A DNA stretch of 52,050 bases. Source: an uncultured virus (IMG/VR IMGVR_UViG_3300005611_000005). Its lineage: Duplodnaviria > Heunggongvirae > Uroviricota > Caudoviricetes. The notes beneath the pieces were generated by a model, which did not search any database, had not been told where the DNA came from, and saw only the letters and a list, made by a program, of their open reading frames with translations. Both the position numbers and the translations under genes were made by a program. The stretch lies in IMG/VR virus record IMGVR_UViG_3300005611_000005; one strand, given 5' to 3'. Numbering within the stretch: the stretch's first letter is position 1; every line of letters starts with the position of its first letter. Positions 1-52,050 of the stretch are shown here, in pieces.

Positions 1-405
1 ATTATCGACATTAAAACTTCAACTCGAGGATGGAAAGCGAGGGACAAACAAGATAAAATAAAAACGTCTCAACTAGTTTTGTATAAATCGTATTACGCTA
101 AACAATATGGATATGACGAAGAAAAAATTGACATCTTATATTTCATTGTTAAGCGCAAATTGATTGAAGGATTTATGTATCCACAAAAGCGCGCACAAGA
201 ATTTGTACCCGCTTCAGGAAAGCCGACTCGTAGAAAATTAGTATCTGAAGTTGAAAATTTTGTTAAAACTGTATTTGACGCTGAAGGTAATTATAAGACA
301 GATGCTGTATATCCAGCCGTCGCTAATGCTGGAATGTCTAACTGTAGATATTGTGAGTTTCGAGATCGAGAAGATTTATGCCCAAAAGCCAATAGAATAA
401 AATGA
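1..405 (+). CDS. PD-(D/E)XK nuclease, Cas4/RecB-like exonuclease (5'-truncated by window)
   Basis: Frame 1 is open from base 1: IIDIKTS...QLVLY (DxK and QxxxY motifs), with C-terminal CRYCEF...LCP cysteine cluster. Confidence 0.8.
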   Translation: MIDIKTSTRGWKARDKQDKIKTSQLVLYKSYYAKQYGYDEEKIDILYFIVKRKLIEGFMYPQKRAQEFVPASGKPTRRKLVSEVENFVKTVFDAEGNYKTDAVYPAVANAGMSNCRYCEFRDREDLCPKANRIK

Positions 406-869
406 TAAACAAATACTATATGACAAAAGCTCTTCAAGCTACTGAAGAGCCTGATAAAACTAAAATTGCTATTATAGGTTCTAGAACTTATGAAAATAAA
501 AAGAAAATACGAGATATGATTTTCAGACTTAAACAAACGTTTGGAGATGAATTGGAAATTGTATCTGGCGGTTCGCCACATGGTGCTGATAGATATGCAA
601 GGAAATTTGCTATCGAAATGGGCGTTAAATATAAAGAATTTAATCCAGCTCATACAGTTAAAAATTTATATTCAGCAATGCCTGACAGCTACTATTCTAA
701 AACGTATCACGTTTCTCAATTGTTTCATAGGAATGAATTAATTGCAAAGTATTGTGATAAAATGGTTGCATTTCGAAGCGAAGGTAAGTCTTCAGGTACA
801 GATCACGCTATCAAAATGGCAACAAAACATAATAAACCCGTTGTAATTGTTAATGAAAAAGCTCTCTAA
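402..869 (+). CDS. SLOG/YspA-like (DUF2493-like) nucleotide-binding protein
   Basis: IAIIGSR, IVSGG..GAD, RNELIA...D...AF...S.GT motifs. Confidence 0.75.
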   Translation: MINKYYMTKALQATEEPDKTKIAIIGSRTYENKKKIRDMIFRLKQTFGDELEIVSGGSPHGADRYARKFAIEMGVKYKEFNPAHTVKNLYSAMPDSYYSKTYHVSQLFHRNELIAKYCDKMVAFRSEGKSSGTDHAIKMATKHNKPVVIVNEKAL

Positions 870-1047
870 ATATCGTCGATATTTTTTATATCACGCCAAG
901 TGGCAAGCATCTATCATCATATCATGGCCAGCAATTTGGTTCTTTAAAGATTATCTAGGATGGTCAACATTTACTACATCAGTTGCGTTTCAGTTCATTG
1001 GTGCAGTAATTTTTTGGTATATTGACCAATGGATTTTCAAGAAATAA
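853..1047 (+). CDS. small membrane protein
   Basis: ATG at 853; two hydrophobic segments. Confidence 0.55.
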   Translation: MKKLSKYRRYFLYHAKWQASIIISWPAIWFFKDYLGWSTFTTSVAFQFIGAVIFWYIDQWIFKK

Positions 1048-1093
1048 GAATGGTTTTTGTAATTCTGCCATATTTATATTAAATTAAAAAGTT

Positions 1094-2473
1094 ATGAAGA
1101 AAAAGAAAATTTTATTACTATCCGATGACTTAAGAATGCATTCTGGCATTGCAACTATGTCTCGGGAAATCATTTTAAATACAGTTAAAGAATTTGATTG
1201 GGTACAGTTAGGTGCTGCATTGCAACATCCTGATCATGGCAAGGTATTTGATGTATCTGCTGACGTACGAAAACAGACTGGTGTAGAAGATGCCAATGTT
1301 AAAATTTATGCACATACTGGATATGGTAATCCAGACATTCTTCGTCAATTAATTCAAGCTGAACAGCCTGATGCTATTATGCACTTTACAGATCCTAGGT
1401 TTTGGCTTTGGTTGTATCAAATGGAACATGAAATTCGTCAAATGATGCCTCTTATGTATTATACAATTTGGGACGATACACCATACCCAATGTATAATAA
1501 AACGTTTTACGAATCATGTGACTTATTAATGTGCATTTCAAAACAAACGTATAACATTGTACGAAATGTAATTAAAGATGCTCAGTATAAAGATTGGCAA
1601 ATTTCTTACGTACCTCATGGAATTAATCCTACTCAATTTTATCCAATTACAGAAGACTCTGCAGAGTGGTCAGAGTATTTAAATTTCAAAAACAATTTAA
1701 TTGGAGATAAAGCAGAGTTCGTTATTTTTCATAACAACCGAAATATCAGAAGAAAACATACTTCAGATTTAATTTTGGCCTATAAAAAATTCTGTGATAA
1801 ATTGACTAAAGAGCAAGCTGACAAATGCATGTTGCTATTACATACAGATCCTATAGATGAAAATGGTACAAACTTACCAGCAGTAATTACTGCACTTTGC
1901 CCTGATTATCGAGTTAGTTTTACTAACAAACGAATGTTAACGACTAAAGAGCTTAATTACTTATACAACCTATCTGATGTAACAGCTAATATAGCTTCCA
2001 ATGAAGGATTTGGATTATCAACAGCAGAATCGCTAATGGCAGGTACACCAATTATAGTTAATGTAACGGGTGGATTGCAAGATCAATGTGGCTTTACAAA
2101 GGATACCGGTGAATATTTAACAGAGCATGATTATACAGATAATATGCAAACAAATGCCGATCGATATTTTAAAGAACATGGGTCATGGTGCACTCCTGTA
2201 TTTCCGGCCGTTAGAACGCTGCAAGGCTCTGTTCCTACACCGTACATATTCGATGATATCGTTGATTATAATGAAGTTGCGGACGCAATTCATCAATGGT
2301 ATTTGTTAAGTAAAGAAGAAATTAAGCTTCGCGGTAAATTAGGTAGAGAGTTTCTAATGTTGACTGAGACAGGATTGTCAGCACCGGAAATGGGCAATAG
2401 ATTTATTGCTAGTATGAATAATTGTTTTGAAAATTGGACACCCCGTAATAGATTCGAATTACATAAAATTTAA
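1094..2473 (+). CDS. glycosyltransferase family 4 (GT-B)
   Basis: VPHGI, NRNIRRK, NEGFGLSTAE (Ex7E) motif. Confidence 0.9.
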   Translation: MKKKKILLLSDDLRMHSGIATMSREIILNTVKEFDWVQLGAALQHPDHGKVFDVSADVRKQTGVEDANVKIYAHTGYGNPDILRQLIQAEQPDAIMHFTDPRFWLWLYQMEHEIRQMMPLMYYTIWDDTPYPMYNKTFYESCDLLMCISKQTYNIVRNVIKDAQYKDWQISYVPHGINPTQFYPITEDSAEWSEYLNFKNNLIGDKAEFVIFHNNRNIRRKHTSDLILAYKKFCDKLTKEQADKCMLLLHTDPIDENGTNLPAVITALCPDYRVSFTNKRMLTTKELNYLYNLSDVTANIASNEGFGLSTAESLMAGTPIIVNVTGGLQDQCGFTKDTGEYLTEHDYTDNMQTNADRYFKEHGSWCTPVFPAVRTLQGSVPTPYIFDDIVDYNEVADAIHQWYLLSKEEIKLRGKLGREFLMLTETGLSAPEMGNRFIASMNNCFENWTPRNRFELHKI

Positions 2474-2476
2474 GTT

Positions 2477-3817
2477 ATGAACAAACCATTTTTATTATAT
2501 CAAGCTCCAGTAGGTACTCGATCAGGCTATGGAGAACGATCACGAGACTTGCTTCGAGCGTTAATTGCTTTAGATAAATACGATATTAAAGTTATTTCAA
2601 CCAGATGGGGTTCGACTCCTATGAATGCGCTAACTTCAGACGATGAAGATATTTTATCTAGAATGATTGCTTCTCCATTAAATGTGCAACCTGATATTTA
2701 CATGCAAGTTACAGTGCCTAATGAATTTCAGCGCGTTGGAAAGTTTAATATTGGAGTAACTGCAGGAATTGAAACAGATATCTGCGATGCATCTTGGATT
2801 GAAGGTTGCAACAAAATGGATTTAGTTTTAACGTCATCGCAACATTCTAAACGAGTATTTGAATCGACAGTATACGATGCGATCGATCAAAAAACCAATC
2901 AGAAAACAGGACAACTATCTTTACAAAAGCCTGTTGAAGTGCTTTTCGAAGGAGTTGACTTAACTAAATTTAGCAACAAATACAAAGGGTCTGAACATGT
3001 ACGCGACTTAATGATGCAAGTGAAAGAAGACTTTTGCTTTTTGTTTGTAGGTCATTGGCTTCCAGGCTCTTTAGGTGAAGATAGAAAAAATGTCGGAGGA
3101 TTGATTAATACATTTTACGAGGCGTTTAAAGATAAGAAAACTCGTCCTGCACTAATTCTTAAAACTTCTGGAGGTTCAGTATCTGTACACGACTTAGCTG
3201 AAATTAAATCTAAGATTGCTGCTGTTAAAAGAGATTTAGAACGAAAGTACAATACTACCATGCCTAATGTGTATGTAGTTTATGGAGACTTGACTGCTGA
3301 AGAAATGAATGATTTGTATAACCATCCAAAAGTAAAAGCTCATGTCAGCTTTACAAAAGGTGAAGGGTTTGGTCGACCTTTACTCGAAGCTGCACTTACA
3401 TCTAAGCCAGTAATTGCTTCAGGATGGTCTGGTCAATTAGATTTTTTAAATGAGCAAAATTCAATATTGATTGAAGGTCAATTAACTGAAGTTCATTCTT
3501 CGTCTGTATGGAAAGGAGTAATCAATCCTGGGTCTAAATGGTATACAGTTAATTACGGAGCTGGACTAGCTGCTATGAAATTTGTATTTGAAAATTACAA
3601 AGATGTATTGCAACGATATAAGAAAAATTATCACAATCTTAAAACATCTTTTTCACTTGACAATATGCAAATGAAGTTGAATGAAATTTTAGAATCTAGA
3701 ATTCCAGAGTTTCCGAAACATGTACAATTACAATTACCTAAATTGAAAAAGGTATCTGATGCAGACCCAATAACAGAAATTCCTAAAATACAATTACCAA
3801 AACTTAAAAAATTATGA
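2477..3817 (+). CDS. glycosyltransferase family 4 (GT-B)
   Basis: SGYG near N-terminus, RKN, GEGFGRPLLEA motif. Confidence 0.9.
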   Translation: MNKPFLLYQAPVGTRSGYGERSRDLLRALIALDKYDIKVISTRWGSTPMNALTSDDEDILSRMIASPLNVQPDIYMQVTVPNEFQRVGKFNIGVTAGIETDICDASWIEGCNKMDLVLTSSQHSKRVFESTVYDAIDQKTNQKTGQLSLQKPVEVLFEGVDLTKFSNKYKGSEHVRDLMMQVKEDFCFLFVGHWLPGSLGEDRKNVGGLINTFYEAFKDKKTRPALILKTSGGSVSVHDLAEIKSKIAAVKRDLERKYNTTMPNVYVVYGDLTAEEMNDLYNHPKVKAHVSFTKGEGFGRPLLEAALTSKPVIASGWSGQLDFLNEQNSILIEGQLTEVHSSSVWKGVINPGSKWYTVNYGAGLAAMKFVFENYKDVLQRYKKNYHNLKTSFSLDNMQMKLNEILESRIPEFPKHVQLQLPKLKKVSDADPITEIPKIQLPKLKKL

Positions 3818-4161
3818 CAGTAAATGAATTTAAAATGTGGTTTCGTGGATTTACGGATGCCATTGAATTAGATTTATCTAGTGGATATGATTCATCTGAT
3901 TTAGAAGACATATTCGAGGCAATTTTTAAAAAATTAGACACAGTAGTACCTGATGCTGCTCCTAATCAGTTTCCAATAGGGGAAGGTGTACCACCTTCAA
4001 CTCCTAATCAGTTTCCAATCCCACAAGACCCTTTACGTTATCCAAGTTCACCTTCAATACCTGGGTATATACCTAATATCTATTTTACAAATAATTGCGA
4101 TAGATTAGCTCCATGGCCTAATAGTAATTCGACAATTGAAGATAGGGGAATAACAAAATAA
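3814..4161 (+). CDS. hypothetical protein, Pro-rich C-terminus
   Basis: ATGA overlap with upstream gene; internal 19-nt direct repeat (3959-3977, 4001-4019) encoding PNQFPI twice. Confidence 0.6.
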   Translation: MTVNEFKMWFRGFTDAIELDLSSGYDSSDLEDIFEAIFKKLDTVVPDAAPNQFPIGEGVPPSTPNQFPIPQDPLRYPSSPSIPGYIPNIYFTNNCDRLAPWPNSNSTIEDRGITK

Positions 4162-4166
4162 TAAAA

Positions 4167-4799
4167 ATGAAAAATAATCTTACATACGCTATTACAGTTT
4201 GTAATGAGGAAGTGGAGTTACAAAAACTAATAACTTTTCTCTTGAAAAATAAGAGGCCTGACGATTCTATTGTCGTATTGTATGATAAAAAGAATGGAAG
4301 TAAGGGTGTCGAAGAGTATTTGAGATCGCATTCTATTAATGGCGAATTTAATTGGCATGCAAAAGAATTTAATAATCACTTTGCTGATTGGAAAAACAAA
4401 CTAACTGATTTATGTAACACCGACTACATTTTCCAAATCGACGCTGACGAGCTTCCTCATGAAGACCTAATCGAAATGTTACCACATATTATAGATCAAG
4501 ATCCAGATGTAGTACTTATCCCTAGGCACAATATTGTCAATGGGATTACTCCAGAACATATCCAGAAGTGGGGATGGAAACAAGATGAGTTAGGAAGGAT
4601 TAATTGGCCTGATTTACAATGGAGATTGTACAGAAAGGACAAGCGCATTCAGTGGGTGAATAAGGTACACGAAAGGCTCGAAGGGCACAGAACAATATCA
4701 GCATTGCCCGGTAATTATAGTTTAGGAAAGTTGTTTTTATATCATATTAAAGATATCAATAAACAAGAAAAGCAAAACCAATATTACGATACGCTATAA
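4167..4799 (+). CDS. glycosyltransferase family 2
   Basis: AITVCNE, IFQIDADE, WPD.Q.R, VHE motifs. Confidence 0.85.
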   Translation: MKNNLTYAITVCNEEVELQKLITFLLKNKRPDDSIVVLYDKKNGSKGVEEYLRSHSINGEFNWHAKEFNNHFADWKNKLTDLCNTDYIFQIDADELPHEDLIEMLPHIIDQDPDVVLIPRHNIVNGITPEHIQKWGWKQDELGRINWPDLQWRLYRKDKRIQWVNKVHERLEGHRTISALPGNYSLGKLFLYHIKDINKQEKQNQYYDTL

Positions 4800-5638
4800 T
4801 GCAATTTTGGAGAACATATAATAACAAAGTAGTTTCTATAGGCAACGTTGATAGTTTAGGATTTCCATTAAATGATCCGTCTTATATTCCTGACGAATAT
4901 TTAGAAACACAAAGCTTTGTAGTTCTAAGGACCTGTTTTGGTGTAGGCGACTGGGGTATTATATCTGCATTTCCTCGTAAATTAAAAGAAAAATATCCAA
5001 CCTGTAAAGTATGGATTCCGTCACCTAAATTGCTAAGAGAACTGTTTGGTCATTTAGAACAAAATTGGAGTTCATGGAATGACCCATTTCAAGTAGTACA
5101 TACAATCTTTAATAACAACCCGTACATTGACGGATATATAGATTCGTTCGAAGGTGAAGTATTTAATGATCATTATAGAATTACTGACGGTAGCGATACG
5201 CCATTAATGGAAGAAATTCTTAGATTCTGGCAATTTGATAATTTTGATGATATTGAACCAGAATTATATTTTTCTGAAAAGGAAATTGAACTTGGTAATC
5301 AAATCATAAAAGAACATTGTGATGGAGAATTTGGTACATTACTAATATCAAATAGATATACTGGCGAAGGTGTAGATATGATTCAGAGTAAGTTAGATGA
5401 ATACAACTTACCTATGTTTTATTGGACATTTGAAAAGGATAGTAAATTTAATTTCGTTAAAGCGTTAGATATGAGGCATATCGATACGCGCATTCAATTG
5501 TATATTAAAACAAAGGCAAAGTTTAATATAGGTAACCAAACTGGGATGAATGACACTATCGCAAATTACGCTCCGACATTCACTGTTCCAAGAGGTAAGT
5601 TAGGATCTAATTATATTAGAAGCGAAAAGTATATATGA
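4799..5638 (+). CDS. putative glycosyltransferase (GT9/heptosyltransferase-like)
   Basis: GVGD...P..LK..YP and NNPYID motifs; cluster context. Confidence 0.55.
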   Translation: MQFWRTYNNKVVSIGNVDSLGFPLNDPSYIPDEYLETQSFVVLRTCFGVGDWGIISAFPRKLKEKYPTCKVWIPSPKLLRELFGHLEQNWSSWNDPFQVVHTIFNNNPYIDGYIDSFEGEVFNDHYRITDGSDTPLMEEILRFWQFDNFDDIEPELYFSEKEIELGNQIIKEHCDGEFGTLLISNRYTGEGVDMIQSKLDEYNLPMFYWTFEKDSKFNFVKALDMRHIDTRIQLYIKTKAKFNIGNQTGMNDTIANYAPTFTVPRGKLGSNYIRSEKYI

Positions 5639-6315
5639 AAATAGCAGTATATACTTCAATATTTGGTGGATATGACGAACTTCATGAAACCCAATTTCAA
5701 ATGGAAGGAGTTGACTATATTTGCTTTACTGATTCTGATATAGAATCTCAAACTTGGAACATTGTAAAATCGACACCCATATATAACGATCCAAACCGAA
5801 ATGCAAAGAAATATAAGATATTACCGCATCGATATTTAAAAGATTATGAATATTCAGTATGGATTGATGGTAACATTTTAGTAATTAATGATATTCGAGA
5901 TTTAGTAACTCAACATAATTATCAAGTATTCGACCATAACCAAACTCAATTAGACCCAAGAAATTGTATATATGACGAATATAATGCTATTATTGAGTTA
6001 GGTAAACGAAATAACGGAAATTTTAAAGATAGCCCACAATTAATGTATAATCAAGTAAAGCGATATATAGATGAAGGATATCCAAAAAATAATGGACTAG
6101 CGACAAACCCAATAATTCTAAGAAACCATAATGATTCTAATGTAATCAAATTGATGGAAGATTGGTGGACTGAAATAAAATATAACTCTCGTAGAGATCA
6201 ATTAAGTTTTAACTACTGTGCTTGGAAAAATCAATTTAATTTCATATATTTAAATGGAGATAGCAGAAAAAATAAATACTTTCTGCAAACAGGTAAACAT
6301 AAAGGCAAGAAATGA
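5635..6315 (+). CDS. DUF616 (TOD1/MUCI70-like) glycosyltransferase
   Basis: VYTSIFGGYD, ICFTD, KILPH, WIDG, RDQLSFNY motifs. Confidence 0.85.
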   Translation: MKIAVYTSIFGGYDELHETQFQMEGVDYICFTDSDIESQTWNIVKSTPIYNDPNRNAKKYKILPHRYLKDYEYSVWIDGNILVINDIRDLVTQHNYQVFDHNQTQLDPRNCIYDEYNAIIELGKRNNGNFKDSPQLMYNQVKRYIDEGYPKNNGLATNPIILRNHNDSNVIKLMEDWWTEIKYNSRRDQLSFNYCAWKNQFNFIYLNGDSRKNKYFLQTGKHKGKK

Positions 6316-6926
6316 AACTATACAATTACAATAGTTATGAAGAGTATGTTGCTGCTCAAATCGAAGGCAATGTTAGAAAGCTTGCCAATTCATATGTAGA
6401 CCCAGTATCGTTGAGCGGACTAGTCGGTCATTTATATGAAGAATATAATCTAAAACCATCTACTATTATCTGTCATGGTACTCGTCGAGGTTTAGAACAG
6501 CAATACTTTTTAGATATTTATTCTAAACTAGATGTATCTCCAAATGTAATTGGAACTGAAATTAGTCATACAGCAAATCAATTTCCAAATACCATTCAAT
6601 GGGATTTTCATAACGTAAAGCCAGAATGGATAAATGCAATTGATTTAATATATTCTAATTCATTTGATCATTCTTACAAACCTACTGAATGTTTAAGATC
6701 TTGGATGTCATGTTTATCAGATAATGGAATTTGTGTTTTAGAATATAGCGAAGTATGTGACACTAAATCAGGAATAACTGATCCGTTCGGAGCTTCTCTT
6801 GAAGAATATAAAGAATTTATATCAAAAGACTATAACATTCTTGAAATTCTTAATAACAGTGGACTTGAAGATTTAGGAGAAAGTTATAAAGGAGTACGTT
6901 ACTATATTCTAATATCAAGAAAATAA
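6312..6926 (+). CDS. putative class I SAM-dependent methyltransferase
   Basis: ICHGTRRG.E, GTEIS, DFH, DLIYSNSFDH. Confidence 0.65.
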   Translation: MKLYNYNSYEEYVAAQIEGNVRKLANSYVDPVSLSGLVGHLYEEYNLKPSTIICHGTRRGLEQQYFLDIYSKLDVSPNVIGTEISHTANQFPNTIQWDFHNVKPEWINAIDLIYSNSFDHSYKPTECLRSWMSCLSDNGICVLEYSEVCDTKSGITDPFGASLEEYKEFISKDYNILEILNNSGLEDLGESYKGVRYYILISRK

Positions 6927-6927
6927 G

Positions 6928-7470
6928 ATGAAAAAATGTATACTTGTCGGTAATGGTAAATTTGATAAAGAATTTGGGTCTATTATAGATTCGTATGAGG
7001 ATGTATATAGATTTAATAGATTTGTAACTAATGGATTTGAAAAAATAGTTGGCAGCAAATGTACACATTGGATACTTAACAGAGCAATAATTGACAGCCG
7101 AGATTTTTTTAATAAAAATATATCAAAGCATTCTAAAAAGTATCCAGATTTAAAAGAAAGTTGGGTCGTAACTCAGTCAAGTTTAAGTAATGATAGATTA
7201 AAATCTATTAAGAAAAAATACAACATATTTAATTATCATGTATCAAAATTTACTATTAACAACGCTAAATTATCTACTGGTGTTTTAACTATAAATTTTA
7301 TTCTTGATAAATATGATGAAATTCACCTAGTTGGATTTGATTTTGGTAAAACCGATCACTATTGGGGAGTTGAATCAGACTCAGATAAACCAGGAAAGCA
7401 CGATTGGAAATCTGAAAAAAAATATGTTGAATATTTAATTAAAATTGGTAAAGTAAAAATAATAGTATAA
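6928..7470 (+). CDS. GT29-type sialyltransferase-like protein
   Basis: Sialylmotif L (CILVGNG...G..ID....V.R.N...VGSK), S (STG...GF), III (HYW), VS (HDWKSE). Confidence 0.75.
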   Translation: MKKCILVGNGKFDKEFGSIIDSYEDVYRFNRFVTNGFEKIVGSKCTHWILNRAIIDSRDFFNKNISKHSKKYPDLKESWVVTQSSLSNDRLKSIKKKYNIFNYHVSKFTINNAKLSTGVLTINFILDKYDEIHLVGFDFGKTDHYWGVESDSDKPGKHDWKSEKKYVEYLIKIGKVKIIV

Positions 7471-7471
7471 T

Positions 7472-8170
7472 ATGAATTTAGAAAAACTTAAATTAGCATC
7501 AAAAGAAAAGTATGGAAGTCAATTTGGCGAAACTGGAGTTATTGATTCGATTTTTAATCAATTAGAAGTTATTCCAAAGTTTTGTGTCGAGTTTGGTTCA
7601 GGTCAGGTACGAAAAGGCAGTGGGACTGCAAATATCAGACACTTTCATGATAAATATAATACAGAATGTTTGTATTTTGAAGTAAACCCTGGTAAAATAA
7701 CGCTTAGTGATGAAAAGTATAGACATCAAATTAAAATTGAAACTATTACCGCAAGTAATGTAAATGATATTTTTAACAAATACAATGTACCTTCTAATTT
7801 AGATGTAGTAGTAATTGACGTCGACGGTCAAGATTATTGGATTTGGAAAAATTTAGAATACAATCCAAATATTGTATTAATTGAATTTAATCCAACTCTT
7901 CCGTATACCGAAAGTAAGGTTATGCATTACGACGAAAATCATTGGTCTTGGAGAAATTCTAAATGTTTATATTATGGGGCTTCTATTACAGCTATGAAAA
8001 AGTTAGGTGAAGAAAAAGGATATTCTCTTGTTTATAAAACTGAAAGAAATTTGATTTTTGTAAAAAAAGATTTAGTAGATGTTGATATTCCATTAGAAAT
8101 TCTACACCCAACGCCTTTAGCAGATTTTAGAAATAAATACATAAATAAGCAACAATGGGTAAACGTATAG
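7472..8170 (+). CDS. FkbM/Methyltransf_21-like methyltransferase
   Basis: SQFGE.G, VEFG, IDVDGQDYWIW, IEFN, GAS motifs. Confidence 0.75.
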   Translation: MNLEKLKLASKEKYGSQFGETGVIDSIFNQLEVIPKFCVEFGSGQVRKGSGTANIRHFHDKYNTECLYFEVNPGKITLSDEKYRHQIKIETITASNVNDIFNKYNVPSNLDVVVIDVDGQDYWIWKNLEYNPNIVLIEFNPTLPYTESKVMHYDENHWSWRNSKCLYYGASITAMKKLGEEKGYSLVYKTERNLIFVKKDLVDVDIPLEILHPTPLADFRNKYINKQQWVNV

Positions 8171-9078
8171 CCGTAATTACTCCCATCAAGCATCTTGATG
8201 GTGTACAGGAACTATTACAAACGAAAGGTGAAGTTTTTATGCTGGAAGAAGGTGATAAAAATGAAGTCAAGGAACTTATTGTAAAAGAAAATATTGATAC
8301 TATATTTTGTAATCCAAATCAACAAACTTATAAGATTGATAAAGAATTATTAGAAGGTACTAATGTAACTCTTATTAATACTTGTTCAACTGGCATGAAT
8401 CACATCGATGTTGAATATTGCAAATCATTAGGTATACAAATATATTCTCTTACTAATGATTATGAACTTATTAACGAATTACCGTCGACTTCTGAACTTG
8501 CGTTTGGATTACTTCTTGATTTGATGAGAAACATTACAGCATCAAACAATGTAACCAAACTAAATAAAACTTGGAACTACCTGCCATTCGTAGGTCAGCA
8601 AATGAAAGATTTTAAAGTAGGTATTGTTGGGTATGGTAGATTGGGTAAGATGATGGCTAAGTTTTGTAGAGCGTTTAATGCCGAAGTTTACATTTATGAC
8701 CCATACTCAGTCGAATCCAATGTTGAAACATTAGAAGAGTTATTTAATATATGTGACGCAGTATCGCTTCATGTACACGTTTCAGACAGAACAAAATATA
8801 TGATTGACTACGATTTACTTTCTCGTAATGTAAAGTTCTTGGTGAATACTTCTCGTGGTGAAATCGTAAAAGAGTCGGATGTAATCACAGCACTCAAAGA
8901 AGGTAAACTTTGGGGATATGGTGCGGATGTGATTGAGGATGAGTTTGGAGATATTTCAAAATCTCCGTTTTTTAATTTAGAAAATTCAAAATTAAATTGT
9001 ATATTTACGCCTCATATAGGCGGTATGACTATACAAGGACAAACAAAAGCATATAAATGGGCAGTAAATAAATTATGA
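8155..9078 (+). CDS. D-isomer-specific 2-hydroxyacid dehydrogenase (SerA-like)
   Basis: GIVGYGRLG, NTSRG, DV..DE, TPHIGG. Confidence 0.9.
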   Translation: MGKRIAVITPIKHLDGVQELLQTKGEVFMLEEGDKNEVKELIVKENIDTIFCNPNQQTYKIDKELLEGTNVTLINTCSTGMNHIDVEYCKSLGIQIYSLTNDYELINELPSTSELAFGLLLDLMRNITASNNVTKLNKTWNYLPFVGQQMKDFKVGIVGYGRLGKMMAKFCRAFNAEVYIYDPYSVESNVETLEELFNICDAVSLHVHVSDRTKYMIDYDLLSRNVKFLVNTSRGEIVKESDVITALKEGKLWGYGADVIEDEFGDISKSPFFNLENSKLNCIFTPHIGGMTIQGQTKAYKWAVNKL

Positions 9079-9617
9079 GAGTATTAGTAATAATTCCAGC
9101 AAAGTTGGATTCGAAACGGCTGAAGAACAAAAATATTAGAGAGATTGGCGGTAAACCTATGTTTTTACATTCGGTTGATTATGCAATTGCGAGTAAATAT
9201 AATGTAGATGTTATCGTATCATCTGAAAGTGATATTATTGAAGATATTTGTAAGCAGAATGATGTGGTATTCCACAAAAGACCTATAAATTTATGTGGTG
9301 ACGTTGAAGTAGTAGATGTTTACGAATATGTAGTCAGTCAAATTAATGATGAATATGACCTTGTAGTCGGATTACAGCCTGATAATCCAAATAGAACACA
9401 TACATTAGATGAATGTATTGATTATATGATTGACAATAACTATGATGATTTAGTTACTGTAAATCCATCGTATAAGAGAAGTGGCTCGGTTCGTATATTT
9501 AAATATGAATACCTAAAATCAGGGCAAGTAAGTAAACGATTGGGGTGTATCAAAGATAGCGCTGTTGATATCCATTATAAATCAGATTTAGAAATTACAA
9601 AAAGGGCGTTAAAATGA
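9075..9617 (+). CDS. acylneuraminate (nonulosonate) cytidylyltransferase, NeuA-like
   Basis: IIPAK..SKRL.NKNI, LQP..P.R, DI...D motifs. Confidence 0.85.
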   Translation: MRVLVIIPAKLDSKRLKNKNIREIGGKPMFLHSVDYAIASKYNVDVIVSSESDIIEDICKQNDVVFHKRPINLCGDVEVVDVYEYVVSQINDEYDLVVGLQPDNPNRTHTLDECIDYMIDNNYDDLVTVNPSYKRSGSVRIFKYEYLKSGQVSKRLGCIKDSAVDIHYKSDLEITKRALK

Positions 9618-10207
9618 TAACCATATTAGAAAAACAAAGAATTCGAGATAGAGCAAATATTGAATTAGAACAATTAGGTTCTTTTTGGAAAGAGTCATAT
9701 GACCCTATTATTGTAGATTTGGGCGCAAATGTCGGTCATTACACACTAGCCTTTATTTCAAATTTTCCAAAAAGTAAAATATATTGTTATGAACCGCATC
9801 CATACAATATTAAACATTTTAAAAAGTTTGTAAAATCTGACAATGTTGTTTTGTATGAATATGGATTATACAATGAAACTAAAAAAATAAGCATTGGACT
9901 TCCTGAAAATGCAATAGATAATAATAGGTGTTATAGTATAAAATACACCCACGAATCTATTGAAGTTCAATTAAAAAATGCAAATGATGAGTTAATTAGA
10001 CCACACATTGTAAAAATTGACGTAGAAGGGGCTGAGCCTGAAATTTTAGAATGTTCTGATTTTTTCAAAGATACTAAAATTATACTTATAGAAATGATAT
10101 ACAAAGATGTTATGGGAATAAACCAGATTATTTCAGAACGATTACAGTCTTTAGGATTTACATATAAATTAAATACAACAAAAAATAATCAGCTATGGTT
10201 AAGGTAA
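9614..10207 (+). CDS. FkbM family methyltransferase
   Basis: DLGANVG, YEP, KIDVEGAE. Confidence 0.9.
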   Translation: MITILEKQRIRDRANIELEQLGSFWKESYDPIIVDLGANVGHYTLAFISNFPKSKIYCYEPHPYNIKHFKKFVKSDNVVLYEYGLYNETKKISIGLPENAIDNNRCYSIKYTHESIEVQLKNANDELIRPHIVKIDVEGAEPEILECSDFFKDTKIILIEMIYKDVMGINQIISERLQSLGFTYKLNTTKNNQLWLR

Positions 10208-10995
10208 TTGCAGAAATAGGTTGGAATCATTGTGGTGATATGGAACTCGCCAAAGAAATGATTCTTGCAGCAAAAGAAAGTGGGGCAACCTACGCAAAGT
10301 TCCAAAGTTGGTCAGTTAGTAGACTCAAGCCAGGTGCTTGGGATGAAGATGGTCGTAGAGAGATTTATGAGAAAGCAGAACTTACAAAAGAAAGACACAT
10401 TGAACTAATCGATTATTGTAATGAAGTCGGTATCAAATTTATGTCTAGTGTATTCAGTATAAAGGACGCAAAACTTCTTGTTGAGTTAGGCGTTGAAGAT
10501 GTAAAGATTCCAAGCTTTGAATCTCGCAACCACGAATTAATTAAGTATTGTGATGAGAATTTTAAAACTGTATTTATGTCAACGGGAACATCTACCTTAT
10601 CTGAAATTGAAGATAGTATAAAGTATATCAAATGTTGTGATTTTTACTTATTACATTGTGTATCAACCTATCCATGTAACCCATCTATGGCAAATCTACC
10701 TCGGATGCACATGTTACAAAAATTAGGATTTCCTATTGGATATTCAGACCATATTCAAGGAGTCGAATCTGCTAAAGTGGCAATTGGTAAGGGTGCGGCC
10801 GTAATTGAAAAACATTTTACAACTGATAATGAATTACCGGGACGTGATAATAAGTTTGCAGTATTACCATATGAAATGAAAAATTTAACTGATTATATAA
10901 AAATGATCGATGATATGATGACTTCACATGGTAGCGATTTTCAACAGTCAGAGTTAGATTCAAGAAATAATTATACAGGGAGGTTTGATGGATAA
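10195..10995 (+). CDS. N-acetylneuraminate/nonulosonate synthase, NeuB/SpsE family
   Basis: IAEIGWNHCGD, KFQ, KIPS, STG, LHCVSTYP, GYSDH, IEKHFT. Confidence 0.92.
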   Translation: MVKVIAEIGWNHCGDMELAKEMILAAKESGATYAKFQSWSVSRLKPGAWDEDGRREIYEKAELTKERHIELIDYCNEVGIKFMSSVFSIKDAKLLVELGVEDVKIPSFESRNHELIKYCDENFKTVFMSTGTSTLSEIEDSIKYIKCCDFYLLHCVSTYPCNPSMANLPRMHMLQKLGFPIGYSDHIQGVESAKVAIGKGAAVIEKHFTTDNELPGRDNKFAVLPYEMKNLTDYIKMIDDMMTSHGSDFQQSELDSRNNYTGRFDG

Positions 10996-11632
10996 TGTAA
11001 GTGTAATCATACGTAATCATAATGAAAGAGAATACATTGGGTTTGCTATTCAATCTGTGTTAGATTATATACCAAATTCAGAAATATTAATAATTGATGA
11101 TAGTTCGATAGACGATTCAATAGAGGTCGTAAAGCTATTCAGCAATCGTAGTAATATTAAAATACATACCATTGATGATTATGCGCCAGGAAAAGCAATA
11201 AACTACGGAGTTAATCTATCGAAAAACAATATTATATTGGTACTTTCAGCACATTCTCAAATTACAAAAATGGATTTAGGGTACATTCGAACACAACTCA
11301 AAACCTATTCAGCAATATTTGGAAATCAGATTCCAATATATCGAGGTAAAAAGATTACAAAGAGATATATATGGTCTCATTTCGTAGATAATACAGAGAT
11401 CGATAATATGTACTCTACTATTGAAGCCCGGCCATTCTTACATAACGCATTTTGTTTCTATAACAAAAAAGATTTGACGGAATCGCCATTTGACGAATCT
11501 CTTTCAGGAAAAGAAGATAGGTATTGGGCAGCTGATGTATTATCAAAAGGTAAATCGTATTTATATACACCAAAGATAGAAATTAACCACTATTATACAA
11601 CAAATGGGGCTACTTGGAAAGGAATAGGATAA
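10985..11632 (+). CDS. glycosyltransferase family 2 (rhamnosyltransferase-like)
   Basis: SVIIRNHNE, IIDDSS.D, LSAH, FDE..GKED. Confidence 0.85.
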   Translation: MMDNVSVIIRNHNEREYIGFAIQSVLDYIPNSEILIIDDSSIDDSIEVVKLFSNRSNIKIHTIDDYAPGKAINYGVNLSKNNIILVLSAHSQITKMDLGYIRTQLKTYSAIFGNQIPIYRGKKITKRYIWSHFVDNTEIDNMYSTIEARPFLHNAFCFYNKKDLTESPFDESLSGKEDRYWAADVLSKGKSYLYTPKIEINHYYTTNGATWKGIG

Positions 11633-11671
11633 TAAAATATATTTGTATACAAAAAATTATTAAACACAGTT

Positions 11672-12439
11672 ATGAAAAAGAACATAATATTCATTCCGGC
11701 TATTGATGCTGGTAGAGGTAGACATCACGCATATAATTATAGTATTGATTCATGGAAAGGTTGGGCCGGCAAAAACGACGCAGATGTATTAGTTTGGGAT
11801 GTACCACTTTACACTTGGGAAGAAATGACAATTCCTTGGCAAAGATATCATTTATTTAAGATACTAGATCATAATGAAATTGAATTTGACCAGGTATTAA
11901 TGGTAGATTCAGATACTATTGTGCATCCTGATACTCCAAACTTTTTCGAATTAACCGAACGAAAGTATACAGGGGTATTAGATCTGGGGTGTTGGGAATG
12001 GACCGGTAGATCGATTCGACATTACAAGGACTTATTTAATGAATATAAAATTGATAGAGGTATGTACTTTAATGGAGGATTTCAAATTGTAAACGAATCG
12101 CATCGTAATTTTTTCGATACAGTTTTAGATTTCTATGAAAAAAATAAATCAATATTAGTAGAAAAACAAAAATCAGGTCTTGGGACTGACCAAACTCCAA
12201 TCAATTATCTTATTCAAACGAATGACATTGATTTAAAGTTACTTCCATCAACATATAATCTGCATCATATGTCAAGTAAAAATCTATTAAACTTTGGACA
12301 ATCTTGGTGGGGTGATAGTATGGAAAATTTATATGAACAAGCGTGGGTATATCATTTTAATGCTATACCTCGTAACAATTTAAATAGAGATTCAGCATAT
12401 TTCTTAAAACGAGCATATACCGAACTATGGGAAAAATAG
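11672..12439 (+). CDS. GT-A glycosyltransferase (GT8/GT34-like)
   Basis: VDSD, YFNGG, DQT..N, YN, HF motifs. Confidence 0.75.
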   Translation: MKKNIIFIPAIDAGRGRHHAYNYSIDSWKGWAGKNDADVLVWDVPLYTWEEMTIPWQRYHLFKILDHNEIEFDQVLMVDSDTIVHPDTPNFFELTERKYTGVLDLGCWEWTGRSIRHYKDLFNEYKIDRGMYFNGGFQIVNESHRNFFDTVLDFYEKNKSILVEKQKSGLGTDQTPINYLIQTNDIDLKLLPSTYNLHHMSSKNLLNFGQSWWGDSMENLYEQAWVYHFNAIPRNNLNRDSAYFLKRAYTELWEK

Positions 12440-13371
12440 CATTTATCTCAGAACTACCATTTAATGGTAAGGTGGATAGAAACCACCCGCATATGAGAAC
12501 TGAATTTGCTCAGTTTTGTGCTTTAAAAGCAGATCATTATCATTATGATACATTATCATTAATGGAATCGTATGACCATATCATATTACTAATTAGTAAA
12601 AGCGATGCTATACGAAATTGGTTACTCAATACTCCTGATTTAGTAAGTGAGTTACGAAAAAATGGATCCAAAATTTGGTTTATGCAAGAGTCGACCGCGC
12701 AAATTTATCATAAATTTGAGCTACAACACCAAATCAGACATTATAATTTATTACAAGAAGTTGATGGCATCTTAACGGAAAATGTAACAGATTATAAATA
12801 TTTCAAAGGATTAGTAGGTGACAGTAAAGATGTTTATACAATACCGACTTTGATAATATCTGACAATTTTATAGAGTTACGAAATACTATAAAAGAGGAT
12901 AAAACTATGATTGGCGGAAATTTCAATCAATGGTATGCTGGATTTGACTCATATTTAGTAGCAACTGAATTTGATAATCACATATCAGTACCTAAAATGC
13001 GTAATGTGTCATCTGAAGAGCAGTTAGTTGAAGTAATACCACATATCAATTTCAATGAATGGATGAAATTGCTATCGACTTATAAATATGCAGTACATTT
13101 AATGCCGAATATAACAGCTGGAACGTTTTCTTTAAACTGTTCTTTTTTAGGAATACCATGTATCAGTTATATAGATTCAGACACGCAAAGATTATGTCAA
13201 CCTGAATTGTCTATTGAAAAGTACGATTTAGAAAGAGCGTGTAAATTAGCTAAGATGTTAAAAGAAGATAAAGATTTTTATGACGAATGCTCTAAAAGTG
13301 CGATACAAAACCACGATAAATACTTCAGTGAAAATGTATTTTTAGATTATATGAAAACAATCTTAAAGTAA
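12427..13371 (+). CDS. putative GT-B glycosyltransferase
   Basis: AGTFSLNCSFLGIPCI resembles the GT-B donor-binding segment; cluster context. Confidence 0.55.
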   Translation: MGKIAFISELPFNGKVDRNHPHMRTEFAQFCALKADHYHYDTLSLMESYDHIILLISKSDAIRNWLLNTPDLVSELRKNGSKIWFMQESTAQIYHKFELQHQIRHYNLLQEVDGILTENVTDYKYFKGLVGDSKDVYTIPTLIISDNFIELRNTIKEDKTMIGGNFNQWYAGFDSYLVATEFDNHISVPKMRNVSSEEQLVEVIPHINFNEWMKLLSTYKYAVHLMPNITAGTFSLNCSFLGIPCISYIDSDTQRLCQPELSIEKYDLERACKLAKMLKEDKDFYDECSKSAIQNHDKYFSENVFLDYMKTILK

Positions 13372-13451
13372 AGTTAACTAAATTAGGAATGATGAAAAAT
13401 TTTACATATATTATAGTAAATTAGCTAAAGAACAATACCTAAATCATTATC

Positions 13452-14684
13452 ATGAGAATATCTATAATTCAGCCTTCCAGAAACAATTTGAAATATCTTA
13501 AGTGGGCTTATCAAGCCATTAGAAATAATCAAGGCGATCATATAGTAGAAATTTGTATAGCAGATGATGCTTCAACAGACGGTACATGGGAATGGTGCCA
13601 GCAAATTTTAGAAGAAGGCGATACGCATTTCAAATGTATTCGTAATGAAGGGCCTGATCGATTAGGTCATACTATTTTATACGATCGTCTAATTAATGAA
13701 GTTGCTAGCTACGATGTATGTATGATTTATCATGCAGACATGTATTTATGTCCAGGAGCTTTAGATGCCATTGAAAAACATATCGGACCTAAAAAGATAG
13801 TTTCATTAACAAGAATAGAGCCGCCGCTGCACCCTGCCGGTCCTGAAAAGATCGTTCATGACTTTGGTACTGAGCCTGAAAATTTCGATGAAGATGGATT
13901 AATTTGTGCATTAGCAACAATTGAAGAAGAAGGATTTAAGCCAGATACAGTTGGAGTATTTGCCCCATGGGCATTTATGAAAGCAGACTTTCAAGAGATT
14001 GGAGGACATGATCCGTTATATGCACCTCAATCAAAAGAAGATTCAGATATCTTTAATAGGTTTCATTTAAATGGTGTTAAGTTTGTACAAACGTGGGAAG
14101 GCTTTGTTTATCATATGACTTGCCGTGGTAGTCGATTCAATCCGACATTAACTACGCCGGGGCAAAATAGTACAGAATGGGAAATGCAAAATGTACGATC
14201 ATCTAGAAATTTCATTCGCAAATGGGGACATTTTGTTAAACATGATCGATACATGAAGCCGATAGTAGTTCCTAAATATAATATTGCTATTGTACTTTCA
14301 ATGAATCCGTCTTTGCAATTGATTTATGATTTAGAACCATGGTGCGATCGAATATACATTGATGAAGTATTGCCGGAAATGTCATATGAATATCGAGATA
14401 TGGAGCAGAAAAATACTGCGTTTGATTTGGCAAAACGAGTACTAAATAAATTTGATAACGACCCTGAAGCTGAAAATGACATTGTAGTTTACATTGACAA
14501 AAGTAAATTCGGTCAAGAGCAATTTCAAGCGCTAATTCAATTACCTGAAATAATTGAAGAGCAAATAGTTGAAGTTCCAGAGCCTCTTACTTTTGACCTC
14601 GTCGGCATGAAAGTTGTCGTTCAAAACAATGCAACGTATGAAAATGAACTAATTAAAATTAACACTCAATATAATACAAAATGA
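13452..14684 (+). CDS. glycosyltransferase family 2
   Basis: SIIQP..N, DDASTDGT, HADM, IGG.D, ED.D motifs. Confidence 0.88.
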   Translation: MRISIIQPSRNNLKYLKWAYQAIRNNQGDHIVEICIADDASTDGTWEWCQQILEEGDTHFKCIRNEGPDRLGHTILYDRLINEVASYDVCMIYHADMYLCPGALDAIEKHIGPKKIVSLTRIEPPLHPAGPEKIVHDFGTEPENFDEDGLICALATIEEEGFKPDTVGVFAPWAFMKADFQEIGGHDPLYAPQSKEDSDIFNRFHLNGVKFVQTWEGFVYHMTCRGSRFNPTLTTPGQNSTEWEMQNVRSSRNFIRKWGHFVKHDRYMKPIVVPKYNIAIVLSMNPSLQLIYDLEPWCDRIYIDEVLPEMSYEYRDMEQKNTAFDLAKRVLNKFDNDPEAENDIVVYIDKSKFGQEQFQALIQLPEIIEEQIVEVPEPLTFDLVGMKVVVQNNATYENELIKINTQYNTK

Positions 14685-15583
14685 AGAAGATTTTAGTAAC
14701 TGGGGGCTGTGGCTTCATAGGATCGTATCTTGTGGATACGTTAGTTGCAGAGGGGTATTCGGTATCCGTTTTAGACAATTTATCCTCAGAGTCCAGTTCT
14801 GAAGAAAATGTTAATCCATATGTAAAATATTATTTTGGAGATATACATAACATAGATATTATTTTAAATTTCGAGCAATTTGATGAAATTTATCATTTAG
14901 CTGCAGAAGCTAGAATTCAACCGTCATTTGATCAGCCAGTGCATTGGTTTAAAGAAAATGCATTAGGTACTATGAAGGTTTTAGAATATGCACGTCGAAG
15001 TAAATCTGGAATTGTAGTATACGCTACGACTTCTTCAAAGACTCATGGAATACATCATAGTCCATATACACTTTCGAAAGTAGTAGGTGAGGAAATTTTA
15101 AAAATGTATCATGAAGCGTATGGAATTAAATGTGTATCAGCTACATTTCATAATGTATATGGACCAGGCGAGCCTAATAAAGGAGAATGGGCTACAGTAG
15201 TAGCAAAATTTCTTCACCAATACCGCAATGGCCAAAAATTAACAGTAGTAGGTACCGGTGATCAAGAACGAGACTTTACTCACGTAGCTGACATTTGTGA
15301 AGGGCTGATGGCTTTAGGAGATTTTAAAAATTGGCCACTTGAAATATATCCTGATGGTCGAAATTTTGATTTAGGAAAAGGAGAGGCAATTTCTATTATT
15401 GATCTTGCACGATATATTGTCGATGGCATAGACTCGAAGATTGATTTTGTTCCATTTCGTAAAAATGAAGGTCAACGTACTTTAGCAGATGTAGAAACGA
15501 CATACAAATATTTTAATTTTCGAGCTAATCGCTCTTTATTTGATTATATAAACTTCATTAAACAACAAATACATAAATTATGA
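14681..15583 (+). CDS. NAD-dependent NDP-sugar epimerase/dehydratase
   Basis: GGCGFIG, YTLSK (YxxxK), NVYGP, RDFTHV. Confidence 0.92.
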   Translation: MKKILVTGGCGFIGSYLVDTLVAEGYSVSVLDNLSSESSSEENVNPYVKYYFGDIHNIDIILNFEQFDEIYHLAAEARIQPSFDQPVHWFKENALGTMKVLEYARRSKSGIVVYATTSSKTHGIHHSPYTLSKVVGEEILKMYHEAYGIKCVSATFHNVYGPGEPNKGEWATVVAKFLHQYRNGQKLTVVGTGDQERDFTHVADICEGLMALGDFKNWPLEIYPDGRNFDLGKGEAISIIDLARYIVDGIDSKIDFVPFRKNEGQRTLADVETTYKYFNFRANRSLFDYINFIKQQIHKL

Positions 15584-16440
15584 ACTCATCTATAGGAATT
15601 ATTGGACAAGGGTTTGTCGGTTCGGCAGTCCGCGAAGGAATGAAAAATCACTTCAATGTCGTTTGTTATGATAAAGATCCAAATAAATACAGTAATATTG
15701 GATCTATCTTTGAAATGATGGAAATTGTAGATACCACTTTTCTTTGCGTACCTACACCAATGCAACGATCAGGAGAATGCGATTTAGGAATAATTGGAGC
15801 CGCTCTTAACGATATCGCAGCATGTGCTAAAACTCTAGACAAAAAAGGATTTATCGTTATTATTAAATCTACGGTACCTCCTGGTACGACTGAATACTTC
15901 AATTCAATTTTTAAAGATTTAGATATCGTCTTCAATCCAGAGTTCTTAACTGAAGCGAATGCAATTGAAGATTATAAAAATCAAAATCGAATTATTATTG
16001 GAGGTGAAAGGCCAGGAACGACTCAGGTAAAACAAATATTTGCAAAGGCATTTCCTAAAGTTCCTATTATTAAGACTTCATCTACTATTGCAGAAATGAT
16101 TAAATACGTTACAAATACATTTCTAGCTACGAAAGTTTCTTTTGCAAATGAAATGTATCAAATTTGTCAAGCTCTAAACATTGATTACGATAAAGTAATT
16201 GAATATGCTCGCTATGACGATCGTTTAGGTAATTCGCATTGGGCAGTTCCCGGGCCAGACGGAGACAAAGGGTTTGGTGGAAGTTGCTTTCCGAAAGATG
16301 TTAATTCGTTAATATATCAAGCTAAATTATTTGGCATAGAGCCGACGATGCTTGAGGCTGCATGGAATAAGAATATTGAAGTTCGTCCTAGCAAAGATTG
16401 GGAACTTTTAAAAGGCAGAGCTATAAGCGACTCTTTATAA
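15580..16440 (+). CDS. UDP-glucose/GDP-mannose dehydrogenase family (short form)
   Basis: GQGFVG, CVPTP, KSTVPPG, NPEFL, GFGGSCFPKD; ends before the usual C-terminal UDP-binding domain. Confidence 0.9.
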   Translation: MNSSIGIIGQGFVGSAVREGMKNHFNVVCYDKDPNKYSNIGSIFEMMEIVDTTFLCVPTPMQRSGECDLGIIGAALNDIAACAKTLDKKGFIVIIKSTVPPGTTEYFNSIFKDLDIVFNPEFLTEANAIEDYKNQNRIIIGGERPGTTQVKQIFAKAFPKVPIIKTSSTIAEMIKYVTNTFLATKVSFANEMYQICQALNIDYDKVIEYARYDDRLGNSHWAVPGPDGDKGFGGSCFPKDVNSLIYQAKLFGIEPTMLEAAWNKNIEVRPSKDWELLKGRAISDSL

Positions 16441-16492
16441 AGAGCGATGCCGGTCAATGTTTTTTATCATTCCATATATATATTAAAAAGAT

Positions 16493-17230
16493 ATGGCTAA
16501 TGTTTTAAATATTTGGAAGGAAAAATACGGGGAAGAAGAAGCTTTACGTAAATGGGCTGAAAAAACTGAAAAGCAGCGAGCTACTAATAAAAAGCGTATG
16601 TCTGAAATGACTGCCGCTGAACGTTCGGTTAAATTTGGTAGCATTGGCAATAGTAATCCAGCAAAGCAGGAACATGTAAGAAAATTAATTAGCGAGCGGG
16701 TAACTGAGTCATATATTAACAACCCTGAATTAAAAATATCTAGGTCTAATAAAATGAAAGGCTCTGATAATCCGTCGTGTAAAGAAGGCGCTTCTGAAAG
16801 AATTTCTAACCATCGTAAGAATTATTTCACTAATCCAGATAACCGTATTAAAGTATCCGAGCAAGTATCTAAATTACACCAAGAAGGAAAGTTAAAATCA
16901 GGATACACAAAATATTATAAGTTCCAACATGATGGGAGAGAGTATATTGTTCAAGGAAGTTATGAATTAGCTTTTATAAAATGGCTAACCTTAAATAATA
17001 TGAAATTTAGGTGCCATGAAGATCGTATCAAATATATAGATTCTAATGGAATAGAGAGAATATATTTACCTGATTTTTATGTTGAAGAATGGAATTCATA
17101 TGTCGACGTTAAATCTAGCTATTGGTATGACATTCAAAAAGACAAATTTAAACAAATAATAAGTTCAAATCCTAATTTAAACCTTAAAATTATGTTAGAA
17201 TCAGATTTAACCCAATTAAATATACTATAA
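16493..17230 (+). CDS. free-standing homing-endonuclease-like protein (basic N-terminal repeats plus TnsA-like PD-(D/E)XK domain)
   Basis: S.YE..F, Y.PDF...YVDVK; NUMOD3-like G..NP repeats. Confidence 0.7.
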   Translation: MANVLNIWKEKYGEEEALRKWAEKTEKQRATNKKRMSEMTAAERSVKFGSIGNSNPAKQEHVRKLISERVTESYINNPELKISRSNKMKGSDNPSCKEGASERISNHRKNYFTNPDNRIKVSEQVSKLHQEGKLKSGYTKYYKFQHDGREYIVQGSYELAFIKWLTLNNMKFRCHEDRIKYIDSNGIERIYLPDFYVEEWNSYVDVKSSYWYDIQKDKFKQIISSNPNLNLKIMLESDLTQLNIL

Positions 17231-17475
17231 TGCAGTACTTTATTTTACTTCCAAACGATTCCGAAAAGGATTGTTATACAGATAATAATCTGTTAGGAGA
17301 AGCTAGCTTCGGTAAATTTTATGCTGGTTCAGGATTTCGTGCTTTCATGAAAATAGTTAACAATGAGCCAGAATTATTAACTAAAATTGTAATTAAAACA
17401 GATCGAAGCGAATCGCTAACTGTCGAAGAATTTTTAACTAGAATACAACCTTTAAAAGTTTTAATAAATGGATAA
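17230..17475 (+). CDS. hypothetical protein
   Basis: Translationally coupled ORF. Confidence 0.6.
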   Translation: MQYFILLPNDSEKDCYTDNNLLGEASFGKFYAGSGFRAFMKIVNNEPELLTKIVIKTDRSESLTVEEFLTRIQPLKVLING

Positions 17476-17920
17476 TATTATATCATACCCTTCAAAAATT
17501 GATTCACAATTTACTGTTATGATCATATACAAAGATCATGAATTGTATAATGATTTAAAGTGGCAATTGACAGAATTGCACAATTCTATCGCCGCGTTGC
17601 AAGTAAGTACTAAAAATATCATCATTGACGGAGAAGAAGTAGCCAGATTGAAATTAACGCCAAACGATCTTTTAGCAATTGAAGCTCATGAAATTGCTCA
17701 TTCATTGATTGGCCATGGGCCTGGTTCAGATGAAGAATCTGAAAAGGAAGCAGATCTGTTAGGTATTGCACTATTAGAAATTGCAGGTCATACTGAAGCA
17801 TCTGAAGTTTTAAAAGATAAACTAGAAGCTTTATATGGAATTGATTATCGACAATTTGAATCTGAATTTGATGCTGAAGCTGATATAGATTTAGATGGAT
17901 ATGAATTGCCTGAAGAGTAA
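17468..17920 (+). CDS. HExxH metallopeptidase-like protein (ImmA/IrrE-like)
   Basis: AHEIAH followed by E.EAD. Confidence 0.65.
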   Translation: MDNIISYPSKIDSQFTVMIIYKDHELYNDLKWQLTELHNSIAALQVSTKNIIIDGEEVARLKLTPNDLLAIEAHEIAHSLIGHGPGSDEESEKEADLLGIALLEIAGHTEASEVLKDKLEALYGIDYRQFESEFDAEADIDLDGYELPEE

Positions 17921-17954
17921 ATTAGTTAGCCACAATATTTATTAATAAAGAAAC

Positions 17955-18746
17955 GTGGCTATGATCCGATTAAAAGACCTATTAAAAGAATTTGAGTACG
18001 GCAATAAGCTTTTTGCGGATATCGAAGATGAAAGTCTGATCAATCCAGAATTCCTAGACAAGCTGATAGCAAAACCGGAAGAAGAAAATACAGAGGATGA
18101 AAAGAAATTACTTAAAGTATTAAGTAGCTACTTCTCTAAAGATGTATTGAAAAACATTGACGTTAACATATTAAAAAAGCTTCTAGCACTCAAATCAAAA
18201 TTTCCAAAGATATTAGATCCGTACGCGTCAGAAGAGAGGTTAAAATATGCCTATAGAGGTACGACAATAGGAATTGATACATTACTTAAAGCAATTAATA
18301 ACGGTAATCTAGCTAAAGACGGCTATAATACTTACGTAATCAACAATCCAAAAATTACAATACAATCAAAAGGGTCGACAGGGTATCTTAGTTTCAGCAC
18401 TGAAATGGTAAATGCTGATTCATTTGCACTTACAAGAACGCTTGGTAATAGAAGTATAGGTCTAATAAAACAAGGGCTATTCCCAGTCACGGCAGAAGTT
18501 AGTTTGAAGAATCCAAACTTTTTATTTAATCCTGAATTTGTAAGAGCTGTATCTGAGTATGATGAGGATGAGATTTTACTGATTGATACCAAATACACTT
18601 CATCAGCTATTTATATGACAAATCCGTATCGCTTACTGAACGCTCTTGATGATCAGGCCTTTACGGCCGATCCTGGATATTATGAATTGAAAAAGAAATT
18701 GGATGAAATAGAGGGATTAGCAGACGTTAATTATCTTCAGATGTAG
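17955..18746 (+). CDS. putative ADP-ribosyltransferase with MIRLKDLLKE leader
   Basis: YRG, SFST and EDE in the order of the R-S-E ART class; GTG 17955 or ATG 17961 start. Confidence 0.55.
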   Translation: MAMIRLKDLLKEFEYGNKLFADIEDESLINPEFLDKLIAKPEEENTEDEKKLLKVLSSYFSKDVLKNIDVNILKKLLALKSKFPKILDPYASEERLKYAYRGTTIGIDTLLKAINNGNLAKDGYNTYVINNPKITIQSKGSTGYLSFSTEMVNADSFALTRTLGNRSIGLIKQGLFPVTAEVSLKNPNFLFNPEFVRAVSEYDEDEILLIDTKYTSSAIYMTNPYRLLNALDDQAFTADPGYYELKKKLDEIEGLADVNYLQM

Positions 18747-18782
18747 TATCTATAAACGAAACTTGCGTATAAAAATAAAATT

Positions 18783-19241
18783 ATGATAAAACTGCTTGAT
18801 TTATTAAAAGAATCAGTACAATATACTAATTGGGTTGAACCGTCAATTGATTCACTCAAAAAGGAATTTAAAATCGAGCATGAACTAAAAGGGCATGACT
18901 TCTTCAATTCTGAAGAGGACTTTCTAGAGGCGGCACGTAGAGCGAAAGTAGTAACAATAACTCCAAACGAAGATGCACGTATAGCGTACAGATCGGGTAC
19001 TGAAAGTAAAGAAGAGCTTTTGAATTTAATTAAAAGTTATAGATCTTATCCAAAGTATCGAAATGAAAAAACATTGGAAAATATGTACAATCGCTTTGAA
19101 ACAAATCAGTCAATGGATATGCCTATTGTACTTGAGTTTGGCGATGGGCAGCGAAGAATATTTGCAGGCAATACAAGAATGGATATTGCCTTTCAGTTAG
19201 GTATCAATCCGAAAGTGCTTTTGATTAAAACAGTAATCTAA
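18783..19241 (+). CDS. ParB/Srx-like domain protein with MIKLLDLLKE leader
   Basis: PIV...IFAGNTR motif. Confidence 0.55.
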   Translation: MIKLLDLLKESVQYTNWVEPSIDSLKKEFKIEHELKGHDFFNSEEDFLEAARRAKVVTITPNEDARIAYRSGTESKEELLNLIKSYRSYPKYRNEKTLENMYNRFETNQSMDMPIVLEFGDGQRRIFAGNTRMDIAFQLGINPKVLLIKTVI

Positions 19242-19287
19242 AGAGTAAACTTACTAGTAACGATATTTATTATTAAAGAACCGTGCT

Positions 19288-19683
19288 ATGATACGATTGA
19301 AACCGATATTGTTTGAAGAATTTACCAAACCTGAAGATTTAGCTAAGCCTTATTTTCAGGAATTTAAAAAATTCAATAAAATAACTACAAATTTCAAATA
19401 CATTGGACTTAAAAATAAAGAGCATGTATTTACGTCTGAATTGGAAAATTTAGGAGATCTATCACTTATAATTTCTGAAGGTAAGTTAGTAGCTCGCATT
19501 ACAGAAAAATATGCATATTTCGGTATTGTATATACCTTAAATGGATTGGAAGGGTTTGATGCTACAGTTTGTAAAATAGATCAAGTCGATGGAAAAATGA
19601 CGTATAGTTTATTTGACGATGCTGATTCTGCATTTAGTGATAAACATACAACCTTTTTAAATTTAATTAAGCCGATGGTATGA
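19288..19683 (+). CDS. hypothetical protein with MIRLKPILFE leader
   Basis: ORF with shared leader; ATATTTAT upstream. Confidence 0.65.
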   Translation: MIRLKPILFEEFTKPEDLAKPYFQEFKKFNKITTNFKYIGLKNKEHVFTSELENLGDLSLIISEGKLVARITEKYAYFGIVYTLNGLEGFDATVCKIDQVDGKMTYSLFDDADSAFSDKHTTFLNLIKPMV

Positions 19684-20360
19684 TAGAATTTTCAGTACAG
19701 TCGCTGCCAGATATATATTCAAATGCAGTTAATCGGCCTTTACCCGAAGACGTAGCCGAAAATATCTTATTGAATTATTCTTGCCACGTCGATCATGAAG
19801 GATTTGATTTAAATGAAATTGAACAGGAATATTATAAACATAATGGTATTAGTTTAGTTCACGATAAAACGTGGTATAAAGATGGAGCAGGTGATAAAGG
19901 ATCGAATTCTATCATATTACCATGGATTGGAATTGATTCGACTACTGATGAAAATATTATAATTGATCATAGTCATTTCGTGTTACGTTATCCATTATCT
20001 GGACTTGCAGCTCAACAGGTTCGTAATTACGCAACACAAAGGCCAGAACTTCTACGTATTTTGTCTGTAAATTATAAATTTGGTTTAGATTTATGTATTG
20101 ATTATATTAATACGGAAGCAGAGCGCGTTGAACCAATAGTACACATTGAATGGGACTATGATCATGTGCAAAGTTTACATGCCGGTAAATTAGAAGTTGA
20201 AAATTGTTTATTGAATATGAATTGGCAGGATGTATTGCCAGCAATACGTAGGTTTAATAAGTTATGTAAGCAAACAAAAATAGATGCGTTCGCTCAAGCA
20301 GATGCTCGTTCTATGATAATGTTCGGTCGTAAGTCATATAGATTAATTTCTACATTGTAA
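19680..20360 (+). CDS. hypothetical protein
   Basis: 226-aa coupled ORF. Confidence 0.65.
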   Translation: MIEFSVQSLPDIYSNAVNRPLPEDVAENILLNYSCHVDHEGFDLNEIEQEYYKHNGISLVHDKTWYKDGAGDKGSNSIILPWIGIDSTTDENIIIDHSHFVLRYPLSGLAAQQVRNYATQRPELLRILSVNYKFGLDLCIDYINTEAERVEPIVHIEWDYDHVQSLHAGKLEVENCLLNMNWQDVLPAIRRFNKLCKQTKIDAFAQADARSMIMFGRKSYRLISTL

Positions 20361-21463
20361 TGAATACATTAAAACTGGAGACAAATTTACTTAAAGTTTC
20401 AAAGCCGTATGAGTATCAACCAGGTGATATGGTTCGAAACATCAATCCTTCATGTACACATTTTCGATCAACAGGAAAGGTATTGTATGTACACGATAAC
20501 GGAGACATTACATATCAAGTAATGAATAATGGAGCTACGTATACTGTAGGAGATGAGCTTACTAAATCAGAAGATCAGCTTTTAAAAGTTCATATGCGAA
20601 CTCCTAGACCTGGTTATGGAAATTTTACAAATGAATGTGTAGTAGCTAAAGTTCCTGTTGAAAATAAAACGGTATTAGCAAAAAATCGAGATCGAGCGTA
20701 TAAAGCAGAAATTGAAATTATACATGAACTAATCAATGGAGTTGAATGCGTATATCTTCATGATAAATTAACTGATTGGTCTGAAGGATTAAATGAATAT
20801 GGAATTGGAGTTATTAACGCGTCTCTAATGGTTGATTTTGATGAAAAAGAAGGAAAGCTGGCCAAAGAAAAAGAATCTAAAGGTAAATCTACAAAGCCAT
20901 CATATGATGGATTAAAAATACGAACTGCTTTATCAAAAAAGAAATTGTCTGAAGCTGTACGATCTATTATAGCATTTAAAGGAGCTGATACTAACGACGT
21001 AGGAGTAAAAGGCCAAACTATAGTTAGTAATCCATCGTATTCATTTATAATTGAAATGACTTCGAAACATTTACCTAGCATAAAACGAATTAAATCTGAT
21101 GATGTGTTAGTGCGAACTAATCATGGTGTAGATTATAAAGACGCAGGATATACTTCGGGTATTAAACGAACTTCTTCAGAATCTAGAATGGCAATAGCTC
21201 GTCAGAAATTGAAAGCAGTTAAATCGGTAAAAGATGTATTATCTGTTCTTTCTAAACAATATACTAAAGATAATTTTCTAAACCCATATCGACGTAAGAA
21301 TAAATTTAATATGCATACTACATCACAGATCATGTTGAATTTGTCTGATTTAGAATTTCATCTTACTCATGATATTGATTTTTCAGATTTTCAAGGATAT
21401 GTAAATAAATTACCAAAAGGATATCAACCAAAAATTAAAGTGTATGTCGACAAAACAGATTGA
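20360..21463 (+). CDS. Ntn-hydrolase (C45/choloylglycine hydrolase-like) with N-terminal extension
   Basis: CVVAK...LAKNRD, EGLNEYG, TNH motifs. Confidence 0.7.
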   Translation: MNTLKLETNLLKVSKPYEYQPGDMVRNINPSCTHFRSTGKVLYVHDNGDITYQVMNNGATYTVGDELTKSEDQLLKVHMRTPRPGYGNFTNECVVAKVPVENKTVLAKNRDRAYKAEIEIIHELINGVECVYLHDKLTDWSEGLNEYGIGVINASLMVDFDEKEGKLAKEKESKGKSTKPSYDGLKIRTALSKKKLSEAVRSIIAFKGADTNDVGVKGQTIVSNPSYSFIIEMTSKHLPSIKRIKSDDVLVRTNHGVDYKDAGYTSGIKRTSSESRMAIARQKLKAVKSVKDVLSVLSKQYTKDNFLNPYRRKNKFNMHTTSQIMLNLSDLEFHLTHDIDFSDFQGYVNKLPKGYQPKIKVYVDKTD

Positions 21464-21659
21464 TTTGCGAAACTATTTTGAAGATTTAATGTTGGATACA
21501 TATGATCTTGCTTCATCTAAAAAACGAACCATTTGGGACGATGAACTTACTACAGAGCGTAAAATAGCATTTTTAGAACGATTAATTGATTATTTTCAAG
21601 AGCGAGAAGATTATGAAAAATGCGATAAACTTCAGAAAAAAATAAATCGAATGCAATAA
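21444..21659 (+). CDS. small protein with UVR (UvrB/C)-like motif
   Basis: EDYEKCDKLQKKI. Confidence 0.55.
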   Translation: MSTKQIDLRNYFEDLMLDTYDLASSKKRTIWDDELTTERKIAFLERLIDYFQEREDYEKCDKLQKKINRMQ

Positions 21660-21719
21660 ACAACTATGAATTTACAATAGTACATATTTATTTCATATAA
21701 ACCCTTTAAACTTAAATTT

Positions 21720-21908
21720 ATGGAAAAGACAGTTTTTGAACTATTTAACGAAATGAAGCCATTGTGGGCTGAATTCGAATCAAATCACCAAGTTTTCGAA
21801 GAAAAAGGAAACAAGGCAGCTGCAGGACGTGCACGTAAAGCTATTAACGAGCTTAAAAAGCATGTAACGCTTTACAAGAAAGCTTCTGTCGCAGCTGGTA
21901 AAAAATAA
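21720..21908 (+). CDS. Hc1-family histone-like protein
   Basis: KGNKAAAGRARKA...KK..S signature. Confidence 0.75.
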   Translation: MEKTVFELFNEMKPLWAEFESNHQVFEEKGNKAAAGRARKAINELKKHVTLYKKASVAAGKK

Positions 21909-21932
21909 TAAACGTAATATGAACGAGAGGGC

Positions 21933-22226
21933 ATGAAAAAATCAGAATTTAGACAATTAATTAGAGAAGAAATTAACCAGGTAATAAAAACTGAATCTTT
22001 ACAATTAGTAAATGAAGTGTATGATTTAGAGCAAGTTAAATATAGCCCTCTCGTTCGTAAACGATTAAACATGTTAATCGACACTATTAAAAAGACATCT
22101 AATTTACGAAAAGTGCAAGTTGCATCAATTTTAAATGATATAATTCTAGCACTAGATTTAAATAAAACCGAAATGACGATGTATATGAATATGATTCGTC
22201 GTTATCGCGGCAAATATGATTTCTGA
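21933..22226 (+). CDS. hypothetical protein with MKKSEFRQLIREEI leader
   Basis: Shared leader. Confidence 0.7.
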   Translation: MKKSEFRQLIREEINQVIKTESLQLVNEVYDLEQVKYSPLVRKRLNMLIDTIKKTSNLRKVQVASILNDIILALDLNKTEMTMYMNMIRRYRGKYDF

Positions 22227-22254
22227 TGTCGAACCAATTAAAGAAGCATGAAAG

Positions 22255-22467
22255 ATGATTCTAACCCAGACAGTTTGGAGAAAACGATTGAATTCAGTAA
22301 TACTGATGCTAGCAGTCTTTTTCAACCCACTTGGCTTCGACGCTGCTTTCAAGCTTGTACTAGATTGGACCAATTCTTATTGGGGTACAGCTGCAATTTT
22401 CTATGGTATCTCAGCTTCGTTTTTTATATTGTATTACTTTTTAACTAGAAAAAATGAAGCTAACTGA
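22255..22467 (+). CDS. small membrane protein
   Basis: Two hydrophobic helices; FFNPLGFD. Confidence 0.6.
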   Translation: MILTQTVWRKRLNSVILMLAVFFNPLGFDAAFKLVLDWTNSYWGTAAIFYGISASFFILYYFLTRKNEAN

Positions 22468-22741
22468 ATTTAGAAAATTGATTCGAGAAGAAATTCAAAA
22501 AGCTATTAAAGAGTACGGAAGTTCTACTATGTATTTTACTCCGGGTGGTTTTGAACAAATGTCTCAGAACAAAGAGACGCAACTTCAACGATTTGATAAT
22601 CTTGAAAAATGGAAAATACGTGCAATGCAACTCGGAGCAGTTATTAAAGATCGAGGCGATGACGTTATTGCAGTAATGCCTAACCAAGATAAAATTGGAT
22701 CGTTTGATAAAATGATACAATCAGGACAACTTTATCTTTAA
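22454..22741 (+). CDS. hypothetical protein with MKLTEFRKLIREEI leader
   Basis: Shared leader. Confidence 0.7.
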   Translation: MKLTEFRKLIREEIQKAIKEYGSSTMYFTPGGFEQMSQNKETQLQRFDNLEKWKIRAMQLGAVIKDRGDDVIAVMPNQDKIGSFDKMIQSGQLYL

Positions 22742-22746
22742 TTACA

Positions 22747-22890
22747 ATGGCAAAAAAGACTTCAGGCGCAATTGAAAAAGTAACTTTCGGAAGAAAAAAG
22801 AACAGAAAAGGAATACATAGCAAATCTAAATCTTCGAAAATTAAAGCTTCGAAAAGTTACACGAAACGATATCGCGGACAAGGTAGATAA
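22747..22890 (+). CDS. small basic protein ending KRYRGQGR (not in ORF track)
   Basis: Hand translation: MAKKTSGAIEKVTFGRKKNRKGIHSKSKSSKIKASKSYTKRYRGQGR, 47 aa. Confidence 0.7.
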   Translation: MAKKTSGAIEKVTFGRKKNRKGIHSKSKSSKIKASKSYTKRYRGQGR

Positions 22891-22909
22891 CTTAAAAATT
22901 AAAATTGAA

Positions 22910-23287
22910 ATGGCAGCAGAATTTGAAAAAATGATATCATTACTTTTAAGCTCGCAAACGCAAGCGCATGTATATCATTTGCAAACTGAATCGTATGCAG
23001 AGCATAAAGCTTTGCAAAAGTATTATGAAGGTATTGACGCGCTAACTGACGGTTTAGCAGAATCATATCAAGGTAAATTTGGTATTATTAAAAACTATAC
23101 CAATTACAGTATTAATTCATACAAGTCAACAGCAGACGTTATTAAATACTTCAAAGCTTTACATAAAAATGTTGAAACTTTACGTAAAGATTCTGACGTA
23201 GAAGATAATACATATCTTCAAAATCAAATTGACACAGTTAATGAACTTATTGCATCTACTTTATATAAACTTTCCTATTTGAAGTAA
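22910..23287 (+). CDS. ferritin/Dps-like four-helix protein (DUF5856-like)
   Basis: H..HLQT.SYAEHKAL..YY....D.LAE.YQG. Confidence 0.75.
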   Translation: MAAEFEKMISLLLSSQTQAHVYHLQTESYAEHKALQKYYEGIDALTDGLAESYQGKFGIIKNYTNYSINSYKSTADVIKYFKALHKNVETLRKDSDVEDNTYLQNQIDTVNELIASTLYKLSYLK

Positions 23288-23374
23288 TTGAAATTCGGTT
23301 ATGAAATTTTCTATTGATGCATGTGATATTGATAATTTATCAATGACCCTGTATATTTTATTATCTAATATAAG

Positions 23375-23539
23375 ATGAAACATTCTAAAGTTAAGAATCG
23401 TTTGAAATCATACTCGAATATTCGTCAGTATGATATTCATCATGATGATTTTGCTATGGATTCTAGCGACTTTGAATATGAAGAACGCAGAAGAAAGCAA
23501 AAACTAAAATCGAAAAAATCTACTAGATCGCAAGAGTAA
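23375..23539 (+). CDS. hypothetical small protein (not in ORF track)
   Basis: 54-aa ORF MKHSKVKNRL... fills the intergenic gap. Confidence 0.4.
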   Translation: MKHSKVKNRLKSYSNIRQYDIHHDDFAMDSSDFEYEERRRKQKLKSKKSTRSQE

Positions 23540-23615
23540 CTGACTACATTTGGCCAGTGCTGAAATACAACTGTTTTGTTGAAATTTCATATTTATTTTA
23601 AAGTAATCAATTGAT

Positions 23616-25355
23616 ATGAATGAAGATCTACGAGACTGGTTCGGTAAAGGAGGCAAAGGTGGAGTCGGCGGCGGAGGCTGGGATCGGTACAATTCATCAG
23701 GAGATAGAGTAGGTAAATGTGGCGACGCTAAAGAAGGTGATGCATATTCTGCTTGTCTATCTAAAGAAAAAGCACGAAAATTAGGAAAGGCTGGACGAGC
23801 GGCTTTTGTGAAAAGAAAACGAGCGGCTCAGAAAAAAGGAGGTGATGCTAAGAAAGGTGGCGAACGTTCAAAAGGTCAAAAGCCCATCAAAGTTAAAACA
23901 GAAAATTTCGCTGACGGTAAAAAACCAGGACGTAAAGGATTATCAAAACGTGTCGGTGTTAGTCAAAAAATGTCAATAGCACAGTTAGAAAAAATTGCAA
24001 AGACTGCCACTGGAGAACGTCGACGCATGGCACAGTGGAATTTAAATATGAAACGCGGTCGTATGAAAGAAGAATATTCTAAAGAATTAAATGAACGTAT
24101 AAAAATTATCGTAAGAGACGTAATTAATAAAATGGTACGTGGTGGATTCGGATCTCGCACTCCAGTACAAATGCGTGATGAAATTAAAGATAAATTAGCA
24201 GCGGTAATAAAACCTATTTTAAATAAATACGATTACATAACTGAAAATGATTCAGATTCATTAAAAGAAGATCAAATGGTTTCTCAACAAACTTTAAATA
24301 AAATTAAGTCGTATAAAATATCATATGGAAAATTCAATCAGAAAATGAAAACTGACTGGATTCCTATGTGGAAAGAAGAGTATGGCAATGACACAGCTCG
24401 CATTAATGAACTAGTTGCCCGTCAGTTATTATATCAAATATCAGAAGATTTATTTGGTGGGGTTGAAGAAATAGAATTTGCAAATAAATCTAAGAAACCT
24501 ACAAATCATTTTCAAATGAATATGTATTTAGGTGATGTAATTTTATGGACTAGTCCTTTTATATACGTCGACAACAATCATAAAGCTATCGCCAGACGAT
24601 CTGAAATTAAAGTTTTAAATAACGATTATGATGACATAGCGGTTCTAAAAGAAGCAGACGATCCGCAAGCAGGTAAATCAGCACCTTATGGTTCAGGATA
24701 CAAAAAAGTTAATGAAGTAGGTGATTCTTCGGCTCAACCATATAAGTATAAATTAAATGCCGAAACTTATTATAAAGTTGAATATACATTTACTACTGAT
24801 TCTGGTTTAGATTACATAGTTAAATTTGACCTAGATGATGATATGGCAGATGTAGTTTTTTTAACGAAACAATCTTTAGATATTGCAAGGTCAGGAGGTA
24901 AAAATGCATTTCTTCAAACGTTTAGCAAAGGAGAACTTTTTAAAGTTATGGCTACCATAACTAATATTGTTAAGGAATTTTTAGAAAAATATACTGACAT
25001 TAAAACGTTAGTTATATCTCCATCTAAAGAAGATGATACCGATAATCGAAGAGCTAAGTTATACTCAGCTTTTATTAAAAAGAATATTGTTTCTAGCAAA
25101 TATTCATTTAAAGAAAATGGAAAAGAAATGATTATTACGAGAAATTCAGTTAATGAAGCTCGAGCCCATAGACGTAAATTAGTTAATGAACTTAATTTAT
25201 TTTTAGAAACAAACGTACCGACTCAACCTGATAAATGGTCATATGCCAAGTCGCAAGCCAAGAAAAAATTCGATGTATATCCATCTGCATATGCCAATGC
25301 ATGGGCTGCCAAAAAGTATAAAGAATTAGGCGGCGGCTGGAGAAAGAAAAAATAA
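23616..25355 (+). CDS. mosaic multi-module phage protein (C-terminal DUF5872-like)
   Basis: Basic Gly-rich N-terminus; C-terminal KKFDVYPSAYANAWAAKKYKELGGGW. Confidence 0.7.
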   Translation: MNEDLRDWFGKGGKGGVGGGGWDRYNSSGDRVGKCGDAKEGDAYSACLSKEKARKLGKAGRAAFVKRKRAAQKKGGDAKKGGERSKGQKPIKVKTENFADGKKPGRKGLSKRVGVSQKMSIAQLEKIAKTATGERRRMAQWNLNMKRGRMKEEYSKELNERIKIIVRDVINKMVRGGFGSRTPVQMRDEIKDKLAAVIKPILNKYDYITENDSDSLKEDQMVSQQTLNKIKSYKISYGKFNQKMKTDWIPMWKEEYGNDTARINELVARQLLYQISEDLFGGVEEIEFANKSKKPTNHFQMNMYLGDVILWTSPFIYVDNNHKAIARRSEIKVLNNDYDDIAVLKEADDPQAGKSAPYGSGYKKVNEVGDSSAQPYKYKLNAETYYKVEYTFTTDSGLDYIVKFDLDDDMADVVFLTKQSLDIARSGGKNAFLQTFSKGELFKVMATITNIVKEFLEKYTDIKTLVISPSKEDDTDNRRAKLYSAFIKKNIVSSKYSFKENGKEMIITRNSVNEARAHRRKLVNELNLFLETNVPTQPDKWSYAKSQAKKKFDVYPSAYANAWAAKKYKELGGGWRKKK

Positions 25356-25360
25356 TTGCA

Positions 25361-25603
25361 ATGATCAAACTTAAAGACATATTAGCAGAAGATTGTTGGA
25401 AAGGGTATCGTCAAGTCGGTATGAAAAAGAAAGGTAAACGCATGGTACCTAATTGCGTTCCAGTAAAGGAAGATGTAGGAGACGATTTTGATAGACTGCA
25501 ATATTATTTACAATACATTAAAAATGTAGTACCAAGCTCTTTTTCCGTACATGCAGAATCTGATTCTATTATAATTAAATTACCAAAAATTGATAATTAT
25601 TAA
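25361..25603 (+). CDS. hypothetical protein with MIKLKDILAE leader
   Basis: Leader followed by CWKGY...VPNCVP module. Confidence 0.7.
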   Translation: MIKLKDILAEDCWKGYRQVGMKKKGKRMVPNCVPVKEDVGDDFDRLQYYLQYIKNVVPSSFSVHAESDSIIIKLPKIDNY

Positions 25604-25631
25604 TAACCGTTAAACGAATACAATTAAAGAT

Positions 25632-26249
25632 ATGGAATATGTGGTACCAATAATCGTTGCGTTTATAACAGCTGTCATCGGACCTTCAGTATTAGAATGG
25701 GTTCGAAATAAATTTAAAGAACGATCGGCTACAAAATCTCCTATACAAGAAGCTTTAGAATTAAATGAACGAGTCGACTCGCAACTGGAACAACTACTTC
25801 ATGAACTGGAATGTGATCGTATATGGATAGCACAATTTCATAATGGAGGTCATTTCTATCCTACCGGAAAATCAATACAAAAGTTTTCGATATTTTACGA
25901 AAAAGTTTCTGCAGGAGTCAATTCCATACAACATACATATCAAAACATACCAGTTTCGCTATTTCCAAAAGCATTTTCGAAAATTTACAAAGATGAAGAG
26001 TTGTCAATTGACAGTGTCGATGAAGATGATCAATTGTATGATTTAGGCAATTTTGCTAGGAACTGTGGAACAAAATCCTTATATTTCGTACCGATATATT
26101 CATTAAACTCGAATATGATAGGAATTTTATCTATTTCATACAATACGAAAGAATATAAATTAACGCAAGAAGATCGCACGTATATATTTTCTAAAGCCGG
26201 AGCGATAGGAGCCCTGTTAGAAGAATATTTAAAAACTAAAAAATCATGA
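25632..26249 (+). CDS. N-terminal TM plus GAF-like domain protein (possible T-holin-like)
   Basis: Hydrophobic residues ~4-21; L.CDR..IAQFHNG; S..FVPI....IGILSI GAF-like strands. Confidence 0.6.
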   Translation: MEYVVPIIVAFITAVIGPSVLEWVRNKFKERSATKSPIQEALELNERVDSQLEQLLHELECDRIWIAQFHNGGHFYPTGKSIQKFSIFYEKVSAGVNSIQHTYQNIPVSLFPKAFSKIYKDEELSIDSVDEDDQLYDLGNFARNCGTKSLYFVPIYSLNSNMIGILSISYNTKEYKLTQEDRTYIFSKAGAIGALLEEYLKTKKS

Positions 26250-26491
26250 ATATCGCATTAAGAAATTTAATTCGTAACGAAACTTATAAAATTTTAGATG
26301 AGCTAAAATTGGTTAATGAAACTGTATACAAGCTTCGAACTGACTCCGTAACCGTTAGCGTCGATTCGGATAATCAGAAACTAGTTACATTGAAAGCAGA
26401 TCAGGGTACGGAACTAACTATGACTACAGAAGAGTTTGTAAAAATAGCTCGTTTTCTTAGAAAAAACGGAATTATTACTGATAAAATTTAA
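26246..26491 (+). CDS. hypothetical protein with LRNLIRNE leader variant
   Basis: Coupled ORF. Confidence 0.6.
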   Translation: MNIALRNLIRNETYKILDELKLVNETVYKLRTDSVTVSVDSDNQKLVTLKADQGTELTMTTEEFVKIARFLRKNGIITDKI

Positions 26492-26514
26492 TCTGCATAC
26501 ATAAACTCTTCATC

Positions 26515-29500
26515 ATGAAACGATTACTATTATTTCTACTACTCCTTGTAGCAAACTATTCATTTGCACAACCTGGTGGTAATTGTCCAAATGCCGATTT
26601 CTCCATGAATGGATTTCAAAACTGGGTTGGTGGGATTGGCAACTGCTGTCCTATTGTGATTACGAATCCAAACACCATTCAAAATGGTCGTCATACCATT
26701 ATGACTCCTGGTCTAGACCCCATTATTAATGCTCTAACAAGAACACCTCCTGGCACTCCTCAATCCGCTCGCTTAGGGAACAGTCAGGTAGGGGCTCAGG
26801 CGGAAAGTTTAACCTACTCGTTTACGGTTTCTCAGCAAAATGCTCTATTTATATATAGGTATGCGGTGGTATTACAAGACCCAGGTCACCCACCTATTGC
26901 TCAACCTCGTTTTGAAATGCAAGTTAGAAATCAAAACGGAGGCATTATTCCTTGCACATTTTATCAAGTAGCTGCTGGCAACAACATCCCAGGTTTTGTA
27001 AACCAAGGTCAGGTTCGGTGGAGAAACTGGACCACAACCGGCGTCAATCTGTTGAATTATGTGGGTCAGGTTGTTACAATTGAAGCTAGAACGGGTGACT
27101 GCGATTATTCTGGTCACTATGGTTATGCATATTTAGCCGCCGAATGCCGCCCACTTCAAATTGATATCACTTATTGTGTAGGAGATACAGTTGCTACCTT
27201 AGTTGCTCCTCCGGGGTTTGTGGGTTACCAATGGTCAAATGGAGCTACCACTCAGCAAATTTCAATTGTGAATCCTACCTGGGGTCAGAATGTATATCAA
27301 GTTACATTGACTTCAGCTACCGGTTGTACAGCTCAACTTTCTGCAAATATCAACCCTGTATTACCAAATGCTCATTTTAATTGGCAAAGTCTATGTAATG
27401 GCCAAATACAATTTAACGATTCTACCGTAATACCAGGAGTTCAGCCCGCTGTATGGAATTGGTCCTTTGGTGATGGAGGCCAATCATCATTCCAGAATCC
27501 AATTCATACATATCAGAGTCCAGGCCCATACAATGTTACTTTAATTTCATCAGCTCAGGTTGGCTGTGAAGATACTGTCACATTACCAATAGTAGTACCT
27601 CCAATTCCTTATGCCAATTTCAATATCGATACCCTTTGTGGTTTAACTAAAAACTTTACAGATCAATCCACAATTGCTAACCCTGGCGGTATTGTTTCTT
27701 GGTTTTGGGACTTTGGGGACGGTACTACAGATACTATTCAAAATACATCGCATACCTATTCTTCACCAGGTAATTTCAACGTAACTTTAATCGTAACTGA
27801 CAGTGTAGGATGTTCAGATACTATTACCAAACCTGTCATAATTAACTCAATACCTCAAGCCAGCTTTACAACGCAAAACGTATGTGCTGGTCAGAATATG
27901 CCATTTACTAATACTTCAACTATTTTAGGAGGTGGATTAATGAACCACTCTTGGAATTTTGGTAATGGCGCAACTTCAATACAAACATCTCCATGGTATC
28001 AATACCCTAATCCAGGTACCTATACAGTAACTTTAATTGTAACAGGCCCTGGTGGATGTAAAGATACTGCAACTCAACAAGTGACCGTTAATCCTATACC
28101 AGTAGCGGCCTTTACATTACCGAATACATGCGGACTAAGTGATACAATAACAAATATATCAACAGTTTCTCCTCCAGCACAAATAACCTCCTATCAATGG
28201 AATTTAGGAAATGGACAAACCTCTAACCAACAGAATCCTATTTACAATTATGCTAATCCCGGTGTATATAATGTTACGCTAACTGTCACTTCAACTGGTG
28301 GATGTACTGACTCAGAAACTCAGCCACTTACAATTAATTCAATACCGGTAGCTTCGTTTACTGCTCCGCAAACTTGTCATGGAAATGCAGTGCCATTTAC
28401 TAATACATCAACTATTTTAGGTAATGCCAACTTAAACTATCAATGGAATTTTGGTAATGGTAATACTTCTAATCAAACAAATCCTACTCAACTTTATGCC
28501 AATCCAGGACAGTATTTAGTAACATTAATAGTAACAGGTCCAGGCTCATGCTCTGATACAGTTACTCAAACTGTTAATGTACCACCAACCCCAGTTGCTA
28601 ATATTAGTATTCCTGATTCATGCGGATTGGCGGGCCAGTTATCAAGTACCTCAATTATAGCCCCTCCTGGATTTATTACTTCATATCAATGGGACTTAGG
28701 TAATGGCCAAACAGCTAATCAACCAAACACTAATTACAATTATAATAGTCCTGGAGTTTATAACGTTACCTTAATAGTAAGTTCTAATCAGGGATGTTCT
28801 GATACCATTACTCAACCTGTAACTATTTGGTCAATACCAACGGCTCAATTTACCCATACACCTACATGCTATGGAATACCTTTTAACTTTACCGACCAAT
28901 CAACAATAACCAATTCTCAGATAATAGGATGGAATTGGTCTTTGGGAAATGGACAAACTTCTAACCAACAGAATCCTAGTCATTTTTACAATACTAATGG
29001 TCAATATCCAGTACAATTAATTGTAACGGGTCAAGGTGGATGTACAGATACAGTTACCGATGTTATAACAGTATATCCTAAACCAACTGCAGCCTTTGTT
29101 CTTCCTGATTCGTGTGGAATGTCAGCTGCATTTACCGACTTGAGTTTATTTAATATTGCCTCTTGGAATTGGAATTTTGGCGATGGTAATACTTCTAATC
29201 AAACCAGTCCAACTCATGTATATCAAACTAACGGCACCTATCAAGTGCAATTAATTGTGCAAAATACAGACGGATGTTTAGACACTTTGGTTCAAGAGTA
29301 TAGAAATTATCATATTCCTATTGCTGATATTATCACTACAAATAACTGCTTAACTTACCCTACAGTTGTATTAGACAATTCAACAGTACAAAATAGTCAA
29401 ATTTCAACATGGAATTGGAGCGTAAACAATATCAACCAGACTTCACAGAATTTTAACAATACTTTTGCTTCGCCTGGAATTTATCAAGTCAATTTAGTAG

Positions 29501-30570
29501 TGACCTCAGTTGATGGGTGTATCGATTCTACTTCAGGTCAGTTTGAAGTTTATCCATTACCTTTCGTTAGTTTTATATCGCCCGATGAATGTGCTGGAGA
29601 TTCAGTTACCTTTACTAACTTATCAACTGGAGCAACTACATACCAATGGTATCTAAATGGTAATTTATTTTCTACCTCAACCAATCCTAAAAATGCTTAT
29701 CCATGGGGTCAATACCAGGTTCAATTAATTGGAACTAATCAATATGGATGTCAAGATAGTTTAATTCAATTGTTAACTGTACATCCAAGACCAATTCCAA
29801 GTTTTGGTGGTCAATTTGAAGGATGCATACCTTTACAAGTATTTTTAGATAACCAAACTACAATAGCTAACAACGGAATTATAAGTTCATATATATGGGA
29901 TATAGAAGGAACTACTTACTATACAGAAGACATAAATTTAACATACGGTTCAGTAGGAAATTATTCAGTTAGTTTAACCGCAATATCAGATAAAGGATGT
30001 GATTCAACTATTAGTTTTATTGATGTTATTAAAACATATCCTTTACCCAATGCTGAATTTGCATATTCACCTGAAAATCCGACGACTGCAAATACCAAAG
30101 TAGAATTTACAAATTTATCTCAAGGAAATTTATATAATACATGGGAAGTAATGTCTCAAACATTTACTGAAACTCATATTTCATATACATTTCCTGCAGA
30201 TACAGGTAGATATTTAATTTACCTTCATGTTGAAAATGAATATGGATGTACAGATTCAATTTACCATCCAATTTATATTAATTCTAATTTTACAGTATTT
30301 ATTCCCAACTCATTTACTCCAACCAGAGATGGATTAAATGATTCATTTAAAATTTACGGCACCGGAATTGTTGAAGCTGAAATGTTAGTTTTTGATAGAT
30401 GGGGTGAATTGATATCATCTTATAAAAATTTAGAACCTATGACTAAAGGTTGGGACGGTAGATATAATGGACAACCTGTAAAACAAGATGTTTATACTTA
30501 CAAAATCAAAGTTAGAGATTTCAAAGGCAAATGGCATGATTTTATAGGTCAGGTAAATTTATTGAAATGA
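26515..30570 (+). CDS. secreted PKD-repeat protein with T9SS type B (gliding-motility-associated) C-terminal domain
   Basis: Sec signal (MKRLLLFLLLLVANYSFA-Q); 8 clear W.[FL]G[DN]G PKD repeats plus ~4 degenerate; IPNSFTP..DGLND, FDRWG, GWDG, YTY. Confidence 0.9.
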   Translation: MKRLLLFLLLLVANYSFAQPGGNCPNADFSMNGFQNWVGGIGNCCPIVITNPNTIQNGRHTIMTPGLDPIINALTRTPPGTPQSARLGNSQVGAQAESLTYSFTVSQQNALFIYRYAVVLQDPGHPPIAQPRFEMQVRNQNGGIIPCTFYQVAAGNNIPGFVNQGQVRWRNWTTTGVNLLNYVGQVVTIEARTGDCDYSGHYGYAYLAAECRPLQIDITYCVGDTVATLVAPPGFVGYQWSNGATTQQISIVNPTWGQNVYQVTLTSATGCTAQLSANINPVLPNAHFNWQSLCNGQIQFNDSTVIPGVQPAVWNWSFGDGGQSSFQNPIHTYQSPGPYNVTLISSAQVGCEDTVTLPIVVPPIPYANFNIDTLCGLTKNFTDQSTIANPGGIVSWFWDFGDGTTDTIQNTSHTYSSPGNFNVTLIVTDSVGCSDTITKPVIINSIPQASFTTQNVCAGQNMPFTNTSTILGGGLMNHSWNFGNGATSIQTSPWYQYPNPGTYTVTLIVTGPGGCKDTATQQVTVNPIPVAAFTLPNTCGLSDTITNISTVSPPAQITSYQWNLGNGQTSNQQNPIYNYANPGVYNVTLTVTSTGGCTDSETQPLTINSIPVASFTAPQTCHGNAVPFTNTSTILGNANLNYQWNFGNGNTSNQTNPTQLYANPGQYLVTLIVTGPGSCSDTVTQTVNVPPTPVANISIPDSCGLAGQLSSTSIIAPPGFITSYQWDLGNGQTANQPNTNYNYNSPGVYNVTLIVSSNQGCSDTITQPVTIWSIPTAQFTHTPTCYGIPFNFTDQSTITNSQIIGWNWSLGNGQTSNQQNPSHFYNTNGQYPVQLIVTGQGGCTDTVTDVITVYPKPTAAFVLPDSCGMSAAFTDLSLFNIASWNWNFGDGNTSNQTSPTHVYQTNGTYQVQLIVQNTDGCLDTLVQEYRNYHIPIADIITTNNCLTYPTVVLDNSTVQNSQISTWNWSVNNINQTSQNFNNTFASPGIYQVNLVVTSVDGCIDSTSGQFEVYPLPFVSFISPDECAGDSVTFTNLSTGATTYQWYLNGNLFSTSTNPKNAYPWGQYQVQLIGTNQYGCQDSLIQLLTVHPRPIPSFGGQFEGCIPLQVFLDNQTTIANNGIISSYIWDIEGTTYYTEDINLTYGSVGNYSVSLTAISDKGCDSTISFIDVIKTYPLPNAEFAYSPENPTTANTKVEFTNLSQGNLYNTWEVMSQTFTETHISYTFPADTGRYLIYLHVENEYGCTDSIYHPIYINSNFTVFIPNSFTPTRDGLNDSFKIYGTGIVEAEMLVFDRWGELISSYKNLEPMTKGWDGRYNGQPVKQDVYTYKIKVRDFKGKWHDFIGQVNLLK

Positions 30571-30583
30571 TATTTATTATAAA

Positions 30584-30898
30584 ATGAAAACTACGTTACT
30601 TAAATTGGTTATCGGCTTAACCTTAATATACAAAACCATGAAAAAATTGTTTAGCCGCTCATCTTTGATTATGCAAATCTTCCAAGATGATAAAGGAAAT
30701 TATTCTAGCAATCGCTTTGTTGGAATTATGTGTGCACTATCCCTTTGTGTAACTATGTATCACAACCAATTCACTACAGAAGACATTGCTCCTGCTCCTA
30801 TGTTGATTCAATCAGTAGCAGCATTAGCTTTTGGTGCTTTAGGTTTGGGTGCAGCAACTCGCATCTTTAAAAAAGAAAATAACAATGAACAAAATTGA
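30584..30898 (+). CDS. small two-TM membrane protein (holin-like candidate)
   Basis: SSNRF followed by two hydrophobic segments; start may be 30638. Confidence 0.55.
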   Translation: MKTTLLKLVIGLTLIYKTMKKLFSRSSLIMQIFQDDKGNYSSNRFVGIMCALSLCVTMYHNQFTTEDIAPAPMLIQSVAALAFGALGLGAATRIFKKENNNEQN

Positions 30899-31139
30899 AT
30901 TACGAAAACTAATTAAAGAAGAGCTTGCGGCTGTTATGTCGCAAGCTTCTCATGATGACCATGAAATTGAAATGGCAATTACAGATTTAAAATCTATTGC
31001 TAGTAGAGCAGCTCAATTAGTAAAATTTATGGAACAAAACCAGCCACACGAACTAGAGGGCTGGATCCAATCTAAAATTACTAAATCAGCTGACTATATC
31101 AATGCAGTTTACGACAATTTCATGTTTCCTGGTAAATAA
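30885..31139 (+). CDS. hypothetical protein with MNKIELRKLIKEEL leader
   Basis: ATG 30885; E.MA...L and LEGWIQSKIT.S.DY. Confidence 0.7.
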   Translation: MNKIELRKLIKEELAAVMSQASHDDHEIEMAITDLKSIASRAAQLVKFMEQNQPHELEGWIQSKITKSADYINAVYDNFMFPGK

Positions 31140-31145
31140 ATTTTA

Positions 31146-31754
31146 ATGATGTTATTTCGAATAATTTTAGTTACGATTGCGATTAGTATATCTAACAATC
31201 TGTTCGCTCAATGTGCAGGTCAACAATCTTTTACTCTAAACCCTCAACCAACTAACAACACCTATTCTCCAGGTACAGTGGTAACAGTATGTTATACAAT
31301 GACTGGATGGAATGGTACTGGATTTGGGTCTAATTGGCTAGAAGGATTTGACCTTAACTTAGGACCTGGATGGACTTCGGTAATACCTTCAGCAGCTCCA
31401 ATTAACTGTTCTAATGCAGGTCAATGGATTTGGGTTGCAAATACAGTAACTTCTAGCTCAACAGGAATTACAGTAGGTCCTGGATGGTTTTATGAAGGTC
31501 CTGCTGGACCAGTAGATGGTAACCCTGGAAATGATTGGGGAGATTTTGGTACTAACTGTAGTTGGTCTTTTTGCTTTCAACTAATTGCTACTCAACAATG
31601 CACTCCTCAGAATTTATTAATTCAAATAACTGCGGGTGCCGATGGTACATGGGGTAGTTGGGGCATTAATGGATGTCCAACTGTTCCTTTTAATATATTC
31701 AATGGTACAATTAACGGTTCTACAGTTTTAACCTCACCTATATCCCACAATTGA
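31146..31754 (+). CDS. secreted Cys/Trp/Gly-rich beta protein
   Basis: Signal peptide ending LFA-Q; C-terminus TSPISHN. Confidence 0.75.
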   Translation: MMLFRIILVTIAISISNNLFAQCAGQQSFTLNPQPTNNTYSPGTVVTVCYTMTGWNGTGFGSNWLEGFDLNLGPGWTSVIPSAAPINCSNAGQWIWVANTVTSSSTGITVGPGWFYEGPAGPVDGNPGNDWGDFGTNCSWSFCFQLIATQQCTPQNLLIQITAGADGTWGSWGINGCPTVPFNIFNGTINGSTVLTSPISHN

Positions 31755-31755
31755 T

Positions 31756-32298
31756 ATGAAATTTATATTTACGACATTAGCTCTATTTGTTAGCTTTACT
31801 TTAAGTGCTCAGTTTAGTTGCCCTGATACAGTATGTGCTGGCGATTCAATTAATTACTGGGTTCAAAACACTCCAGGCTCTACTTATAATTGGTCATTAA
31901 CTGGAGGAGGAACCTTAATTAATTCGCCATCCAATCAGGTAGCAATTAACTGGGGGCAGGCAAATGGTACTTACACTTTAACTGTTACAGAAACTAACTC
32001 TCAAGGATGTATAGGTAATCCTGTTGTATGTTTGATTGAAATTATGCAACCTGTTGTTCAGCTACTACCAATAGCAAATATCTGTCAAGATTCGCCAGCA
32101 TTTAATTTTCAAGCATTCCCGGCAGGGGGCACGTGGATAGTAAATGGAAACGGATCAGGAGGATTATTTAATCCACTCAACCCAGGTATATATAACGTAA
32201 CTTACACTTACACAAATATAGCAGGTTGTACAACTTCAGCAGGTACATCCTTTACAGTTTACCCATTACCAAACACTTCACCAGTTATCCATGACTAG
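31756..32298 (+). CDS. secreted Ig/PKD-like protein
   Basis: Signal ending LSA-Q; GSTYNW, V.ETN..GC; C-terminus TSPVIHD. Confidence 0.75.
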   Translation: MKFIFTTLALFVSFTLSAQFSCPDTVCAGDSINYWVQNTPGSTYNWSLTGGGTLINSPSNQVAINWGQANGTYTLTVTETNSQGCIGNPVVCLIEIMQPVVQLLPIANICQDSPAFNFQAFPAGGTWIVNGNGSGGLFNPLNPGIYNVTYTYTNIAGCTTSAGTSFTVYPLPNTSPVIHD

Positions 32299-32860
32299 AT
32301 TTGCATTCTTATTATTGCTAGCAATTAGTCCTCTATTCGGTCAACAAAGAGTTGATTTATGCAGGGCATCATCTTTCCAATATTATGCTGTGGAAGGATA
32401 TCCTAATTCAACTTACGAATGGTATATTGATACTATGTTGATTGGCCAGTCAGGCAATACAATTGGTGTACAGTGGCCTGAAGATACAACTAGAACTTAT
32501 GCCATCAAAGTAAGAGAGATAAGTGAATTTAATTGTGAAGGTCCTTATAGAGCATTATATGTTACTGTTAGTCCTTGCTTTACTTTATACATACCTAACT
32601 GTATCACTATTAATGGAGATGGATTAAATGAAACTTTTTCAATCTATGGTGAACAATGGGAATTTACCTCTTTCTATGTTACTATACACGACAGATGGGG
32701 TACTCAATTATTTCAGTCTGAAGATCCTTACTTTGTATGGGATGGTACCTACAACGGGACAATAGTCCCTCAGGGTGTATATACTTATCGTATTAACTAT
32801 ACTCAAAATAAGAAACCATACTACGATAATATTCTTGGACAATTAACACTACTACGATGA
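32291..32860 (+). CDS. secreted protein with T9SS type B C-terminal domain
   Basis: Signal peptide; IPNCIT.NGDGLNE, DRWG, WDG, GVYTY. Confidence 0.82.
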   Translation: MTRFAFLLLLAISPLFGQQRVDLCRASSFQYYAVEGYPNSTYEWYIDTMLIGQSGNTIGVQWPEDTTRTYAIKVREISEFNCEGPYRALYVTVSPCFTLYIPNCITINGDGLNETFSIYGEQWEFTSFYVTIHDRWGTQLFQSEDPYFVWDGTYNGTIVPQGVYTYRINYTQNKKPYYDNILGQLTLLR

Positions 32861-33459
32861 AAAAATCAGAGCTTCAACAAATTATTAGAGAAGAAATCTC
32901 TAATGTATTAAATGAAATGCCTTTAATAACTAAAAAAGGTAAAACAGCTTACGCAGATGGTAAGCCATTAAAATTATCTAATGTCGAAGAATTAGATAAA
33001 AATATAATCATGTATCATGAGAAGCAAGGTAATTGGTTTATAGCTAAAGATACAATTATGTTATGGTTTGTTGATAATGAAAATTACATTGACAAATTAA
33101 ACAGCGGAGAATATGACATAGTGACGTTCCCGATTAGGACATCATCTAATGCCTTTACTGTTAGTCCTATCACTGATGTATGGAAACTTTCAAAGTCACG
33201 TGGTAAGAAAGAAGTATTAGGTATGATTAATGCATACTTATATAAAGATGAGTTAGTTATAGAAATGATGTCAGTACGAGGTGCGTGGCAAGGTAATCGA
33301 ATCAACTCATTAATGATAGATTCTCTTAAAAGTTCATTTCCAGGCAAAACATTAGCATTTGAAGATCCTACAAAAGACGGATGGGCATTTATTGAAAAAT
33401 ACGCTCCTGATGCTAAAGTTTATGAAGATGGTAAAGTTGTACAAAATAAAGTTGCTTAA
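32857..33459 (+). CDS. GNAT-like acetyltransferase with MKKSELQQIIREEI leader
   Basis: IEMMSV...WQGNRI..LM (motif A-like), T.DG..F. Confidence 0.55.
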   Translation: MKKSELQQIIREEISNVLNEMPLITKKGKTAYADGKPLKLSNVEELDKNIIMYHEKQGNWFIAKDTIMLWFVDNENYIDKLNSGEYDIVTFPIRTSSNAFTVSPITDVWKLSKSRGKKEVLGMINAYLYKDELVIEMMSVRGAWQGNRINSLMIDSLKSSFPGKTLAFEDPTKDGWAFIEKYAPDAKVYEDGKVVQNKVA

Positions 33460-33462
33460 ATA

Positions 33463-33494
33463 TTTGTTTCTTTGTTTTAATTTACTTATCTTTA
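33463..33494 (+). promoter_or_regulatory. Bacteroidota sigma-A-type (early) promoter
   Basis: TTTG-N20-TATCTTTA. Confidence 0.75.
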
Positions 33495-33520
33495 GATATA
33501 GAAATTAAAAAGCAAATATT

Positions 33521-33757
33521 ATGGACGTAAAATTATCAATTGTAATCAAACATCATTTAAACATGGCTAGGTTTTACTCTGCCAATCCAGATTTCGAGGT
33601 GGATGAGTCATCAGCATCGGAGTTAGCTGTACAGCATATCGACTTTGTTCAGTACCTGCTTGATAATCGAGCTGATCTATATAGAATTTCAGATGAAGAG
33701 GCTAATGAGATATGGAACAAAGTAAACGGTGAAACCCCCACCAACATAGTAAAATAA
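33521..33757 (+). CDS. hypothetical protein
   Basis: ORF directly behind promoter. Confidence 0.65.
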   Translation: MDVKLSIVIKHHLNMARFYSANPDFEVDESSASELAVQHIDFVQYLLDNRADLYRISDEEANEIWNKVNGETPTNIVK

Positions 33758-33758
33758 A

Positions 33759-33790
33759 TTTGGCTCTTTGATCTATTTTATTTATCTTTA
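33759..33790 (+). promoter_or_regulatory. Bacteroidota sigma-A-type (early) promoter
   Basis: TTTG-N20-TATCTTTA. Confidence 0.75.
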
Positions 33791-33810
33791 GATATAGAAA
33801 TTAAAAAGTT

Positions 33811-33969
33811 ATGAGATACATTGTTAAAGTAGCTAAAAACGGTGAAATCAGAAACATCCATCACACAAATGACTACTCAAGTGCATTTGAAGTAGAAAAA
33901 ACAGCTAAGCTATTAAATTACGATGCTGTTTGGATTTGCGATTGTTTAATGGAAATTTTAGTAGGTTAA
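33811..33969 (+). CDS. hypothetical protein (not in ORF track)
   Basis: 52-aa ORF MRYIVKVAKNG... behind promoter. Confidence 0.65.
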   Translation: MRYIVKVAKNGEIRNIHHTNDYSSAFEVEKTAKLLNYDAVWICDCLMEILVG

Positions 33970-33987
33970 TTAAATAAAAATAGAGTT

Positions 33988-34287
33988 ATGACAAATTTTG
34001 CATCAACAAACAACAGAGGGTTTCAAATGACATTTGAGAATGGCTGGACCATTTCAGTTCAATTTGGATATGGTAATTATTGTTCTAATAGGAACCATCC
34101 AGACGGGTGGTACGCATCTAAAGATGTAGAGTATTTTTCATGCCCTGATGCTGAGATTGCCATTTGGGATTCGTTTGGGGAACATTATAATTTTGGGCAT
34201 GATACCGTTAAAGACTACTGCTCAACGGATGAAGTTGCTGAATGGATTACTAAGGTATCTCATCCAGAGTTTGGCTCCACCAAATAG
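33988..34287 (+). CDS. hypothetical phage protein (paralogue of 47020)
   Basis: GFQMTFENGWTISVQFG...AEIAI. Confidence 0.7.
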   Translation: MTNFASTNNRGFQMTFENGWTISVQFGYGNYCSNRNHPDGWYASKDVEYFSCPDAEIAIWDSFGEHYNFGHDTVKDYCSTDEVAEWITKVSHPEFGSTK

Positions 34288-34301
34288 TCTACGTATATTT
34301 A
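34270..34301 (+). promoter_or_regulatory. Bacteroidota sigma-A-type (early) promoter
   Basis: TTTG-N20-TATATTTA. Confidence 0.7.
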
Positions 34302-34327
34302 CATAAGAAATTAAAAATAAAACAGTT

Positions 34328-34825
34328 ATGACATTCAAAGAACTTTTAATCAAATTAGACGCTTGCGAAAGAGCAAAAGAATGGGTAGGAGATATGACTA
34401 TCGAAGAATTAGTTGCAACCTGCGACCGAGGCGATTGGGGGCTTTGGCTTGCAAAAAAAGTTGATGTAGATTTGCGACTTCGCACATTAGCGAAAGGGCA
34501 TTGTGCAAACACAGTTAGGCATTTAATGAAAGATGAGCGAAGCCTAAACGCTGTTGATGTAGCTATTGCATTTGGAGAAGGTAAGGCTACACGTGAAGAG
34601 TTAGATGCTGCTGCTTATGCTGCTGCTTATGCTGCTGATGCCGCTGCTGCTGATGCTTATGCTGCTGCTGCTGCTGCTTTTGTTGCTTATGCTGCTGCTG
34701 ATGCTGCTATTGCTACTGCTGATGCTTATGCTGCTGCTGCCAACCGCCAACAAGCCGCCGACATCTGCCACCAGTATATCGGTGAAGCTTTAATCGAAAA
34801 AGTAAACCAATTATTAACCAAATAA
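34328..34825 (+). CDS. phage protein with Ala-rich low-complexity tract (Imm5-like)
   Basis: C.RGDW.LW, D.RS..A, AT.EEL then AAAY/AAD repeats. Confidence 0.7.
   Translation: MTFKELLIKLDACERAKEWVGDMTIEELVATCDRGDWGLWLAKKVDVDLRLRTLAKGHCANTVRHLMKDERSLNAVDVAIAFGEGKATREELDAAAYAAAYAADAAAADAYAAAAAAFVAYAAADAAIATADAYAAAANRQQAADICHQYIGEALIEKVNQLLTK
34604..34741 (+). repeat. degenerate GCT trinucleotide tract
   Basis: Runs of gct interrupted by tat/gat codons. Confidence 0.85.
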
Positions 34826-34838
34826 ACTAAAAACAGTT

Positions 34839-35063
34839 ATGAGTGAATCACTTGCTAATTTTTATCAACAAGAGTATTCCGATGCACAAAAACGTATTTC
34901 AAAGTTTGCTCAGGCATATGGTATGTTTACAGGTACTTTGAAATGTATTGAAGATGGTTCAATGACAAAGGAAGAAATCCGTAAACGTATTGAAGCTATG
35001 GAAGTTGATATTTGGAATCAAATACAAGATAAATCTGTAGCCATTTTAACCCTACCTGAATGA
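34839..35063 (+). CDS. hypothetical protein
   Basis: ORF with aaaacagttATG leader. Confidence 0.65.
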   Translation: MSESLANFYQQEYSDAQKRISKFAQAYGMFTGTLKCIEDGSMTKEEIRKRIEAMEVDIWNQIQDKSVAILTLPE

Positions 35064-35200
35064 TTGGATTCTCTATAAGCACAATAGTCTCTCAGTTGTA
35101 TGTGTTCCCAACCATTAAGGTTACATACTCCAGACAGTTAAATGATAACTATGAACTGTCAATAGGGTGGATTTGTTGGGAATTAACTATGGCTTTTTGA
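35060..35200 (+). CDS. hypothetical small protein (not in ORF track)
   Basis: 46-aa ORF, ATGA overlap. Confidence 0.5.
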   Translation: MIGFSISTIVSQLYVFPTIKVTYSRQLNDNYELSIGWICWELTMAF

Positions 35201-35271
35201 GTGAAGCGAGGTCGTTTTTACTTTAGATTGATATTTATATTAAAAGCATAACCTAACAATAAAAACAAACT

Positions 35272-35604
35272 ATGAAAAAATCAGAACTAAGACAACTTAT
35301 TAGAGAAGAAATCTCTAAAGTATCACCTACAAATGAGATTAGCTGGAACCTTTTAGGCCGAAGTGGTAAGAATCCCGAAGCTGCATTAGATAGAATATTC
35401 TATAAATTTGCTGAACCATCGTATAAAGCCTTCCTAACCCTTGTTCGAGAGTTAAAGCAATTTAAAAACAGCGAAATGGCTACCTCTGGTGGGGTTGATG
35501 TAGATGAACTTATAAATACTCGTATGAGGGAATTTCTCGAGGACACATATGATATTGAAGGACTTGAATCGTATGACTTTGTCAACACCCAACAGATTAA
35601 ATAA
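35272..35604 (+). CDS. hypothetical protein with MKKSELRQLIREEI leader
   Basis: Shared leader; ATATTTAT at 35231. Confidence 0.7.
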   Translation: MKKSELRQLIREEISKVSPTNEISWNLLGRSGKNPEAALDRIFYKFAEPSYKAFLTLVRELKQFKNSEMATSGGVDVDELINTRMREFLEDTYDIEGLESYDFVNTQQIK

Positions 35605-35606
35605 CT

Positions 35607-36101
35607 ATGAAAAAATCAGAATTAAGAAAATTAATTAGAGAATCAATAAAATCAGTTTTAACCGAGGCAAGTGTTGAGGATTTTAGAAATACACCATCTG
35701 ACCCACCGAATGAATCTATGATAAGATTGATTCTTACGAGAAGGGTGGATGGAAAAACTGCTGTTTATCGTTTAGAAAAAGATAATTGGTTTAGAAGATA
35801 CCAAAATCCTGGTAAGGGGTATGGTTTAATGATTAGAAAATTTAGTATAGGAAATCAACCTATATCGATAAAACCAAATCAGGAAATTGGGCCACACCAT
35901 TCGGTATTTAACGCTTTGATAACTTATTTACCAACCAAATTTGATAATACCGATGATGATATTCCTGCAAACTATGAAACTGTAAAAGGATATGTATTTT
36001 TAGGAACGAAAGCATTTACTGGGTTTGAGATGCAGCAGGTATTATCACCAAAGGATATTGAAACATTTGTTAAAATGAATATATCTAATTATACACCATA
36101 A
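35607..36101 (+). CDS. hypothetical protein with MKKSELRKLIRESI leader
   Basis: Shared leader. Confidence 0.7.
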   Translation: MKKSELRKLIRESIKSVLTEASVEDFRNTPSDPPNESMIRLILTRRVDGKTAVYRLEKDNWFRRYQNPGKGYGLMIRKFSIGNQPISIKPNQEIGPHHSVFNALITYLPTKFDNTDDDIPANYETVKGYVFLGTKAFTGFEMQQVLSPKDIETFVKMNISNYTP

Positions 36102-36114
36102 TTTGAGGTTAATT

Positions 36115-36372
36115 ATGAAAAAATCCGAACTACAACAAATTATTAAAGAGGAAATCTCTAAAGTATTAAATGAAACTACAAATATTGATACTAAGGGAGA
36201 TACTAAACCTGGTATGAGCCTAATAAATAAAAATATAAATGGTGTTGATACTACTATGGTTAAAGTAAATGATTATTTTTACTATAATGGGGTAATTCAA
36301 GATGAAAAATTTTTGATGAAATTACAAGATGGTTTTGCAAAAGTTTGGGATAACTTAACATCCAACAATTAA
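36115..36372 (+). CDS. hypothetical protein with MKKSELQQIIKEEI leader
   Basis: ATG 36115; shared leader. Confidence 0.7.
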   Translation: MKKSELQQIIKEEISKVLNETTNIDTKGDTKPGMSLINKNINGVDTTMVKVNDYFYYNGVIQDEKFLMKLQDGFAKVWDNLTSNN

Positions 36373-36415
36373 AGCACCTTTGTCAACACCCAACAGATTA
36401 AATAATTAAATAACT

Positions 36416-36688
36416 ATGAAAAAATCAGAATTACAACAAATTATCAGGGAAGAGATTTCTAAAGCATTAAATGATGCTTCAAATTTAAAATTTAAAGACC
36501 TACAAATAGGTCAAAAATTTCTAAGATTTGGAGAGAATGGTCAAATGTGGGAAAAGGTAAATAATAAACAAGCTAAATTTATAAAAAATGTTGGTAAGAA
36601 AACCGCACCCTTTAATAAACCGGTAGGTACGCATAATGTGTTTCCACAAACAATGGATGTAACAATATCAATCACACCCATCAATTAA
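36416..36688 (+). CDS. hypothetical protein with MKKSELQQIIREEI leader
   Basis: Shared leader. Confidence 0.7.
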   Translation: MKKSELQQIIREEISKALNDASNLKFKDLQIGQKFLRFGENGQMWEKVNNKQAKFIKNVGKKTAPFNKPVGTHNVFPQTMDVTISITPIN

Positions 36689-36732
36689 AGCACCTTTCTC
36701 AAAGTTAACATATTTATAATAAACAATAAACT

Positions 36733-37536
36733 ATGATACTAAAACTAGGAAGTAAAGATAAACTTGTTGAACAAGTGCAAAAGAAAGTTGGAGTTGCCAT
36801 TAATGGTAACTTTGATTCTATAACTGAGGCTGCTGTTAAAGCATGGCAAAAGGCAAACGGTCTAAAAGACGACGGTATAGTAGGACCTGCTACATTAGGT
36901 AAAATGGGCATTTCCCTTACCCCAACAGCTGCTACTCCCACCTCTACAGCTGGTACTTACTCTAAAGAAAAAATTGAAACAGCTGTTAAAGCCAAAGGGT
37001 ACAAGTGGTTTGAGGGAAAAGATTATCATCTAAATATAGTAGGAGTACGTAATTCCGACACTGGTAAAAAAGTAACCAATGTATTTGATGACAAACTTAC
37101 TATCAGTTACCAAGTCAATGGTCAATGGGTTTACAAAGAATGGACCATTACTACAGATCCTGGCACTAAAGGAGTTAGAGAATATCATAATGCCGCTGGA
37201 GTTGCTCGTCTAGTACCTGGTCAATATATTGACTCTCATTTTCTAGGTAAACACCAAGGTAAGTATGATGCCCTAAAACAAATTAGAAACGTAAAAGTAT
37301 ATCGTGATCCTAATCGCGATATGACGTATGATGAAACCAAAATTCAAGAAGGTGTATTTGGCATCAACATTCACAAAGCAGGTAGAGATTCTACGTATGT
37401 AGAGAACTGGTCTGAAGGATGTCAGGTGTTCAAAAGAGCAGCTGATTTCAATTCCATGATGGAAATTGTGAGACAAGCTAATGCTGCTGGATTTAAAGCA
37501 TTCACATATACTCTTATTGAATCCAAAGATCTGTGA
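36733..37536 (+). CDS. putative endolysin: peptidoglycan-binding domain plus L,D-transpeptidase-like catalytic domain
   Basis: T.AAVK.WQ...GL..DGIVGP.T (PG_binding_1); GINIH...WSEGCQV (H...SxGC). Confidence 0.75.
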   Translation: MILKLGSKDKLVEQVQKKVGVAINGNFDSITEAAVKAWQKANGLKDDGIVGPATLGKMGISLTPTAATPTSTAGTYSKEKIETAVKAKGYKWFEGKDYHLNIVGVRNSDTGKKVTNVFDDKLTISYQVNGQWVYKEWTITTDPGTKGVREYHNAAGVARLVPGQYIDSHFLGKHQGKYDALKQIRNVKVYRDPNRDMTYDETKIQEGVFGINIHKAGRDSTYVENWSEGCQVFKRAADFNSMMEIVRQANAAGFKAFTYTLIESKDL

Positions 37537-37559
37537 TAATACATTATTAGAAGAGAAAG

Positions 37560-37586
37560 GCACATTAATTAATGTGCTTTTTTTTT
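37560..37586 (+). terminator. intrinsic terminator
   Basis: GCACATTAATTAATGTGC palindrome followed by T9. Confidence 0.75.
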
Positions 37587-37595
37587 GTTTGATAA

Positions 37596-37627
37596 TTTGG
37601 TTCTTTGAACTATTTTACTTATCTTTA
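37596..37627 (+). promoter_or_regulatory. Bacteroidota sigma-A-type (early) promoter
   Basis: TTTG-N20-TATCTTTA. Confidence 0.75.
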
Positions 37628-37657
37628 GATATAAGAAATTTAAAAACAAAAACAGTT

Positions 37658-37864
37658 ATGAAAGAATCAATCGGAGCAATTTTAGGAGTAGTAGCAATTG
37701 TAGCACTAATTGCAGTTATCTTAGCACTACCAACAATGTTATTATGGAACTCGTGTTTGGTACCAGCAATTAATGGTGTCAATGAAATTGGATTTTTCCA
37801 AGCACTAGGTATTATAACATTATGTTACTTTCTATTTTGGGGTACTTCATTAAAAAATAAGTAA
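37658..37864 (+). CDS. small membrane protein
   Basis: ATG 37658; LLWN...P....IGFFQALG. Confidence 0.7.
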   Translation: MKESIGAILGVVAIVALIAVILALPTMLLWNSCLVPAINGVNEIGFFQALGIITLCYFLFWGTSLKNK

Positions 37865-37867
37865 ATT

Positions 37868-38656
37868 ATGAAAAACGTACATTTAATACCAACAGAAAAA
37901 CCAAGTAGGTTGTACAAACAAACGGGAGCATTAGTTTTAGATAAATTATCAGAGGTATCTAACGATGGTATATCTATAAACCAACACCTCTACATCACTT
38001 CTGATGAAGAAATTAAAGAAGAAGATTGGGTTATTGCAATAGAAGGTATTTGGAAAAACACAATAACTAAAATTACAGGAACACCAATAACTGATGTTTG
38101 GAGGAAAATTATTTTGACAACAGACCAAGACCTAATCAAAGAAGGTGTACAAGCTATTGATGATGAGTTCTTGTGGTGGTTTTCAGAAAATCCAAGTTGT
38201 GAGAGTGTTGAGATTGAAAATAAAAAAGTACTCGTTGGTTGGGAGCCTGACTATACTTATGAGGATTTAGGGATTGATGGAAGCAAAAATGTTTATCATA
38301 ATTTTTATAAAATCATCATCCCACAAGAAGAACCTAAACAAGAATGCTCACAATTAGGAACAAAAGAACTTAATGATTTAGCTTCCGCTTTTTTTGCAGG
38401 AAAACTTAATCATCTAGCTTCTGCTTATTTTGGAGGAGAAGCTAAACAAGAAACACTTGAAGAAGCTGCTGAAAATATGCGAAAAAAATGGCTTAATGGA
38501 AATATAAATATTACCAATATTTTTATAGAAGGCGCTAATTGGCAAGCTGAAAGAATACCTTCTATCATTGAAGAGTATTTAGAAACAGCTTTTATATCTA
38601 AAGAACAGGGATACATGAATCCACAAAAATGGTTTGAACAATTTAAAAAGAAGTAA
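37868..38656 (+). CDS. hypothetical mosaic phage protein
   Basis: YITSDEEIKE, KIILTTD.DL, ETLEEAA modules. Confidence 0.7.
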   Translation: MKNVHLIPTEKPSRLYKQTGALVLDKLSEVSNDGISINQHLYITSDEEIKEEDWVIAIEGIWKNTITKITGTPITDVWRKIILTTDQDLIKEGVQAIDDEFLWWFSENPSCESVEIENKKVLVGWEPDYTYEDLGIDGSKNVYHNFYKIIIPQEEPKQECSQLGTKELNDLASAFFAGKLNHLASAYFGGEAKQETLEEAAENMRKKWLNGNINITNIFIEGANWQAERIPSIIEEYLETAFISKEQGYMNPQKWFEQFKKK

Positions 38657-38657
38657 T

Positions 38658-39260
38658 ATGACACACAACATTATCAAAACCGAAAACTATCTGCTTGTTG
38701 TAGATGATTCAGAGATTAAAGAAGGTGATTACCGAGTAAACATTCAAAGAGGTTATGTAAAATTAGTTGATGATGCACCCGAATACTATAACCAAAGAAA
38801 CGATGTTTTTAAGAAGGTGATTGCTCACCTACCACTCAACAACTCGCCAATCCTTGAAGGTGTGGACTTGTTGCCACCACTTGAACAAGAAGATGATGTT
38901 GAGAAGTTGGCTTTATATTGGTATAACAAAAGCGGAAAATTAAGCCCAAAAATTACCGAAATTACTGCCTTTAAAAGCGGTTACAACAAAGCCAAAGAGA
39001 AGTACAAGTACACAGAGGAAGATTTGAGAAAGGCTTGGAATGCGGCATATATTGATGCTATGTCAATAGATGAAGAAACCTATAAACCTTTATTCTTTGA
39101 AGATTTTATCCAATCCCTCTCACAACCAAAGATGCCTATTGGGTTTGAGTGTCAAACATTCGATACAGGTGATGATAAATTAGACGGTACACATGTATTA
39201 GGAATAAGAACAACCACCAACCCCCAAGGTCAAACTGTGTGGGTAGGTAAATACATTTAG
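38658..39260 (+). CDS. hypothetical phage protein
   Basis: ATG 38658; DSEIKEGD and YTEEDL modules. Confidence 0.7.
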   Translation: MTHNIIKTENYLLVVDDSEIKEGDYRVNIQRGYVKLVDDAPEYYNQRNDVFKKVIAHLPLNNSPILEGVDLLPPLEQEDDVEKLALYWYNKSGKLSPKITEITAFKSGYNKAKEKYKYTEEDLRKAWNAAYIDAMSIDEETYKPLFFEDFIQSLSQPKMPIGFECQTFDTGDDKLDGTHVLGIRTTTNPQGQTVWVGKYI

Positions 39261-39276
39261 GCTTAAATAAACAATC

Positions 39277-39489
39277 ATGAACAAGATAGCAGAATTACAT
39301 TTGGAAGCTTTTACTTATACAGAGTATAGCCCTGAAGACAAAGTCCCTAATTTTATTGGCTTTGCAGAAGCATCAGCAGAGATAACTCAAGAGATAGCTA
39401 TTGAGTTTGCACAATGGATGTATGATTACAAAGGAGATATTAATAAAGTTGGAGAACTATTTCAAGAATTTCTAAAAACAAAACAATGA
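39277..39489 (+). CDS. hypothetical protein
   Basis: Packed ORF. Confidence 0.6.
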   Translation: MNKIAELHLEAFTYTEYSPEDKVPNFIGFAEASAEITQEIAIEFAQWMYDYKGDINKVGELFQEFLKTKQ

Positions 39490-39899
39490 TAGAAAAAGAA
39501 TTTGTAAAATACGAAGAAGCATTAGCACTTAAAGAACTTGGGTTTGATGAACCTTGTTTTGGTAGTTGGGAAACCGAGTATGCTAAAGTACCAACATATA
39601 CTCATTCCTGTAGTCAATTTTATAAAAACTCTAACCACCCAAAGGGTAAAGTTACAGCACCAACATTCTCACAAGCATTCAGATGGTTTAGTGAGAAATA
39701 TAAACTACAAACATATATCGATTTCTACCATTCGGATAGTTATTTTTACAAGATAAAATCACAGGATGGAAGGAACATTGGAAATATAGGAAATATTATA
39801 TTACAAGGTACTTCTGTTTTTACAAGAACCTACGAAGAAACAGAACTTGCTTGTCTTAACAAACTAATTCAAATTGTAAAAGGAAAGAAAAATGGATAA
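39486..39899 (+). CDS. ALALKELGFDEPC family protein
   Basis: Paralogue of 39892 and 45372. Confidence 0.7.
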   Translation: MIEKEFVKYEEALALKELGFDEPCFGSWETEYAKVPTYTHSCSQFYKNSNHPKGKVTAPTFSQAFRWFSEKYKLQTYIDFYHSDSYFYKIKSQDGRNIGNIGNIILQGTSVFTRTYEETELACLNKLIQIVKGKKNG

Positions 39900-40173
39900 A
39901 GAATTTGTACCTTACGAACAAGCATTAGCACTAAAAGAACTTGGGTTTGATGAACCTTGTTTAAAATACTGGAATGGTATTGGAAAATATTTTGACCAAA
40001 AAGATTGGTTTAATTGGAATCAATCTGAAAAATTTGTTTCTATCCCACTATACCAACAAGCATTTAGATGGTTATATCAGAAATTAGGTATTGAAAAAAG
40101 TGTAATGCCTTTAGATATTGAATCTCAACAGTTATTGTTAGATGAATTACTTGAACAATTTAAAAAGAAATAA
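39892..40173 (+). CDS. ALALKELGFDEPC family protein
   Basis: Paralogue of 39486 and 45372. Confidence 0.7.
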   Translation: MDKEFVPYEQALALKELGFDEPCLKYWNGIGKYFDQKDWFNWNQSEKFVSIPLYQQAFRWLYQKLGIEKSVMPLDIESQQLLLDELLEQFKKK

Positions 40174-40174
40174 T

Positions 40175-40414
40175 ATGAAACAAACAGCAGTAGAGTGGTT
40201 GTATAATCATCTATTCCCTAAACAATTAGATGGCTTTAGTAATGATGAGTGGGATAAAATAGATAAAGCATTTGAACAAGCCAAAGCAATGGAAAAGGAG
40301 CAGATAATTGATGCTTTTGCAGTATGTTGGATAGCTAATGTTCCCATTGGCATAGAATGTAAATTAGATGCCGAACAATACTACAACGAAACCTTTAAAA
40401 CCAAAGAGAAATGA
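40175..40414 (+). CDS. TAVEWL...AKEMEKEQ family protein
   Basis: ATG 40175; paralogue family. Confidence 0.7.
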   Translation: MKQTAVEWLYNHLFPKQLDGFSNDEWDKIDKAFEQAKAMEKEQIIDAFAVCWIANVPIGIECKLDAEQYYNETFKTKEK

Positions 40415-40536
40415 AAAAATTTTTAAATTGGTACAAAGAAGAAGCTCCAGTACTAGCTATTTCAAATAAGATGATATTCTGGTTTGTTTTTGGGGCATTT
40501 ACAGCTATTATTATTAAAATTATCCAGAGCTTATGA
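40411..40536 (+). CDS. small membrane protein (not in ORF track)
   Basis: 41-aa ORF with ATGA overlaps at both ends. Confidence 0.55.
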   Translation: MKKFLNWYKEEAPVLAISNKMIFWFVFGAFTAIIIKIIQSL

Positions 40537-40787
40537 AAACACCATTAAATAGACTTCTTGACACTCTTGAAGGAGGGTATATAATAGGAGATGTTAAGCC
40601 TAGTGTTCTTGCTAAGTTTATAAAATCTGAGTTGCTTGAATACGAAAAGAAAGTTATTATGGATGCTTTCCAAGAAGGGAAACACGATGGCTGGCAAAAC
40701 CACAAACTAAAACTAAATGATAAAGAGTATCAGTGGACAGACCCAGCTTTATATTACAATAAAACCTTTAACAATGATGAGAAATGA
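40533..40787 (+). CDS. divergent TAVEWL-family protein
   Basis: EK..IMDAF..G and YYNKTF ending. Confidence 0.65.
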   Translation: MKTPLNRLLDTLEGGYIIGDVKPSVLAKFIKSELLEYEKKVIMDAFQEGKHDGWQNHKLKLNDKEYQWTDPALYYNKTFNNDEK

Positions 40788-41083
40788 AACAAGAAGAACT
40801 TTACAAACTAGCTTCTGATTTATGGATTCAAACTTTTGAACAAGATAAAATTGACCAAGAATCAGATTTTAAATTTAGTACAGACGACAGAATGTTTTGG
40901 ATTAATGGTTTTATGAAAGCCGCTAATTTGTTTGGCGATATAGATAATTTACCTAGTCCTCAACAGTTAGAAGAAAAAGGGCAATTGATGGGCGAAATGT
41001 TTAATAAATTATTTTATAGCCAAAAAAACTTAAACCCAGAATATGGTCAAATCATTTCAGATAATTTTGACGATTTAACATGA
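40784..41083 (+). CDS. hypothetical protein
   Basis: Coupled ORF. Confidence 0.6.
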   Translation: MKQEELYKLASDLWIQTFEQDKIDQESDFKFSTDDRMFWINGFMKAANLFGDIDNLPSPQQLEEKGQLMGEMFNKLFYSQKNLNPEYGQIISDNFDDLT

Positions 41084-41244
41084 ACAACCAACAGCAGCCT
41101 AAAATAATTTTTACCACCAAAGAAGGAAATGGATTAAACGATATGAATAATGCATTTCAGAACTTTGAAAAGATATGCAATCATTATGGCTTTACAGTCC
41201 AAGATATTAAAATTGTTAAAAAGCAAGAAGATGAAACAAAGTAG
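41080..41244 (+). CDS. hypothetical protein (not in ORF track)
   Basis: 54-aa ORF MNNQQQPKIIF..., ATGA overlap. Confidence 0.55.
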   Translation: MNNQQQPKIIFTTKEGNGLNDMNNAFQNFEKICNHYGFTVQDIKIVKKQEDETK

Positions 41245-41443
41245 TATTGATTTCCTAGAAGATTGCTATGAAGCCGGTGGGGCAGACCAGTTTATATGCT
41301 ATACAGAATGGCCCCTAGCAAGACAATTACATAAACAAGAGATCATGGAAGCATTTTATGAAGGAATGAGATGTCAAAATTTTGACCCTAATATGGGTAG
41401 AGCAGAGCTATACTACAACGAAACCTTTAACACCAAACCATGA
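41231..41443 (+). CDS. TAVEWL-family protein variant
   Basis: ATG 41231 (MKQSSIDFL); EGMRCQNFDPN.GRAE.YYNETF. Confidence 0.65.
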   Translation: MKQSSIDFLEDCYEAGGADQFICYTEWPLARQLHKQEIMEAFYEGMRCQNFDPNMGRAELYYNETFNTKP

Positions 41444-41679
41444 ACAACAACAACCAACAAACGGCGGTAGAGTGGCTATACCACAATTTATTTCCAAAAC
41501 AATTAGATGGATTTAGCGAAGAAGAATGGAGTAAAATTGATAAAGCATTTAACCAAGCCAAAGAACTTGAAAAGAAACATATTATTGATGCACACTTAAC
41601 AGGACTTATATACCCATTAGAAATGGAAGCTACTAAGCAAGCAGAACAATACTACAACGAAACCTTTAAATCGGAATAA
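41440..41679 (+). CDS. TAVEWL family protein
   Basis: Paralogue family. Confidence 0.7.
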   Translation: MNNNNQQTAVEWLYHNLFPKQLDGFSEEEWSKIDKAFNQAKELEKKHIIDAHLTGLIYPLEMEATKQAEQYYNETFKSE

Positions 41680-41680
41680 A

Positions 41681-41899
41681 ATGAAAACAGCACTAGAATG
41701 GTTGGAGGATACACTATACCCTTATTTGAATAAAGAAGATAAGGAATATACAGATGTTCTATTTAACAAAGCCAAAGAAATGGAGAAGGAACAGACGATT
41801 GACTTTGCATTTAATGCATTAAAAATAGCAGATAATACAATGAATGGATATGTTGATGTTGATAAACTATACGAACAAAAATACGTAGGTAACAAATGA
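41681..41899 (+). CDS. TAVEWL family protein
   Basis: TALEWL...AKEMEKEQ. Confidence 0.7.
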   Translation: MKTALEWLEDTLYPYLNKEDKEYTDVLFNKAKEMEKEQTIDFAFNALKIADNTMNGYVDVDKLYEQKYVGNK

Positions 41900-42105
41900 G
41901 CAACAAACAACAAACAGCAGTTGAGTGGTTAATGGACAGACTGCCCCACTCAATAGAAACACAATTTTCAAAACAAATTGAACAAGCCAAAGAAATGGAG
42001 AAGGAGCAGATAATCGACACCTTCGTAGAGGGTATGCGCTGCCAGAACTTCGACCCAAACAAAGGGCGTGCGGAGATATACTATAACGAAACCTTTAACA
42101 AATAA
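41896..42105 (+). CDS. TAVEWL family protein
   Basis: Paralogue family. Confidence 0.7.
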   Translation: MSNKQQTAVEWLMDRLPHSIETQFSKQIEQAKEMEKEQIIDTFVEGMRCQNFDPNKGRAEIYYNETFNK

Positions 42106-42108
42106 CTT

Positions 42109-42414
42109 ATGAAAACAATTGCAGAACAACTAAACGTAACAGAGTTTCCTTTTCGTATTTGGGATTCTAAAGGTAGGATTATTTACTTTGAAGAGTCAGA
42201 TAAGCGTTGGGCTAAATATGAGCATGACTCCCAAGGTAATGTAATCTATCTTGAAAATTCAAATGGCTATTGGTCAAAACGTGAATATGATACTAATAAT
42301 AAAGAAATCTACTATGAAAATTCAGATGGTATAATACTAGACAATAGGCCTAAACCTTGTGAAGATAAAGTAGTAGAAATTGATGGAGTTAAATATAAAC
42401 TAGTAAAACTATGA
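42109..42414 (+). CDS. beta-hairpin repeat protein
   Basis: Three D..G..IY.E.S.G repeats. Confidence 0.7.
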   Translation: MKTIAEQLNVTEFPFRIWDSKGRIIYFEESDKRWAKYEHDSQGNVIYLENSNGYWSKREYDTNNKEIYYENSDGIILDNRPKPCEDKVVEIDGVKYKLVKL

Positions 42415-43040
42415 ATAGCAAATTTGAGTTAAAAGACAACAGACCTTTAAAAGTTAAGGTGTTAGATTTCTTAGAATCTCTTTTATTTTGGAAAGGTAGA
42501 AGAAAGGGTATTACTCATACCAAGGATATTACCTTGGATGATTTGAGATCAGTATTTTTCCCTAAATCTTTTCACGAAAAGTATAGGTATTTAGGTGCTA
42601 TACCATGGAATGAAGATGGTAAGATATTTAAAGCTATGGAGCCACTAGTAATCTTCATGGATTACAGAGCTAGGCCTAAATGGTGTCCAAGATGGTTTTT
42701 GAGGTTCTTACATTTGTTTGGCAATGATAATTCTATTGTTAGAGTTAGAAACATGAAATTACATAATCTTCATCGTAAGCTAACAAAAGGTATTATGATA
42801 TATGATTACAAAACTAAATGGGAATGGTATGATTTACGTATTAGCATTGCTGGGGATAAGCAAATGTCTGATTTAGCAGATGATATTCAAGACATGTATT
42901 ATACAAGAGGTCAAAGAGAAGACCTACTTGAGAAGATTTATAAATACAATCCTGCTTTTGATAAACCATATTGGACAAACAAAGAGTTAGCTAAATATCT
43001 CGATGACCTTATAGATAAAAAAGAAGAAAATGAAAACTAA
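42411..43040 (+). CDS. hypothetical protein
   Basis: 209-aa coupled ORF. Confidence 0.7.
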   Translation: MNSKFELKDNRPLKVKVLDFLESLLFWKGRRKGITHTKDITLDDLRSVFFPKSFHEKYRYLGAIPWNEDGKIFKAMEPLVIFMDYRARPKWCPRWFLRFLHLFGNDNSIVRVRNMKLHNLHRKLTKGIMIYDYKTKWEWYDLRISIAGDKQMSDLADDIQDMYYTRGQREDLLEKIYKYNPAFDKPYWTNKELAKYLDDLIDKKEENEN

Positions 43041-43578
43041 AATTATTGGAATTGCAGGACTAGCAGGCTCAGGAAAAGATACTGTAGGTGAGGCTATACA
43101 AGCGTTTGGTAAACTTGAAAAAGAGAATTGGGAAATTAAAAAGTTCGCAGGTACATTAAAACAAATAGCCTCGCTACTAACTGGTCTAAAACCTGAAGTA
43201 TTTGAGTCTCAAGAACACAAGAGCAAGAACTTAGGCAAAGAATGGGGTCATATGACTATCCGAGAAATGCTACAGAGGATAGGTACAGAAGCAATGCGAG
43301 ACAATCTTCATCCCAATGTTTGGGTTAATGCTCTATTCTCTGATTACGATCATAATAACAGATGGATCATCACTGATTTGAGATTTCCAAACGAACTACA
43401 AGCTATCCGAGATCATAATGGGATGTTAATTAAAGTAGTAAGGCCTGGGGTTGTTGGGATGAATCACTATTCAGAAACAGCCTTAGATAATTTTAATAAG
43501 TGGGATCATATCATCCATAATGATGGTACTCGGTATGATCTAGTACAAAAAGTAAGACAGATATACTATGAAAACTAG
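43030..43578 (+). CDS. deoxynucleoside monophosphate kinase (T4 gp1-like)
   Basis: GLAGSGKDT, FA..LK, RE.LQ..GTE, D.RF.NE, H.SE. Confidence 0.88.
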   Translation: MKTKIIGIAGLAGSGKDTVGEAIQAFGKLEKENWEIKKFAGTLKQIASLLTGLKPEVFESQEHKSKNLGKEWGHMTIREMLQRIGTEAMRDNLHPNVWVNALFSDYDHNNRWIITDLRFPNELQAIRDHNGMLIKVVRPGVVGMNHYSETALDNFNKWDHIIHNDGTRYDLVQKVRQIYYEN

Positions 43579-43828
43579 AATTTATTTATTTTTAACTGCC
43601 TTAATACAGGTTATGTTGGTATCAATGAATGTTATATTTATCACATACCATCATGTGTTAGCTATGACCTTAACAGGGTTTTCAATATCATTAATATGGA
43701 CATTTAATGTTAAAAAAGTAGCCTTTGGTTCTACAGTTGATCGAATTATATACGCTTCAGGTGCAGCCTCTGGAACTTTACTAGGTTATTTTATTTCTAG
43801 AAATTTTATCGAAATTTATTTAAATTAA
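43568..43828 (+). CDS. small membrane protein
   Basis: Three hydrophobic segments; YA.GA..GT..G. Confidence 0.7.
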   Translation: MKTRIYLFLTALIQVMLVSMNVIFITYHHVLAMTLTGFSISLIWTFNVKKVAFGSTVDRIIYASGAASGTLLGYFISRNFIEIYLN

Positions 43829-43860
43829 TTTGGTTCTTTGTACTATTTTACTTATCTTTA
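43829..43860 (+). promoter_or_regulatory. Bacteroidota sigma-A-type (early) promoter
   Basis: TTTG-N20-TATCTTTA. Confidence 0.75.
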
Positions 43861-43887
43861 GATATAGAAATTAAATAAATATCTAAT

Positions 43888-44067
43888 ATGAACATCAAGA
43901 AAGTAGAACGAGTAATTGAATTGCAACGTAAAGCAAACTATCAAATTGAGTATTTTGGCGAAGCTGATCACGGTACTGTGGATGAAATGATTGAGTTAGC
44001 AGACAGCTTAACACCAGAAGAAGAAGATGCAGTGTTAGAATTGTATTACCAAGTAGATAGTTTCTAA
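43888..44067 (+). CDS. hypothetical acidic protein (not in ORF track)
   Basis: 59-aa ORF MNIKKVERVIELQ... behind promoter. Confidence 0.65.
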   Translation: MNIKKVERVIELQRKANYQIEYFGEADHGTVDEMIELADSLTPEEEDAVLELYYQVDSF

Positions 44068-44079
44068 ACAATAAAAGTT

Positions 44080-44508
44080 ATGACACAAGAAATAAAACCA
44101 ACATACGTCACCCGTGAACAAGCTAACCGGCTTAAAGAGAAAGAATTTGATTTACCTACTTATGCTTATTATAGTGGGTTAAACTTTTATACAGGAGAGT
44201 ATAAAAATCATTCTCAAACTACAATTGGTGATACTCCAATGCATAAAATGTTAATTGGATACACTTCTGCACCTGAACAATGGCAAGTTGTTGAATGGTT
44301 AAGAGTTAATCATGGTATTTGGGTTCAGGGACCATTTCCTATAAATAACGGTAAATGGGAATGGGTGATTTTTTTATTAAATGAACCTTTAGAAAATACA
44401 GATGGTTATAAAAATATAATGTCGTTGCATACAAAACAACGGCAATTTAATTCACCACAAGAAGCATATTCAGCAGCATTTGATTACGTTTTAAAAGAAT
44501 TAATATGA
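44080..44508 (+). CDS. divergent LKELGFD family protein
   Basis: QA..LKEKEFD, SAP...QVVEWLR. Confidence 0.7.
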   Translation: MTQEIKPTYVTREQANRLKEKEFDLPTYAYYSGLNFYTGEYKNHSQTTIGDTPMHKMLIGYTSAPEQWQVVEWLRVNHGIWVQGPFPINNGKWEWVIFLLNEPLENTDGYKNIMSLHTKQRQFNSPQEAYSAAFDYVLKELI

Positions 44509-44711
44509 AAATATTTGAAAAAAGAGAATATATAGATGGTGGTCCAAATGATAATGGATTTGTTATTGGCTATGTTAAAACTAACAAAAATAAAGAACAA
44601 TTAAGAAAAGAAGTTGGTCATGGTTTTATTAATTTTATTGAAATATCTGAAAGCGAATTTTTAAAGAAAAAAAGAGAAGCTTTTAAAAAATATAAAATGT
44701 TTGATATATGA
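44505..44711 (+). CDS. hypothetical protein
   Basis: Coupled ORF. Confidence 0.6.
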   Translation: MKIFEKREYIDGGPNDNGFVIGYVKTNKNKEQLRKEVGHGFINFIEISESEFLKKKREAFKKYKMFDI

Positions 44712-45112
44712 CACCACAAGAAATACAAGAACGTAATATAGAAATCGCTAAAATGATATGTAAATATGATGAAGAAAGTTTACGTTATATTTTCAAAAAT
44801 AAAATGTGGAATAACTTCACATATGGTGTTAGTGAAAGACATCATCAAGAGCAGTTATGTTTTCATGTAAATTATGATTGGCTTATGGAAGCCGTTGAGT
44901 TTATTGAGAACAAACTTAAACTAGGAACAGTAATATCTAATATGGGTTTTGGTATTAATAATCAATATATTAATATTAATAGAGGTGTTTCTATTGTTGA
45001 TGAAACTATTGATAATCCTTCTAAAATAATGGGTAAATCTTCTACTAAAAAAGAAGCTGTTTTTATAGCTGTATCTGATTTCGCTAAACTTTATAACAAC
45101 AAAGAATTATGA
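44708..45112 (+). CDS. hypothetical phage protein
   Basis: N..IA, F...YDWLM.AVE.IE, EAVF.AV..F. Confidence 0.65.
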   Translation: MTPQEIQERNIEIAKMICKYDEESLRYIFKNKMWNNFTYGVSERHHQEQLCFHVNYDWLMEAVEFIENKLKLGTVISNMGFGINNQYININRGVSIVDETIDNPSKIMGKSSTKKEAVFIAVSDFAKLYNNKEL

Positions 45113-45366
45113 ACGGAATTTATCTAACCCAAGAGGGTAAACAAGAGATTGAAGCTAAGATAGCTGAACTTGAAAATTATACTTATGCCACTCAAAACAT
45201 TCGGATTGAAGGACAAAATTCAGGTATGTTAGAAATACTTGAAGATATCCTATCATCAGCAACAATACTTCCTGTTGAAGAAAGTTGGGAGTCGGTAAGT
45301 GATTACATAACCTCAATAGAACAAAGTTATTATCCAAACGGAGTAATCATTCAACCTAAACAATAA
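45109..45366 (+). CDS. hypothetical protein
   Basis: Coupled ORF; YLTQEG...E..I.EL faintly GreA-N-like. Confidence 0.6.
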   Translation: MNGIYLTQEGKQEIEAKIAELENYTYATQNIRIEGQNSGMLEILEDILSSATILPVEESWESVSDYITSIEQSYYPNGVIIQPKQ

Positions 45367-45371
45367 AATTT

Positions 45372-45773
45372 ATGAATACAAACTATGAAAAGGACTTTGT
45401 GCCTTACGAACAAGCCTTAGCACTTAAAGAACTTGGTTTTGATGAAAAATGCTTTGGCTATTTTGGAGTTGAAAATGAATTGATGGTAAGTGTAAGTTGG
45501 AATTCTGATTTTAATTTACAAAGACGCAATTTCATTTCTGCACCACTATTCCAACAAGCATTTAGATGGTTTAGGGAGAAGTATAATATTGATGCTTGGG
45601 TACAACCATTTGTATCTGAAAAACGCGGCAAACCATTTTTACCCGATGAATCTTATGCCTATTACATTTTTGAAGATGGTGTGTATGTTGCTGATGGTGT
45701 AAATTTTTTAGATTCAGAAGAAGCAGAACTTGAATGTCTTAAAAAACTAATTGAAATCACTAAAAACAAATAA
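45372..45773 (+). CDS. ALALKELGFDE family protein
   Basis: Paralogue of 39486 and 39892. Confidence 0.7.
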   Translation: MNTNYEKDFVPYEQALALKELGFDEKCFGYFGVENELMVSVSWNSDFNLQRRNFISAPLFQQAFRWFREKYNIDAWVQPFVSEKRGKPFLPDESYAYYIFEDGVYVADGVNFLDSEEAELECLKKLIEITKNK

Positions 45774-45774
45774 T

Positions 45775-45996
45775 ATGATCAAAAAATCACTTAAAGAAGC
45801 ACTTACCTACCTACTAGCATGGATTCCGTCAGCTGTTGGATTAGCCTTTACTGGACTACTAATGTCAAGAGACTTCGATGAAATGCATCTTTCCATACAA
45901 CTACTAGTACTTTTAGCTACAGTTGCTTTTCTTACAAAACCAGCAGCTGATTACTGGTATGATAAAATTAAATCTTTAATGAATAAGGAAGACTGA
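45775..45996 (+). CDS. small membrane protein
   Basis: ATG 45775; two hydrophobic helices. Confidence 0.6.
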   Translation: MIKKSLKEALTYLLAWIPSAVGLAFTGLLMSRDFDEMHLSIQLLVLLATVAFLTKPAADYWYDKIKSLMNKED

Positions 45997-46070
45997 TATG
46001 GATATAATTATAGCACTACTCATCCCTTTTGCTGTAGCAGCAGCTGGATTTATATACAATAAAGTACGCA

Positions 46071-46625
46071 ATGACTAAGGTTTGTAAAATATGTAATAAA
46101 AAGATTCCCATAGGTCGTATTAACATACTTCCGACGACGAGTACTTGTGTTGATTGTTCGTCAGAAACAAAGTACTCTGCTGTTGCAATTATACACCATA
46201 AAACGGGTAATGAAGTTCAAATTGTAAAAAATGCTGATACTGCAAAAGAATTTGTTAGGTTATCAAAGCGCTCTGGATTTGGTACATTGCAAAGTATTTC
46301 CACTACCAAGTCTCGGTCCAGGGCAATAACTCAAACATGTAATACAATTTCTAAATCAGCTGATTTCGAAACATTTAATAAAATAGGAGAAGAAGCGCTA
46401 TTTAAATTTGAACTAAAGGGCTTAGACTATGCCACTAAATATTTAGATTCTAAATTAGCATGCAATATAATTTCAAGACATCAATATACAAAAATATTAC
46501 AATTAATACAAGTTATAACAAAGCAAGACTCTGAATTGACAAATAATAACCGAAAGAATACGTATATACCGGTAACCGAAGCTTCAGACGAAATATTAAA
46601 TATTTTCAAACATTGGAAATTATAA
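46071..46625 (+). CDS. protein with N-terminal DksA/TraR-type C4 zinc finger
   Basis: CKIC...IP.GR...LP....CVDC. Confidence 0.7.
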   Translation: MTKVCKICNKKIPIGRINILPTTSTCVDCSSETKYSAVAIIHHKTGNEVQIVKNADTAKEFVRLSKRSGFGTLQSISTTKSRSRAITQTCNTISKSADFETFNKIGEEALFKFELKGLDYATKYLDSKLACNIISRHQYTKILQLIQVITKQDSELTNNNRKNTYIPVTEASDEILNIFKHWKL

Positions 46626-46657
46626 TTTGGTACTTTGAAAAATTTTTCTTATTTTTA
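46626..46657 (+). promoter_or_regulatory. Bacteroidota sigma-A-type promoter
   Basis: TTTG-N20-TATTTTTA. Confidence 0.65.
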
Positions 46658-46676
46658 TATACAAAATAAATAAAAT

Positions 46677-47018
46677 ATGTACATTATTGACGAATACATT
46701 ACAGCCTTAAAAGAATTTCTGTATAAAAACATTGACGATATAATGTCATATTACAGTATTGAATCTTCTGAGCATGCTCGCGCTGAATTGATAGATATTT
46801 TAGAATTAACTTGCAAGTCAATTTCTATAGACAACTATATGGAACATGGCAATCCTGTTTTAAGTTGCGAACAACTTGATACATGTATACATCTTGCATG
46901 CACTGAGTTTCATTTAAATGAATTGGTTTCTAAAGGTTTGGTGGAATCCAAGTTGGATTTAGATACTGGTCAGTTTGTATATCGAGCCACTGATTTAGGT
47001 AGATCGTTAATTAGTTAA
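46677..47018 (+). CDS. hypothetical protein (C-terminal winged-helix-like segment)
   Basis: L.ELVSKGLVE...Y.AT.LG. Confidence 0.6.
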   Translation: MYIIDEYITALKEFLYKNIDDIMSYYSIESSEHARAELIDILELTCKSISIDNYMEHGNPVLSCEQLDTCIHLACTEFHLNELVSKGLVESKLDLDTGQFVYRATDLGRSLIS

Positions 47019-47019
47019 T

Positions 47020-47316
47020 ATGTCAAATTTAAAATTATTCGGGAATGGTATTCAGCTTACATTTCCAAATCGATATACTATAGTAGTAAAAATCGGCCCA
47101 GGAACTAAGTCGACTCAAACAAATAAAGATGAAAATTTAGTTGCTACATTTTTTGCAAGTAGATTTGGAAATAACTCAGCTATAGATTGTGAAGTTGAAA
47201 TTTTTGATAGTAATAAAAATAACATTACTTCAAAGTTTGGTAGTGAACAAAGTTTAGGCTTTGTTTCTGTTATGGAGCTAGCAGATTTAATTTATCTAGT
47301 ATCCAATTTAAAATAG
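47020..47316 (+). CDS. hypothetical protein (paralogue of 33988)
   Basis: GIQLTFPNRYTIVV.IG...CEVEI. Confidence 0.65.
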   Translation: MSNLKLFGNGIQLTFPNRYTIVVKIGPGTKSTQTNKDENLVATFFASRFGNNSAIDCEVEIFDSNKNNITSKFGSEQSLGFVSVMELADLIYLVSNLK

Positions 47317-47339
47317 TAACCTTTAATCCTTTATATATT

Positions 47340-47549
47340 ATGTATTACATCGCAAGAGTTCAAATTAAATTTGAAGATGACAATGGTAAAGTCAAAAAAC
47401 GTACTGAACAGTATCTAGTGCATGCACTTTCAATTACAGAAGCAGAAGCAGTAGTAACTGAATCGTTTATCTCAGCACCAACGCTGCAGTATGAAATTAA
47501 ATCGATATCAGAATCTAGAATCGTAGAAATTTTACCAGTAAATAATTAA
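47340..47549 (+). CDS. DUF4494-like protein (Bacteroidota family)
   Basis: GKVKK.TE.YLV.ALS.TEAE...I.SI.ES.I.EI. Confidence 0.75.
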   Translation: MYYIARVQIKFEDDNGKVKKRTEQYLVHALSITEAEAVVTESFISAPTLQYEIKSISESRIVEILPVNN

Positions 47550-47554
47550 GTAAT

Positions 47555-47938
47555 ATGGCTAAGAAGAAATTTTCAAATAAACAAATTGTAGTATTCAAGG
47601 CTAACGTGTCTGACCCTTATCGAGTCGGACGTGTAGTAATGAGCAAACCTGTTGGTAAAACTTTCATATATGATGTATTGTGTGAAAATGGTATTACATA
47701 TACTGAACTAACAGTCGACCAACCGAATTTATCAGGAATTGACAGTTATCGAACAAATCTATTTTATCAAAAATATAACATGCATGATTCAATTCCTGGC
47801 TGGCTTGATATTGATGAATCAGATGACGTTGAATCGATTACTGCAATTGATTTGGAAATTTCTGAAGAGTCTAATACAGATCTTAACAAAATTTCAGAAT
47901 TAGATTATGAAGATGATGAATTCGATCCGAATTATTAA
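47555..47938 (+). CDS. hypothetical protein with acidic tail
   Basis: 127-aa ORF. Confidence 0.65.
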   Translation: MAKKKFSNKQIVVFKANVSDPYRVGRVVMSKPVGKTFIYDVLCENGITYTELTVDQPNLSGIDSYRTNLFYQKYNMHDSIPGWLDIDESDDVESITAIDLEISEESNTDLNKISELDYEDDEFDPNY

Positions 47939-47964
47939 GTTTTAATATATTTATTTATTGAAAT

Positions 47965-48336
47965 GGGCCTGACTGGAATTGATCCGCAGGTATGTTCTTT
48001 GATATGATGCAGGCAGTCTTAGATGGAAAGACTTAAATCACCTATCAATTGTCGTAAATGGCAACACTTCTACTTTTACTTACGAAGACGCTTTAGCTTT
48101 CGTAGGTGCGGATTTTGCAGTAGCTGCTTAATCGCTCTCGTATCACTCATGGGGATCAAAAAGAAGTGAATGACCCGGTTTTTGCACTTTGTACCTTAAA
48201 CAAATCGCCTACCGATTGCAAGTGAGAGTAGCCATACAAACTTGATATTTTGTCTGTTTAGAAAAACGGAATAAGCCTGTGAATGAGTACTTAGTGCAAA
48301 CTGAGGGAGACGTGGGTTCGAATCCCACCAGGTCCA
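47965..48336 (+). ncRNA. ssrA: tmRNA
   Basis: 5' GGGCCTG pairs with 3' CAGGTCC-A, with G3:U alanine determinant; T-arm GTGGG-TTCGAAT-CCCAC; internal tag ORF 48060-48131 ending AVAA-stop; CCA not encoded. Confidence 0.92.
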
Positions 48337-48370
48337 CTGTTTTTTTTTGTTTAACTTTAATTTAATTAGT

Positions 48371-48529
48371 ATGAAACAGATGATGTTTGTTTTTGCTGTA
48401 GTTGCTTTAATGGCTTCTTGCAACACTGGTGCAAACTCTGAGGAGACTCAATCTGATTCTACTGTACAAGTAGTTGACACAGTTACTGTGGTTGACACTT
48501 TGCAAGTAGAGGAAGTGGTTGCTGAGTAA
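48371..48529 (+). CDS. small lipoprotein
   Basis: ATG 48371; MKQ + hydrophobic core + MAS-C lipobox; acidic body. Confidence 0.7.
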   Translation: MKQMMFVFAVVALMASCNTGANSEETQSDSTVQVVDTVTVVDTLQVEEVVAE

Positions 48530-48547
48530 TCAAGAGTGAAGAACTTT

Positions 48548-48574
48548 AAAAGGGGGGCTTAGGCCCCCTTTTTT
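48548..48574 (+). terminator. intrinsic terminator
   Basis: AAAAGGGGGGC-TTAG-GCCCCC-TTTTTT. Confidence 0.85.
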
Positions 48575-48590
48575 AATTAAATTAAAACAT

Positions 48591-49001
48591 ATGAAACAAT
48601 TTTTTAAAGGTATTAAAAACTTAATTAGCTGGTTTAAGGTAATCTACAATGACAGAGACTGGGATAATGCCTATATGGAAATCATTCTGTATAAGAAACT
48701 GTGTGGTATCCATAAAACATTAATGCAGGATGAATACGTCACAACTAGCAGAAAAAAATCAATCCAAGCATTGTCAATTTGTATTGCCATCTTAGAACGT
48801 AGACTGAATGAATGGTACATGGAGGTATATCATTTATCTCCTAGCACAGACAGTGATGGCACGCTCGTGAGTTACATAGATAGTGATGGTACGCTCCTGA
48901 GTTATGAATCAAACTTACTAGAGGTAATGTCTATAGAAAAGAGAGACCAACAAGTACTCTGGAAACTAATTCAAAAATATAGTGAATATTGGTGGACATA
49001 A
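48591..49001 (+). CDS. hypothetical phage protein
   Basis: W..VI..DRDWD; internal DSDGTL.SY tandem duplication. Confidence 0.7.
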   Translation: MKQFFKGIKNLISWFKVIYNDRDWDNAYMEIILYKKLCGIHKTLMQDEYVTTSRKKSIQALSICIAILERRLNEWYMEVYHLSPSTDSDGTLVSYIDSDGTLLSYESNLLEVMSIEKRDQQVLWKLIQKYSEYWWT

Positions 49002-49002
49002 G

Positions 49003-49034
49003 TTTGGCATCTTGAAATATTATTCTTATATTTA
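49003..49034 (+). promoter_or_regulatory. Bacteroidota sigma-A-type promoter
   Basis: TTTG-N20-TATATTTA. Confidence 0.72.
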
Positions 49035-49054
49035 TGTATAAATAAAAAGTTGAT

Positions 49055-49387
49055 ATGGAATACAAAGTTCAAATTAAAAACGAAATGGAAATTTTGATTA
49101 GACCACGAAAATTTACAGGTTGTACCTCTTGGCAATCAAATCTAAACGGTGTGATACTTGTAGAAAAAGAAGAAGATATTGAACCGCTATGGAAATTATT
49201 AATAGAACAAGACGATTATTGGGAACATTATAAAGAAGTGATACAAGTAGCACCAAAAGAGATTGATGGTGAGGGCGACATTTCAAGCATGTGTGTTTAT
49301 GTCGGTAAAACGGATATTTACAACGTACAAGAATTACAATCAAAAATTCCGTTTATTATGCATCAGGAATACCCTATATTGGAATAG
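49055..49387 (+). CDS. hypothetical protein
   Basis: ORF behind promoter. Confidence 0.65.
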   Translation: MEYKVQIKNEMEILIRPRKFTGCTSWQSNLNGVILVEKEEDIEPLWKLLIEQDDYWEHYKEVIQVAPKEIDGEGDISSMCVYVGKTDIYNVQELQSKIPFIMHQEYPILE

Positions 49388-49465
49388 TTTGTATGTTTTG
49401 GGTGCAAATAACGGTTTGCGTGTTTATTCCAAGCGTGGAATTTGAAAAACAAAATTTGATATACA

Positions 49466-49696
49466 ATGAAAAGATTATTTGAAAAACTAAAGCTGATGTT
49501 TGCTCGTCAGCCACGCTTGCAGCAACCTGTTGTTAGCAGCCGTTTTATCATCACTTATTGCGTTGATGGTAATTTAGGAACTGTACAAAGTTTGGAATGT
49601 ATTGCTGAAAGTAAAGAAATGGCAGAATATTATTTTTGGGATAGACATAATTCATTATACACTGATATATTGTCTGTCGAACAAAATGACTGCTAA
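49466..49696 (+). CDS. hypothetical protein in cassette-like module 1
   Basis: Reads through GTTAGCAGC (VSS); stop lies in TGCTAAC. Confidence 0.65.
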   Translation: MKRLFEKLKLMFARQPRLQQPVVSSRFIITYCVDGNLGTVQSLECIAESKEMAEYYFWDRHNSLYTDILSVEQNDC

Positions 49697-50138
49697 CTAA
49701 TGTATAGGCGAAACAGTCAAGCCACACCTTTACAAAAAGGATGAAAAGTAAACCAATAAAACAATTAAATTATGAACCAAGAACAAAGAATGAAACAAGA
49801 ATTTGCAGATGCTGGAGAGCAGTCGGCATTACGCAAAACCAATGTTAGCAGCAGCCTTTCTATGAGAGATATTGCTGAACAATTATGGTCATTATTGGAT
49901 AACATTGATACGCTGTCCGATATATGTAAGCCAACAGTCAATGACCCTAAAGCAGCAATGGCGTTTTACAATAATGCGATGAAATATGCAGCTAAAAGAT
50001 TTGAGTTATTGCAATCTGATGGTTACAAGATTTACACAAAACAAGAATTTGATGCGTTGCCTAAGTCAAATGGTGGAAGTGGCGAAGATTGGAAGTCGCT
50101 ATCTTAGGTTGCTGCAAACTAATGTATAGGCGCAACAG
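49532..50138. mobile_element. two tandem cassette-like modules with inverted-repeat ends
   Basis: 49532-49546 vs 49683-49697 (13/15 inverted match); 49844-49857 vs 50106-50119 (12/14); each followed by TAATGTATAGGCGnAACAG. Confidence 0.55.
49772..50107 (+). CDS. hypothetical protein in cassette-like module 2
   Basis: ALRKTNVSSS reads through GTTAGCAGC. Confidence 0.65.
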   Translation: MNQEQRMKQEFADAGEQSALRKTNVSSSLSMRDIAEQLWSLLDNIDTLSDICKPTVNDPKAAMAFYNNAMKYAAKRFELLQSDGYKIYTKQEFDALPKSNGGSGEDWKSLS

Positions 50139-50161
50139 CCCTACTTCGGTGGGGCTTTTTT
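50137..50161 (+). terminator. intrinsic terminator
   Basis: AGCCCTAC-TTCG-GTGGGGCT then T-run. Confidence 0.85.
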
Positions 50162-50182
50162 AACAGTTAAGTGTAAAAAAAG

Positions 50183-50214
50183 TTTGGCTTCTTGAAATAT
50201 TATTCGTATATTTA
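50183..50214 (+). promoter_or_regulatory. Bacteroidota sigma-A-type promoter
   Basis: TTTG-N20-TATATTTA. Confidence 0.75.
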
Positions 50215-50233
50215 GATATAAATAAAAACAGTT

Positions 50234-50422
50234 ATGAAAAAGTGTCTTTTAATGAGTGTAATGAGTTTCGGAGCTATGGTCGGACTAATGACTGGCCAAA
50301 TCCAACAAGTATTACCTTTCAACAATGTAACGGCTGAAATGATGGCTGCAGTACTTTGCTTCACTTTAGGAGTATTTGGGCTAGCAGGTGTATATGCTAT
50401 TGGGACAAGTAAACAAAAATAA
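50234..50422 (+). CDS. small membrane protein
   Basis: Two hydrophobic segments; behind promoter. Confidence 0.65.
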   Translation: MKKCLLMSVMSFGAMVGLMTGQIQQVLPFNNVTAEMMAAVLCFTLGVFGLAGVYAIGTSKQK

Positions 50423-50423
50423 T

Positions 50424-50774
50424 ATGGACAGAATACAAATTAACGGAGTTTGGTACGTTAGAGAAACTCCAGAAGAACAAGAACAAGTAGATGCAGTATT
50501 TTATCAAGGCTGTGTTGCTGAAACTGAAAAGCACTGCTTTGACGCTACAAGACTAAGAGAGGATTCAGAGGAATTTGACATAAAAGTCACTTACAAAAAA
50601 GGTTCACGATCAGAATGGAAAGAAGATGTGTGGGATAATACAAACTATTTAAAAGGAGTATTTTATAGCGACCCTGATGCTTTGAATTCTCTTAGAGAAA
50701 ATATTGATGATGAAGCAGAAATAAAGTACTTCATTAGTTTTCTACAAATTCTTAAAGATAATAACTGGTTTTAA
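50424..50774 (+). CDS. hypothetical protein
   Basis: ATG 50424 (MDRIQINGVWY). Confidence 0.65.
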   Translation: MDRIQINGVWYVRETPEEQEQVDAVFYQGCVAETEKHCFDATRLREDSEEFDIKVTYKKGSRSEWKEDVWDNTNYLKGVFYSDPDALNSLRENIDDEAEIKYFISFLQILKDNNWF

Positions 50775-50784
50775 CTTAAAAAAT

Positions 50785-51150
50785 ATGATTACAGGAACAC
50801 AACCTAAAATTCTACTAACTCAAAATGAGGAAGGTATTTTAACTATGGATGAAGAACAAGCAAAACTGCTACTTGATCAAGTAGAAATGAAATGGAAACT
50901 TGTCAGAGAACGAGATGGACTAACTAGACAATCAGCTGAAGTAATGTGGTTGGAGTTTAATGAGGATGGAACTTTTAAATCTAAGCACGATGAACCAGCA
51001 GTTGGTCGTTCATTGATTATGTCTCCATTTAATATGTTCTTTACTTGGCAGTGTACTAGTTTAACTGAGATTATAGAGCAAACAGAGGATTACCTTAAAT
51101 TTAAAACACTTAACTCAACATATGAATTATGGAAACTAGGAAACGATTAA
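50785..51150 (+). CDS. hypothetical phage protein
   Basis: P.VG.S, W..T..TEI, F.T.NS.Y.L. Confidence 0.7.
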   Translation: MITGTQPKILLTQNEEGILTMDEEQAKLLLDQVEMKWKLVRERDGLTRQSAEVMWLEFNEDGTFKSKHDEPAVGRSLIMSPFNMFFTWQCTSLTEIIEQTEDYLKFKTLNSTYELWKLGND

Positions 51151-51446
51151 GCCGAGAAGAGAAGAAAGAGAAGGCCGTTAAAGATCTAATCAATCAAATG
51201 TTTGTAATTGCTGGTCATGATGTTACCTTTGAAGATATTAAAGACAGAAAAGACGATTGGTACGCTCAATGGACAATGACTGTTCAACAGGCAGAAGAAT
51301 GGAAACAATGGGGTAAGAAGTATCTTATGAAAGAACTTCGAATGAGGGTTAAACAAGCAGAAACTGAAATGCTTTGGATTAATATGCAATGGGGCCTTAA
51401 ATATTCAAATTGGGAAGAATATCATAAAAAAGATTTGGCTTCCTGA
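51129..51446 (+). CDS. hypothetical protein
   Basis: 105-aa overlapping ORF. Confidence 0.65.
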   Translation: METRKRLSREEKKEKAVKDLINQMFVIAGHDVTFEDIKDRKDDWYAQWTMTVQQAEEWKQWGKKYLMKELRMRVKQAETEMLWINMQWGLKYSNWEEYHKKDLAS

Positions 51447-51465
51447 AATATTATTCTTATATTTA
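51434..51465 (+). promoter_or_regulatory. Bacteroidota sigma-A-type promoter
   Basis: TTTG-N20-TATATTTA. Confidence 0.72.
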
Positions 51466-51497
51466 GATATAAATAAAAACAGTAATAGAAACTAATC

Positions 51498-51917
51498 ATG
51501 ATACAATATAAAAATCGCTACGGAGACGTTTTCACTTTCACTAGAACTGAAGATGGAAATATACTATGGCAAGGCAACTTTGAATTCGTAAGATATGCCT
51601 ACCCAAACGTATATGAGGAGGCTTATCAGGCATATGTTGATGATGGCAGTCCTGAAGGTGATATGACCTTTGAAGAGTTTCAAGATACGATTCATGCATA
51701 TGATTATAAAACTGATCAGTATGCTATCAAAAACAGAAAGTATGCTGAGTTAGTGGTTTCTGATCAAAGCAGAATTGTTATGGTTGATCCTAGTGGTGGT
51801 CCATTTTTGATGGTAGGAATGGGTATGGGGATGTTTGATAATTCCTTTGAAGGATTAATTATTAAAGAATTAAACAAGGTACCAGAAGGTTATCTGATTA
51901 CTATACAAATGCATTAA
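51498..51917 (+). CDS. hypothetical phage protein
   Basis: NRYG..FTF and MVDPSGGP motifs. Confidence 0.7.
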   Translation: MIQYKNRYGDVFTFTRTEDGNILWQGNFEFVRYAYPNVYEEAYQAYVDDGSPEGDMTFEEFQDTIHAYDYKTDQYAIKNRKYAELVVSDQSRIVMVDPSGGPFLMVGMGMGMFDNSFEGLIIKELNKVPEGYLITIQMH

Positions 51918-51937
51918 ACAATTAAAACAAATTATAA

Positions 51938-52050
51938 ATGGAACAATTAACACGTAAATTAACACCAAAACAAATATACGATAACTATATCAACGATCCT
52001 ACAACAGAAGATACATTCAAATTATTTTACACGCGAAAACTTAATGATGG
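51938..52050 (+). CDS. hypothetical protein (3'-truncated by window)
   Basis: ATG 51938, frame open to window end. Confidence 0.5.
   Translation, partial: MEQLTRKLTPKQIYDNYINDPTTEDTFKLFYTRKLND

Follow-up and report, generated by a model that had tools for sequence, protein, structure and literature searches.

We favor, with moderate confidence, the interpretation that a large myovirus-like phage of Flavobacteriales carries two sets of host-type surface adhesins, which would be shown on the infected cell by way of the host type IX secretion system (T9SS) and an unlinked host shuttle. The genes lie in the window, the whole stretch of 52,050 nucleotides that was analyzed (IMG/VR record IMGVR_UViG_3300005611_000005, an uncultured virus). 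The first set would be a full-size fibrillar adhesin with a glycan-binding-type tip, a PKD stalk and a C-terminal domain (CTD) of type B, and the second a miniaturized adhesin made as three separately secreted pieces, p202, p180 and p189 (Table 1).

Table 1. Coordinates of the adhesin genes, their domains and their neighbors in the window.
Feature	Position	Strand	Description
Leader-bearing small phage gene upstream of the block	25361..25603	+	MIKLKDIL... type leader
Large adhesin, fibrillar adhesin-type T9SS type B cargo, 1351 aa	26515..30570	+	Open reading frame confirmed where the earlier note placed it; signal peptide aa 1-18, followed by Gln; CBM/MAM-like tip ~aa 20-215; Ig-like ~aa 216-285; 10 PKD repeats; type B CTD aa 1262-1351
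Host-like recombinant segment within the tip domain, ~720 bp	26594..27313	+	60-nt identity bins vs L041
Type B CTD of the large adhesin	30298..30567	+	PF13585, TIGR04131, alignment A3
Predicted membrane protein, 104 aa	30584..30898	+
Small gene with shared N-terminal leader	30885..31139	+	Leader MNKIELRKLIKEE...; between the two cargo sets
p202, secreted tip piece	31146..31754	+	Signal peptide aa 1-21, Gln-Cys, adhesin/pilin-type beta-sandwich
p180, secreted stalk piece	31756..32298	+	Signal peptide and a pair of Ig/PKD-like domains; CTD lacking
p189, anchor piece or mini-cargo, 189 aa	32291..32860	+	Signal peptide aa 1-17, single Ig-like domain
Type B CTD of p189			aa 101-189; sole CTD in the split module
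Leader-bearing gene downstream of the block	32857..33459	+	Leader MKKSELQQIIREE...

Architecture of the two adhesin sets

An earlier note, made from the sequence alone, had attributed PKD repeats to the 1351-aa protein, and type B CTDs and Sec signals followed by Gln to both this protein and the 189-aa protein. All of these features were recovered. In the Pfam scan, PKD_4 (PF18911) matched the large protein in 10 stretches (E 1.4e-145). Both CTDs scored above the curated cut-offs of CHU_C PF13585 (27 bits) and TIGR04131 (35 bits), with 49.4 bits (residues 1262-1335) and 54.8 bits (match ending at residue 1336 of 1351), respectively, for the large protein, and 60.1 bits and 51.5 bits (residues 101-188) for p189. 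Both also kept the blocks PN..T...DG.N, RWG, WDG..NG, Y.Y and G.v.L-R/K at the extreme C-terminus. Every conserved block of alignment A3 was present in the two domains, counted as A3 blocks and not as the five conserved motifs A-E described as required for secretion of type B substrates (PMC12618676). Inspection by eye and a simple hydrophobicity heuristic placed an n-region, an h-region and an A/G followed by Q in all four secreted open reading frames of the block. The identification of the 1351-aa and 189-aa products as type B CTD proteins that bear signal peptides of the Bacteroidota type is supported.

The large protein follows the order of tip, tandem repeats and surface anchor seen in fibrillar adhesins. 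Its fold was modeled with a pLDDT of 87, and the best VIA match of the tip was a porphyran CBM (Z 12.4, rmsd 3.6, 132 residues aligned), with MAM and reelin also among the matches. Ligand binding by this CBM-like fold is putative, as a likeness of fold shows no function. The tip also resembled C-terminal domains of phage tailspikes and fibers (CBA120 TSP4, Z 11.4; Kp7 gp52, Z 8.8), and on G002 some 11 kb separate a homolog from baseplate genes. Moreover, Ig-like and PKD domains are frequent on phage structural proteins. These observations would suit virion parts, either Ig/PKD-decorated fibers or a head decoration that helps the particle adhere to cells or particles. We regard such a role as very improbable: cleavable Sec signal peptides on all four proteins and a T9SS sorting domain on two of them would take the products out of the cytoplasm, the site of tailed phage assembly. 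In addition, the nearest relatives are cellular T9SS cargo, and in the window and on G001 the genes have small accessory genes as neighbors and lie well away from structural modules.

The 189-aa protein had been proposed as a second T9SS cargo. Its type B CTD bears this out in part, but by homology and gene order p189 is no lone cargo: it supplies the anchor of an adhesin module split over three genes. The order of beta-sandwich, Ig domains and CTD across p202, p180 and p189 is again that of a fibrillar adhesin. The model of p202 (pLDDT 85) gave VIA Z scores of 8.7-9.2 to AgI/II, PrgB and pilins, and its sequence has homologs in the N-terminal domains of both the fused phage proteins and the fibrillar cargo of cells. 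The PKD and Ig matches of p180 in the Pfam scan were weak; this protein shares homology with the repeats found in fibrillar cargo of cells, and its position in the module is conserved. Among the 93 loci compared, the tip/stalk/anchor gene order was kept in 16 (the window counted) and the parts were fused in 9. The equivalent of the module is a single protein of ~525 aa in some phages and a fibrillar adhesin of ~750-1750 aa in cells. Tip and type B CTD occurred together in 27 of 33 cellular relatives, 17 of which also had p180-type Ig repeats. This cellular family (L204-L241) shares the domain order of the phage mini-adhesin, with a tip at most 52% identical to p202 and ~6-15 Ig domains against ~3 in the phage, and differs from it in that the phage version is spread over three genes, every one of which encodes a signal peptide of its own. 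The gradient that runs from the cellular fibrillar adhesin through a miniature fused gene to the three-gene form clearly exemplifies the miniaturization and fission of genes in phages. Neither p202 nor p180 carries a CTD, and to reach the surface both would require a piggy-back or assembly step.

Residence in the phage genome and probable exchange with the host

The block was held by the earlier note to sit between leader-bearing phage genes and to be integral to the genome, and both points were upheld. Leader-bearing genes flank it at 25361 and 32857; they belong, with the gene at 30885, to 12 window genes that have two leader types in common. Strain variants of the downstream gene diverge right after the leader. 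Relatives of the 104-aa membrane protein were not found in the viral loci examined. The window also holds a 16-kb cluster with glycosyltransferase, NeuB and CMP-transferase genes.

No capsid, tail or terminase gene is present in the window itself, and its viral nature is judged from gene content and relatives. An 86%-identical homolog was located on G001 together with baseplate wedge, primase and endonuclease VII genes (69 open reading frames scanned). G002 carries baseplate genes and genes 76-91% identical to those of the window, and the split module occurred on terminase-bearing contigs in two of five tested. Such a location, inside a phage genome as opposed to flanking host DNA, is the one expected of a moron-type accessory gene that a phage took from its host.

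Part of the large gene is closely related to cellular DNA. Within the ~720-bp segment, nucleotide identity to the cellular contig L041, from a Flavobacteriales metagenome-assembled genome (MAG), was 97-100%, with three middle bins at 0.87-0.88, and in 60-nt bins it broke sharply at either side. The dS of the segment was 0.24 against L041 and 2.1 against the phage relative L001, and its GC3 was 0.335, compared with 0.196 in the remainder of the gene. The high identity suggests that the phage acquired this stretch from a host by recombination not long ago, and this one 720-bp segment thereby indicates a likely host. The chromosomal homologs on L041 and L042, both from Flavobacteriales MAGs, match the large phage adhesin in domain order and are 97-98% identical to it in the tip protein, whereas the phage protein has diverged from them in the stalk (59% identity) and CTD (65%).

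A phage/host assembly chimera, in the block or in the segment, could produce such a pattern. Host and phage alleles co-occur, an X7 contig ending at 26583 resembles the L041-type signal peptide by eye, and in run X1 the segment forms a unitig of its own, the ends of which coincide exactly with the breakpoints. However, the depth of that unitig (339x) matches that of the phage flanks (358-365x), and the block junctions were bridged by contigs from four other studies. The 5′ flank is spanned by X5 (25052-26625) and X3 (23325-26598), X3 record 9 and X5 record 17 running from the upstream leader-bearing gene into the adhesin gene. The 3′ breakpoint is spanned by X7 (26995-27854) and X3 (26911-27432), the gene end by X1 (28418-31681) and the boundary at 32860 by X3 record 14 (30800-33510); X1 had loose ends at 32894 and its depth collapsed beyond. 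The 5′ junction is the weaker one, since its bridges reach just 5-32 bases into the segment. With these contigs in hand, the probability of a chimera is close to negligible.

The abundance of the family in hosts (858 matches in one search, 582 genomic relatives in another) and the recent copying of part of the large gene from a host would also be expected of neutral passengers, useless to the phage. This is scarcely probable, because the genes have been under purifying selection across phage lineages with saturated dS. Indeed, dN/dS was 0.066 for the large gene against L001, and 0.24, 0.10 and 0.01 for p202, p180 and p189, respectively, with 23 synonymous differences and a single non-synonymous one between p189 and L005. 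Codon composition is phage-adapted outside the mosaic segment, where GC3 equals that of phage genes. Also against passengers, the three-gene layout is kept in diverged phages and near-identical sequence was found in 18 runs from ~11 studies. The Atlas clusters nearest to p189 were 100% viral.

Proposed export by the host T9SS and its PorP/SprF shuttles

The absence of a PorP/SprF partner from the window, as first noted, was confirmed and extended. The Pfam scan gave no PF11751 match in the 92 window open reading frames, and a home-made PorP HMM, which as a control recovered a non-training PorP in L068, found none in window open reading frames of at least 60 aa, nor across the related viral loci, 1.18 Mb in all. 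Each of the candidate hosts G004 and G005 encodes 4 PorP/SprF proteins and gave ~21 matches for type B CTDs; GldK, GldJ and PorU are also present, and in G005 they adjoin PorP/SprF genes. With ~21 type B proteins to 4 shuttles, unlinked shuttles are normal in this lineage. Consistent with this, a PorP gene lay within 2.5 kb of cellular homologs of the large adhesin at only 2 of 44 loci tested. By these gene counts the missing phage partner is no anomaly. In F. johnsoniae a cognate PorP/SprF is reported to adjoin type B cargo in 9 of 12 cases, which is typical and not universal, and orphan type B substrates are served by the unlinked shuttle Fjoh_1677 (PMC12618676). The same paper describes CTD-shuttle pairing as highly specific; as the phage CTD is only 65% identical to that of the host homolog, a host shuttle might refuse it.

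The favored reading, that of host-type adhesins displayed by the infected cell, predicts the following route. The phage adhesins would cross the inner membrane by Sec, through their Bacteroidota Q-rule signal peptides, and the CTD-bearing proteins would then pass the host T9SS translocon. An unlinked PorP/SprF-type shuttle of the host would take these proteins, as one does the orphan substrates of F. johnsoniae, and keep them on the cell surface or gliding track, so that the infected cell would acquire phage-specified adhesive properties. Recombination may keep the large adhesin's tip in line with the allele that the host itself carries. Judged from the genes, infected freshwater and marine Flavobacteriales cells probably display phage-made sticky proteins in this way. 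Remodeling of the cell surface, masking of receptors, superinfection exclusion and jamming of the secretion channel, the roles suggested in the earlier note, are all putative.

Alternatively, small CTD proteins made in bulk might act as decoys or competitors that fill the host PorP/SprF shuttles or the translocon and block host type B adhesins, including gliding adhesins and possible phage receptors. The outcome would be superinfection exclusion, gliding arrest or the shielding of progeny from adsorbing to debris. The mini-cargo is indeed just one Ig domain and a CTD, its CTD piece is the most strongly conserved of the three, and 43 of the 97 viral proteins with a CTD are as short as 150-250 aa. 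Competition is conceivable with 4 shuttles for ~21 substrates, and Flavobacterium phage resistance is reported to map to gliding and T9SS genes (PMC9804748). We nevertheless consider decoys unlikely, as the tip of the large adhesin, complete and under selection, and its stalk of 10 repeats would be superfluous in a plug, and the tip of the mini-adhesin is under selection and fused to the anchor in other phages, which a working adhesin fits better.

A bolder extension of the adhesin reading, to which we assign a distinctly low probability, is that infected cells become sticky for their own kin and that the mini-adhesin is exported piggy-back on the p189 CTD. Repeated host-to-phage recombination would hold the MAM/CBM-type tip near-identical to the host allele, and self-recognition or binding of the same glycan would join infected cells to uninfected neighbors, so that progeny would be released beside new hosts. 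The three pieces would be assembled in the periplasm and would form the first hetero-oligomeric piggy-back T9SS cargo.

Relation to known secretion systems and phages

Phage-encoded T9SS cargo is already published for type A CTDs. 'Cryophage' (Bellas et al. 2020, PMC7468147) likewise carries strain-variable, host-type T9SS cargo genes that, in its authors' proposal, hijack the host's secretion and act in competition or superinfection. Its three genes, as described there, encode enzymes and a PA14 protein with type A sorting domains (PorV, A-LPS route), whereas the present phage has fibrillar adhesins with type B CTDs (PorP/SprF route), and one of these adhesins is split in three genes. PMC7468147 termed its case a unique occurrence; this view would need revising, as viral contigs frequently carry type B CTDs (350 stretches). 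The domain lay within 8 aa of the protein end in 97 of 98 CTD-bearing open reading frames of the window and viral loci.

The F. johnsoniae orphans (2025, PMC12618676), type B substrates with no adjacent PorP/SprF that are secreted via a shared distant shuttle, serve as the working model here. They are chromosomal and their secretion is reported as proven, whereas the phage proteins would need the shuttle of another genome. In SprB-SprF and PG1035-PorP (Gorasia et al. 2022, PMC9143113), the type B CTD is described as anchoring at the surface by binding a PorP-like barrel; unlike these pairs, the present phage does not encode the barrel. Porphyromonas gingivalis phages also have signal peptides exposing an N-terminal Gln, and their Q-rule genes were read as an adaptation to host secretion with potential outer-membrane modification (PMC10367356). 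The main text of that paper assigns these proteins no function and contains none of the terms T9SS, 'type IX' or 'C-terminal domain'.

If the phage proteins are secreted as proposed, T9SS substrates can be encoded by a second genome and depend entirely on the shuttles of the resident cell, which bears on the specificity of type B CTD-shuttle pairing; the small natural CTD proteins (~185 aa) would then be usable as probes. For phage ecology, the genes add a widespread class of putative surface-remodeling accessory genes in large aquatic Bacteroidota phages, with the shared recombinant segment supplying a host link.

Type B sorting-domain proteins within a phage gene block

Both proteins described in the earlier note, of 1351 and 189 aa, were present as claimed, and each ended in a type B C-terminal sorting domain (CTD) of type IX secretion system (T9SS) cargo. 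TIGR04131 scored 54.8 bits in the 1351-aa protein and 51.5 bits over residues 101-188 of the 189-aa protein (cut-off 35), and CHU_C (PF13585) scored 49.4 bits (residues 1262-1335; cut-off 27) and 60.1 bits, respectively; the conserved CTD blocks were kept by both (alignment A3). The PKD repeats attributed to the large protein were also found, with PKD_4 (PF18911) matching 10 stretches at E 1.4e-145. Signal-peptide-like starts, called by eye and by a heuristic scan, were seen as well in the 202-aa and 180-aa ORFs between the two CTD ORFs, and Gln directly followed the predicted cleavage site in 4/4 of these ORFs. This pattern is described as usual for signal peptidase I substrates in Bacteroidota (PMC5837995), and an exposed N-terminal Gln is reported for P. 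gingivalis phage proteins (PMC10367356).

The window (52 kb, ~32% GC) carries densely packed genes on one strand, among them a dNMP kinase (phrog_139, 1.8e-53), an endolysin-like gene, a tmRNA and many ORFans; no capsid, tail or terminase gene was found among them. Megablast of 20 kb of the window against known phages gave no match, and an exact 40-mer of the window was not found in IMG/VR. The large protein was also found on a 58,498-bp ENA contig. The window was taken to be phage DNA because the related contigs G001 and G002 carry phage genes, including baseplate wedge genes. G001 (95,857 bp, CheckV 33% complete) encodes a large-protein homolog 86% identical, baseplate wedge subunits (phrog_219, 1.6e-21; phrog_261, 9.4e-19), primase, endonuclease VII, SbcD and a sigma factor (69 ORFs scanned). 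Genes that G002 (43,172 bp, 25% complete) has in common with the window were 76-91% identical, and its content includes a baseplate wedge gene, primase, SbcC and RusA (29 ORFs scanned). No terminase was found in G001-G003, which are fragments estimated to be 13-33% complete; the completeness estimates for G001 and G002 imply whole genomes of roughly 170-290 kb. In G001 the large adhesin is followed, ~3.4 kb downstream, by a second type B CTD protein, of 741 aa. Two CTD genes occurred in one locus in 5/93 viral loci.

Near-identical sequence (at least half of the words) was present in 18 runs from about 11 studies, the 20 rows in total representing 12 studies. Contigs from four studies were placed on window 23000-35000. 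The upstream phage genes were joined to the large gene in X3 record 9 (23325-26598) and X5 record 17 (25052-26625), the end of the large gene was spanned by X1 record 6 (28418-31681), and the 32860 boundary by X3 record 14 (30800-33510). The junctions near 26500 and 32860 are thus bridged in independent assemblies (runs X3 and X5), bearing out the earlier proposal that the block is integral to the phage genome and leaving a negligible probability that it is an assembly chimera of phage and host reads.

Positions of features in the window and in compared contigs
Feature	Position	Strand
Surface-glycan cluster, 16 kb	1094-16440	
Twelve leader genes	17961, 18783, 19288, 21933, 22454, 25361, 30885, 32857, 35272, 35607, 36115, 36416	
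Histone H1-like Hc1 protein, 62 aa	21720-21908	
Genes lacking from X7 variant	23616-26491	
Large adhesin, 1351 aa	26515-30570	+
Host-like segment of the tip	26594-27313	
p202 (predicted tip)	31146-31754	+
p180 (predicted stalk)	31756-32298	+
p189 (predicted anchor)	32291-32860	+
Insertion/deletion polymorphism	34319-34829	
Ala-rich ORF (phrog_18326)	34328-34825	
tmRNA gene	47965-48339	
Second CTD protein of G001, 741 aa	L001 17398-19623	
CTD match upstream of PorP/SprF match	G005:C16:9474-10690	
CTD match upstream of PorP/SprF match	G004:C169:9253-10469	

A split adhesin and a mosaic large adhesin

Comparison of gene layouts and domains identifies p202, p180 and p189 as the predicted parts of one split adhesin. 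Their order and spacing were repeated in viral loci (for example L156, L161, L129, L173, L199 and L180). The split layout was seen in 16 of 93 loci, including the window and the related phage locus L005, and a fused form with tip and CTD in one ORF in 9 of the 93 (five of 521-530 aa with tip, Ig and CTD, two of 607 aa and two of about 250 aa), counts for which some loci are duplicates of each other and the flanks extend 3 kb only. Cellular relatives of the p202 tip were found in 40 loci, with a called ORF in 33; they are about 750-1750 aa long and comprise a signal peptide, the tip, mostly ~6-15 p180-type repeats and a type B CTD. The CTD was present in 27/33 and absent from 6, and p180-type repeats were present in 17 of those 27. 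A virus-only p202 family (nearest Atlas clusters 98-100% viral) was considered and rejected on finding the 40 cellular loci. The nearest Atlas clusters of p189 were 100% viral (187 and 105 members), with Bacteroidota clusters next. The p202 model (pLDDT 85) predicted a beta-sandwich like those of adhesin and pilin domains; VIA Z values of 8.7-9.2 were barely over the tool's stated background, and Foldseek with this model returned nothing at E <= 0.001.

Relative to L005, dN/dS was 0.24 for p202, 0.10 for p180 and 0.01 for p189 (23 synonymous versus 1 non-synonymous differences), and the split layout was kept between lineages with saturated dS. Purifying selection on all three genes together with the persistence of the layout therefore argues that the split is maintained and is not decay.

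The N-terminal 300 residues of the large adhesin were modelled (pLDDT 87, pTM 0.81) as a jelly-roll with an Ig-like domain after it. Top VIA matches were carbohydrate-binding modules, MAM domains and reelin repeats, the best being 8xmz_B (Z 12.4, rmsd 3.6, 132 residues aligned), with further matches to 2xom_A (Z 11.8), 2v5y_A (Z 10.5) and 6a48_A (Z 9.9). Foldseek ranked the MAM-Ig module 2c9a_A first (1.8e-8), and Pfam Reelin_subrepeat-B was matched (about 1e-17 to 1e-18) by a paralog in the cellular loci L041 and L042. Members of the family abound in cellular Bacteroidota: 858 of 3195 candidate proteins were related at E <= 0.001, nearly all with PF13585 among the matches listed, and 582 genomic relatives were confirmed, of which 77 loci were retained.

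Compared with phage locus L001, the large gene had a dN/dS of 0.066 at a dS of 1.41, and its GC3 outside the tip was 0.196 (phage-gene mean 0.237). Low dN/dS and phage-like GC3 therefore indicate that this phage lineage has carried the gene for a long time, under selection. That the genes are neutral passengers is considered very improbable.

The tip has a separate history. Over the host-like segment, nucleotide identity to the cellular contig L041 was 0.87-1.00 (0.95-1.00 in 9/12 bins), dropping to 0.4-0.6 on its upstream side and to 0.5-0.75 on its downstream side, where L001 was nearer (0.68-0.89). Tip dS was 0.24 versus L041 and 2.1 versus L001, with protein identities of 98% and 93%, respectively. 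The genes flanking the cellular loci L041 and L042 encode HtpG, KdsA, a KpsF-like protein, a VWA protein and more CTD proteins. The 3′ breakpoint was bridged by X7 record 26 (26995-27854) and X3 record 10 (26911-27432), and the 5′ breakpoint, less firmly, by X5 up to 26625 and X3 up to 26598; in X1 the segment formed its own unitig (26596-27344) at a depth of 339.5, with flanks at 364.6 and 358. From these comparisons the mosaic is read as a recent recombination with a host allele. GC3 (segment 0.335, cellular copy 0.385, remaining window gene 0.196, L001 tip 0.247) favours transfer from host to phage, and this one segment points to a Flavobacteriales bacterium near the L041 genome as the candidate host. 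Recent transfer of the whole gene was rejected, the host-like part being ~720 bp and the remainder having phage codon composition and saturated dS.

Host shuttles and the distribution of viral cargo

As the earlier note had stated, no PorP/SprF partner, the shuttle for type B cargo, was visible in the window (0 matches in 92 ORFs). A PorP HMM of our own also found none in the window and 120 viral loci (1,179,999 bases), and recovered a non-training PorP in the cellular locus L068. PF11751 was not found in G001-G003, a weak result, since the control of that search was also without a match anywhere.

The candidate host genomes G004 and G005 (about 2.4 and 2.6 Mb) each carry 4 PorP/SprF genes and 21 TIGR04131 matches; GldK of G005 has a PorP as its neighbour, and a second PorP is next to GldJ and PorU. 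A PorP lay within 2.5 kb of cellular large-adhesin homologs in 2/44 loci (ORFs of 230-420 aa only), and our HMM detected PorP in the ~6-kb flanks in 3/77. One study describes an sprF-like gene adjoining 9/12 type B genes of F. johnsoniae, three orphan type B proteins served by the unlinked Fjoh_1677 and carried on the gliding machinery, and stresses high specificity of cargo and shuttle pairing (PMC12618676). PorP-like barrels hold type B proteins at the surface (PMC9143113). Because unlinked shuttles are usual in the candidate hosts and for the F. johnsoniae orphans, phage cargo that would use a host shuttle encoded elsewhere is plausible, subject to this pairing specificity. Each candidate host genome also has a type B CTD match that precedes a PorP/SprF match by 66 bases, both given with the same open-frame length (354 aa); this could be a fusion, or else a very small cargo encoded just before its shuttle.

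On the sequence evidence, the infected cell probably displays phage-specified adhesins. The cargo would be exported by Sec, would then pass through the T9SS and would be captured by a resident host shuttle, and the cell would thereby bear the adhesins. The 16-kb glycan-synthesis cluster fits this theme of surface remodelling. Competition for the shuttle or translocon, leading to superinfection exclusion or gliding arrest, is an unlikely alternative use of the same proteins, and it is very improbable that they are virion components.

Of 50,697 deposited phage records, 3 matched the 189-aa protein (two ~640-kb uncultured phages and one 4-kb fragment) and 5 the large protein. Alignments A3 (CTD) and A6 (tip) were too diverse for pattern scans, and the narrower A4 and A7 were used. 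Two narrow CTD patterns gave 401 stretches in IMG/VR, 350 of them confirmed, in records that can include host DNA; viral identity was checked for a few contigs, with baseplate genes on G001 and G002 and a terminase on G006 and G007 (2/5 tested). Among 97 terminal-CTD ORFs in the loci examined, 43 were of 150-250 aa and 78 had signal-peptide-like starts, 74 of these 78 with the A/S/G/C-Q pattern. A word-index search with the 189-aa protein gave 2 relatives only (24 candidates); an exhaustive search gave 51,798 domain cluster representatives at E <= 0.001, and the best 150 of these included many colinear forms of ~185-200 aa. T9SS cargo carrying type A domains has been published for a phage and was termed a unique occurrence (PMC7468147), and T9SS sorting domains near crAss-BACON ORFs are mentioned in passing elsewhere (PMC6949934). 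The literature searched, with supplements and subscription journals outside its scope, yielded no account of phages bearing type B CTDs, nor of the split module or the mosaic of host and phage sequence.

Other genes and variants in the window

Twelve small genes open with one of two common N-terminal leaders, MKKSELRQLIREEI... or MIKLKDLL.E..., conserved down to the DNA level. Strain variants from other samples part right after the leader, at 32894, and the leaders may therefore be recombination joints for gene cassettes. They presumably resemble the capsid-targeting sequences of T4, cut by the prohead protease after L/I-x-E.

In run X7 a low-depth contig passes from 23524 to 26558 through 9 other letters; this variant is without genes 23616-26491, and its entry into the adhesin gene falls within the signal peptide. 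Contigs in 3/4 runs (X1, X3 and X7) join 34318 directly to 34830, without the Ala-rich ORF. The surface-glycan cluster encodes several GT1 and GT2 glycosyltransferases, NeuB, a CMP-sugar cytidylyltransferase, an FkbM methyltransferase, a nucleotide-sugar epimerase and UDP-glucose dehydrogenase, as well as two families found more typically in eukaryotes (GT29 sialyltransferase, 1.1e-16; TOD1/MUCI70, 5.1e-16). The window also has a phage-encoded Hc1 protein (PF07432, 1.2e-14) and a tmRNA gene (Rfam RF00023, 54.1 bits, gathering score 47), for which the tag peptide given by ARAGORN is long and has AVAA at its end.

Follow-up and report, generated by a model that had tools for sequence, protein, structure and literature searches.

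The two modules considered here, located close to the right-hand end of the window (the whole 52,050-nt stretch of viral DNA that was analysed), are likely to be cassettes of a non-canonical, integron-like system of Bacteroidota phages, with the window copies probably being fossil or trans-mobilised. An integron-like cassette system is common in viruses of Bacteroidota; its anatomy, the covariation of the cassette ends, indels and swaps precise to the core, and linkage to a recombinase gene were all observed directly. A cassette consists of GTTA with an 11-nt arm, a small ORF, and the complementary arm with TAAC. Full arrays carry imperfect hairpin linkers of 40–191 nt between cassettes, oriented AAC...GTT like attC, which begin with G (after TAAC) and finish with T (before GTTA), and the linker loop usually contains an ATG able to open the downstream reading frame. 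Exchange at the linker edges, TAAC/G and T/GTTA, would give whole-unit swaps and in-frame joins of a leader to a new body. The window would then represent two one-cassette remnants, each ended by the same terminal motif (Table 1).

The elements of the original prediction were recovered from the sequence without change, i.e. the module coordinates, the inverted ends (13/15 and 12/14), the shared 19-nt motif, TAAC at 49409, and the perfect 9-bp inverted repeat at 49430/49511. Module 1 is bounded by GTTAGCAGCCGTTTT and AAAATGACTGCTAAC, which form 13 of 15 Watson–Crick pairs, or 14 of 15 when one G·T is included. The arms of module 2, GTTAGCAGCAGCCT and AGGTTGCTGCAAAC, form 12 of 14 Watson–Crick pairs, and extension to 15 nt results in 13 paired positions, one being a G·T. 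Both modules are followed by the motif TAATGTATAGGCGNAACAG. Allowing up to three mismatches, this motif gave two matches in the window against 0.07 expected, a count reached in 1 of 100 shuffles, and the direct repeat around it is longer than the motif itself (27 nt, 49690–49716 and 50112–50138, 93%). An inverted match by itself is not unusual relative to chance: a generic scan for GTTA...TAAC ends (at least 13 of 15 pairs, + strand of the window) returned 14 matches, compared to 6–25 in 30 shuffles, and no additional window cassettes can thus be called. The two modules rise above chance because of their common 27-nt repeat and the external evidence described below, namely a 20-mer at other IMG/VR loci and covarying arms elsewhere. 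A perfect 12-nt complement, absent from the original prediction, was also noted between 49517–49528 and 50106–50117.

Table 1. Positions of the cassettes, reading frames and repeats at the studied locus (window coordinates).
Feature	Position	Strand	Remarks
Promoter-like 49-nt repeat, copy 1	49000–49048	+	Left border of the block missing in L020; 92% identity between copies
ORF, 110 aa	49055–49387	+	No known family
TAAC core, array start	49409–49412	+	After a promoter-like stretch (~49381–49408) conserved in L004, L006, L013
Linker 1, attC-like hairpin position	49413–49531	+	First base G, last base T
ORF, 76 aa	49466–49696	+	Codons 1–22 (leader) in linker 1, body in cassette 1
Cassette 1	49532–49697	+	5' arm 49532–49546, 3' arm 49683–49697; 14/15 paired, G·T at position 11
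Terminal motif, copy 1 (TAATGTATAGGCGAAACAG)	49698–49716	+	Placed as the recombinase-abutting array-end site of other phages; sequence partly alike
Intergenic element "b" (TCAAGCCACACCTTTAC...GTAAAC)	49717–49754	+	Conserved; occurs without the motif in L001, L008
ORF, 111 aa	49772–50107	+	Leader 49772–49843, body in cassette 2
Cassette 2	49844–50119	+	5' arm 49844–49858, 3' arm 50105–50119; 13/15 paired, G·T at position 11
Terminal motif, copy 2 (TAATGTATAGGCGCAACAG)	50120–50138	+	
Intrinsic-terminator-like hairpin	50137–50161	+	TTCG loop, T run
Promoter-like repeat, copy 2	50180–50228	+	Right limit of the block absent from L020
Promoter-like repeat, copy 3	near 51432–51465		More diverged

On visual inspection, the window contains two cassettes and a single, weak hairpin linker; it lacks a recombinase. 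The inner stem of linker 1 is the exact 9-bp repeat (CAAGCGTGG, 49430–49438; CCACGCTTG, 49511–49519), its loop contains ATTTGAAAAACAAAA and an ATG at 49466, and it matches the linkers of 16 Flavobacterium phage records at 79%. Its folding is weak, with z = −0.57 and 52 of 200 shuffles folding equally well, as compared to z = −3.3 for typical linkers. Moreover, the core of cassette 2 is degenerate, reading CAAAC and not CTAAC. The first terminal motif together with the preceding TAAC provides stop codons in all three frames, element "b" is possibly a promoter, and a terminator-like hairpin as in the window was also found 3' of the motif in seven of nine distinct IMG/VR contexts examined. At the Rfam gathering threshold, the sole match in the window was tmRNA, with nothing in 49400–50200, and ARAGORN found no tRNA on 11 motif loci; a T-arm-like stretch was seen within a short unit of L013. 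A hammerhead-like core in CGAAAC was rejected as the second copy reads CGCAAC, and a retron or DGR was rejected as no reverse transcriptase domain occurs among the window ORFs.

Both module ORFs begin 5' of the GTT and are translated through it as V-S-S, in agreement with the original prediction. The stop codon of the 76-aa ORF is the TAA of the TAAC core, and the body of the 111-aa ORF is a conserved domain of unknown function with 62 homologues; Pfam and PHROGs gave no match for either module ORF or their neighbours. For both window modules, the changes between leader and body fall exactly at GTT. Of the 12 homologues aligned for module 1, 6 have its leader (MKRLxEKLKLMFARQPRLQQPVVS) joined to an unrelated body, the module 2 body stands behind at least four different leaders before VSSS, and in L013 the leader is identical up to GTTAGC with a different body thereafter. 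These swaps substantiate the predicted in-frame fusion of cassette bodies onto N-terminal leaders. The further claim that the N-termini are resident does not always apply, because in two precise indels the downstream cassette is gained or lost together with the linker and its leader. The 110-aa ORF upstream has a homologue in L017, a relative of the window phage, where it is part of a cassette array; a 3' arm terminating in TAAC and then a hairpin linker come after it. Among 189 cassettes, 98 are able to start in the linker and 91 have their own start just past the arm, while stop codons are located exactly at the arm start in 55 and within TAAC in 59.

Further copies elsewhere, as expected from the original prediction, were readily identified. 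The exact 20-mer that includes the 19-nt motif occurs at 14 IMG/VR loci, preceded by TAA every time, and a strict rule yielded 206 distinct cassettes across the loci examined. Within the genome collection, a 22-mer start motif was located on 10 contigs, each of which comes from a metagenome-assembled genome. The covariation of the pair formed by GTTA-arm and arm-TAAC was evaluated at 35 non-redundant loci that had been anchored on an independent motif. A 3' partner with at least 13 of 15 pairs was present in 32 of these, and in 18 the match was 15/15, compared with 79/872 and 0/872, respectively, in a foreign-arm control. Position 11 of the arm is G·T in 32/32 loci, and positions 5–10 and 12–15 consist of several pair types. 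For Polaribacter phage P12002L, the strict arm scan gave pairs at noise level only; read directly, its intergenic regions contain linkers with shorter arms and a T·T pair in place of the G·T. The strict cassette rule consequently undercounts.

The arrays of relatives comprise at least 8 units in L017, 11 or 12 in Flavobacterium phage mumin6-2, and at least 14 in a 362-kb phage. Their units are separated by hairpin linkers of 40–191 nt, and cultured Flavobacterium phages as well as P12002L are included in this set. Among 103 distinct linkers (median length 116 nt), 99 begin with G and 102 finish with T. Folding z has a median of −3.6 and lies below −2 in 86 of the 103; an ATG is present in 88. 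The ORF-sense strand is the better-folding one in 80 linkers and the worse one in 21 (Wilcoxon p = 1e-11). For comparison, attC sites were taken as imperfect palindromes of 57–141 nt with RYYYAAC...GTTRRRY cores and recognition of the folded strand. The relatives' linkers show AAC...GTT cores, hairpins and a strand bias, and in the window linker 1 and the second spacer reach z of −0.57 and −1.8, respectively. A 10-bp direct repeat flanking some arrays (GTATAGGCGC) was considered as a duplex attL/attR core and rejected, since its left copy belongs to a common hairpin linker, of which it forms the right half; none of the sites with the left context of this copy continued into AACAG.

The arm and linker structures would equally form in mRNA, which counts against a reading in terms of DNA recombination. 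In an RNA role, the arms would close the cistrons of a polycistronic early transcript by a 15-bp stem and the linker loops would present the next start codon, serving processing, stability or translational control. Exchange would in that case arise incidentally, through replication slippage or through illegitimate or short-homology recombination between the repeated structured sequences, with no dedicated recombinase. Every unit lies on the coding strand, the invariant position-11 pair would be a G·U wobble in RNA, and the preferential folding of the ORF-sense strand, the frequent ATG in the linkers and the placement of stop codons at the arm start or in TAAC all agree with this explanation. 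Likewise, slippage would be expected to delete sequence between 7-bp repeats located at the base of hairpins. Conversely, the conserved AAC and GTT cores are those at which integrons cross over, and taken together with the data on breakpoints and gene linkage below, we regard a purely RNA-based explanation as unlikely.

Comparison of cultured isolates provides evidence of mobility. A single 506-bp unit, composed of linker and cassette, distinguishes Flavobacterium phage mumin6-2 from mumin6-3, and the breakpoints share only TAACGTT; a second unit indel, in snork9-1, features an identical 7-bp junction. Swaps were likewise seen among the cultured Flavobacterium phages, as was one translocated block; the ends of these rearrangements fall within linkers or on TAAC. 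Slippage gives losses but not gains, translocations or one leader on unrelated bodies. A similar picture is obtained from four contigs (L117, L118, L119 and L121) that are 100% identical over 377 nt covering the recombinase 5' end, the terminal site and TAAC. Upstream of this shared segment L117 and L119 have the same last cassette and L118 and L121 each a different one, with the break at TAAC. An RNA role does not explain why cassettes adjoining an identical recombinase and terminal site should differ. The predicted empty site, in which promoter-TAAC is joined to the terminal motif, had no match in IMG/VR or in the metagenome collection.

The core breakpoints that the original prediction anticipated among relatives are thus found in the Flavobacterium phage indels, in L013 and in the four contigs above, but not in L020, the only close relative of the locus itself (91–95% identical). 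L020 lacks the whole 1.18-kb block (window 49049–50179), and its joint connects window 49048 to 50180, so that the breakpoints lie in the 49-nt promoter repeat and not at GTT. Precise gain or loss at the core, between G and TT as in integrons, is accordingly seen among relatives and not between the window and L020. The 49-nt repeat has three matches in the window against 0 expected. A joint from 49035 to 50215 was present in contigs of two out of four sequencing runs, and further mosaic joints in the run contigs link 49414 to 50117, 49850 to 50117, and 50107 back to 49695. None of the four runs, all of them in contig form, revealed a circular cassette or an excision junction.

Indels between relatives that are bounded by promoter repeats are typical of PeSL cassettes of T4-type phages, as judged from the accessible parts of two reports (PMC2839356, PMC4122927), which also describe small novel ORFs, a hyperplastic region, promoter/stem-loop repeats and gain or loss between close relatives. 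The promoter repeats of the window locus behave in a PeSL-like manner, and recombination between them accounts for the L020 block indel, not for the cassette ends. The locus as a whole could be explained along the same lines if promoter, terminator and intergenic motifs served as short homologies between co-infecting phages and the GTTA and TAAC ends were incidental. The L020 deletion exactly between repeat copies, the joint in the run contigs, the terminator 3' of the motif in most loci, and the published precedent are consistent with such shuffling. Still, we deem it improbable, as it leaves unexplained the covarying arms of changing sequence, breakpoints sharing just seven bases, the hairpin linkers and the linkage to a recombinase. 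Exchange of PeSL cassettes is, in those same parts, ascribed to motif homology, whereas the phage cassettes are characterised by covarying ends and breakpoints in a 7-bp core.

The inverted-repeat ends, the TAAC before each unit and at the unit end, and hairpins a few bases from the junction are features that transposons may also display. The units could in principle be miniature inverted-repeat elements (TA duplication, GTTAAC target) or single-strand "peel and paste" units of the IS200/IS605 type, for which an HUH transposase would make the cut following TAAC; such transposons are defined by a Y1 HUH transposase, subterminal hairpins and a fixed tetranucleotide at the cleavage point. However, the arms covary, unlike conserved terminal repeats bound by a transposase, and the units are clustered in head-to-tail arrays at a single genomic location and are not scattered. 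The Y1 transposase domain (PF01797) was found in none of five array-holding records searched, and no transposase or Y1 domain occurs among the 72 window ORFs. A transposon-like origin is therefore considered highly improbable.

The integron-like reading is reinforced by a gene absent from the window. As the original prediction had it, no integrase lies nearby, and the 72 window ORFs (52 kb) yielded no tyrosine recombinase. The suggested search for such an enzyme was nevertheless successful in related large phages, where a 268-aa Xer/IntI-like tyrosine recombinase is encoded 36–72 nt past the last TAAC in most loci. The gene reads away from the array and the cassette ORFs point to it. Relatives of the recombinase are encoded at 34 loci. 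Upstream DNA of 1.5 kb or more is available for 22 of them, and same-strand upstream cassettes are present in 20 of these 22. The upstream DNA (113 kb) contains 94 cassettes and the downstream DNA (186 kb) 1; 3 lie on the other strand, and 157 kb of control loci contained 0. This tight and directional linkage is a further observation that an RNA role does not account for. An RNA role is in turn compatible with the outcome of a search of ten other records, most of them with arrays or the motif, in which PF00589 was detected in only one. The nine records in which it was not detected include the complete mumin6-2 genome, P12002L, a 99%-complete 118-kb motif phage and a 100%-complete 327-kb relative.

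The linked recombinase matches XerA and integron-integrase models below their cut-offs (TIGR02249, 158.6 bits vs 265; NF040815, 186 vs 220). It has 34 residues opposite the 81 of VchIntIA at the IntI insertion, and the insertion is therefore missing; an IntI with the IntI-specific additional domain was found beside the array neither in the window nor in relatives. Of 301 genomes sampled from the class, 129 encode relatives of the recombinase (38–55% identical), a tally that includes one unpublished genome (G107), and 28 bacterial loci of ~3 kb around recombinase-like genes contained 2 strict cassettes. From the gene linkage in other phages, we infer that exchange is catalysed by the linked recombinase. 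In many large phages, the array closes at a terminal site (TAAC/TATTATATAT...) ahead of the recombinase gene, a layout that equals the intI/attI/cassette order of integrons save that the cassette ORFs face the recombinase. The 268-aa enzyme, or one acting in trans, may recombine the sites as folded single strands, presumably of the ORF-sense strand. The window copies, for their part, look degenerate in view of the weak linker folding, the lack of a recombinase in 52 kb and the block loss via promoter repeats in L020. These points weigh against the integron-like reading, as do the CAAAC core of cassette 2, the failure to find the empty site and the nine records without PF00589.

The system shares numerous traits with integrons, in particular sedentary chromosomal integrons and CALINs. 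Both comprise arrays of promoterless small-gene cassettes and imperfect hairpin sites with AAC...GTT edge cores and variable middles, and one strand of the site is better-folding. Crossover takes place at the recombinase-distal core of the site. In the phage relatives, as in integrons, the 5' end of the recombinase gene borders a terminal attI-like site, the gene is oriented away from the array, and the cassette that varies is the one adjoining this site. Leader ORFs within a site can open cassette translation, as known for ORF-11 of attI1. Conversely, the phage recombinase is short, devoid of the IntI-specific insertion and below integron-integrase cut-offs. The phage cassette ORFs face the recombinase, whereas integron ORFs read away from intI under Pc, and the window has the motif twice with no recombinase. 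The phage cassette ends pair over 15 nt with an invariant G·T, as compared to about 7 in integrons, and the long linker loop houses the start of the next gene. Furthermore, the hosts of the system are phages, most without any recombinase. Certain features are also reminiscent of dif/pdif modules, which are exchanged by XerC/XerD and bounded by inverted Xer-type half-sites. The frequent arms ...TGCACATAAC, followed by TAATGTATA at the window-type end, resemble E. coli dif in its XerC arm and TGTATA spacer. Unlike in dif/pdif, the phage arms vary freely at positions 5–8 and 12–15 while being kept complementary within a cassette, and the sites are hairpins of 40–191 nt as opposed to 28-bp duplex sites.

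That attC-like sites and methyltransferase cassettes exist in lytic Flavobacteriia phages is already published, judging from the accessible parts of a study of virulent-phage CALINs (two or more neighbouring attC sites called by IntegronFinder, with no IntI; PMC9892861, Front Microbiol 2023), which reports two sites in P12002L. The site "P12002L_attC1", called attC by HattCI, is one of the linkers described here (TGCTAAC...hairpin...GTTAGGC between two methyltransferase genes). According to the same parts of that study, it did not recombine with IntI1 in E. coli, which counts against the integron-like reading; attC2, at the array end and in the opposite orientation, did recombine. Long arrays, complementary arms, leader fusions, unit indels between isolates and a linked Xer-like recombinase are not described in these parts. 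An IntegronFinder and HattCI survey of 10,705 phage genomes makes no mention of Flavobacterium phages in the accessible portions of its text and supplement. From the same phylum, and set beside the phage arrays by description, the rAID-1 clusters of Bacteroidales (Ross et al.; 10.1101/471110, accessible part) combine an XerD-family recombinase with co-directional small accessory genes, and their repetitive intergenic sequences are termed reminiscent of integrons by the authors. As defined there, such clusters have a 5' XerD-like recombinase >44% identical to BF9343_RS08045 and at least two co-directional low-GC downstream genes. They differ in being chromosomal, in carrying immunity genes, and in having the recombinase at the 5' end of the array, in contrast to the 3' end in phage arrays; site structure and crossover points are not described in the accessible part.

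The cargo suggests a bank of counter-defence genes. Among 150 cassette ORFs, 18 encode DNA methyltransferases, one a Tad6 Thoeris inhibitor and one gave a weak Lar-like match, while 124 have no Pfam family. This content mirrors the defence-gene banks reported, in the part of the preprint that was accessible, for bacterial chromosomal integrons (10.1101/2024.07.02.601686). Based on these findings, a more comprehensive but tentative model, which we put at somewhat below an even chance, is that Bacteroidota phages run their own integron analogue. A short Xer-type recombinase would operate without the domain held necessary for attC recombination, and the 15-nt self-complementary cassette ends plus the hairpin would build each crossover site, its loop acting as an in-frame translation-start module. 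The arrays would constitute an exchangeable counter-defence bank, stocked with orphan methyltransferases, Tad6 and many uncharacterised genes, on which unrelated phages draw. Among these phages would be small lytic ones that have no recombinase and must be served in trans, and the window cassettes would be trans-dependent copies.

The copy in the window is small and probably decayed, and its worth is that of an entry point to the family. For annotation, it matters that about half of the cassette proteins may bear a 14–22-residue leader derived from the recombination site. In Baltic Flavobacterium phages, differences in methyltransferase content track the plating efficiency on another host, as far as the accessible part of the report describes (PMC7077304). 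The methyltransferase genes of these phages are cassettes of the present array type, and the cassette system may therefore set phage host range on short time scales. If the 268-aa enzyme does perform the exchange, cassette recombination through folded hairpins needs no IntI-specific domain, and integron-type gene capture would, if the proposed system holds true, be a tool of phages as well as of bacteria.

The positions proposed for the two modules, their arms and the shared motif all proved correct when checked on the sequence (see Table). TAATGTATAGGCGNAACAG follows directly after both modules; it occurs twice in the window against 0.07 expected, a number reached in 1 of 100 shuffles, and the direct repeat that holds the terminal motif has a true length of 27 nt. 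The arms form 14/15 and 13/15 pairs, with G.T at position 11 in both modules. A generic GTTA...TAAC scan of the + strand of the window returned 14 matches (6-25 in shuffles), and the inverted match of the module ends, taken alone, is within chance. The case for cassettes rests on family, array, exchange and recombinase evidence. The window is phage-like, with almost every ORF on one strand, and bears Bacteroidota marks in the form of CHU_C type IX secretion domains, PKD repeats and a glycan-synthesis cluster. The enzymes of this long cluster are NeuB, several glycosyltransferases, a UDP-glucose dehydrogenase, a cytidylyltransferase and an epimerase/dehydratase. The phage further encodes a PKD-repeat protein of 1351 aa and another protein that carries CHU_C type IX secretion signals, and a tmRNA gene lies within the phage-like region. 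For the two module proteins of the window no family was found.

Table. Positions of cassette-related and neighbouring features in the window
Feature	Position	Strand	Details
Module 1	49532-49697		start GTTAGCAGCCGTTTT (49532), end AAAATGACTGCTAAC (ending 49697)
Module 2	49844-50119		start GTTAGCAGCAGCCT (49844), end AGGTTGCTGCAAAC (ending 50119)
Module 1 protein	49466-49696		76 aa
Module 2 protein	49772-50107		111 aa
Linker 1	49413-49531		
Terminal motif	49698-49716, 50120-50138		19 nt
3' arm with terminal motif	49683-49716		...TTGCACATAAC then TAATGTATA
'b' element	49717-49754		
12-nt perfect complement	49517-49528, 50106-50117		right end of linker 1 (GCTTGCAGCAACCT) with 3' arm of cassette 2
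ORF with L017 homologue	49055-49387		83% identical
Promoter-like repeat	49000-49048, 50180-50228, 51432-51465		TTTG, ~20 nt, then TATATTTA; each before small ORFs
Block absent from L020	49049-50179		
tmRNA gene	47965-48339	+	Rfam RF00023, 54.1 bits (gathering score 47); tag peptide GNTSTFTYEDALAFVGADFAVAA (ARAGORN)
Glycan-synthesis cluster	1094-16440, 26515-33459		

Further copies of the motif do exist beyond the window: the exact 20-mer CTAATGTATAGGCGNAACAG was recovered from 14 IMG/VR loci in 9 distinct contexts, every copy being preceded by TAA and followed by either the terminator hairpin or the 'b' element of the window. In nine of the 11 distinct motif copies (9 loci plus the window's 2), the preceding 16 nt match at 12-14 positions a complement that begins with GTTA 105-761 nt upstream; for the remaining two the arm complement is 11 and 10 of 16. 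For an unbiased arm test, 35 non-redundant loci were anchored on a separate conserved motif, CAATTGGGTATAGGYGC-N-GTTA, which makes up the right half of linkers of one common class. A 3' partner with at least 13/15 pairs was present in 32 of these loci, and with 15/15 in 18, compared with 79 and 0 of 872 control trials, respectively, in which arms were placed on foreign loci. Several pair types occur at each of positions 5-10 and 12-15, and position 11 is G.T in 32/32. Thus, pairing is maintained across freely varying arm sequences, with a single fixed wobble, and both window modules conform to this rule. In the window and in the phage loci L009 and L017, frequent 3' arms read ...TTGCACATAAC, followed in the window-type terminal motif by TAATGTATA; the combination may resemble the dif site of E. 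coli in its XerC arm and TGTATA spacer.

The units are arranged in arrays. L017, a relative of the window phage, packs 8 or more units into 6 kb, and mumin6-2, a cultured Flavobacterium phage of 38 kb, has 11 or 12 units over ~6.5 kb, four of them methyltransferases. The units are separated by linkers; the 103 distinct ones examined measure 40-191 nt (median 116), begin with G in 99 cases and end with T in 102. Their folding as single-stranded DNA is far more stable than that of shuffles (median z -3.6; z < -2 in 86), with a bias towards the ORF-sense strand, which has the higher stability in 80 linkers and the lower in 21 (Wilcoxon p = 1e-11). A strict cassette rule yielded 206 distinct cassettes, in 189 of which the ORF covers at least 60% of the unit. 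ATG is present in 88 of the 103 linkers, and in 98 of the 189 cassettes the first in-frame ATG lies inside the linker, mostly 41-66 nt ahead of GTTA; in the other 91 the first ATG is mostly found 17-60 nt past it. Of the 189, 59 use the TAA of TAAC as their stop codon and 55 stop where the 3' arm begins. In phage locus L013, a ~100-nt unit before the terminal motif (~2915-3000) has a tRNA T-arm-like stretch (GCAGGTTTGAATCCTGTC) and no ORF; ARAGORN calls no tRNA there, and the unit may be an RNA cassette or a tRNA fragment.

Exchange at the DNA level was seen among related sequences. In a compared 10-kb stretch, the first 6.6 kb of mumin6-2 and the related isolate mumin6-3 match at all but 3 adjacent bases; beyond that point the two differ by a single unit of 506 bp, a linker with its downstream cassette, at breakpoints where TAACGTT is the sole sequence in common. 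Another unit is missing from snork9-1, a third cultured Flavobacterium phage, and the junction is again that of 7 bp. In other isolates a block has been translocated, methyltransferase cassettes have been swapped, and an insertion lies between 32-nt repeats made up of a 3' arm and a linker start. The proposed in-frame joining of cassette bodies to N-termini is supported for both modules. The leader of module 1 (MKRLxEKLKLMFARQPRLQQPVVS) continues into unrelated sequence in 6 of 12 aligned homologues, and in L013 the window leader is identical up to GTTAGC before another body follows. For module 2 (62 homologues found), VSSS and the body are kept in 8 of 19 aligned homologues, behind 4 different leaders including that of the window. 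From the unit indels at TAACGTT and the leader/body swaps at GTT, exchange is seen at both linker edges. In phage locus L008 (1811-2244, on the locus's reverse strand), one cassette junction falls within the start codon of a P-loop protein (MLVAGFPGTGKT...), between AT and GTTA. Because this frame continues upstream into an unrelated domain of 80 residues, a fusion made at the core is possible.

The expected breakpoints at the GTT core are thus seen in the mumin/snork indels and the L013 swap, but not in L020, the closest relative of the locus (91-95% identical). L020 lacks one single block, flanked on either side by a copy of a 49-nt promoter-like repeat, and the joint as in L020 was found in contigs of 2 of 4 public runs. 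These block-wise differences are akin to PeSL-type shuffling, and the indel counts against core exchange at the window locus.

The absence of an integrase nearby was confirmed, as no recombinase was found among the 72 ORFs of the window. PF00589 was also absent from the first 5 motif-bearing records searched and from four of a second set of five (the complete mumin6-2 genome, the Polaribacter phage P12002L, the L017 contig and a 327-kb relative). The tyrosine recombinase looked for was missing from the window and 9 of 10 other records, but present in the fifth record of the second set, a 362-kb phage. Here, an array of at least 14 units is followed, 43 nt past its final TAAC, by the start of a 268-aa recombinase gene, which shares the strand of the array and is transcribed away from it. 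The protein comprises a SAM-like N-terminal and a catalytic domain, falls below the cut-offs of the XerA/integron integrase, IntI, XerC and XerD models, and has archaeal XerA-type enzymes as its best solved relatives. Judged from a two-piece alignment with VchIntIA, in which 34 residues stand opposite 81 of the integrase, the IntI insertion is missing. Relatives were found in 34 IMG/VR loci. Where at least 1.5 kb of upstream sequence was available, strict cassettes precede the gene on the same strand in 20 of 22 loci, and the other two still have an arm-TAAC and then the terminal sequence. In total, 94 cassettes were counted in 113 kb upstream, compared with one in 186 kb downstream, three on the other strand, none in 157 kb of unrelated control loci and 0-4 when the upstream regions were shuffled. 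In most loci the array ends with TAAC followed by TAT(T/C/A)ATATAT..., 36-72 nt ahead of the recombinase start codon; in the window, TAAC followed by TAATGTATAG is like this array end in position and in 7 of the first 10 bases. Four loci (L117, L118, L119 and L121) are identical over 377 bases, a stretch that takes in the 5' end of the recombinase gene, the terminal site and TAAC; immediately upstream of this stretch, L117 and L119 have their last cassette in common, and L118 and L121 each differ from these two. Relatives in two bacterial or MAG loci, L146 (G067:C57) and L140 (G013:C482), are 48% and 39% identical and have a strict cassette within 1.5 kb; that of L146 appears convergent with the recombinase gene, unlike the phage layout.

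Among 150 scanned cassette ORFs (of 181 non-redundant ones), 26 gave a Pfam match. DNA methyltransferases account for 18 (13 N6/N4, 3 C5, 1 D12, 1 MT-A70), and Tad6, a weak Lar-like match, FtsK-gamma, HTH_3, YopX, GIY-YIG, a PARP-like domain and a zinc ribbon were met once each. The Tad6-family type I Thoeris inhibitor (L115:4229-4864, +; E = 4.6e-41) supports a putative counter-defence cargo. Another L115 cassette (1079-1294, +), in an array adjoining the Xer-like recombinase, encodes a free-standing 71-aa FtsK gamma domain (E = 1.4e-23). FtsK gamma activates XerD at dif, and the L115 protein could act as a regulator of the phage enzyme or of the Xer system of the host.

The window copy consists of two single cassettes, each closed by a terminal-type motif. 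Linker 1 folds no better than shuffles (z -0.57), and the inter-module spacer, rightly described beforehand as not a clean attC hairpin, reaches a z of only -1.8 compared with -3.3 for typical linkers. This spacer looks chimeric, its left end being a terminal motif and its right end (...ACGCAAAACCAAT before GTTA) a normal linker end, and the core of cassette 2 reads CAAAC. Together with the missing recombinase and the promoter-repeat indel, these features suggest decayed or trans-dependent copies. GCTTGCAGCAACCT resembles a spoiled 5' arm without the position-11 G. Its match to the cassette 2 3' arm could have been left by an earlier cassette of larger size, or could have arisen by chance among GCAGC-rich arms.

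CALINs have been reported from lytic phages (PMC9892861), and the P12002L_attC1 oligonucleotide of that study, which IntI1 did not recombine, is one linker of the phage cassette system; Flavobacterium phages go unmentioned in the accessible part of the paper. For these phages, plating efficiency has been tied to methyltransferase differences (PMC7077304), and in the available text of that report "hairpin" and "integrase" are absent and "repeat" is used solely of repeated procedures. A preprint on rAID-1 in Bacteroidales describes XerD-linked arrays with integron-like repeats (10.1101/471110); searches of a limited literature collection for tyrosine-recombinase systems of this integron-like type in phages of Bacteroidota turned up nothing closer.

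As in integrons, the unit is an ORF plus a hairpin site on its far side, one strand is favoured for folding, the recombinase 5' end adjoins the terminal site with the variable cassette beside it, and crossover takes place at the AAC/GTT core, at the hairpin edge away from the recombinase. Conversely, the phage enzyme lacks the IntI insertion, cassette ORFs point toward it, the R-box-like pairing reaches 15 nt with a fixed G.T, and hairpin loops carry start codons. We infer that the recombinase would act on folded ORF-sense strands, and that phages without the enzyme would be served in trans or bear inert arrays. The window instance is minor and probably decayed. The feature itself is real and belongs to an integron-like cassette system of Bacteroidota phages that has been little described so far.
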